A stretch of 47,275 nt of DNA from Ginglymostoma cirratum (lineage: Eukaryota), in NCBI GenBank assembly GCA_024137785.1, contig JAHRHZ010000085.1:1925941-1973215 (forward strand), written 5' to 3'. Under the pieces are notes generated by a model that had not been told where the DNA came from, did not search any database, and worked only from the letters and a program-made list of their open reading frames with translations. This document shows, piece after piece, positions 1-47,275 of this stretch. Made by a program: the position numbers and the translations under genes. How positions within the stretch are numbered: the stretch's first letter is position 1; every line of letters begins with the position of its first letter.

Positions 1-112
1 GATAAAGTCGCCACTGACAATCCACAGCACCTGTTACAGTTGTTTAAGATGAACATTTATCAGTCCATTTAAGACATCAACACAAATTGTTTGACTGTAA
101 CAAGTGGATCAT

Positions 113-253
113 TAAAAAAAACTGAAAGAACTGTGGATGCTGTAAATCAGGAACAAAAATAGAAGTTGCTGGAAATCTTCAGCAGGTCTGGTAGCATCTG
201 TGAAGAAAAAATCAGAGTTAACGTTTCGGAGCCAATGACCCCTTCTCAGAACT
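113..253 (-). mobile_element. Penelope-like terminal repeat fragment with mutated hammerhead motif (216-253)
   Basis: Same family as 34092-34226. Minus strand reads AGTT CTGAGAA GGGGTCATTGGCTCC GAAA CGTT AACT. Confidence 0.75.
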
Positions 254-628
254 GTGTTCCTCGGTCTGTTTCCAGAGTCATGGTAATGTGGTTGAAGCTT
301 AACTGGCCGTTGGATAATGAGGCTTGGGCAGGAACTGCTGGCTGATGTACCATGAATGGATATCAAGCATTGTTTATTAAGATAATGAATGGCCTTTTGT
401 TTTAAATTACACATAGTGAAATCAATGGCATTGAAACCTATTTTGAAATTATTTCCAAGTGTGCCAATTCAGGATTGTAATGGTGAGAGGTCATTTTGTC
501 AAAATTCAATGTCCAAATCATGAGGGTGTTTTCAATTTTCTTTGATAGTCCATTTGCTATAATCAATGATGACATGTTTTATCTATACAGTGATGGGCTT
601 TCTTCAATTTTACAGATGATGTGTTAAC

Positions 629-774
629 TTAGGTGCGTTCTTGTTTCATTTCTTCTGGTTTTGTGTTTTCGTTTGTCTTTTCAATCTCACAGTATGAATG
701 CAAAGTGGGAGATGTTTTCTGTTTACCATTTCTCGGTGTCTCAATCTGCTCTGCAATTACAGATCTGCAACAAA
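629..774 (-). pseudogene. Candidate terminal cytoplasmic exon of a minus-strand gene
   Basis: Acceptor CTGATTCATCCATTTGCAG|, phase 1, 47 open codons (CCRSVIAEQIETPRNGKQKTSPTLHSYCEIEKTNENTKPEEMKQERT*) containing a YxxI. AATAAA on the minus strand at 373-378. Confidence 0.35.
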
Positions 775-1596
775 CTGCAAATGGATGAATCAGTGTGTTG
801 TCATCAGGGAGTTTCCTAACTAAAAGACTCCTAGTCCCATTCTGTCTGAAAGATCCATCTTACTCCTGGGAAAATTAACTTAGCATTGCACCTTTGAAAA
901 CATGCACCACTGGATTGAAACAACTTGTAAAACCCTCCTTGTATACGAGCATTAGAGCAGAGTCCAAATACATTCCAGATTATATTCCAAAAAGGAAAAC
1001 ATGGCACATCATGCCACCTCCTATAAGAGGGGGAACACAGTTTTTAATATGTTGCATAATGAAGTAAACAAAACAATACAACACAAGAAAATTGCCTCAC
1101 AGACTAATCAACTAGCAGCCACACATATTCATTCTCATGGAATAACACCTTAAAAACAATGCCCCGCATGACACCACAATATCACTGCATATTTCCTGTC
1201 TGACCAAGCACAGATGGGAAGACAATAGCTGATTTTGGTTTTGCAAGTAGGTCAACAATGACTACATACCCCATGAAGTCTCATGGTATTAACCCAAATG
1301 CGGGCAATGGCTCGGCAGCACCAGTACTTACTGAACTAATTTAATCTTCACAGACACCTTATAATCTTTTGGATATGACAGCTGAAAAGTGCTACTTTGT
1401 CAGTTTGTATTCTTGCTGAAAACATATTGCTTCCCACTTTATACTGATAAAATAATGTTTTTGGCATAGGACCTAACTACTCAGCCAAGTAATGATGGGA
1501 TATGGTTTAATAGTCAATATCTACCCAAGAATAGCTTTCTTGGCAATTATGCCAACAGAACAAAATCAGTGCTTCAACTTTGTTCAATTTAGGAAA

Positions 1597-2270
1597 GTGG
1601 CAGCGTAGTGGTAATGCCAGTGGATTAATATTCTAGAGGTGCAAAATTAATATTCTGGGGAAATGAGTTCAAATCCTATTATGGAAAATGATGTATTTTG
1701 GATCAAATAAACATCTGCATTACATCCGCACTGTTGTCAGTCACTAACAGTCCCCATTAAAAACTATTCACCCTCCCAGCCTGATTGTTTTCAACTCCTT
1801 TGTCTGCCCAACTGTCTTTCTCTCTCTTTGGGCTTGATCCAATCTTTTACTCCCTACCTCATCCACATCCCTATTTACTGCATATAAACTGATGTTTTCC
1901 CAGCTACCATCAGTTCCGTGGAAGGGTGACCGGACCTGAAACGTTAACCTTGTTTTTTTCCTTCACAGATGCTGCCAGACCTGTTGGGCTTTTCCCACAA
2001 CTTTGTTTTTGTTCCTGATTTACAGCATCTGCTGTTATTTCGGTTTTTAATATCTGCAGTTTCAAGCTAACCTCATCTTCACTATTATCAATTATTGTAC
2101 AGACCCATCTGATTCACTAATGAACTTTCGGGAAAGAAACCTTCCATCCTTATCTGATCCAGTGTACATGTAACTCCTGACTAACAAAAATGTTGTTCAC
2201 TCTAATTTGCCCTCTGGGTAATTAAAAATGGACAGTAACTCTTGCTTTGCCAATGATGCCCAGAGCCCAA
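1597..2270 (+). mobile_element. tRNA-derived SINE interrupted by a PLE repeat
   Basis: A/B-box-like head (GTGGCAGCGTAGTGG..GAGTTCAAATCC). The body resumes near 2050 after the PLE insert. Relatives at 5975-6560 and 30765-30960. Confidence 0.6.
1727..2050 (+). mobile_element. Penelope-like terminal repeat with degenerate hammerhead (1912-1949)
   Basis: Collinear with 21500-21840. The core is mutated (CCGTGGA..GAAACGTT). Confidence 0.7.
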
Positions 2271-2782
2271 GAACTTTTTTAAAAATCTGTCTCTAACAGA
2301 CAACTAAAACATTCAATTCCCAATGGACAGAATGGCTGGTACTCTGTGTCACGAGATGAAAAAGAAAATGAGGTATGTATGAATTCTTAAAGAAGCTATC
2401 AAAATTAAAAGCTTACAAATGATCTTTGTAACTGCATGAACCAACTTCTGTGCCATTTAGTACAGTACCAACGGGTACTATGCCTTTAGAAGGGATATAT
2501 TTCTAGACAATTGATCTAGTCATTGAGGGACGGAAGTGGCCCTTTGTTTCATTGAGTCTGCACCGACCTATATACACTAATCCAATTTTCCAGCACTTGG
2601 ATGCAAGGATAATTCAAGTGTTCATTCATGTACATGTTAAAGGTTGTAAGCTTTCCTGTCACGGCTACTTTCCTAGGCTATGCATTCCAGGTTCCCACTG
2701 CAAGCTGCATGAAAAAAATACTTTCCTCAATTCCCTGCTAAACCTCTAGCCATTCACTTTAAATTCAAGTCCATTTGTTATT

Positions 2783-3006
2783 AGAGATAGTAGGAACTGC
2801 AGATGCTGGAGAATCTGAGATAACAATGTGTAGAGATGGATGAACACAGCAGGCCAAGCAGCATCAGAGGAGCAGGAAAGCCGACGTTTCGGGCCTAGAC
2901 CCTTCTTCAGAAATGAAGAAGGGTCTAGGCCCGAAACGTCAGCATTCCTGCTTCTCTGATGCTGCGTGGCCTGCTGTGTTCATCCAGATTTACACCTTGT
3001 TATCTC
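2783..3006. mobile_element. Fold-back PLE-derived element (93-bp inverted arms)
   Basis: 2817-2909 is the approximate reverse complement of 2914-3006 around a GAAA loop. CCATTTGT is repeated on both flanks. Confidence 0.85.
2878..2913 (-). ncRNA. Minimal type I hammerhead ribozyme motif
   Basis: TTT CTGAAGA A GGGTCTAGGCCC GAAA C GTC: core intact, stem I weak. Confidence 0.6.
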
Positions 3007-3523
3007 CATTTGTGAGTAACTTTAGTTGAGTTGCTTTCTATCTACCCTGTCCATGCCACTCATAATCTTATACAGCTCAGTTAGGTCCCCCTTCAACCTT
3101 CTCAGCTCCAAAAAACAGGCAACCTAAGTTTATCCAGCCTTTCTTCATTGCTAGAGTGTTACATTACAGGCAATGATGAATCTCCTCTGAACCCCCTCAG
3201 TGCAATCACATCCTTCCTATACTGTGGTAACTGGAATTGCATACAGTCCTCCACATGTTGCCTAACCATGGTTTTGTACAGTTCCAGCATAACCTCCCTA
3301 CTCTTAAAACATACGCCATGACTGATAAAGGCAAGTGTCCTGTATGCCTTCTTAACTATCTTATTAACTTCTCCTGCACCTTCAGGAATCTGTGAATAAG
3401 CACCCCAGGGACCTTTTGTGTAAGACAAGCCAAAATAACACATTGAGTGACCCTTGTTTGTTGAAGAGTGGCAATTGTAAATTGGGAACCTTAGGAAGAA
3501 GCTGAGACGAATCATTCACTCAC

Positions 3524-3618
3524 CAATTCTGACAGAGTAACAAGAAGCTGAGCTTTTAATTGGAGATATTTTTATTAACTGGATTTACATTGTCCACAAC
3601 CGTCATGGCTTCTCCAAT
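3524..3618 (-). pseudogene. Candidate 95-nt internal exon (stop in all frames)
   Basis: Acceptor CTGACACCTTCAATTAATTTTGCAG| and donor TTG|GTGAGT. Phase 0 reads IGEAMTVVDNVNPVNKNISN*. Confidence 0.35.
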
Positions 3619-3787
3619 CTGCAAAATTAATTGAAGGTGTCAGGATAGGTTCAGAGACTGGTCAATGAAGCAACAAACATATTGAAGTTTATAAAAATGA
3701 TCACTTAAACACACCAATCCAGGGCTAAGGAACTAGTGCACAGCACTAAAAGATCTACATAAGAGAAGAATGTTCAAAAGTACTCAC

Positions 3788-3795
3788 CTGAAACA
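3788..3795 (-). other. Candidate 8-nt microexon or recursive splice site
   Basis: ACTAAATTCCCTTTATTTGTACTATTTTTTACAG|TGTTTCAG|GTGAGTA on the minus strand. Confidence 0.5.
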
Positions 3796-4839
3796 CTGTA
3801 AAAAATAGTACAAATAAAGGGAATTTAGTTAAACATGTATAATGCACAAGTTTGGTGTCAGTTGGAGTGTTGTATTTGGGTGTCACATTTTGGGAGAGGC
3901 AGAGTATGTTAGAAAAGGAGTAGATAATATTTAATACAATTGTTTCACAAAGGAGGTGCTTGCAAGCATGATGAAAAGAATACAAAAAGTAGAATAGAAA
4001 TCCATTGTCGCATGTATTTTCACATGAAAAATACAGCAAAATGATGCCCTACTGCCCAGTGATAACACTCTGCAAATGTTCCTCAAGGACCCTGAGAGGC
4101 AACACACCCAGCTAGAAGGGAACTATAACCATAAGGGACAGTTTGTACTTTTGAGTTCTTGCCTCCACATAAATTCATCTGCACATCAGCCAATTTTGAA
4201 AGGAAGTCCCTCCAAACATGAAGTGGTTTGATCCACCTTTTGGCTCAAGCTACTACCTGCAGGGCACAATCATTTCCATTTAAGGAGAAAGAAGGAACCA
4301 CAGGGGATGCATCATCACATCATTACCAGCTCTGCTCCAGTATACATGCAATTACGTCAGTGGTATCTATTTACAGTTAGATTTTGAATCAAAGCTTGCT
4401 GAGGTTACCACATCAGCATATAAGCGACCGACAGAACTTGTGGCTGCTGTGGTCATTGAAGTTCAATGGGAGATTGGGTTGATGTTGAGGCGCATGCTGG
4501 ATGTTTCATGTCTCATGTCTATAGTGTCATCAGTAAGACAACAGATCTTCCACATGCAGCTGCAGTTGTGTGAAGGTCTGACAAAGATTCCAGATGACAT
4601 GCAATAGCTTGATCAATCAGCAAGAGTCCATCCAGACCATGAGTGCTGTCATTTCTCCCTTGTCTGTGAATGCATCTTAACCCATTGAGAGACTGCCCTA
4701 TCACCTTGAAACAACAGATCCCATGTACCTGTTAGTTCGCGCCAGAGATGGGAATAGAGCTTTATACAATTGTATGGGTAGTTCTCTCTGTGTAGCAATG
4801 GAAAGACAAGTGGGATATGAGGTGCCTGGAGTCTCAAAT

Positions 4840-5900
4840 GGGAATCTTAGTGGCAAATATGGAAAGGCAGAGAAGCTAAATATTTACTTTGTGTCTGCAT
4901 CCATAAAGGAACTCCCAGGAATGAGAGAGATCAAATGGGCTAGGAAGAATAAAGAACAAAGTTAATACATTAAAATTATTTTTAAAAGTATTTGCCAAAT
5001 TAGTGGGACTAAAAAATAACAAATCGATGGAACCCTCTGATTTATATCCCAGAGTTCTGGAAGGATATGATTGAGATAGTTGATGCATTGCTAGTCAACT
5101 TTCACAATTCTATAAATTCTGAAGCACTGATTGCAGATTAGATATTTGCAAATGCATTCCCATTATTTATGATAGGGAGGAAGACCTTGTGCTCATTTGT
5201 TATCCTTTAACGTAGGAAATATTGCAATCAGTTATGAGGGATTTGATAACTTGACACTTCGAAAATAATTGTCTTTTTGGATCAAGCAAATGTAGATTTA
5301 TGAGATGAAAATTACGTTTGACAAATTTGCTGGAAAGTTTTGATGATATTACAAGGCAAGTAGATAAGAAGAGACCAGGTGGTAAGGTGTATTTGGATAT
5401 TGGGAAAGCTTTTGATAAAAGTCTCACACAACAAGTTAAGAAACAAAACTAAAATGCATGGGATAAATTGACATGTATTGAGCATTGTTCAAAGAAAAGT
5501 GAACAGAGAGTGGGAATAAATAGGTATTTTGTAGCTTGGCAGGTTGTAACTAGTATGGCAGTGCAAGGGTCCACACTTAGGCCCCTGACCTTCACTGTAT
5601 ATGAATGATTTTGAGTGTGGACCAAATGGTAAAAATGAAATCTATAACAAGGATACAAAGACGTTTAAGGGGTATTTGAACAAGATGAGTAAGTAGATAA
5701 GGACATGTCAGGTGTAAAACAAATGCGGATAAGTGTGAGATTATCCAGTTCAGTAGGAAGAACAGATGTACAGAGTATATCTGAAACTATGGCATGTTGT
5801 TAAGTGTTGATATCGAAAGGGGTACGGGTGTCGTTATTTATAATTGACCAAAAACTAGCATTCGGGTTCAACAAACGATTTTTGGAAGCTTTCTAATACT
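4840..5900 (+). mobile_element. Old, degenerate CR1 ORF2 fragment
   Basis: Residual RT motifs (CLTNLLE-like, YLDIGKAFDK, QGSxLGP-like) with many disablements. Confidence 0.75.
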
Positions 5901-6052
5901 GACATTACAAGCAGCTGAATGTAGTTTGCAAGTAGTATTGGTGGTAAGATAACTGATAATCTGTGTTAGTATCTCACTGGGAATGGCAGTATAATTGTTA
6001 TGTCACTGGTTTACTAATCCAGAAACATAGGCTAATTTTCTGATGACAAATA

Positions 6053-6379
6053 TGGGGTGGCACGGTAGCAGAGTGGTTAGCACTGCTGCCTCACAGCACC
6101 AGGGACCCGGGTTTGATTCCATCCTCAAGCGACTGTCTGTGTGGAGTTTTCAGATTCTCCCCGTGTCTGCGTGGGTTTCCTCCGGCTGCTCTGGTTTCCT
6201 CCCACAGTCCAAAGATGTGCAGGTTAGGTTGTTTGGCCATGCTAAATTGCCCATAGTGTTCAGGGAGGTGTAGATTAGGTGTGTTATAGGGGGATGGGTC
6301 TGGGTGGGATGCTCTGAGTTTCGGTGTGGACTTGTTGGGCCGAAGGGCCTGTTTCCACACTGTAGGGATTCTATGATTC
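6053..6379 (+). mobile_element. HE1-type V-SINE (tRNA-derived), nested in an older SINE
   Basis: tRNA head (GAGTGGTTAGCACTGCTGCCTCACAGC..GGTTTGATTCC), V-domain core (GTCTGCGTGGGTTTCCTCCGG..CCCACAGTCCAAAGATGTGCAGGTTAGG), and CR1-like 3' end GGGCCGAAGGGCCTGTTTCC. Confidence 0.9.
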
Positions 6380-7499
6380 AGGTTCTATTAAGTATGGTTG
6401 TTAAACATGGCACTAACAGTTCCGCTATTGGCAACTATGAAACCTCCATATGGTTCATTAATGTCTCTTAGTGAATGAATCTGACATCCTACCTTCGATG
6501 TGACTCCAGATGGACACTTAATTGCCCTCTGCATTGTCTAGAAAGCCACTCATTTATATCAAATGGTGGAAAACGTAATAGGAATTAACTTGACTCAACT
6601 ACTCGACAATGAAAAAGGCATTGGAAATGACAATGTCAAACCAGGCCCTGCTCAGGGCTACAGTGTCCCACTTTGTAAAATTTGATGGCATGTGCCAAAT
6701 TGCAAGAGCTGTCCAGAGACCAATCAAGCAAAAGCCTGGCGTGGGCATATTTAAAAAAAAAATCATTCATGTACTGTGGACAATGTTAGCTGCACCAGCA
6801 TCTATTGCCCATTCTTATTATTGTTTGTAAAGGTGGTGATAAGCTGCCATCTACAACTCTGTACTTCATTTGATATAGATAAATTCACAATTCTATTACA
6901 GAGGGATTTTCGGACTTTGAACTTGTGTCAGTGAAACAAATGCGTCATAGTCCCTTGTCAGGATAGTGACCCCATAAGTGTCAAAAGTGTCAATTGCAGT
7001 TAGTGGAATGACTAGATCGAATAGAAATTTATTGTCAAACGTACTTTTACATGAAAAATTACAGTGAGAAGTTTTATGTCTCCCCACTATGGCGCCTACA
7101 TCAATGACAGAAGTCATACATAGTAACAAAAAAAGTAAAATTAATCACAGTTCAGTTAACGGCTCCTGGGCTCAGGGGAAGCCAATTTAGAAATGATGAA
7201 ATACCCTGATGATGCACCCAGGACGAAACCACTAGGCTGGCCGCTGGATACTAGACCGGAAGCCTCACTGAAGAATACCACCATGTCGGGCTTCCATTGT
7301 CCATCTCCATGATAGCAGCACAGGTTTGAAAATTTCTGCTGAATGCTCCCTGTGCCTTGTACATGGTGGGAAAGCACTAGGGAGAAAGGAGGTGATTTAA
7401 TTGCTGCAGGTTTCCTAGTCCCTCACTTATTCCCATAGCCGCTGTACAACATGGCTAGTGTACGAGAGTGTCATAGGTAGCACATATACAGAGGTGGTC

Positions 7500-8244
7500 A
7501 CACTGCAAATTCAAACTCCACAGGCAGGAAGGAAATGGATGGCATCAGGCAGAACAGGCAGTGTAGGAATCTCTTGTGGCTATTGCCCTGTAAAACATTT
7601 TGGATGCTATTGAGGGGAATGGCCTCTCAGCGGATAACAGGAACAGCTAAATTCATGGCACCCTGGTTGGCTCTGCCGCACAGGGAGGGAGAAATAGGCA
7701 TAGAAATGCTATAGTTATAGGGAATTCAATCATAAGGGGAATAGATAGGCGTTTCTGTGGCTGAAAACGAGAGTCCAAGACGATGTGTTGCCTGTCTGGT
7801 GCTAGGGTCCTGGATGTCTTGGAGCAGTTGCCGGGCATTCTGGCGGGGGAAAAGAACAACCAATGGTCGGGGTACATGTTGGAACTAATGACATAGGTAA
7901 AAAAAGGAATGTGGTCCTAAAAGCAGTATAGAGAGAACGAGGAAGAAAGTTAAAATGTAGGACCTCAAAGGTAGTTTTCTCAGGATTACTACCAGTGCCA
8001 CGAGCTGATCAGAGCAGAAACAGCAGGATATGTAGGATGAATATGTGGTTGAAAAGGTGATGTGGGGGAGAGGGTTTCAGATTCATAGGGCGTTGGGACT
8101 GCTTCTGGAGGAAGTGGGGCCTATACAAACTGGACGGGTTACACCTGGGCAGACCCAGGACTGAAGTCATCAGGGCCATACTTGGGAGAGTGGTTAGGGA
8201 AGGTTTAAACAAGTGTGCCAGGGGATTGAGAAATAGGGATACAG
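7500..8244 (+). mobile_element. CR1 element A, ORF1 (SGNH esterase) remnant
   Basis: Degenerate GNSIIRG, HVGTND and DGLH motifs. Continues at 11798 after nested element B. Confidence 0.8.
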
Positions 8245-11200
8245 GTGTCTGACGCAGAGTCTGTTCCTGTCGCTGAGAAGGGAAGTGGGGAGAGGAGAAG
8301 AGCATTAGTCATTGGGGACTCCATAGTTAGGGGGACAGATAGGAGATTCTGCGGGAACAAGAGAGACTCACGATTGGTGTGTTGCCTCCCAGGTGCCAGG
8401 GTCCGTGATGTCTCGGATCGTGTTTTCGGGATCCTTAAGGGGGAGGGGGAGCAGCCCCAAGTTGTGGTCCACATAGGCACCAACGACATAGGTAGGAAAA
8501 AGGATGGGGATATAAGGCAGAATTCAAGGAGTTAGGGTGGAAGCTTAGAGCTAGAACAAACAGAGTTGTTATCTCTGGTTTGTTACCCGTGCCACGTGCT
8601 AGCGAGGCAAGGAATAGGGAGACAGAGCAGTTGAACATATGGCTACAAGGATGGTGCAGGAGGGAGGGATTCAGATACCTGGATAATTGGAGCTCGTTTT
8701 GGGGTAGGTGGGACCTCTGCAAATGGGATGGTCTGCACCCGAACTAGAGGGGTACCATTATCCTGCTGGGCCGGGGCGGGGGGAGGGGATTTGCTAATGC
8801 TCTTCGGGAGGGTTTAAACTAATTCAGCAGGGGGATGGGAACCTGACTTGTAGCTCCAGTGTACAGGAAGTTGAAAGTAGAGAGGTCATGAATAAGGTTT
8901 CAAGGTCGCAGGAGTGTACCGGCAGGTAGGAAGATGGTTTGAAGTGTGTCTACTTCAACGCCAGGAGCATCCAGAATAAAGTGGGTGAACTCGCAGCATG
9001 GGTTGGTACCTGGGAACTTTGATGTTGTGGTCATTTCGGAGACATGGATAGAGCAGGGACAGGAATGGTTGTTGCAGGTTCTGGGGTTTAGATGTTTCAG
9101 TAAGATCAGGGAAGGTGATTAAAGAGGGGGAGGTGTGGCATTGTTAGTCAAGGACAGTATTACGGTGGTGGAAAGGATGTTTGATGAGGACTCGTCTGCT
9201 GAGTTAGTATGGGCTGAGGTTAGAAACAGGAAAGGAGAGGTCACCCTTTTGGGAGTTTTCTATAGGCCTCCAAATAGTTCCAGAGATGTAGAGGAAGGGA
9301 TAGCAAAGATGATTCTGGATAGGAGCGAAAGGAACAGGGTAGTTGTTATGGGGGACTTTAATTTTCCAAATATTGACTGGAAATGCTATAGTTCAAGTAC
9401 TTTAGATGGGTCAGTTTTTGTCCAATGTGTGCAGGAGGATTTCCTGACACAGTATGTAGATAGGCCAACAAGAGGCGATGCCACATTGGATTTGGTAGTG
9501 GGTAATGAACCAGGCCAGGTGTTAGATTTGGAGGTAGGTGAGCACTTTGGTGATAGTGACCACAATTCAGTTACATTTACTTTAGCGATGGAAAGGGATA
9601 GGTATATACCACAGGGCAAGAGTTATAGCTGAGGGAAAGGCAAATATGAGGCAATTAGGCAAGACTTAGGATGCATAGGATGGGGAAGGAAACTGCAGGG
9701 GCTGGGCATAATTGGAATGTGGAGCTTGTTCAAGGAACAACTACTGCGTGTCCTTGATAAGTATATACCTGTCAGGCAGGGACGAAGTGGTTGAGCGAGG
9801 GAACCGTGGTTTAATAAAGAAGTTGAATCTCTTGTCAAGAGAAAGAAGAAGGCTTATGTAAAGATGAGGCGTGAAGGCTCATTTAGGGCGCTTGAGAGTT
9901 ACAAGTTAGCCAGGAAGGACCTAAAGAGAGAGCTAAGAAGAGCCAGGAGGGGACATGAGAAGTCTTTGGCAGGTAGGATCAAGGAAGACCCTAAAGCTTT
10001 CTATAGGTATGTCAGGAACAAAAGAATGACTAGAGTAAGATTAGGGCCAGTCAAGGACAGTTGTGGGAAGTTGTGTGTGGAGTCCGAAGAGATAGGAGAG
10101 GCACTAAATGAGTATTTTTCATCAGTATTCACACATGAAAAGGACAATGTTGTCGAGGAGAATACTGAGATACAGGCTATTAGACTAGATGGGATTGAGG
10201 TTCATAAGGAGGAGGTGTTAGCAATTCTGAAAAGTGTGAGAATAGATAAGTCCCCTGGGCCAGATGGGATCTATCCTAGGATTCTCTGGGAAGCTAGGGA
10301 GGAGATTGCAGAGCCTTTGGTTTTGATCTTTATGTCGTCATTGTCTACAGGAATAGTGCCAGAAGACTGGAGGATAGCAAATGTTGTCCCCTTGTTCAGG
10401 AAGGGGAGTAGAGATAACCCTGGTAATTAAAGACCAGTGAGCATTACTTCAGTTGTGGGTAAAGTGTTGGAAAGGATTGTAAGAGATAGGATTTATAATC
10501 ATCTAGAAAGGAATAATTTGATTAGGGATAGTCAACACGGTTTTGTGAAGGTTAGGTTGTGCCTCACAAACCTTATTGAGTTCTTTGAGAAGGTGACTAA
10601 ACAGGTGGATGAGGGTAAAGCAGTTGATGTGTTGTGTATGGATTTCGGTAAAGCATTTGATAAGGTTCCCAACGGTAGGCTATTGCAGAAAATTCGGAGG
10701 CATGGGATTGAGGGTGATTTAGCGGTTTGGATCAGAAACTGGCTGGCAGTAAGAAGACAGAGGGTGGTAGTTGGTGGGAAAAGTTCATCCTGGAGTTCAG
10801 TTAGTAGTGGTGTACCGCAAGGTTCTGTTTTAGGGCCACTGCTGTTTGTCATTTTTATCAATGACCTGGGTGAGGGCGTGGAAGGATGGGTTAGTAAATT
10901 TGCGGATGACACTAAAGTCGGTGGAGTTGTTGATAGTGCAGAAGAATGTTGCAGGTTACAGAGGGACATAGATAAGCTGCAGAGCTGGGCTGAGAGGTGG
11001 CAAATGGCGTTTAATGCGGAAAAGTGTGAGGTGATTCACTTTGGAAGGAGTAACAGGAATACAGAGTTGAGGGCTAATGGTAAGATTCTTGGTAGTGTAG
11101 ATGAGCAGAGAGATCTCGGTGTCCATGTGCATAGATCCCTGAAATTTGCCACCCAGGTTGATAGGGTTGTTAAGAAGGCGTACGGTGTGTAAGGTTTTAT

Positions 11201-11797
11201 TGGTAGAGGGATTGAGTTTCGGAGCCGTGAGGTCATGTTGCAGCTGTACAAAACTCTGGTGTGGCCGCAGTTGGAGAATTGTGTACAGTTCTAGTCCCGC
11301 ATTAAAGGAAGGATGTGGAAGCATTGGAAAGGGTGCAGAGGAGATTTACCAAGATGTTGCCTGGTATGGAGGGACGGTCTTATGAGGAAAGACTGAGGGA
11401 CTTGAGGCTGTTTTCATTAGAGAGAAGAAGGTTAAGAGGTGACTTAATAGAGACATACAAGATGATCAGAGGATTGGATAGGGTGGACTGTGAGAGCCTT
11501 TTTCCTCAGATGGTGATGGCTAGCACGAGGGGACATAGCTTTAAATTGAGGGGTGATAGATATAGGACAGATGTCAGAGGTAGGTTCTTGACTCAGAGTA
11601 GTAAGGGCATGGAATGCCTTGCCTGCAGCGGTTGTAGACTCGCCAACTTTAAGGGCATTTAAATGGTCATTGGATAAACATATGGATGATAATGGAATAG
11701 TGTAGGTTAGATGGGCTTCAGATTGGTTTCACAGGTCGGCGCAACATCGAGGGCCGAAGGACCTGTACTGCGCTGTAATGTTCTATGTTCTGTGTTC
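8245..11797 (+). mobile_element. CR1 element B: young, 5'-truncated, ORF1 esterase + ORF2 APE-RT, inactivated
   Basis: ORF1 has GDSIVRG, HIGTND and DGLH. ORF2 has YRPP, GDFN, SDHN, KSPGPDG, KAFDKV, QGSVLGP and FADD. Stops occur at 9630, 10428 and 11190, with frameshifts. (TTCTATG)n-like tail at 11781-11797. Confidence 0.95.
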
Positions 11798-14140
11798 AGA
11801 GTAGGGCAGTTAATGCAAAAATTGAGGGAAGGGTATAAACTAGCACAAGTATGATTAAGAAATGGCAGGGAGATGCTGTTGAAAAGAGCAGGGGTGGTTG
11901 TCTGCAATGCATGTGTTTCAATGCAAGAGGTATAATTGGCAAGGTAGATGAACTCAGAGCGTTGGCTCGTGTTTGGAACTATGACATTATGCGATTACGG
12001 CGACTTAGCTGAAAGAGGGACAGGACTGGCGGCTGAATATCCCAAGCTTTAGATGTTTCAGGTGTGATGAAAGGGGTGTAAAAGGGATAGGGGAGTTGTG
12101 TTACCGGTAAAAGGAGTGTCTCACAGTTGTACTGAAGGAGGATACATCAAAGAACTCATGCAGCAAGGTGGTATGGGTCGAACTCAGGAATAGGAAAGGA
12201 GAAATCACAATGCTGGGCATATACTACAGGCTTCCCAAAAGTCAGCGGGAGAGAGAGGAGAGAATATGCAGACAGATTTTGGCAAGATGTAAAAACAACA
12301 GGGTTGTTGTGAAGCATGATTTTAACTTCCACTGTGTTGACTGGGATTCATTATGTACTTGGGTCTTGGATGGAGCAGAATTTGTGAGGATCATTCAGGA
12401 GGGTTTCTTGACACAGTGTGTAATCAGTCTAACTAGGGAAAGGGTTGTAGCTGACCTGGTTTTGGGAAATGAGGCCAGCCAGGTGAGTGAAGTTTCACTG
12501 GGGATGCATTTCGGGAGTAGTGACCATAATGCCATGAGTTTTAAATTACTCACGGATAGGGATAACAGCAGTCCTCAGGTGAAAATGTTAAACTGGGGGA
12601 AGGCAAAATACAACAATAATCGGCAGGAACTAGAGAGTGTTAGTTGGAGGTGGCTATTTGAGGGTAAATCCACATCTGTCATGTGGGAGTATTTCAAATG
12701 GCAGTTGATAAGAGTTCAGGAGTGGCACGTTCCTGCGAGGATGGAGGATAGGTATGGCAAGTTACATGAACCTCGGATGACCAGGGATGTTATGACCTTG
12801 GTCAAAAAGAAAAAGGAAGCATACGTAAGGTCTAGTAGGATGGGAACTGACAAAGCCCTTGAAGTATATAAGGAAATTGTGAAAGAACTTAAACAAGGAT
12901 TTAGAAGGGCTAAAAGGAATCAAGAAAAGTCATTAGCAAACAAGATTAAGAAGACTCCTGAGGCTTTTTGCACATATATAAAAAGCAAGAGGGTAGCCAG
13001 GGAAAGCGTTAGCCCATTCAAGGACAAAGGAGGGGATGTACATGTGAAGGCTGAAGAGGTAGGTGAGGCTAAGTGAATACTTTGTACCAGTATTCACCAA
13101 AGAGAAGGAATTGGTGGAGGATGATCTCATGGAAACTATTATCAAATTTCTAAGCCAAGATGCTATGTAAAAGGAAGAGGTGTTGTGTGTCTTAAAACGT
13201 ATTAAGATAGATAAGTCCCTGGATCGTGATGGGATCAATCCTAGAATATTGAGGGAGGCAAGAGAACAAATTGCTGGAGCATTGACAGACACCTTTGTAT
13301 CCTCTTTGGCCACAGGCGATGCCCAGAGGACTGGAGAATAGCTAATGATATCCTATTGTTTATAAAGGGTAATGGGTATAATCCAGAAAATTACAGGCCT
13401 GTGAGCCTCACATCAGTAGTAGGGAAATTATTGGAAAAGACTCTCAGGGACAAGATCTATACACATTGAAAAGCAAATAGACTGGTTAGTGAAAGACGGC
13501 ACGGTTTTGTGCGGGAGAGGTCATGCCTCACTGACTTGATTGAGTTTTATGAGGAGGTGACGAAGATGATTGATGAGGGAAAAGTTTCTCTACGTGGACT
13601 TCAGTAAAGCCTTGGACAAGGTCCCTCACAGCAAACTGGCGCAACATGGTATCAGGGGTGAGCTGGCAAGATGGATACAGAACTGGCTTTGTCATCAGAG
13701 TCAGAGGGTAATGGTAGAAGGATGATTTTCAGAATGGAGGGCTGTGACTACTGTCCATAGGGATCAGTTCTAGGACTTCTGCCATTCAAAATCTGTATAA
13801 ATGATTTGGAGGAAAATGTAACTCATCTAATTAGTAATTTGGCGGATGCTACAAAGATTAAGGGAGTTGCACAAAGTGAGGAGGATTGTCAGAGGAGACA
13901 GCAGGATATTAATCAGTTGGAGGTATGGGCAGAAAAATAGCAGACGGACTTTAATCCGAACAAATGTGAGGTGATGCATTTTGGAAGGTCAAGTACAGGT
14001 GCAAATTATACAGTAAATGGCCTAACCCTTAGGAGTATTGATATGCAGAGAGATCTGGGTGTACAAGTCCACAGGTCCCTGAAGGTGGCAGCACAGATAG
14101 ATAAGGTAGTAAAAAAAGGTCTCTGGCAGACTTGCCTTCG
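11798..14140 (+). mobile_element. CR1 element A, ORF2 (APE-RT) remnant
   Basis: CFNARGI start motif, ORF 12168-13076 (endonuclease, SDHN) and decayed RT downstream. Confidence 0.9.
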
Positions 14141-14545
14141 TTGGAAGAGGAGGAGCAACATTAATCTTCAGGCTAGCATGTTACAACCTTCTGGGCTCAA
14201 TATTGAGTTCGACACCTTTGGATTGTGAACCCATTTCCCATTCCTTCCCTTTCTTTTAGCTTTACTTGTTACATTCTCTGTCACCATATCCTCTCTCCCC
14301 TCCCCCCAGCTCCAGTGTGACTGTCTGTTCTTTCCAGTCTGTCAGTTACATGCACCATTGTTTTGACTTTCTCACATTCTGATCACTTAATCTGAACTAT
14401 CAACGTTCTTTCTCCTCCAGCACTCCAAAATCCCCCGCCCCTCACTCTTGCATAAATGCTGTCCCCTTCCCACTTCACGTCAGCTCTGATGAAGAGTCAT
14501 CTATCCTCGAAATGTTAGCTTGATTTCTCTCCCTGGATTTTCAAA
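14141..14545 (+). mobile_element. Penelope-like element 3' end (GIY-YIG C-terminus + terminal repeat)
   Basis: LQPSGLNIEF motif followed by a repeat homologous to 43033-43390. Confidence 0.8.
14482..14520 (+). ncRNA. Minimal type I hammerhead ribozyme motif
   Basis: AGCT CTGATGA A GAGTCATCTATCCTC GAAA T GTT AGCT: stem I AGCT/AGCT, stem II GAG/CTC. Confidence 0.65.
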
Positions 14546-14549
14546 AGTT

Positions 14550-15300
14550 GATTGAGGTCAACTATTTACAGGTAAAGGAACGGCTGGAAAGAGGGAGGCC
14601 TTTTAAAATGAGATAATGAAAGTCCAGAGACATGTTTTCCTTTTACGGTGAAGGGCAAAGCTGGTAGGTGTGGAGAATGCTGGATGGCTACAGAAATTGA
14701 GATTTTGATCAAGAAAAAGAAGGAGGCATATGTCCGGTATAGACAGCATGGATCGAGTGAATCCCTAGAAGAGTATAAGATCCAACCATTCCATGCCGAA
14801 CATAATTCCAACCTAAACCAGTCCCACCCTTCTGCTCCTGACCCATATCCCTCTAAACCCTTCCTATTCATGTTCTTATCCAAATGTCTTTTTGACATTG
14901 TAGTTGTACCCACATCCACCACTTCCTCAGCAAGTTAATTCCACACACAAATCACCCTCTGTGTAAAAAAAAAAGCCTCTCACATTTTTTTTTAAAATCT
15001 CTCTCCTCTCACATTAAAAATGTGCCCCCTAGTCTTGAAATCCCCTATCCTAGGGAAAATACAGCTACCATTAACTCTATCTATAGCCCTCATTATTTAA
15101 TGAATTTCTATCCGGTCACCACTCAACATCCTACAGTCCAGTGGAAAAACTCCCAGCCTATTCAGCATTTCTTTATAACTCAACCTTTCCATACCTGGCA
15201 ACATCCTCGTAAATCTCTTTTGCACCCTCTTCAGCTTAATAATATCCTTCCTTTCACTGGACCACCAGAACTGGACACAGCATTCTAGAAGAGCCCAACT
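14550..15300. mobile_element. CR1 fragments (+ 14550-14778; - 14779-15300, 3' end)
   Basis: LIKKKKEAYVRY on the + strand; KRHLDKNMNRKGLEGYG 3'-end signature on the - strand. Confidence 0.8.
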
Positions 15301-16435
15301 CTCTTCATAACTAAGGTCAAGCGTAGAAAACCAACAACTTCAAACTGAGGGATTCATTTTATTGTCAAGCGGCAGACTGGAAGTAATATTTTTCCATTGT
15401 TGAATTTTACAGGACAATAGAACAGGTTTCATACATGTGTGTCAAACTCAGAATCTTAGTTAGAAAATATACTTGCAATTTTCCAAGCATTTACCCTGCC
15501 GTAAAATGGGCCATCCATTTGGATGTGCTTCTTAATATAAATACCGCCCACATTTCATTGAAATGCGACATACCAAGTTTAGTGTAAATCAAACATTGAA
15601 AACTTATTACATTATCTCCAAAGTAAATACATTTAAAGTCACACATGAAGGTAACATTACACTGATATCTCGCACCTTTTTCGATTCATACCCAATCACT
15701 GCAGCAAAAGTAACTTTATGGAGATAAATATGAATTAATACAAATTAATCATTCATTATTAGGAACGATGTCTGAAATGCGTGCCTTGAGCCCTCAGCCA
15801 AAGTAACCTATGAATGGAAAAATGCTTTAATCAGAATGACCTATTATTTGGTGGTAAGTACATCTTATCTAATGTTTAAAAGCGATGGTTAATATATACT
15901 CGAGTAAGTGTGAAACAAATAGGCTTTTTGGTGCTTTCAACCACATCCGTCCATCAGACTCAATTATTCTGTGATCTGTTTGAACTCAAGCTAATTGCCA
16001 GTACTGACACTGGTAGGTCAAAGCGAATTGATTTGTTGACGAAAAAGATGAGATCAAAATATAACAGTTTTTTTGCTTTATATAATGCATTTAAAGACAC
16101 CAATGCAAGCTGCTAGTTTTCTTTAATTTGCTTCATAGTTTCTTTTCATCACCCATAACCAGCACTTCCTGCAAAGAGGCAGAATCTCACAAATCATTCA
16201 TGAACACTGAGCAAAACCAATTATTGGTGACCCAATGTCCGTCCTGTCTTGCATATATTCATTCACGTAATTTGGTAACTCATCAGAAGGTATAATATTT
16301 TTAAGTTTTATCTCGACATATTTGGCAATAAAGTGAACTTTGTGCATTTAAATAAATCTATGAAATGGAGCACTGAAGCAGTGGGATAGTCCTGATGAAA
16401 TAAAAACAAGAATATACATTTGCACTACCAAGTCT

Positions 16436-18360
16436 TAACTAAGAAGGCATATGGCATGCTTGCCTTCATCGCCTGGCGCATGGAGTACAAGAGTTGGCAA
16501 AACATGTTGCAGCTATATAAAACTCTTGTTAGGCAGCATTTGGAAAATTGTGTGCAGTTTTGGTCACCTCACGACCAGAAGGATGTGGAAGCTTTGGAGA
16601 AATTTGTGACCGGTAAATCATGCCTCACAAGCCTTATTGAATTCTTTGAAGAGGTGACCAAATACGTGGATGAAGGTAGAGCAATGGATGTGGTGTACAT
16701 GGATTTATGTGAGGCATTTGATAAGGTTCCCCACGGTAGGCTCATGCAGAAGGTAAGGAGGCATGGGATGGGGGGAAATGTGGCAGATTGGATTCAGAGT
16801 TGGCTAACCCTTCGAAGACAACGGGTGGTAGTGGACGGAAAATATTCAACATGGTGCTCAGTTACGAGTGGAGTACCACAAGGATCTGTTCTGGGTCCTC
16901 TTCTATTTGTGATTTTTGTAAATGATTTGGATGAAGGAATGGAAGGGTGGATTAGTAAGTTCGCAGATGATACGAAGGTGGGTCAAGTTGTGGATAGTGC
17001 GGAGGGCTGTTCTAGGTTACAAAGGGACATTGGTAGGATGCAAAGCTGGGCTGAGAAGTGGCAGATGGAATTTAACCCTGAAAAGTGTGAGGTGATTCAT
17101 TTTGGAAGGACAAACTTGAAAGCAGAATACAGGGTTAACAGTAAGATTCTTGGCAGTGTGGAGGAGCAGAGGGATCTTGGGGTGCATGTCCATACTTACC
17201 TGAAAACTGCCACCCAGGTGGATAGAGTTGTTAAGAAGGCGTACAGTGTGTTAGCTTTCATTAGTAGAGAGATTGAGTTCAAGAGCCATGAAGTTATGCT
17301 CCAGCTATACATAAGCCTGGTTTCGGCCACATCTGGAGGATTGTGTCCAGTTCTGGTCGCCTCATTACAGGAAGGATGCAGAAGCATTGGAAAAGGTGCA
17401 GGGGAGATTCATCAGGATATTGCCTAGAATGGAGGGAAGGTCTTACGAGGAAAGGTTGAGAGAGCTAGGGCTTTTCCCTTTAGAACGACGAAGGATGAGA
17501 GGTGACTTGATAGAGGTATACAAAATGATCAGAGGTATAGATAGAGTGGACAGCCAGAGACTTTTTCCTAGGGTGGAGGTAGCTATTACGAGGGGGCATA
17601 GTTTTAAAGTGAGTGGAGGTAGATATCAGGGAGACGTCAGAGGTAGGTTCTTTACTCAGAGAGTGGTAGGGGTGTGGAATGCATTGCCGGAGAGGATAGT
17701 GGAGTTGGCCTCATTGGCTACATTTAAGCGGGTATTAGATAGGCATATGGATGATAGTATAAGGTAGGGGTGGAGGTTAGATAGATCTTAGGTTTCGGGT
17801 AAAAGTTTGGCACAACATCGTGGGCTGAAGGGCCTGTACTGTGCTGTACTGTTCTATGTTCTATGTTCTAAAGTACAGAGAAGGTTCACCAAGATGTTGT
17901 CTGGTCTCCAGGGCACTGGCTATGAGGAAAGGTTAAAAAGACTAGAATTGTTTTCACTGAAAAGATGGCAGCTGAGAGGAGACCTGATAGATGTATACAC
18001 TATTATGAGAGGCATAGATAGGGTGGATAGTCAGATGCTTCTTTTTCCCCAGGGTTGAAGTTTCAATTACCAGGAGGCACAGGTTCAAGGTCAGAGGGGG
18101 AAAGTTTAAGGGGAAGGTGCAATGGAAATTTTTTTACTCAGAGAGTGGTAGCAGCCTGGAATACACTACCAGAAGAGGTGATGAAAGCAGGCACATTGAA
18201 GACATTTAAGAGGCACCTAGATGGGTTCATGAATACGGAGGGAATAGAGAGATACCGATCAAAAAATGACAAGTTTGTTTTTATATTAATTAGGGCATGA
18301 TGGTCGGCACAGGCTTGGGGGCAGGGCAATGGGCCTGTTCCTGTGCTGTCCTTTTTCATT
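16436..18360 (+). mobile_element. CR1 element C 3' part, with nested younger CR1 element D (16602-17870)
   Basis: C reads ..DVEALE|KVQRRFTK across the insertion. D carries the RT (QGSVLGP, FADD) and a (TTCTATG)n tail ending near 17870. Confidence 0.93.
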
Positions 18361-19370
18361 TGTTCATTTGTGCATTCAATTACTCCTTCAGAAGAATTGG
18401 AAAGAAAAAACGAAAAGAGTTACGCAGCAGTAAATGAGAAATTATGGGTTGCACAATAGAAGCTGAATGTGATTAGGATGTGGTCTCTTCATATATCGTT
18501 TACATATGTTGAAACAGGATGTGTACAGCCTGTAATGGTAAAGTTATTGTCGCGGCACATTGTGTCTCAATAATGTCGCAATCAATTAGTTTTATGGATA
18601 ACCACGAGGGTGCCACGGGTTATGGACAACAGACCAGCAAAATGCAGTTGTGACCACAATCAGACCAGCCATGATAATCTCGAATGGAGGAGAGGACTTG
18701 ATAGCCGAAAGGTCTTAATTCTGCTCCTAAATCCAATGTGCTATTTCGTACGTGAGCTAAATTCATTGCTTGAATCACCGGCCTGTAGACACATGCCAAC
18801 AAGCTTAACGTTGTTAAAATAAAAGAACCGGTCTATTTCCTTTCAATAGTTACTTAGAAGTGGTGGTTCTGGGACAATATTTACTGCTTCAGATGGAAAA
18901 CAAAGTAGAAAAAAAGTTATTTTGATTCTTAAAATTCAACAGATAATAACGAAGATGTTACTTTCTTTGCCTTTAATCTGAGTCGTTGCAAGTCATTGCA
19001 GAGGACAGCGTCGGTAGAGTCACATGTAGGATCGGGTAAGAATGTTGAATGCACTTCAGTTTCAGAACCAAAGGGAATCCTTGTCAAACAATGTCGTGAA
19101 TTTCAGTACAGTTGGGCTTTAAAAGAAGATTCAGGCTGACGAATTACGACTTCCGTACTTCGAACCCAAAAAAAACAGAATAGTAACGTCACGCCATAGA
19201 TTTAATTTGGTTTAAATCCGCAGGGCAGTTTAGAATTAAAAAGTGCGGGAAAATCTAATGAGAAACGACGAGAGGTTGAGCAATTCAAATAGTTGTTCCG
19301 CATTCACACGGTCATCGATAGTGGATAACTAGATTGGGAAATGCGATGTAAACAGGTCGATTTGCCAGAT

Positions 19371-19645
19371 AACAAAAACCGAAAGCGCTGCAGATGCTGT
19401 AAATCAGAGACAAAAACAGAAATCGCTGGAAAAGTTCAGCAGGTCTGGCAGCTGCCAAAGTGGTACAGGCTGGTACAACTACAACATTTAAAAGGCATCT
19501 GGATGGGAATATGAATAGGAAGGGTTTAGAGAAATATGTGCCAAATGTTGGCAAATGGAACTAGATTTATTTGGGATATCTGGTTAGCAGGTACGAGCTG
19601 GACCAAAGGGTTTGTTTCCGTGCTGTGAGTTTCCGTGACTCCATA
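19371..19645. mobile_element. PLE repeat fragment fused to a CR1 3' end
   Basis: 19371-19455 matches 113-195 and 34092-34170. 19456-19645 is a CR1 3' UTR. Confidence 0.7.
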
Positions 19646-19834
19646 TACTGCTAAACAGTTTGTGTTTCAATTTTAAGGTTTCACTGACTTACACAGAGCA
19701 AGATTATGAGAGTTACCAGGTCAGTAGATTTACAAATAATTTGAAAAACTGATTATATCATTAAGTTTTCCCAGATCTTGCAACGAAGTTAAAAAAAGCT
19801 GATATGACGTCACTGGTGCAACCGCGCATGTGTA

Positions 19835-20095
19835 GAGTCGGATAGCAAGGAAACAGACCGTTTGGTCCAACCAGTCCATGCCAAATATAATCAAACTAAA
19901 CCACTACCACCTACCTGTGCTTGGCCCATATCCCTCCAAACGTTTCTTATTCATGTACTTACCTAAATGTCTTACCTAACTGTACTGCATCCACCACTTC
20001 CTCTCAAATTTCGTTCCACACATGAACCACGCTCTGTGTAAAAAAATTCTCACTATGTCTTTTTTAAGCCCTTCTCCTCCCACCTTAAAATATTC
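19835..20095 (-). mobile_element. CR1 3' end
   Basis: Homologous to 14779-15020 and 39945-40250. Confidence 0.75.
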
Positions 20096-20099
20096 CTTA

Positions 20100-21840
20100 T
20101 GGAAGGTTAGCAGGGGAGGTGAGGGGAATATATCTCTGATGATGGCATTCTGTTCAAGGTGGAGGAAGTGACAGCTAATGAACCTCTGGATGTGGATGCT
20201 GGTGGGATGGTAGGTGATGACAAGGGGGACCTGTTGAGAGAAGGAAGAGAGGGGATGAGGGCTGAAGTGCAGGAGATTGGTCAGACCTGGCTGAGAGCTC
20301 TGTCAACTATGGTACTGGGGAATCCTTGGTTGAGGAAGAAGGTGGATATTTTGTGGGGCCCCTTGTCAAAGTTGGCACTATTAGAAGTGATGTGACCGAG
20401 ATGGAAGAACTGAGAAAATGAATAGAGTCTTTACAGGAAGCAGGGTTTGAGGATATATAGTCAAGGTAACTGTAGGAGTTGCTTGGCTTGTAGTGGATAT
20501 TAGTGGCAGCCTATCCCCAGAAATGGAAACAGATTTCGAGGAAGGGAAGGGAGGAATCAGGGATGTATGAGGTGAAAGTGAGGGCAGGGTGGAAATTGGA
20601 AGCAGAAACAACAAACTTTTCCAGTTCCAGAAGAGAGAGGGAAGCAGCACTGATGATGTCAATGATATATCAGAGAAAGAGTTGTGGGTAGGAGCTAAAA
20701 AGGGACTAGAACAAGGAATGTTCCATGTACCCCACAAAAAGAGGCATAACTGGGCCCATGCATGTACTCATAGCCACCCCTCTGACCTGAAGAAAGTGAG
20801 AGGAGTTAAAAGATAAGTTGTTCAGAGTCAGCACAAGCTCAGCTAGGCGGAGGAGGCTGGTGGTGGATGGGGACAGTTCAGGCCTTTTTCCAGGAAGAAG
20901 TGGACAGCCAATTTCTTTGGACAAGAGTTCTCTCTCTCTCTACAATGTAAACTGACCTCTACATTGCAGATGCTGAGCACTAGCTCACAGGCACCTTCTC
21001 CTATCTCCCCCACTCCAGAACCCACCATAGAACATTGGACCATTGTGATCACTGCAGTCACTAACCTCATATCATCTGTTGATCTTCCCTATCCCCCCCT
21101 CAACACCGACTGCCTCCAATCTCATGGCCATGCTGATCTTCCCCACCCCCCAACACCCACTGCCGCCAACTCACGGTCCCTCAATCCCACACAGCACACT
21201 TCAACCTCATTCTGAACATGTACAAGCAGGATTGCCCAGCCAGAGACATTATGTCTAGCTGTTCTTGCCTCACAGAGCTCATATCTTCCCAACTTGACTC
21301 AACTTTTTCTCCCCACTTTCCAATCCCTTCCCACTTACATCCTTGATTCCTCTGATGCTTCATGTCAATTTCAGTCTTTCCAGTCTGTGAGCTCCAGAAA
21401 CCTCTTCTTTACCATGGACATGCAACCCTTTACAGGTCCATCCCCCATCAGGATGGCCTCAGCGCTCTCAGCTTTCTCCTGGAAAAAAGACCTGCACTCT
21501 ATTACACACAATCCATTTTTAGTCACTAATTGTCCCCATTACCGGTTATTCATTCTTCCAGGCTGATCATTATCCATTCCTTTCTCTTTCCAACTGTTCT
21601 TCTTTCTCTTAAGGCTCTATATCCATCTATCATATACTCCTTAAACCTTCCCTGCACTCTATCTTCTGCGTAAAAAAGAACAACTTTTTTTTCTAGCTAC
21701 CATCAGTTCTGAGGAAGGCTCACTGGACCCGAAATGTTAACTCTGATTTCTCTTCACAGATGCTGCCAGACTTGTTGAGCATTTCCAGCAATTTCTGTTT
21801 TTGTTTCTGATTTTCAGCGTCCACAGTTCTTTTGGGTTTT
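20100..21840. mobile_element. Rearranged Penelope-like element (RT halves in opposite orientation + terminal repeat)
   Basis: Minus strand: LAELVLTLNNLSFNSSHFLQVRGVAMSTCMGP and YIDD-like. Plus strand: QSLPTYILDSSDA..LFFTMDMQ. Terminal repeat at about 21500-21840. Confidence 0.88.
21705..21742 (+). ncRNA. Minimal type I hammerhead ribozyme motif
   Basis: AGTT CTGAGGA A GGCTCACTGGACCC GAAA T GTT AACT: stem I AGTT/AACT. Confidence 0.65.
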
Positions 21841-22843
21841 ATCCTAAACCATTACTTTTCTTGTGTTGCAAGTATGCTCCCAGTTCTATAGAGCTCTCTA
21901 TCCAGAATGTAGACAGAGAAATAACAAAGGAACATCTCTGTTTCCAAGTCAGGATGGTCTGATGAGCAATTGCATGGTTTTGTGTGGGGTAGTCGTGCCT
22001 CACTGACATGATCTAGCATTTTTCAGGAGATGATGAAGATGTTTGATGAGGGAAAAGCAGTTGATGTTGTCTTTGTGGACTTCAGTAAAGCCTTTGACAA
22101 GGTCCCTCATGGCAGACTGATACAAAAGATGAAGTCACATGGTACCAGTGGTGAGCTGGCAAGATGGACACAGAACTGACTTAGTCATCGGAGACAGACT
22201 GTAATGTGGAAGGATGCTTTTTGGCCTGGAGGGCTGTGACTAGTGGTGTTCCAGAGGGATCTGGGCTGGGACTCTGCTTTTCCTGATCTACCCAAATGAT
22301 TTGGAGGAAAAAGTGCTGGTCTAATTGGTAATTTTGCAGACAATACAAAGATTGGCAGAGTTGCGGATAGTGAGGAGGATTGCCAGAGGATACCGTGGGA
22401 TATAGATCAGTTTGAGGCTTGACATAAAAATGGCAGATGAACTTTAATCTGGACAAATGTGAGGTGATGCATTTTGGAAGGTCAAGTACGGGTGCAAATT
22501 ATACAACGAATGGCAGAATCCTTAAGAGTATTGAAATGTCGAGGGATTTAGGGTGCAGGTCCACAGATCACTGAAGGTGGCAGCGCAGGCAGATAAGATA
22601 GTAAAAAAAGGCTTATAGCATGCTTGCCTTCATTGGAAGGGGCACTGAGTACAAGGATAGTCAAGTTTTGCTGCAGCTTTGTAGAACTTTAGTTAGGCCA
22701 CACTTGGAATATCATGTACAGTTCTGGTCACCACACTACCAGAAGGATGTGAAGGCTTTGGAGAGGGTACAGAAAAGATTTACCAGAATGTTGCCTGGCA
22801 TGTGGGAGTTTAGCTATGAAGAAAAGTTGGATAGACTGGGTCT

Positions 22844-23015
22844 ATCCTCTCCTCTATCCATCCTCTATCCGCCTCCCCCTCTCTCCCTATTTATTTCAGA
22901 ACCCTCTTCCCCTCCCCCATTTCTGATGAAGGGTTTAGGCCCGAAACGTCAAGTTTTCCTGCTCCTATGATGCTGCTTGACCTGCTGTGTTCATCCAGCC
23001 CCATGCTTGTTATCT
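22844..23015 (+). mobile_element. PLE-derived short element with 12-bp target-site duplication
   Basis: TAGACTGGGTCT at 22832-22843 and 23016-23027. Confidence 0.85.
22919..22954 (+). ncRNA. Minimal type I hammerhead ribozyme motif
   Basis: ATTT CTGATGA A GGGTTTAGGCCC GAAA C GTC AAGT: intact core with a GUC triplet. Confidence 0.7.
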
Positions 23016-24899
23016 TAGACTGGGTCTGTGGGTTTGTTTTCACTGGAATGCAGGAGTTTGAAGGGCAACCAAGTACAAGTTTATAAGATTGTGAATGACA
23101 TGGATAGAGTGAAAAGTATGAGGCTTTTTTTCCCAGGGTAGAGGGGTTAATTACTAGGCGACAACAAGGTTCAAGGTGCGAGGGGGGAAAGTTTAAAAGA
23201 GATGTGCAAGGCATGCTTTTCACACAAAGGGTGGTGTGTGCCCGGAATGTGTTACCAGAGGAGGTAGTAGAAGCAAACACTAATAGCAGCATTCAAGAAG
23301 CACCTGGATGAATACATGTGTAGGAAGGGAATAGTAGGATACAAATCCTGTAAGTGAAGTCAGTTTTAGTATGGAAGGGCAAAATGTGGCGACGCATGCT
23401 TGGAGGACTGAAGGGCCTGTTCATGTGCTGTATTGTTCTTTGTTCTTCAGTCTGCTCTCAGGAAATGCACTTGAAATCTTTCAGATTGCTAATACCTTGA
23501 GGATGTTCAAAATGTGTTGAAATGAAGCAGCAGATCAAACTGGACTGGTTAGACTGTGTTCTCCCTTTCATTGTATTCTAAAATAGATTATTGATCCGTT
23601 CTATCAATAATTTATTAACGCAGAATGGAGTCTTTGAATATGTACTGTAGTTATGTACACGTGTACATGTGTTACACTGCTGCTAAAATGAAACACACAG
23701 CTACTACTGTGACAGGATTATCAGCCCAGTTTTTGTTCCATGTTTTCATGTCATTCTGTTTCACAGTAAATATCACAATAAATTCGCGGTGCAATATCTC
23801 AAAGTCTCTTGACTTGTTTAAGCATTTGTGTTTACATAAAACGTCTCATGCTTATGAAATACTTAAAGAATTGTATCACACTGCATAATGTAAAATATAG
23901 TTACCGAGATTTTGTGTTACAGCTTATAAGTTTTTCACTCTCGTTATGTGGCCTATTTCTCTTTCAGCTTCCTCCCTGTAGCTGCGGTTTAGATGTCGTG
24001 CGGTGACAATCACTTTTTGCGAGCATCAGTATTCTTGCGACTAGATTTCATTGTTAAGTATGGGCTGATACCTGACAAATTTGCAATATTTTGTTGAGAT
24101 GAACGGTCACAAGTTCTGTTCGTCACGCAAATGTGCCGAGTGTGTAATATGTGCTGCTGCTGTCTTCCTTCAGAAACTTTGATCTCCCCTTAAGGTCATC
24201 TTCCTCTTCGGTCAGCCCATGCTTCACGCACTTATAAGGTTGACATCTATATCTACATCAAACGAAGTTAATTATATTTTTAGGTCGACTCATCAGCTGA
24301 GCCAATTTACCATGAAATGACTGCTATTGTTCACAGCCAACTGCTTAGAGAAACAAGTGAGAACTGAGGGCATTTTGCAATACCAATTTACATTGTTCAT
24401 ATTCAAAACTGGAATGTGCATTTGGGCAGTGTGTGGGTAGTTCTTGTCATTTCGCAAAAGTCTTGCACATGTCCTCTGGCGTTAAGATAACTGAAGCATA
24501 TTATTTATAACAATGGAAATGTAACGCCTTTCTATAAAGAACTTAGTTTTGTAGCGGCATTTGGGTGTAGCCGGCTAGTAAGCATTTGCTGCCCGTCCCC
24601 AATTGCACTTAAGGACCTGGCCTTGAGCTGCCATCGTGAATTGTTGCTGTCCCACAAAAGCTGATGCGCCCAAAGTGTCGTTAGAGGACTCGCTCGAGGA
24701 TTTTGCCAAAAAAGCACTGTAATTCCAGCTCAGAAAGGCATGTGGTTTGGAAGGGAACTTGCAAGTGATGATATTCCTCTGTGTCGAATGCCCATATCCT
24801 TCCAAGTGACAGGGCCACCGGTTTCGAATGTGGTATTAAATGTGCAAGTCTGTTTGTGTATTGATTCAAATGTTATCAAAATCATTTCCTGGATTTTGA

Positions 24900-25840
24900 G
24901 TCATGGAGATATAGAGCACGGAAATAGACCCTTCGGTCGAACTCGTCCATGCCCACCAGATATCCTAAATAAATCGAGTGCCATTTGCCAGCTTTTGGCT
25001 AATATCCCTCTAAACCCTTCGTATTCATATGCCCATTCAGATGCCTTTTAAATGTTGTGATTGTACCAGCCTCCACCAGTCCCTCTGGCAGCTCGTTCCA
25101 TACAGGCACAACCCTATGCATGCAAACAATGCCCCTTAGTTCCCATTTAAATCTTTCCCTTCTCAGCTTAAACCTATGCCATCCAGTTTTGGACTGCCCA
25201 ACTTCAAGAAAAAGAGCTTGTCTATTTACCCTATCCATGCCCCTCATGATTTTATAAACCTTTGTAAGGTCACCCTCAGCCTCTGACGCTCCGGGGAAAA
25301 TAGTCCCAGCCTATTCAGCCCCTCTCCATAGTTCAATCCCTCCAATTCTGGCAACATCCTGTAAATCTTTTCTGAACCCTTTCAAGTTTCACAACATCCA
25401 TCCTATAGCATGGGAACCAGAAATGCACGCTGTATTCCTATAACCAATGTCCTGTACAGCCTCGACATGATCTCCCAACTCCAATACTAAATGCATTGAC
25501 CAACAATGGCAACCGTACCAAATGCCTTCTTCACTATCCTACCTACCAGTTACTCCACTTTCAAGGAACTATGAACCTGTATTCCAAGGTCTCTTTGTTC
25601 AGCAACACTCTCTGGGATCTTACCTTTCAGTGTATACATTCTGCCCTGATTTGTCTTTCCAAAATACAGCATTTCACATTTACCTATTTTAAACTCTATC
25701 TGGCACGCTTGGGTCCATTGGCCCATCTGATTAAGATCCCGATGTACTCTGAGGTAACCTTCTTCGCTGCCCACCACACCTCCAATTTTGGTGTCATCTG
25801 AAAACTTGCTATTCATAGCTCCTGTGTTCACATCCATATC
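24900..25840 (-). mobile_element. CR1 RT-to-3'-end fragment
   Basis: SKFSDDTKIGGVV..KCEMLYFG and FKRHLNGHMN motifs. Confidence 0.9.
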
Positions 25841-26719
25841 ATAACATCATAAAATGTACAGTGATAGACATGTGATTAATTTTGGAACCTTATTTGGTTC
25901 AACATAGTTTTGAGCAATGACAGAAATGAAAATTATACACGGGGGAACTCAATTAAGAAAACAAACCAAAGTAAATAATATTCATTATACCACATTTTAT
26001 TACGAGTTAATGGAGAACTGTTACATAAAATACTTCAACGATTCTAATAGCTATTTCAAGTGTGTATTGGTAAAATACATTAATATGTTGATGTATTGCA
26101 AGGTGCCAGTTTACCAAAAAATGGCAGCACGTGAAATTTGAGGCAATGCTTTTCCTTGGACAGAGAAATCCTTTAAATGTAGAAAACAAAGTTTATGAAA
26201 CATCATTTAAATGCTGAAAATGGTCATGTCGTGAATAGTGATGCCATGAACAGTTAACAGTGCACACATGGTTAGGGAATTGCAAAGATAGTTTGAATGT
26301 TATATGTTCATCATGATTCATGTATTGGTCATAAAGTTTGTGCAGTGTAGCTTTGTCAGTATGGTGCCTGAGATAATACAATTACATTAAAGGCTCAAGT
26401 TGCATTAACTTAGTATCCGTTGGCATGAATATGACGGGACTCGCTCCCTCTAATTCTTATTGAAGCTAGGTTGAGGGTGGCTGATGCTTTTTTCCCCACA
26501 GATATTAAGGGTGAGAACGGAAAGTTAAAATGCAGAAATTGGAGTTCCAACACTGATTAACATGTTTTGGTTAAATGGCAAAATGGGCTGGGGACTAAAT
26601 GGATTACTATTGTCCCCTTTTTCGCTATTTCTGTCCATGTCCTCATTAATGCCAGACTGTTTCGATCGATAATGACCTTGATAATTGCGATTATTTATTT
26701 TCATCATTGAACTGTTCTT

Positions 26720-27200
26720 TTGGTTAGCACTGCTGCTTCACAGTGCCAGGGGCCGAGTTCAATTCCACACTCGACCGACCGCTTCCGTGGATTTTGTACA
26801 TCTCTTCGTGTCTGCGTGGATTTCCTCCGGGTGCTGTGGTTTCCTACCACAGTCCAAAGATGTGTAGGTTAGGTGGATTGGCCATGCTAAATTGCCCGTC
26901 GTGTCCAGGGATATGCAGGCGAGGTGAGAGATAGTAGGAATTGCCGATGCTGGAGTCTGAGATGACAAGGTGTACAGCTGAATGAACACAGCAGGCCCAG
27001 CAGCATCAGAAGAGCCGGAAAGCTGACGTTTCGGGTCTAGACCCTTCCTCAGAAAATTGCGGTTGAGGCGAGTTAGCCATGGGAAATGCAGAGTTACTGG
27101 GATAGGGAAGGGGAGTGGGTCAGTGTGGACTGCTTTTCGGAGGATCTGTGGGTTCGTTGGGCCGAATGGCCTGCTTCCACACTTTGGGGATTTTATGATT
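26720..27200 (+). mobile_element. HE1-type V-SINE split by a PLE-derived element (26927-27056)
   Basis: Homologous to 6053-6379. The insert is homologous to 2783-2913. Confidence 0.85.
27021..27056 (-). ncRNA. Minimal type I hammerhead ribozyme motif
   Basis: TTTT CTGAGGA A GGGTCTAGACCC GAAA C GTC AGCT: intact core. Confidence 0.65.
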
Positions 27201-27701
27201 GTATAATGCTGCGGCATGTATCTTGTTCATAAGCAATCGGCAAACATTTCCAATGGAACGAACTGTTGGGTCAGTAATTGTAACACTTTCTTTCAGAGAA
27301 ATGCCACCATTATCTTTTTTTCCCCATTTTTTGTCTTCTTTTTCGCTTTATTATATTCTTGCTGCTGCTATTACAATTTACATGTTTCAGTAAATTGCCG
27401 ACCTGATGTTTGCGCAGACTGTAGGAAGAAATAAAAGACATATTCTGGTTAGCAAGCGTCCGGGGAAAAAAGCCATAAATGATAACGCAAACGACTTCAA
27501 CAATCTCTCAGGTTGAATAGAAAACACCTCCAATAGCTTACAATACACTCCATTCTGTCAACAGGCACTACCACATCATAATTATCAACTAACATCAGAA
27601 CTCGATCTTTATATGTCATTAATGATTGGAAAGTTAGATCTTAAGCACGGCTGATCCACACTACAGGCAATCTTTCAAAGAATCTGTCATTGCTCAGGAT
27701 T

Positions 27702-27831
27702 AGAGATAGTAAGGACAGCCGATGCTGGAGTCTCAGGTAACACACTGTGGAGCTGGAGGAACACAGCAGGCCAAGGAGCATCAGAGGAGTAGGGAAGTTG
27801 GCGTTTCGGGTCGGGACCCTTCAGAAATTAT
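27702..27831 (-). mobile_element. PLE-derived short element, 10-bp TSD, hammerhead core deleted
   Basis: TCAGGATTAG at 27694-27703 and 27832-27841. Confidence 0.8.
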
Positions 27832-28424
27832 TCAGGATTAGTCTTGTTTACACCATTCCCGTTTTTTCTTACGAACTGCGAGCAAATCATGCGTCGTAGT
27901 GAATTAAGTCTGTAGAAATAATGCAGTAATCGTTGAAATTGGACAGGACAATATCCTTTTACTTAGAGTCATCCAAGCCTCATAATTTACAGATTAGAAT
28001 TTTATCCTAAAACTCCGGCTGCGGAAAATTAATTATTTGCAGTATGTCGTTGTGTAAAGCTAACGTGGCGAAAAAAAATAGACATGTTGCGCTTGATTGC
28101 ATTAAAATTAAGCACTTAAACAAAATTCTATGTTGCTGTAATTGACACGAATTTTGTCACATGTGACTACGTTTCCGAAAGAAATATCGCAGAATTCCGA
28201 ACGTTTTAGAAATGAACAATAAAGTAAGAGAGCGAGATTATACGTCCACTCACCAGCTTTTGTCACGACTGCATTTTATTTTGTAGAACTCGGCGTAAAA
28301 CCAGTCGTTCTTCTTGTCCAGATGATATCACATATTTTAAAATCACACACTTGCAGTCCCATTTCAAACAAAAAATTATCATTTCCAGGACCGTTATATC
28401 CAAATCAACTACAGATGTGGGGTG

Positions 28425-28549
28425 AGAAAACAAGGTGTAGAGCTGGATGAACACAGCAGGCCAAGCAGCATCATAAGAGCAGGAAAACTTGACGTTTCGG
28501 GCCGAGACCCTTCTTCTCGGATTCTGCAGCATCTGCAGTACCTATTATC
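28425..28549. mobile_element. PLE-derived short element with internal inversion and 14-bp TSD
   Basis: ACAGATGTGGGGTG at 28411-28424 and 28550-28563. Confidence 0.85.
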
Positions 28550-28959
28550 ACAGATGTGGGGTGGGCAGCTCTCCTTGCCCTAGTGGCAAAATTCATATTT
28601 CATGAACGAAAAAGCGCAAAGCATTCAAATAAAGAAGTTAAAACGATTTTCTTTCGTTCAGATGTCCTTCAATTGACATCGTTTTCAAATTCAATCGAGG
28701 AACGGTAGACACATCAGACTATATTCAATGCAACCAGAAAACAACAGATAGTGGGAGCTTTGATTGCCCGCAAAATTACTAGGAAAGAAAATATCCAATA
28801 TTTTGAGAGCATGACCTACTCAGAATTTTAACATCGCTTTCAAGATTTAACCTGTTTTCTATAATTCCACGTTACAACTTAACTAAGTTGCTATTTCCGG
28901 TTTTCTTTTCTTGTAGTTATTTACGGAGCTGGGATATGGCAGTGATAATTTTCGAAGTC

Positions 28960-28976
28960 GGAAACGAAACTAAAAC
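28960..28976 (+). promoter_or_regulatory. Candidate ISRE / IRF-binding element
   Basis: GGAAACGAAACTAAAAC within a CpG-retaining unique region. Confidence 0.4.
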
Positions 28977-29384
28977 TATTCCTATTGACCCAGTGGAAGC
29001 CTCAACTCAAGCATTTTACTATGCATTTCTCAGGTGCGCATTATGTTTAACAATTCAGGAAATCTCACCTGAAGGGAGAGGACTGCCAATTAATTAATTA
29101 ATCACGATAAAATATCGTATACTAAAATATTAGTGGGGCTATGATCAGTGGTTTGTGTGAAATATCCCACGTGGTGGATCAAGTAAAATACAAATGTGAA
29201 TTGTTAAGTATAACTGAAGCGCTGCGACAAGATGTCAACCCAGTGTAGCGTTCAGTAGAGTGCAGTATTCAGAGCAGACGTTCATTGGTTTGGGTTCTCT
29301 TTGAGAAAGAATTTCAGTTCTCAACAAATCGATTCCTCTAATCTCCCTTCCCTTGTAATGCCTGTAGTTAGGTTATCAATACTT

Positions 29385-30768
29385 AACATAGAAACATAGA
29401 AATATGAATGAGAGGAGTAGGAGGAAGCCATTTGGCCCTTTGAGTCTGTTGCTGCATTCTTCACCTGAATTCAGTAGCCTAATCCTGCTTTCTCCTCATA
29501 ACCTTTGATCCCATTCATCCCAAGTGCTATATCTTGTCACCTCTTCACTACATTCAATGTTTTAGCATCACCTACTTCCTGTGGTGATGAATTACACAGG
29601 CTTACGACTCTTTGGGTGAACAAATGTCTCCTCATCTCAGTCCTAAATTGTCTACCCCAAATCCTCATACTATGACCCCTGGTTCTGGAGACACCCACCA
29701 TCAGGAACATTCTCCCTGCATCTACCCTGTCCAGTGCTGTTAGAATTTTATAAGACTCTATGTCTCTTTATAAGCCTCATTCATCTGAACTCTTGCGAAA
29801 ACAATCACAACCTAGTCAATCTCTCCTCAGATGTCAGACCTGCCATCCCTGCAATCAGCCTGGTAAACCTTCGCTGCACTTCCTCGAAAGCAAGGGGATC
29901 CTTTCTCAGAAATGGAGCCCAAAATTGCCCACAATATTCCAGGTGTGGTCTCACCAAGGCCCTGTATAACTGTAACAACACATCCCTGCTCCTGGCCTTG
30001 AAGCCTCTTGTAATGAAGGCCAATATACCATTTGCCTTCTTTAGCACCTGCTGCACCTGCATGCTTACCTTCAGTGATTGGTGCACAAGGATGCCTAGGT
30101 CCCGCTGCAAACTCCCTTCGCCCAATTCACAATCATTCAGGTAGCATTCTGCCTTCTTGTTTTTGCTTCCCCAGTGAATAATCTCACACTTATCCAAATT
30201 ATACTGCATCTGCCAATGATTCGCCCATTCACCCAACCTGTCAAGACGATGCTGAAGGATCTCTGCATCCTTATCACAGTTCACCCTTCCACCCAACTTG
30301 GTATCATCTGCAAACTTGGAGATGACGCATTTTGTTCCCTCATTCAAATCATTAATATATATTGTGAATAGCTGAGGTCCCAGGACCGATCCCTGTAGCA
30401 CCCCACTGGTTACTGCCTGTCAATTTGAAAAGGACCCATTAATTCCTACCCTTTGTTTCCCTTCTGCCAGTTTCATACCCATCTCAATACACTTCCCCCA
30501 ATCTCACACACTTTAATCTTGCACATTAATGTCTTACGTGGAACTTTGTCAAATGTTTTCTGAAAGTCCAAATATACTGCATTGACAGGCTCCCCTTTGT
30601 TAACTCTACTAGCTACATCTTCATAGAATCCCAACAATTTTGTCAAGCATGATTTCCCTTTCATAAATCCAGGTTGATTCTGTCTGATCCTGCCACTGCT
30701 TTCTAAACGTTCTGCTATAAAATCCTTGACAATGGATCGGAGAATTTTCCCCACTACTGATGTTAGGC
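29385..30768 (-). mobile_element. CR1 RT-to-3'-end fragment
   Basis: ORFs 29805-30401 (QGSVLGP, FADD) and 30473-30772 (YLDFQKTFDKV). Confidence 0.92.
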
Positions 30769-31019
30769 CCATCCCTAATTGCCCGAAGGGTTGTTAACAG
30801 CCAACCACATTGCTGTGGGACTGGGGTCACATGCTGGCCAGACCCAGTGAGGATAGCAGATTTCCTTTCCTGAAAGGACATTAGCAAACCAGATTCTTTT
30901 TTGACAATCTGCCATGGTGGATTAGCTGGGGCTATGGATTAGTAGTCTAGAAATAATACCAAAAGGTTCTCTCCTCACATGTCCCACGAGTGAAAAAAAT
31001 CTGTCAGTGCCATCAACCA

Positions 31020-31240
31020 GCAGACCAATGCGATTTCAATACTTGGGCTGTACTGGTGCCTCTCTGTTTTATTCTCTGAGTTGTGTTACACACATGGTGG
31101 TGGTCTCTCACAACCTGGAACTCCAGAGAGGACAGGCCCTGGCAGAGGTGATCTAGTGGATCAAACCATGTCATCTGAGGATGAGAAGGATCCATGCCAG
31201 CCAGCAGCAGAAACTGGTTTACAACAGGATCTAGAAGAGA
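31020..31240 (+). mobile_element. PIF/Harbinger (HARBI1-like) transposase C-terminal remnant
   Basis: MRFQYLGCTGASLFYSLSCVTHMVVVSHNLELQRG resembles the Harbinger RFRCL...LxY...LHN segment and is followed by an acidic stretch. Confidence 0.6.
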
Positions 31241-32022
31241 GAGAGGAAGAAAGTATTACAGTGTTGCATTTACCCAGGAATATGAAATTCTTCAAATGAA
31301 AACATATTTGTTGCAGTCAGCTCATGTTTGTATCTCCTAGATATTGACATCAAGACTTAGTAGAAGAGATAAACTGGGGTAAATTTCCTTTTCACAATGC
31401 ATTTAGGTTGAGACTTTCTAAGCCACGAGCTTTTTTGATAGAATAACTAAGGAGCAATAATATCGAATGACTGATAAGTTTGTTATAAGAAGGTTACTGT
31501 CACTCCAATATGCAAAAAGGGACGTAGAGAGAAAACAGGGAATTATAGACGGGTGAGCCTAACATCAGTGGTGGGGAAAATTCTCCAATCCATTGTCAAG
31601 GATTTTGTCCAGCCAAAGATACCACCCACATTTGGTGAATGAGTAAAAACCAAAATACCTGAACAGTACTTCAAGACCTGCCACAGTCCTTAAAGTGAAA
31701 TGCTGTTAGGTGAATCGATCTTAGTGAAATGATAGAGAAAATAATTGAGGTACCAAACATCTTCTTCAGTTCGCCCTTGCTTTTTTGTTAAACTATCAGA
31801 AATGATGCCATTGTTCTCCCTTCTGGCTGCTACCACACTGTGTCACCTATCATTACACTATTGAAACAAGTGCTATTTCATTCATTTAAACAAAAGGGTC
31901 GTTTCAAATGTTTTGTCCATGGTGGAATTATGTTATGCATTCTATTGAATTTAATGACAGTATCCTTGATGACCTGCTTGGTATTACTGACTTTTGACTA
32001 TCTCAGGTAATTAAACTTGTAC

Positions 32023-32340
32023 CTGCTTTGGAATATGTAATAACAGAAGTAACAATGGCAGGAGTTCCGAACGTGATATTAGAGACTAGGTGGATGTAAG
32101 CAATCCATTTTGAGCAGATTGTCTTTTTATCAAAAGCTGCAAGCTTCTTACAGTCCATCTGAATTTTGCTGCCTTCTGACAGACATACCATCTGTGATCT
32201 CAACGTCATTTTTAAACCAGACAAAGTCAATGACCTCTGGGTAAAATGCGTGTGCTTCCAATGCAAGGGGCAATGATGAATACCGCAGAGATTCTCTGGA
32301 GAAAAATTGCTCTGGCTGTTAAAATAATGTGAATTAGAAC
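32023..32340 (-). pseudogene. Decayed C1-set Ig exon, paralogous to the + strand receptor
   Basis: Minus strand reads ..AFYPEVIDFVWFKNDVEITDGMSVRRQQNSDGL*EACSF*, then after a frameshift AYIHLVSNITFGTPAIVTSVITYSKA. Both canonical Cys are lost. It ends in phase 1 at G|GTACAA, the same donor hexamer as the intact C1 exon. The 5' boundary is uncertain (32315 or about 32340). Confidence 0.8.
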
Positions 32341-32449
32341 TTAAAATGAGTGGAACAAAAGAAAAACTTGTCACAAATTCCTATCATTGCAGAACTTGTT
32401 TTAATGATTAATGAATAAATGCTGACTGGACCTCTCTAATTTCAAATAT

Positions 32450-32640
32450 TAGTCTAATGTTGATCTTGCTTTGGTGCACCTCCTGTATAGCCATAACCTT
32501 GTATGCCTCCCCCTGTTTAAACGCCCTATGACCTGCATGTCCTTATATATTATGATCTGCCTGTACTGATCACAAAGCAAAACTTAGGTGCACATTACAA
32601 GAATAAATCAAACCAAATCAAATCAAAAAATCAAATAAAT
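32450..32640 (+). mobile_element. Non-LTR retroelement 3' end with (AAATC)n tail
   Basis: AATAAA followed by AAATC repeats at about 32602-32639. Family not determined. Confidence 0.45.
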
Positions 32641-32759
32641 ATGACTGGAACAATTGGTTCTGATACACGTGTGTAAAGCCTCAAATTCCTACAAATCCTA
32701 AGGAATCTAAACTCAAGAATTCCATCTGAGGATCAGACCAGAAGACAAACAAGTGGCAG

Positions 32760-33185
32760 TATTGAGAAAAAGTGATGGGGGAGTTTTGAATGAGGGCACA
32801 TAGTTAATATTGAGGAGACAACTCTTTAGTGATGTAAGAGTGAATTTCTCCCTTCAGAGAATAGTGAATGTCGAGAATTCTCTACCTCAGAGATTGAGGA
32901 GTTTAATTTACTAAAATATTTAAAGGGAAGTGGGAAATGGCAGGTGGGACTAGTTTAGTTTGGAAATATAGTAGGCGTGGACTCGATGGATCGAAGGGTC
33001 TGTTTACATGCTGTATGACTCTTTGACACTATGAGTCTATGACATTTTTGAAACAATGAGAATTTGAGGGCTATGCTGAGCTAGCACAAATGAAGAATTG
33101 AGGCCTGGGGCAGATCAATTAAGATCATATAGCTGACAGAGCAACTTGTGTGGTTGAATGGCATATTCCTACTCCTTTTCTTTAT
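32760..33185 (+). mobile_element. Nested CR1 3'-end fragments
   Basis: Degenerate FSxRVVxxWNxLP-like region and CR1 3' UTRs. Confidence 0.6.
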
Positions 33186-34091
33186 ATTGTTGTACTTTTT
33201 TGTTTCCAGCATTCCTCATTTTAGACATATCTTTATATTGTTAGCCATAAGTATCTTCATTTTAGATGGAACTTACTCTAAAGCTTACAGCATTCTGTGA
33301 AAGCCAGTGATTCTTTCTTTTAGAGCTGAGAGCTGTTCTCTTGGCAGATGGCAGTTGGCTCTCTCCTGATTTTCCAAATGCCATCATCTTTTATACTCTT
33401 GATCACAAATCAGTTTCATACAACAGGATTGGTCCTATGTTGTCAAAACCATCAGATTTAAATTTAATTTGTTTTTGGTATCTAAGGGCCTGGTTTCAAT
33501 TAATTGGCTGAATTCAAATTTGTTGTCTTGATAACAAAACTGTGGCTTGGTCTGCAAACCATCCAGCCTTTTGGTACAAATGTTATAATTCATGTGCTTT
33601 GTGCACTTGCAATCCCACAAACTGCCCGCAAACATTGTTTTTTAATCTCCAAGCCTAGAAAAAAAAGCACATCATCCTTTAAAGGGACCACAGACTCCTT
33701 TCCCCCTATCACTTTATAAACATCACTATTTTACAAAGACCAAATTCTAATGTCCTGCATTCTAATTCACCAGTACTCTACCCAACTTTGCAACACATAG
33801 GCCACACTATTGCTTCCCCTATTCCCTGTGCTTTTAGTGAGTGGGTTTGTTGGAGGTGGGTAGTCAGGTGAAATTGATGTGGAAGATTATGTGGATAAGT
33901 GGGTAAATGATAGACAAGTGATCAAGGGTAGATGGTCCAGCTTAAATCATTTGGGCCACAGAGATAGTTGGGTTTGGTCAGATTATAGGTATAGTTGGGA
34001 CAGCAGGCAATCTGGTCTTTATGGAGTAGCCATCAGGTGGTTTATGAATAATTGTGATGAGTCTGTGACTAGCCAGTGATCAGGGCTATAT

Positions 34092-34226
34092 AAAAACCAA
34101 AAGAACTGCAGATGCTGTAAATCAGGAAGAAAAACAAAGTTGCTGGAAAAGCTCAGCAGGTCTGGCAGCATCTGTGGTGGAAAAAACAGAGTTAACGTTT
34201 CGGGTCCGGTGACCCTTCCTCAGAAC
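34092..34226 (-). mobile_element. PLE terminal-repeat short element
   Basis: Flanked by TGATCAGGGCTAT (34077-34089 and 34244-34256) with a partial extra copy between. Confidence 0.85.
34190..34226 (-). ncRNA. Minimal type I hammerhead ribozyme motif (best-preserved copy)
   Basis: GTT CTGAGGA A GGGTC ACCG GACCC GAAA C GTT AAC: perfect core, 5-bp stem II, stem I GTT/AAC. Confidence 0.75.
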
Positions 34227-34714
34227 GGATCAGGGCTGAGGGCTGATCAGGGCTATGTCAGGTTAGGACAGGGTGGAGTTAGTTTTGTAGAGTGCGGAAG
34301 TTTGGTTGTTTTTTCTCTGTTTAGTAAAGTGGTATACTTTTTTAAAAAATTTGGTGGATCTGATCTTCATTGCTTGGGCAACTTTTATTGGCCATCACTA
34401 ATTTTTCCAGTGAAGGTGGCAATGAGTAGCTTTTATGATCCATTGCTGCCTATATCATCTGAGGCCACGAACACGACTTTTAAAGAAGGAGGTCCAGGAT
34501 TTTTACCTCGCAATAATGAAGGAACTATTTATATAGTTCCACACCAAGAAGTGAGTCATTTGGAGAAGAACTTGTGTATTGTGGTATTCCCATGCATCTG
34601 TTGTAGTTATCCTTCAATATGGTGGTAGGACTGGCTTCGAAAGATGCTATTGAAGGAGCCTTAGTGAATTTCTGCAGTACATTTTGCTGACAGGGGGAGT
34701 GAATTTTTCTGGAT

Positions 34715-35650
34715 GCGTTATAAAATAGGAGCAGGAGTATACCATTTGGCCCTGCAAATCTTCTCCGCCTTTCAACATGATCAAGGCTGACCATGCATCT
34801 CAGGAACTTGTTTCCAATTTATTCCCATAACGTTTGATCTCTTAGCCCTAAGAATTGTGTTGTAGTACTTCTTGAAAACATTCAATGTTTTGACCTGAAA
34901 TGCTTTCTGTCATAGATAATTCTACACGCTCAACTCTTTCTGGGTAAGATATTTCTCCTAATTTCAGTCCAAAATGGCCTTTGCCATATCCCTAAACTGT
35001 GATCCTGATCCTGGAAGCCCTAGTCAGCAGGAACATTCTTTCTGTGTTTACCTGTCCAGTCCAGTTAGAATTTTATAGGTTTCCATCAGGACCCTTCCCC
35101 CAGCCCAATTCTTCTAAACTCCAAATAATAAATTCTTAAGGATCCAGTGTCTCTTCATACATCAGTCCTACCATCCCAAATCTGGTAAATCTTTCTTGCA
35201 CTCCCTCTATAGCCAGAACATCCTTCCTCAGATACAAAGACCAAAACTGCACACGATGCTACAGGTGTGGTCTCACCAAGGCCTTGTATAACTCCCCAAA
35301 ATATCTCTGTTCCTATTCATGAATCCTCTCGCTATAAAGGCCAACATACCATTTGCCTTCTTAACCGCCTACTGCATCTGCATGCTTGCTTTCAGTGACT
35401 GATGTATAAGGACCACAAGGTCTCATTGCAGGCCTCCCTTTTCCTAATCTATTGTCATTCAGATAATAATCTGCCTCCTTATTTTTGCTAACCTCACACT
35501 TATCCACATAATACTTCATCTGCGATGAATTTAACCATCATTCAACTTGTCCAAATCTGAAGCACCTCTGCATCCTGTCTGCAGCTCACCTACCCTACCA
35601 ACCCCCCAATGCCCCCACCACCCCGCCCCAGTATTGTGTCATCTGCATTG
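34715..35650 (-). mobile_element. CR1 3' fragment
   Basis: Collinear with 29400-30310. Confidence 0.8.
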
Positions 35651-36629
35651 ACCAATGTGAAGACCAGGGCTCATTTCCTCAAGAACAACATGGTAATCAC
35701 TCAGCTAGTACTATATTAATTCGATCCATGTGCGACAAGTAGATTGGTCAGCCTGAGTTGATGTTGGTTTTTACCTCACATTGTTTCCCTGTGCCCTTGC
35801 TACAGAACTAGTCTAAGAATCTTTGAGCTTGTCAGCTCAATCATTGGTGGTGCTCTTGATTTTGGATATTGATGTCTATCGCCCAGAGCATATTCTGTGC
35901 CCTTGCAACCCTCAGCCCGTTTATAATTAGTGCTCAACTTGGAGGAACCTGATACATCAGTCAAGAGGGTGCATTAAGTGGCAATCAGCAAGAGATTTCC
36001 TTACCTATGTTTGTCCTGATGCCAAGAGTTTTTGTGGGGTCTGAAGTTTATGTTGAGCACTCTCAGGACAACTCCCCCATTGCTGTATGCCACTGTTCCA
36101 CCATTTCTGGTTGTCATGTTAGTGGGACAAGACATGCCATGAGATGCAGTGGATTTGTTTGGGGCATATCAATCATGAAGAAAATATTTGGCAATTATCC
36201 CTGCTGACTACACCAGAATCAGGACTCTAACTTAGATTTGCAAGGCATTTCATGTCATCTATTTTGGAATTTATTTTTTCCAGCCCTAAACTGATCCTAT
36301 CATGAAACCTTATGTTCAACCTCAAATTCCTGAATGTTTGCTAGTACTGATGTTGAGAAGCTGTGTTTATAGATAACGAGGTCCATCTTATTATTCTTGA
36401 TTGTTGGAAATAACTATGAAGACCAAATTTGAATACTTCCACTGTTTAAGAAAGTCATTAGAGTACACTAACTAATTGCAAGATCCTACTAGACACATGA
36501 ATAGCTTATACTTACCTCACTATGTACCCTTTTGTGCAAATTATGGGGCTCTCTGATTTTCAATTTCTGAAGTATTTCTAAAGATAAATTTATAATTGAA
36601 AATTAGTTGATGATTGTTGATTTTTGATA

Positions 36630-37004
36630 CACTTCCGGTTATGGATTCCGACAACAATAACTGAATATTACAAGAAGTGATGAAGGGTAACAATATAATT
36701 AGCTGAGATTGTGAAACAAATAATCTGCAACTGTCATTGTGTGATATTGTGGTTTCTGCTTTCTCACATGTAATTACAATCCATTCAGACACTTGTCGTT
36801 TACCCATTGGAAAGAAAAACAGCTGACCTTTTTGAAAGCAACTGAAATTAAGTTTCAGCTGCACATCACAGCCTTGTTGAACACTGATTTGATCAGAAGT
36901 GTCTCACTGTGAAAGAAGGAAGCAGTTTTTTGAACATTTTCGTGTGGGCGAGCTTAAAAGAAAGGGCATACAATCTGATTGCCTCATGTGGTTACACATG
37001 AGGC
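36630..37004. promoter_or_regulatory. ETS-RUNX-E-box regulatory module
   Basis: ACCGGAAGTG (minus, 36630-36639), TGTGGTT (36748-36754 and 36987-36993), CAGCTG (36820 and 36856), and inverted CATGTG/CACATG boxes at 36981-37004. Confidence 0.5.
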
Positions 37005-37124
37005 TATTGGCTCAATTTATCTACCAGGGCCCCACAGTATCTATGGAAATTACTGCGCACAGCTTCACCTAAAACTTATAATATTTCTAATCAATTCGGT
37101 AGTCTACTGTCTCAGTGTTTTATA

Positions 37125-38920
37125 AATTGTAAATACATTATGGATAATAGGCTAACTAGGGAGAGAATAGGGCCCCTTAAAAATCAGCAAGGCCATATTT
37201 GCGTGGAACCACAGGGTTTGGAGGAGATACTAAATGTGTATTTTACAACAGTGTTTACAGTGGAGAAGGATATGGGAGATAGAGAACTTGGGGAAATAAA
37301 TAGTGACTTCTTGAAAAATGTCCGTATTACAGAGGAGGTGCTGAATGTCTTAAAATGCATAAAAGTGAATAAATCCTTGGACCTGATCAGGTTCACCCTA
37401 GATCTCTGTGGGAAGCTGGGTAAGTGATTGCTCTGCCCCTTGCTGAGATATTTGTACTATCGAAAGCCACAGGTGAGGTGCCTGAAGATTGGAGCTTGGT
37501 CAACGTGGTGCCACTATGTAAGAAAGGTAGTAAGGAAAAGCCAGGGAACTATAGAGTGGTGAGCCTAACATCAGCGGTGTGCAAATTGTTGGAGAAGATA
37601 TTGTGCAACAGGATTTACATGCGTTTAGAAAGGCAAGGCCTGGTTAGCGACAGTCAACATGGCTTTGTGTGTGGAAAATCATGTCTCACTAACTTGATTG
37701 AGTTTTCTTGAAGAAGTAATGAAGAGAATTGATGCAGACAGAGCAGTGGAAGTGACCTATATGGACTTCAGTAAGACATTCGACAAAGTTCCTTATGGTA
37801 GAGTGGTTAGCAAGGTTAGATTTCATGGAATACAGGGAGAATGAGCCATTTGGATACAGAACTGGCTCAAAGGTAGAAGACAGAGTGTGGTGGTGAAGTC
37901 TTGTTTTTCAGGCTGGAGGCCTGTGACCAGCAGTGTGTCACAAGGATTGGTACGAGGTCCACTGCTTTTTGTCATTTATATAAATGAATTGGATATGAAC
38001 ACACGAGGTATGGTTAGTAAGTTTGTAGATGATGCCAAAATTGGAGGTGTAATGGATAGTGAAGGAGGTTACCACAGAGTACAACGGACCTTGATCCTGC
38101 TAATGGGCAGATGAGTAGCAGATGGAATTCAGTTTAGATAAATGTGTGATGCTGCATTTTGAAAGGCAAATCAGGGCAGGACTTATACACTTAATGATAA
38201 GATTAATGGAGATGGTGCCGAACAAAGAGAACCTGAAGTACAGGTTCATAATTCCTTGAAAGTGGAGTCACGGATAGTCAGGATAGTAAAGAAGGCATAT
38301 GGTATGCTTGCCTTTATTGGTCAGCACATTGAGTATAGGAGTTAGGATGTCACATTGGTTAGGCCACTTTGGAATACTGTGTACAATTCTGGTTTCCCTG
38401 CTATAGGAAGGATGTTGCAAAACTTGAAAGGGTTCAGAAAATATTTACAAGGATGTTGCCAGTGTTGAAGGGTTTCAACCACAGGGATAAGCTGAATAGA
38501 CTGGGCCTATTTTCCCTGGAGTGTCGGAGGCTGAGGGGTGACCTCCTATAGGTTTATAAAATTATGAGGGGCATGGAAAAGGTGAATACCAAGGTCTTTT
38601 CCTGGGGTGGTGGAATCCAAAACTAGACCTCATAGTTTAAAGGTGAGAAAAGAAAGATTTAAAAGGGACTTAAGGGGCGACCTTTTCACTCAAAGGGTGG
38701 CACATGTGTGGAAAGAGCTACCAACGGAAGTCGTGGTGGCTGTACAATTACAAAATTTAAAAGACATCTGGATGAGTATATGAATAGGAGGGGTTTGGAG
38801 GGATATGGGCCAAATGCTGGTAAATGGGATAAGATTAATTTAGGACTTCATGTCGGCATGGACAATTTCGACCGAACGGTCTGTTTCCATGCTGTACAGC
38901 TCTATGACTCTCTGACTCTA
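37125..38920 (+). mobile_element. CR1 ORF2 fragment to 3' end
   Basis: VPEDW..KPGNYR..SCLTNLIEF, SKFVDD and EYCVQFW motifs with a 3' UTR. Confidence 0.92.
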
Positions 38921-39450
38921 AATGTCTAAAGCTTACACAAAATAAATCAGTTAGAAACTGATTTTCCTGAATTCCATCAAAGTTATATATTTCATTTCAT
39001 ACATATGAACATTGTATGAGATGGCTTTCATTGTTTCTTCATTGGTTTAAAGATTGCTGTACAATATGAAGCAAAAACTTTCAAAGGTTCAAGTTCACTG
39101 CACAACCCTAGTGGAATTTGAGTCACAGCCAGCAGTTGGTTTTGGTTGATAACTTGCAATCATTTGTTCTCATTTGTATGATATGATGGCCAATGGTATT
39201 GATTTTACTGAAGTCCCTACATTACCTCACCACTTACTATCAGGGACAATTAATTCACCTTAGGGGTGTGATCTAAACCCTTAGATTTACTTTTACATCA
39301 GATTCTTTGCAATGACGTTTTGCTCAAGTTGCAATTTGCTTTTCAGATGTAGGTGTAGCTGTAGTTCATAGATCTAAAAATAAAATCTATTATTGAAAGC
39401 ATTTCCAGCTTCTTTCGTCACTATCAGTCAATTTCAGCCTTGTTCTCCGT

Positions 39451-39456
39451 TATAAA
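39451..39456 (+). promoter_or_regulatory. Candidate TATA box of the IgSF receptor gene
   Basis: TATAAA 29 bp upstream of ATG 39480 and 62 bp upstream of ATG 39513. Confidence 0.3.
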
Positions 39457-39479
39457 TTCCAAAGCTTCAGAGGTACCTG

Positions 39480-39558
39480 ATGTGCATCATCTTGCCAATT
39501 CCATTTCTAAGTATGTTGGTGCTGCCCTGGCTATTGGCTATGGAGGTTATTTACACAG
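39480..39558 (+). CDS. IgSF VJ-C1-TM receptor, exon 1 (signal peptide)
   Basis: ATG at 39480 opens MCIILPIPFLSMLVLPWLLAMEVIYT (hydrophobic). It ends in phase 1 at CAG|GTATTT (donor 39559) and joins in frame to the V exon (G+AT = Asp, DAQIRVSQTP). An alternative ATG at 39513 has A at -3. Confidence 0.75.
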
Positions 39559-39944
39559 GTATTTTCATTTGTTATGTTATTGAGAGCAAAAATGCAGCAG
39601 ATGTTGAAAATCTATTTTTAATTTCAATTTTGTGATTAAAACATTTTTGGTTATTGTTGAATGTATTTTCACTCAGAATTGTTATGCAAGGTCTGAGATT
39701 AAAATGTGAGGATAAATGTAAGATTATGTCTGATTCTGATCAATGATACCAGCATAATGAGATGGTAAGACCACCAAAGTGTTTTTCAACAAAGGATCGC
39801 ACCAGCTCCTTGATCAAAACTCTTTGCTACTGTGCTTATGTCTAAGGATATTGTGGAGGTTTTACAGGCAAAATTTTTAATTGTCTTTCCAAAATGATGC
39901 GTTACCCTCGCAGTTTCATTGACTGATGTGAAAATTGAGCATGT

Positions 39945-40640
39945 CACAGAGTCAGATTCATACAGCACAGAAACAGATCGGTCCAACAAGTCTTTGCTGA
40001 ACATAATCCCAAATTAAACTAATCACACCTGCCTGCTCCTGGCCCATATCCCTCCAAACCTTTCCCATCATGTACTTATCCAAATGCCTTTTAAACATTA
40101 TCATCATACCCACTTCCACCACTTCCTCAGCAAATTAATTCCTCATGCAAACCACACTCTGTGTATAAACTTTGTCCCGCACGTATTTATTAAATCTCTC
40201 ACTTCTCTCCTTAGTGCTCCCTAGTCTTGAAATCCCTTACCCTAGGGAAATGACAGTTACCATTAAGTCTATCTGCACCCCTCATTATTTTGTAAACTTC
40301 TATAAGGTTGCCTCACAACTTCCTACGCTCCAGTGAAAAGAGTCCCAGCCTTTCCAGAGATTGTAGGAACTGCAGATGCTGGAGAATCTGAGATAACAAG
40401 ACGTTGAGCCTTTCTAGCCTTTCTTTATAACTCAAACCTTCCATACCAGCAACATCCTGGTAAATCTCTTCTGAATGCTTTCCATCTCAATAATATCCTT
40501 CCTATAACTGGGCAACCAGAACTGGACACAGCATTCAAGAAGAGGCCTCACCAATGTCCTGTCGAACATCAACATGACTTCCCAACTTAAAGGACTGAGC
40601 AATGAAGGCAAGCATACTAAAAGCCTTTTTAATCACCCTG
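39945..40640 (-). mobile_element. CR1 3' fragment in intron 1 (contains a ~50-bp PLE piece at 40357-40406)
   Basis: Homologous to 14779-15300. The insert matches 2783-2826. Confidence 0.85.
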
Positions 40641-41431
40641 TGTATGTGTGGTACCTGCTGAATTATACTCTTACAAAACAATTGCGGATGTTAGTTTTTG
40701 AAGGTTTTTTTGTGATCAATCTTAGTAAATGCACAGCAATATAGTTTGCATAAACATGTCAGTAGTTGTAAGTTGTACACAAAGAAGCACATAGTTGAAA
40801 AATAAAAATCAGGGCTTCAGCCAAGACAATAACCAGGCTGATAAATATAATGTTACATAGACACAAAGAGTGTGATGACATTGATAAGAATAACCACATG
40901 GGAGTGCATATCTAGGATGTTCAACTGTACAAAGCTATTATCTAGTTCATCTGACCATGAGTGCACTAAGATTATTTCTAAATTAATTAGTGTGTTAGGA
41001 TATATTAAGGAGCTAATTCAACAATAAAACTGAATACAAAGCAATTCAAAGACTTATCTGGGTGGCAGCAGCAACATGTCATTTGATATGCTCTTTCTCC
41101 AATGTACTGAACCTGATCACCTCAGCAAATGCAATCTAAAATGCATTATTATGCTCTGGCCTTCAGAAATGTTCGGTTTTAAGAATGTACATGATATCGT
41201 ATTGCGTGGCAATTGCATAACGGCATGGCAGATATGAACTGTTAAAAGGAAGTTGTTTTAGATAGCATATTTAGTGCTGGTAGTATTCAATTGTACTCAA
41301 TTAATGCTCAAAGCACGCATTTGATCATCAGGAAACATTCCATAATCCACAAGTCAATGATAATTGCTGCATGATATATGGCTTCAGCATCACTAATTGC
41401 AGTTGCATTTATTTGGTCACTGTCGATACAG

Positions 41432-41743
41432 ATGCTCAAATAAGGGTATCCCAAACTCCCAAATATGCCAACACGATCGCAGGTGGAACCATTCGTCTCT
41501 ATTGTGCATTCCCTCTTTACAATGAGCCTTCAGATGTGAATGTCTATTGGTGGAAACTCGGAAACAATCATTTTCTGCAGTCAAATGAAGGCAACAGAAT
41601 ACAATTTCTTCGTTTGAGGAAGGGTGAGGCTATTTTACAGCTGCTGAATATCAGCCATGATGACTCTGGACTTTATTACTGTGGTGTGAGACATTCTGAT
41701 AATCGATTTGTAAATGGGACTGGATCAAAGCTTGTTATCTACG
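41432..41743 (+). CDS. IgSF receptor exon 2: V-set domain with germline-joined J-like G strand
   Basis: Acceptor TACAG|, donor |GTAAGT at 41744; 312 nt, phase 1-1. Encodes AQIRVSQTP..IRLYC..VYWWK..AILQLLNISHDDSGLYYC..VNGTGSKLVIY, with B-strand Cys, C-strand Trp, DxGxYYC and a GxG J motif. Confidence 0.95.
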
Positions 41744-42504
41744 GTAAGTGGAATGTCCACATTAAATTATTTCACAAACACACAGAAAAAATAAAACCAA
41801 GCACATGTCTGTTCTGTAAGATTTTATGGTGGTTCATATTTGGGTCTTCCAAGAGTTTAATTCATACCTTTTAGAATTTAGTTAAAATTCTTATTCATTG
41901 ACACAGTCTGCTTCAATTGATTTATGAAATGAACAGGAACTAAATACAATATTTGACAAAGTATCACAAAGTCACATAATTGCTAGATTTAACTAAACAT
42001 GGTGTATTTTAGAGAGTGCAAAATTTTCACTTCCCACAGCAAATCTGTCACTGGAATGAAAATATTGTGGAAAAATCTTTATGTTTATGGTAAGTGACTC
42101 GTGAAATTGAAATCTCTATCTTTCTTTCAGCAGAATTTTTATTTTAACTGCAGAGCCCTCTGCAACATTCCTGGTTCCATGTTTTCCCTTTATATGATGA
42201 TGAAGCTTTTTGCATTGTCAAACCTGAGCCTTTTTTATACAGTGATGAATAATTATTTCAAAACTGTCTTTGAAATCAAGTTTATTGCATTTTCTGTCGC
42301 ATTTGTAAGCCAAAACTAAATCTAATTTTGATTAATGTGCTTGGGATACTATTTAAAACAGCATTTAAAGAAATTGATCATGCTTACAATTTTGTTTCTA
42401 TTAAGCATTTATACCTGCTACATACAAAGAATTTCAACCTATGTTTATCATTCAATTATTTTAAATCTACATTTGAAGGTGTCTCCAATGTTTCCTACTT
42501 ACTA

Positions 42505-43030
42505 ACGTAGGAACAGAGGAGCTGGAGGAGGATTTTCAGCATCTTGAGTCCACTCTGTCATACCAGATCACAGCTGATCACATTGGTCAATAGCATATTC
42601 ACACAATATCGCCATGATGACAGCAGTAACTCAAAATCTATAAATCTCTGCCTTGAACTTATTGAATGAAATCTGCAGCACTCTAGGGTAGAGAATTCCA
42701 AAGATTCACCGCCATCTCAGTGAAGAAAATTCTTCCTCATCTCAGTCCTAAATGTTTTATAATTTTTTTTGAGACTGTGGCACTTAGTTCTTCAGTCCAT
42801 AACAAGGAGAAGCATCCCTGTTTTTGTCAGTTTCTACCAAGTTGCCTATCGTTCTTTTTATCTCCAGAGAATTTAGGCTTAGTGTCCTTCATGTCTCCCT
42901 GTAGGACGTTCCCACCTTCCCAGGAATCAACCTGATTAAACTCCACAGCGCTCACTTTATGGCAAGTATATCCTTACGCAAAGGAAACACAACTCCACAC
43001 AATACAGTACTCAAGATGTGGTCTCACCAG
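42505..43030 (-). mobile_element. CR1 3' fragment in intron 2
   Basis: Degenerate similarity to 34715-35280. Confidence 0.65.
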
Positions 43031-43032
43031 TG

Positions 43033-43390
43033 CTGAAAACAAAAAATGCTGGAGATCACTACAGGTCAGACAGCATCCATGGAGAGAAAACAAACTAACA
43101 TTTCGAGCCTAGACAGCTCTTCATCAGGGTTGAAGTGAAGTGTTTAGGGGGACAGCATTTATGCAAAAGTGGGGGATTCGGAGGAGGTGTTGGAGTGCTG
43201 GGGGAGAAAGGATGTTGATAGCTCAGATTAAGTAATTGGAATGTGAGAATGGCAGAACATTCTATGTCTAACTGCCAGACTGGAAAGAACAGACAGTCCC
43301 ATTGGGTGGAGGTACGGGAGAGAGGACATGGTGACAGAGAATGTAACAATCAACACTAAAAGAAGGGAAGGAATGAGCTCACAATCTTTC
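43033..43390 (-). mobile_element. PLE terminal repeat in intron 2
   Basis: Reverse complement of 14225-14540. Confidence 0.8.
43093..43131 (-). ncRNA. Minimal type I hammerhead ribozyme motif
   Basis: AACC CTGATGA A GAGCTGTCTAGGCTC GAAA T GTT AGTT: core intact, one stem I mismatch. Confidence 0.6.
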
Positions 43391-43789
43391 AATTTATCTT
43401 TGTTGTTGTCTGTAATTAGTATTTGGAGCTGCTCAGTGATGAAGCAGAAGATTGGCACCAGATAGCATAAGTGCTGCTGTTAGCAGATTGTAGACAGTTA
43501 GGGGTCAGGAGGAAACACTGGTTCTGTTCTATGGAAATAACATTGGTGCTGAACTCAAGCCCGGGAGCCACTAACTGTTAATTGTATCTGCCAGTGAACA
43601 TGAGGGATCTGAGATGTGTAATTTGCATGAAGCAGCTTGCTAATTAAAAAAAGTTATGAACTTCAACAAATTCAGCAACAGCTCATTGAAGATATCTGTT
43701 TAATAAAAACTGAGATTGTTCCAATGATTAGATGCATGCAAGCAAATTGGGAATATTACATCAGTCACTATATCCAAACCACTTATACA

Positions 43790-45050
43790 GATCATGAACA
43801 TTAGGGGTCCAAGCAGTGATCCATGTGATACTGTTCTTACTATGAACCTGTGAATTGTCTTTTTATTCATGTTCTCTATCTATATTATGACCAGTTCTGC
43901 ACACTTTAGTTATATTTAATAACCTTCCAAGTGGGATTTCATCAAAAGCCTTCTGAAAATTGAAATACATCAAATCCAACAGTTTCACAGTTTGATTCTG
44001 CCTGGACTATTCTCAATAAACTCTATCAGGTTTGTAAAACATGAGTCTGCTGCCTTTAATCTATGTTAACAGTGTCCAATCTCACCATTATTGTCAAATT
44101 AATGGGCCTGTTTTCGCTCTTCATCTTGTTTTAATTATCGACTTTAAACCTACAACCTTCTAACATACATGCACAGTTGAAGAATTAATAGAAACCTTAA
44201 AGATGATTATCTCTGTAGCCACCTCTTTCAACTCCTTAGGGTGAAGGTCATTGCCATAATTTGTCCATTATCTGTCCTATTAATTGCTCCAATGCTACTT
44301 TTTTAAAATTGATATTAATATATCTTAGTTCTACATGGTCACTAGACTATCAGATCTTCATTATTTCATTTCCTCTCTTAAGACAGACAAAAGCTCCTTA
44401 CTTTGCATTTCTATGAGTCCTCTGTTCAAAATTATCTCTTCCTGTAACGGGCCTACAATTGTTCCTGCTAATCTTTCCTTTTTAGGTACCTCAAGAAGGT
44501 TTTACAGATCATTTTTATTTTTCTTCTAATTTCAAATTCAGATTCTAATTTCAAATTCTTTATAAATCCTTTGGTCCTCCTTTACCGAAATCTAAACGCC
44601 TCTGAACCTTCACATTTGCAACTTTTCGTGACAACTTTATAAGCCTCATCCTTTGATGAAATATGATCTTATTGCTTTTAATGTTCATTGTTAGCCCTGC
44701 CCCCTTCACTTCTTCTGTTGAATATTTTTGACCCAAAAGGATATATATATTTTCTTAAGTCACCCATGATTACAGCTTCCACATTTCTATATGTACTGCC
44801 TTAAATTTGAGCTGCAGTTTATATAAATCTCAATACCTCTGTTGGCAATTCTTGCTGTTTCTTAGCTCCACAGATCCATCCTTTTTTTCCAGATTGGATC
44901 CTTGTCACATCCTTCTCACTAATATTCTGAGTCCATCACTTACCTCAGTCCAACTCACCTCTGTACCTTTTTTTTGCCTATTCCTCCTAAATGTCAAATG
45001 TGCTTTAACATTCAGCCTCTCATTTTGGTCATTATGCAGCAACGCCTCCA
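43790..45050 (-). mobile_element. Highly degenerate CR1 ORF2 in intron 2
   Basis: The minus strand retains LMYFNFQKAFDEIP- and GSLLGP-like motifs. Confidence 0.55.
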
Positions 45051-45561
45051 TAATGACAATATATTATATCCTTTTATTTCCACTAACCCATGATTTCACC
45101 TACCTGTTGTGACCACCGTGCACTAATCATTTTGCACCAGTATTACTGAAGATATTATTATATATTTTCCAATGGTCTCATTTTTTTAATCCTTTTATTT
45201 ATTACACATACTTTATATTCTTGTGGAATGTTAGTTCTGTGTTTTCTATTTTCCACACAGACTGATCACTGAAATAAATCATGAAAGTTACATATAAATT
45301 AACAGACATAATTATTTTATAGTGTACTTTCATATTGTGTGCATCAGTGTCCAATTATCATCTCTACTTTCTTAAGTCCTACGCTTGATGGTGCAAAAGG
45401 AAAATCTTTGAATTGGTATCTCCTTTTAGCTTTATATAAAGTACAATGCCATTTGATATGTGTTAAGTTTTCATGTCACGTTGACCTTGATCTATCAGAA
45501 AATGAATAATTTTCAACATTCTTACTAAGTTTACATCTCTTCTGTAACTTTTTTTTAACAG

Positions 45562-45870
45562 TTCCCCCGCGTCAACTGCATATTGATTGCCACAAGACTG
45601 AACACAATGCATCAACGTATCTGGTTCTCATTTGTGAAAGTGTTGAATTTTACCCAGGGAATATAAGTATCAGTTGGTACAAGAATGGTGTGAATGTTGA
45701 CAATGGGATAAACACAGTTCTAAAGTTAAGTGCAGAAGGTCTGTTTGAATGTTCCAGCACTTTTGAAGATAAAGAACCTGTTAAAGATGGGACTTTCTAC
45801 ACCTGCAAATTATCTTATCTCACAATTGAAATGACCACCACCTACCAATTTTCTTCAACCAGCAATGACG
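45562..45870 (+). CDS. IgSF receptor exon 3: C1-set domain
   Basis: Acceptor TTTTTTTTAACAG|, donor |GTACAA at 45871; 309 nt, phase 1-1. Encodes VPPRQLHIDC..LVLICESVEFYPGNISISWYKNG..GLFECSS..FYTCKLSY, with the C1 hallmark C-xxxx-FYP-xx-I-x-I-x-W-x-K-N-G and YTC. Confidence 0.93.
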
Positions 45871-46944
45871 GTACAAATAATATTTGTAACGAATGGAAAA
45901 TAATATCTGATGAATACATGTATGTAGTTAACCAGGTTAAATCTCAGAACTAATGGAAGAAAAAGGGTCACGCATTCAAATTTTACATTGAATCCCATGT
46001 CTCAATTTTGCTTCAGTTCATGCTCAGCAAATCACCGACACTGGTGAAGCCAAGAATTACTTTCTGACTTAAGTTTCCTTTGAAAGCCTTGCAGGATATA
46101 CTGTGTGAAGTGTTTTAATTTAGAATTATGTGCATTACAGTGCTGTCAAGCAGAAAGGGCCCATTTTTTTCAACATCACTATTGATGATGAAATATGGAT
46201 ATGTGTCTAATGGTTGAAGGACAATTAGGAGTAAGATATCAAATCACTATTTTCTGATTTCTATGTAGCCACACTTGTCATGTAATATCCTAGTCAATCC
46301 ATGATATTTTCCGAGCTCTTTTAAAAGCACAACAATAGCTTTTCCATCTTGAATTGAACCATAACGTGGGTTAATTCAACATTGCAAATTTATTTTTTAA
46401 CAGTTTTCTTTGGAAAGCTGGGCTGCACTATATTTTTATTGTGATATGGAAAGATTGGTACCAATTGAGGGCTGGAATACTGCTCTTGCAATGCCATTCT
46501 GAGAATAATATTACAACATGCTAGAAATAAGGGTCAGTAACAATGGCATGTTCAGCTCCAGAAGGTACCTAGTTGATTCACAAAATATGATGCGTGATCT
46601 TGAAGAAAGTTCAAAATACAATTCATTGTTGAAATGATGTATCGTTGTAATGTTAAAATGCAAGCATGACCTCTTTGAATACTGTTCAGTGCTAGTATCT
46701 CTTTTTAAATTTGCAATATTAACACTTTATTGTTATCATACATAATGCATATTAATATCACATATTAAAGCAGCACTTGAAATGGGTAGAAAAGTGACTA
46801 ACAACATACTTGGCATTCCTTCAAAGCATTGCAGCCCCAGAAAATTTGGATATGTTTTCAAAATAATAGCCGGAGACATTGAGAAGTGGGAATGGATAAT
46901 GCTGTTTTACAACATAAATCTTATTTTTGATATTTATTTTACAG

Positions 46945-47058
46945 AAGATAACAGCATATTTTGGTACATAAAGGTGTATGGATCAGCAGGAGGTGGAATC
47001 TTGATTTTATTGTTTCTAATAGTAATGCGGAGGAGACATCCTTTGACATCATGTAAAG
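46945..47058 (+). CDS. IgSF receptor exon 4: transmembrane exon
   Basis: Acceptor TTTATTTTACAG|, donor |GTACAA at 47059; 114 nt, phase 1-1. Encodes EDNSIFWYIKVYGSAGGGILILLFLIVMRRRHPLTSCK (hydrophobic helix plus RRR stop-transfer). The gene may continue beyond the window. Confidence 0.88.
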
Positions 47059-47201
47059 GTACAAAATAGTTCAGTTGATTTCAGTTCCAATTGCTCCTTC
47101 AAGTTCATTCATTAGGGAAGGACACTTTGGAAGGCACTAAGGTACTTTGATTGAGGTAGCTGCTCTCTAAAATCAGAATATTAAATGAGAAAAGTAAGCA
47201 A

Positions 47202-47275
47202 AGATAACAAGGTGTGGGGCTGGATGAACACAGCAGGCCAAGCAGCATCATAGGAGCAGGAAAGCTTGACGTTTC
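47202..47275 (-). mobile_element. PLE-derived short element, cut by the window end
   Basis: Matches 2818-2890 and 28425-28498. Confidence 0.8.

What the first reader, a model, noticed from the sequence alone, without database searches (positions are those of the whole stretch)
39480..47058. Non-rearranging antigen-receptor-like gene: leader / germline VJ / C1 / TM
Seen: four exons with canonical GT-AG sites, all joined in phase 1, giving an open L-V-C1-TM protein. The V exon contains its own J-like G strand (YYC..VNGTGSKLVI) with no intervening RSS. Known: VJ plus C1 is the architecture of Ig light chains and TCR chains. Among non-rearranging genes, NKp30 and the CD28 family have VJ without C1, B7-H6 and tapasin have V-C1, and SIRP has VJ-C1-C1. 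Inference: this is a member of a poorly characterised cartilaginous-fish VJ-C1-TM receptor family resembling the pre-RAG-insertion ancestor of antigen receptors. The ORF track misses the leader, the 5' part of C1 and the exon joins.
Basis: partly seen in the sequence, partly recalled or inferred. Interest (0 to 1): 0.8.

Follow-up and report, generated by a model that had tools for sequence, protein, structure and literature searches.

The report
Shark non-rearranging VJ-C1 membrane receptor gene
This is a real, spliced and transcribed shark gene for a membrane receptor built like one pre-joined T-cell-receptor or antibody light chain; it is one more copy of a large family of paired immune-type receptors that I found only in cartilaginous fishes, and no paper I could reach describes that family.

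Summary
Four phase-1 exons with GT-AG introns encode a leader, a V domain with its own J-like strand (NGTGSKLVI, no RSS), a C1-set domain and a transmembrane segment. Assembled transcripts from three studies show the V-C1 and C1-TM joints exactly as predicted. They continue 262-390 nt past 47058/47059, so the gene runs on beyond the finding and probably beyond the window.

The gene is not an orphan. Its closest relatives (47-58% identity per exon) are V-C1-TM proteins of about 16 sharks, rays and a chimaera, automatically named SIRP-alpha-like, NCR3LG1-like, Ig-lambda-like or tapasin-related-like. Every relative with a C1 domain whose source I checked was chondrichthyan.

The family has long-tail ITIM forms and short-tail forms with an arginine in the membrane segment, so it looks like a paired inhibitory/activating receptor family. 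This copy has the ITIM-type membrane exon, but its tail is unseen.

It works like SIRP but fails SIRP, UrIg and rearranging-receptor membership on domain number or RSS. The "pre-RAG ancestor" reading is untested.

The scan already found this family at other places in the same genome (other pieces, and 7 kb and 143 kb from this window). I file it as a new member of a known kind, of moderate interest.

The parts
39480..39558 (+). Exon 1: start codon and most of the signal peptide (26 codons plus 1 base, phase 1 donor)
   Evidence: Translation. GT donor at 39559. 55% identity to the leader of Heptranchias P0007. Transcript contigs carry 47-128 nt upstream of the V acceptor.
41432..41743 (+). Exon 2: end of the leader plus a V-set domain with its own J-like G strand (YYC...VNGTGSKLVIY); no RSS
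   Evidence: Translation. Pfam V-set 6.2e-10. AF2 model pLDDT 89.7 with V-type neighbours. No heptamer or nonamer. Covered by transcript contigs of X1, X2 and X3.
45562..45870 (+). Exon 3: C1-set constant-type domain (FYP motif, 13 residues between the B-strand Cys and the C-strand Trp)
   Evidence: Translation. Pfam C1-set 3.6e-9. PDB sequence hits to Ig CH/CL, UrIg2, IgNAR C and MHC II beta. AF2 model pLDDT 87.5 with top folds MHC II beta2 and IgNAR C1. RNA joint 41743/45562.
46945..47058 (+). Exon 4: stalk, transmembrane segment (VYGSAGGGILILLFLIVM) and the first cytoplasmic residues (RRRHPLTSCK); ends in a used phase-1 donor
   Evidence: Translation. 47% identity to the TM exon region of P0007. 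RNA joint 45870/46945 in X1 and X3. Contigs leave the genome at 47059 and go on 262-390 nt.
47059..47275 (+). Start of intron 4; the cytoplasmic-tail exons were not seen and probably lie beyond the window's end
   Evidence: GT at 47059. Transcript contigs do not match beyond 47059. A high-copy repeat occupies 47200-47275.
43895..44001 (+). Cryptic alternative exon inside intron 2, joined to the V exon in one run; it gives a V-only product that stops after 20 codons
   Evidence: Joint 41743->43895, GT..AG, in one contig of X2 with 30 nt on the shorter side. Reading frame.
32012..32318 (-). Dead C1 exon of the same family on the opposite strand (first Cys lost, at least four stops)
   Evidence: tblastn of the C1 exon, 2.6e-5. 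88 family proteins hit it, best 2.7e-9.

Best explanation
The locus is an intact-looking, transcribed gene for a type I membrane protein. The chain has a signal peptide, one V domain whose J-like strand is encoded in the germline V exon, one C1-set domain, a short stalk and a transmembrane helix, with a cytoplasmic tail encoded further downstream.

It belongs to a multigene family that I found only in cartilaginous fishes (sharks, rays, chimaera). The family has two kinds of members, the layout of paired inhibitory/activating immune receptors such as SIRP-alpha/beta:
- members with long tails carrying ITIM-type tyrosine motifs;
- members with short tails and an arginine at the start of the membrane helix.

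This copy has the membrane exon of the long-tail type. The most likely mechanism is this. The V domain binds a still unknown ligand, possibly as a C1-paired dimer. Tail tyrosines are then phosphorylated and recruit SH2 phosphatases that damp cell activation.

Shown: the exons, the splicing, the transcription, the domain types and the family membership.
Inferred: the tail and its ITIMs, dimerisation, the ligand and the cell type.
For: - Exons, phases and splice sites.
- Pfam V-set and C1-set above their cut-offs.
- Spliced transcript contigs from three studies, with both predicted joints and a 262-390 nt continuation past the TM exon.
- Exhaustive HMMER search with the V exon: every V-C1 protein among the best 150 carries the family hallmark xNG(T/S)G(S/T)xLxV followed by (V)PPTPL and FYP...W.
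- About 30 of these representatives looked up for a source name, and all 46 and 60 hits of the two word-based searches, are from chondrichthyans, about 16 species including Callorhinchus.
- Per-exon blastp against Heptranchias P0007: V 54% (5e-39), C1 49% (3e-34), TM 47% (2e-10), leader 55%.
- The V tree puts the window with P0007 and with galeomorph members, some of which carry the arginine membrane segment (SH-aLRT 84).
- Tail census of the family: ITIM-like (L/V)xYAxL motifs in long tails, and P/H-R-F-I-L membrane starts with 10-18-residue tails.
- The window's TM exon aligns with P0007's up to the shared ...CK|G exon end; P0007 then has a 116-residue tail with LTYAAL and SVYAQL.
Against: - The tail exons are not in the window, so the inhibitory assignment rests on homology of a 37-residue exon at 47% identity.
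- A lysine (YIKVYG) sits at the outer edge of the hydrophobic stretch, where P0007 has glutamine.
- The C1 domain departs from the family consensus: KLSY instead of xVSH after the F-strand Cys, and an extra Cys in GLFECSS.
- The V tip branch is long (0.48).
- A poly-A RNA run of the same organism shows almost no cover (X11), so expression is restricted or low.
- Runs X1-X3 are labelled RNA only by guess, although spliced contigs argue for cDNA.
- The restriction to chondrichthyans rests on the best 150 of one exhaustive search and on word-limited searches.
Confidence: 0.65

Rival explanations
1. The family is simply the cartilaginous-fish co-orthologue of SIRP (signal-regulatory proteins), having lost one C1 domain. 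The gene would then be a divergent SIRP, not a member of a separate family.
For: - NCBI's pipeline names many members 'tyrosine-protein phosphatase non-receptor type substrate 1-like' or 'SIRP beta-1-like'.
- The nearest ESM Atlas clusters of P0007 are SIRP clusters (0.96).
- The family profile hits SIRP-alpha 2wng at 3e-29 over V and C1, and SIRP-gamma at 2e-26.
- The logic is the same: ITIM tail versus charged membrane segment.
- One ray member has two C1 domains (P0045).
Against: - This gene has one C1 exon, joined directly to the TM exon in RNA; SIRP has V-C1-C1 (PMC2785349).
- The same profile scores an Ig lambda chain and UrIg2 as high or higher.
- Other members are named NCR3LG1-like, Ig-lambda-like, tapasin-related-like or CD276, so the automatic names show no consistent best hit.
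- No synteny or rooted tree was available.
Confidence: 0.2
2. This copy is an activating, adaptor-coupled receptor. The lysine in FWYIKVYG would pair with a DAP12-type adaptor, and the tail would be short.
For: A Lys lies at the N-terminal edge of the 24-residue hydrophobic stretch, and a basic RRRH follows the helix. The V domain is 55-58% identical to short-tail members of Carcharodon (P0008), Mustelus (P0193) and Chiloscyllium (P0190); the first two have the arginine membrane segment.
Against: - The arginine-type members use a different membrane exon (P/H-R-F-I-L-x-F-L-V-I-L), not YGSAGGG.
- The closest TM homologue has Gln at the Lys position and a 116-residue ITIM tail.
- The TM exon ends in a donor that is used, and transcripts go on 262-390 nt.
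Confidence: 0.12
3. The gene is a transcribed but decaying copy in a birth-and-death cluster, with no working protein.
For: - A dead C1 exon of the same family lies 7 kb upstream on the other strand.
- The locus is embedded in LINE debris.
- C1 departs from the family consensus at VSH, and the V branch is long.
- A cryptic-exon splice form exists.
- Depth is low, and near zero in a poly-A run.
Against: - All four exons are open.
- The canonical Cys, Trp, DxGxYxC, GxG, FYP and 13-residue Cys-Trp spacing are all kept.
- Splice sites are canonical and used in three studies.
- Both AF2 models are confident.
Confidence: 0.1
4. One reading: the family is a direct, little-changed descendant of the non-rearranging VJ-C1 membrane gene that the RAG transposon invaded, and is closer to Ig/TCR than SIRP, PRARP or UrIg are.
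For: The chain has the same VJ-C1-TM layout as an Ig light chain or a TCR chain, with phase-1 exons and a leader split between two exons. The best single stretch of the family profile in the PDB is the J-C part of a human lambda chain (63.8 bits). The family is present in both chondrichthyan subclasses.
Against: - The J strand lacks the F/W of FGxGT.
- The V domain is compact and has generic neighbours.
- UrIg2, already proposed as the candidate relative of the invaded gene and linked to Ig/TCR loci (PMC12227049), scores similarly.
- No linkage to the MHC or to antigen-receptor loci could be examined. None of the eight MHC-related notes shown for this genome (of 41 that matched) is on this piece (a lead only).
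- No outgroup-rooted tree was made.
Confidence: 0.08

Closest known systems
SIRP family (SIRP-alpha / SIRP-beta; PTPNS1)
   Same: Non-rearranging V domain with a GxG J-like strand, followed by true C1-set domain(s), then a TM. Family members come as an ITIM-tailed inhibitory form and a short-tailed form with a charged membrane residue. SIRP is the nearest named family by ESM Atlas and by many automatic names (PMC2785349).
   Different: SIRP has V-C1-C1; this gene has a single C1, joined directly to the TM in RNA. The charged residue in the family's short forms is Arg at the helix start, not the Lys of SIRP-beta (the SIRP-beta residue is from my own knowledge). CD47 binding, synteny and orthology were not tested.
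[quoted passage not shown] 2019, J Immunol 202:1992)
   Same: As I recall the abstract (the paper is not held): non-rearranging VJ, V-C1 layout in non-avian species, TM and a potential ITIM. It is listed among joined-VJ genes in PMC11599192 and PMC10751288.
   Different: As I recall, PRARP was described from bony fish to birds, not from cartilaginous fish. No bony-vertebrate V-C1 protein appeared among the best 150 exhaustive hits of this V exon. The reptile and frog hits were V-V proteins at about 30% identity. No PRARP sequence was available by reference, so orthology is untested.
UrIg and UrIg2 (elasmobranch non-rearranging Ig-like genes; PMC12227049)
   Same: Single-exon VJ, a leader split between two exons, C1-type constant domains, and elasmobranch origin. 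The C1 exon hits UrIg2 (9dmx) at 1e-9 and the family profile hits it at 1e-31.
   Different: UrIg has three C1 domains and is secreted. UrIg2 has nine to eleven C domains in sharks. Both are single genes linked to the MHC or to the Ig/TCR complex. This is a one-C1 membrane receptor from a multigene family with ITIM and Arg-TM forms.
Ig light chains and TCR chains
   Same: V-J-C1(-TM) chain layout, phase-1 exons and C1-set hallmarks. The best single PDB stretch of the family profile is a lambda J-C region.
   Different: V and J are one germline exon with no RSS, and the gene is expressed without rearrangement. The J strand lacks F/W. The family's tails carry their own signalling motifs.
NKp30 (NCR3) and other VJ-only receptors (CD79, CD8, NITR)
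   Same: Germline-joined VJ-type V domain on a membrane receptor. Some relatives of this family have lost the C1 exon and are VJ-TM-ITIM (P0060, P0062, P0067). CD79b is among the fold neighbours.
   Different: Those receptors have no C1-set domain.

Membership tests
Chondrichthyan VJ-C1-TM paired-receptor family (unnamed; automatic names SIRP-alpha-like, NCR3LG1-like, Ig lambda-1-like, tapasin-related-like, CD276) | V exon ending in the J-like strand xNG(T/S)G(S/T)xLxV, with canonical Cys, Trp and DxGxYxC | tested here: met
   The window has VNGTGSKLVIY, C24, W39 and DSGLYYC. These columns are invariant or nearly so in alignments A1 and A2.
Chondrichthyan VJ-C1-TM paired-receptor family (unnamed; automatic names SIRP-alpha-like, NCR3LG1-like, Ig lambda-1-like, tapasin-related-like, CD276) | C1 exon beginning (V)PPxxL, with FYP...W and YxC, directly after the V exon | tested here: met
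   V|PPRQLHI, EFYPGNISISW and YTCKL. 49% identity, 3e-34, to P0007's C1. RNA joins V to C1.
Chondrichthyan VJ-C1-TM paired-receptor family (unnamed; automatic names SIRP-alpha-like, NCR3LG1-like, Ig lambda-1-like, tapasin-related-like, CD276) | Significant whole-domain similarity to family members, above that to other Ig proteins | tested here: met
   V exon 5e-39 to 3e-41 against P0007, P0190, P0164 and P0193. The top single-V hits of the exhaustive search are all family members.
Chondrichthyan VJ-C1-TM paired-receptor family (unnamed; automatic names SIRP-alpha-like, NCR3LG1-like, Ig lambda-1-like, tapasin-related-like, CD276) | Either an ITIM-bearing cytoplasmic tail or an Arg-bearing TM with a short tail | tested here: inconclusive
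   The TM exon is of the P0007 (ITIM) type, but the tail exons lie outside the window.
SIRP | Ectodomain of one V-set and two C1-set domains | tested here: not met
   There is one C1 exon. The transcript contig joins 45870 directly to the TM exon at 46945. SIRP layout from PMC2785349.
SIRP | ITIM tail (alpha) or Lys-TM with DAP12 (beta) | tested here: inconclusive
   The tail is not in the window. A Lys sits at the edge of the TM. Homologues have ITIMs or an Arg-TM.
SIRP | Binds CD47; orthologous map position | not testable with these tools
   No binding assay was possible.
UrIg / UrIg2 | VJ followed by three or more C1-type domains | tested here: not met
   A single C1 exon lies between V and TM. 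UrIg has 3 C domains and UrIg2 has 9-11 (PMC12227049).
UrIg / UrIg2 | Linkage to the MHC (UrIg) or to the IgH/TCR-alpha-delta complex (UrIg2) | not testable with these tools
   The window has no marker genes. None of the eight MHC notes shown for this genome (of 41 that matched) is on this piece (a lead only).
Rearranging antigen receptors (IgL, TCR) | Separate V and J segments flanked by RSS, joined somatically | tested here: not met
   V and J are one open exon. No heptamer or nonamer occurs in 41300-41900. The germline form is what is spliced in RNA.
PRARP | Orthology to the chicken, reptile, amphibian and fish PRARP genes (VJ-C1-TM with ITIM) | not tested
No bony-vertebrate V-C1 protein was among the best 150 V hits.
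C1-set Ig domain (criteria of Hatherley et al. 2009, PMC2785349) | (F/Y)(F/Y/H)P at the BC loop, and exactly 13 residues between the B-strand Cys and the C-strand Trp | tested here: met
   C24...FYP...W38, with 13 residues between. Criteria read.
C1-set Ig domain (criteria of Hatherley et al. 2009, PMC2785349) | xVxH after the F-strand Cys | tested here: not met
   The window has C-KLSY. The family consensus is C-xVSH. This is a copy-specific departure.
C1-set Ig domain (criteria of Hatherley et al. 2009, PMC2785349) | C1-set fold | tested here: met
   AF2 model pLDDT 87.5. All top Foldseek matches are C1 domains: MHC II beta2 and IgNAR C1. Pfam C1-set is above its cut-off.

The most novel reading that the evidence does not exclude
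The chondrichthyan VJ-C1-TM family is a surviving membrane-bound lineage of the non-rearranging VJ-C1 receptor stock from which Ig and TCR chains arose. On this reading it is older than, and sister to, SIRP, PRARP and UrIg, and is still used as germline-encoded paired (ITIM / Arg-TM) receptors that pair through their C1 domains like a proto-TCR.
Probability: 0.1. Interest if true: 0.85.

Novelty: new member of a known kind. Interest (0 to 1): 0.45.

Why it matters
Single-exon VJ genes with C1 domains are actively sought as clues to how antibodies and T-cell receptors began (PMC12227049, PMC10751288, PMC2785349). Only a few such genes are described: SIRP, PRARP, UrIg and UrIg2.

This gene shows that sharks carry and transcribe a whole multigene family with exactly the one-chain layout of an antigen receptor (V-J-C1-TM), but wired as paired inhibitory/activating receptors. 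In public genomes the family sits under inconsistent automatic names, and no paper I could reach describes it.

If characterised, the family would add a chondrichthyan data point to the V-C1 phylogeny. It could also show what such receptors did before, or beside, rearrangement. As a single locus, though, this is one more copy of something the scan has already met several times in this genome.

Tried and rejected
- **Joined protein.** Every search, alignment and fold used the exons one by one by reference, or database proteins as proxies.
- **The look-up of encoding contigs.** I could therefore not see the exon structure, tail exons or neighbours of P0007.
- **Papers not held.** Fu et al. 2019 (PRARP) and Flajnik et al. 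2023 (UrIg) are not held. Searches for PRARP, for an antigen-receptor-precursor phrase, for SIRP in cartilaginous fish, and for shark paired ITIM receptors found no description of this family.
- **Outgroup-rooted trees.** These were not possible, because no SIRP, PRARP, UrIg, Ig or TCR sequences were available by id and I did not type sequences from memory. Only an in-family V tree was made.
- **Other copies in the window.** Only a dead C1 exon was found. The other tblastn hits came from reverse-transcriptase sequence wrongly fused into the model P0013.
- **Rfam and repeats.** Rfam and repeat scans of 39000-47275 found nothing.
- **Species.** It was not identified.
- **Third word-based protein search.** I left it unused. 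Its length filter would have excluded long-tail orthologues of a 103-residue query.
- **ESM Atlas on the V exon.** It gave only generic V-set clusters.

Full report
**1. What is in the sequence**

- Exon 1 (39480-39558) starts with ATG and encodes MCIILPIPFLSMLVLPWLLAMEVIYT.
- Exon 2 (41432-41743) encodes a 103-residue V domain that runs without interruption from AQIRVSQTP through LYCAF, VYWWK and DSGLYYC to VNGTGSKLVIY.
- Exon 3 (45562-45870) encodes PPRQLHI...LICESVEFYPGNISISWYKNG...FYTCKLSY.
- Exon 4 (46945-47058) encodes DNSIFWYIKVYGSAGGGILILLFLIVMRRRHPLTSCK.

The introns are 1873, 3818 and 1074 nt. All are GT..AG with pyrimidine-rich acceptors, and all are phase 1, giving junction codons D, V and E.

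Pfam calls exon 2 V-set (6.2e-10) and exon 3 C1-set (3.6e-9), both above the curated cut-offs. No RSS heptamer or nonamer lies in or next to the V exon.

All searches were made exon by exon, by reference.

**2. Is it expressed and spliced as predicted?**

The V exon was found in assembled contigs of eight public runs of two coded organisms. Three small runs of organism A, from three studies (X1, X2, X3), hold 58-85% of its words.

Laid on 41300-47275, their contigs show:
- the V-C1 joint 41743/45562 in X1, a 411-nt contig with 200 nt or more on each side;
- the C1-TM joint 45870/46945 in X1 and X3;
- both joints GT..AG.

Contigs that begin at the V acceptor carry 47 and 128 more upstream letters. 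That is enough for the 79-nt leader exon plus some 5' UTR.

Contigs that cover the TM exon stop matching the genome at 47059 and go on for 390 and 262 letters. The TM exon is therefore not the last exon: the tail is encoded downstream, probably beyond the window.

One X2 contig joins the V exon to a cryptic exon at 43895. This would give a V-only product ending after 20 codons, which I take for splicing noise.

A poly-A run of the same organism (X11) has almost no cover, so expression is low or tissue-restricted.

The runs are RNA only by guess. However, intron-less contigs with GT..AG boundaries in 100-200 Mb data sets of a multi-gigabase genome are hard to explain as DNA. It is supported by 55% identity of the leader to that of the closest homologue.

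**3. Domain types**

The AF2 model of the V exon (pLDDT 89.7) is a compact V-type sandwich. DSSP assigns no strands between C (35-41) and D (56-61).

Its Foldseek neighbours are shark vNAR domains (which I recall lack C''), NCAM domain 1, V-lambda, CD79b, TCR V-beta and PD-1. This is V-like but not diagnostic of any family.

The J-like strand keeps the GxG bulge (N-G-T-G-S) but has Asn where antigen receptors have Phe or Trp. N-G-T is also a glycosylation sequon, conserved through the family.

The C1 model (pLDDT 87.5) matches only C1 domains at the top: MHC class II beta2 and IgNAR C1.

Of the sequence criteria for C1-set in Hatherley et al. 2009 (PMC2785349):
- FYP is met;
- the 13-residue Cys-Trp spacing is met;
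- the xVxH motif is KLSY here, although it is VSH in the family consensus.

**4. Relatives**

An exhaustive HMMER search of 1.84 billion representatives with the V exon gave 287 hits.

Apart from giant multi-Ig proteins, whose scores are sums over many domains, the best hits are 220-420-residue proteins. They are 46-50% identical in the search table; per-exon BLASTP gives up to 58%. They share the whole layout: leader, V ending in xNG(T/S)G(S/T)xLxV, (V)PPTPLKI, a C1 domain with FYPE..LTWYKNG...GLYEVSS...YTCxVSH, and a TM.

The roughly 30 family representatives that I looked up are all from cartilaginous fishes. So are all 46 and 60 hits of the two word-based searches. The species are Heptranchias, Heterodontus, Carcharodon, Cetorhinus, Mustelus, Scyliorhinus (2), Chiloscyllium (2), Hemiscyllium, Pristis, Amblyraja, Mobula (2), Hemitrygon, Hypanus and the chimaera Callorhinchus.

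In several species the listed members lie on a single contig of that species. Their automatic names are inconsistent: SIRP-alpha-like, SIRP-beta-like, NCR3LG1-like, Ig lambda-1-like, tapasin-related-like, CD276, even class II beta-like. This shows that no characterised orthologue exists for the naming pipeline to find.

Non-chondrichthyan hits among the best 150 are V-V-TM-ITIM proteins of reptiles and Xenopus 'NCR3' models. They are about 30% identical and have no C1 domain.

The closest single protein is Heptranchias P0007: V 54%, C1 49%, TM exon 47%, leader 55%. In an in-family V tree the window groups, with modest support (SH-aLRT 84), with P0007 and a galeomorph set.

**5. What it probably does**

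A census of the family's C-termini (alignment) shows two kinds of member:
- long tails (65-200 residues) with one to three (L/V)xYAxL-type ITIMs and repeated TVYAQT-type tyrosines, behind uncharged membrane segments of the xGCAGGGLxFLLL kind;
- short tails (10-18 residues) behind membrane segments that start P/H-R-F-I-L.

This is the signature of paired inhibitory/activating receptors. V domains of the two kinds are close relatives.

The window's TM exon (YIKVYGSAGGGILILLFLIVMRRRHPLTSCK) aligns with that of P0007 (YIQVYGSAGVGILVVFLVIIIGKQCPLIKCK|G), down to the shared end of the exon. P0007 continues with a 116-residue tail bearing LTYAAL and SVYAQL.

I therefore read this copy as an inhibitory-type member. 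Its ligation would lead to tail phosphorylation and recruitment of SH2 phosphatases, as in SIRP-alpha.

This step is inferred, because the tail is not in the window. The Lys at the outer edge of the helix keeps a small chance for adaptor coupling. C1 domains normally pair with another domain (PMC2785349), so a homo- or heterodimer is plausible but untested.

**6. Comparison with known systems**

- By function and layout the nearest named family is SIRP. The gene fails the V-C1-C1 criterion, since a single C1 is joined directly to the TM in RNA. Orthology could not be tested.
- UrIg and UrIg2 (PMC12227049) share the single-exon VJ and C1 domains but have three to eleven C domains. They are single genes with defined linkage.
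- Rearranging receptors are excluded by the germline-joined, RSS-free V exon.
- PRARP (Fu et al. 2019) has, as far as I recall its abstract, the same VJ-C1-TM-ITIM layout in non-avian bony vertebrates. It is the family most in need of comparison. No bony-vertebrate V-C1 protein came up among the best 150 V hits.
- The family profile scores the J-C part of a human lambda chain (63.8 bits in one stretch), UrIg2 (1e-31 overall) and SIRP-alpha (3e-29) at comparable levels. Sequence similarity alone does not place the family.

**7. Surroundings**

The rest of the window is LINE debris: endonuclease and reverse-transcriptase ORFs at 9.1-18 kb, 29.8-30.8 kb and 37-38 kb.

One dead C1 exon of the same family lies on the minus strand at about 32.0-32.3 kb. 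Its first Cys is lost and it has at least four stops.

Earlier notes of this scan report further VJ-C1-TM genes 7 kb before the window and 143 kb beyond it, and several on other pieces of the genome. They fit a birth-and-death cluster, but I did not check them.

**8. Verdict**

It over-reaches on the ancestral-receptor claim and misses that the gene continues downstream.

The kind (non-rearranging VJ-C1 receptors; paired ITIM/charged-TM receptors) is known. The family is in public annotation but, as far as I could find, undescribed. The scan has met it before in this genome.

I rate it a new member of a known kind, interest 0.45. I give a 10% chance to the stronger reading that the family is a direct membrane-bound relic of the antigen-receptor precursor.

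Noticed in passing
window 32012-32318 (-): Dead C1-set exon of the same VJ-C1 family on the opposite strand. It reads ...LPLALEAHAFYPEVIDFVWFKNDVEITDG..., has lost the B-strand Cys and has at least four stops. No matching V or TM exon was found nearby.
   Followed up: partly
window 43895-44001 (+), inside intron 2: One transcript contig (run X2) splices the V exon to a cryptic GT..AG-bounded exon. The frame stops after 20 codons, giving a V-only product. Unspliced contigs also cover 43563-44278.
   Followed up: partly
window 47200-47275; also 2845, 2958, 22969, 26987, 27762, 28452: A short dispersed repeat (core CACAGCAGGCCAAGCAGCATC; 7 copies in the window, none expected by chance). It has enormous depth in all RNA data sets (summed word depth above 2x10^5) and many strand-switching reads. 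No Rfam match in 39000-47275.
   Followed up: partly
window 9135-18300, 29805-30772 (-), 37140-38114: Several broken LINE copies with apurinic-type endonuclease and reverse-transcriptase ORFs (Pfam Exo_endo_phos_2, RVT_1). One public protein model of the receptor family (P0013, Heterodontus) has such reverse-transcriptase sequence wrongly fused to its N-terminus.
   Followed up: partly
window 42700-43500 (intron 2): Stretch with RNA cover on both strands in all four runs (depth 10-50 in contigs) and odd internal joints. It is most likely a transcribed repeat, not part of the receptor mRNA.
   Followed up: no
window 39450-39457: ATAAAT (TATA-like) about 25-30 nt before the ATG. Transcript contigs seem to start at least 49 nt upstream of the ATG, so this is probably not the main promoter element.
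   Followed up: no
family proteins P0060, P0062, P0067, P0071, P0083, P0112: Some chondrichthyan relatives are VJ-TM-ITIM without the C1 domain, and one ray protein (P0045) has two near-identical C1 domains. The number of C1 exons is therefore plastic in the family.
   Followed up: no
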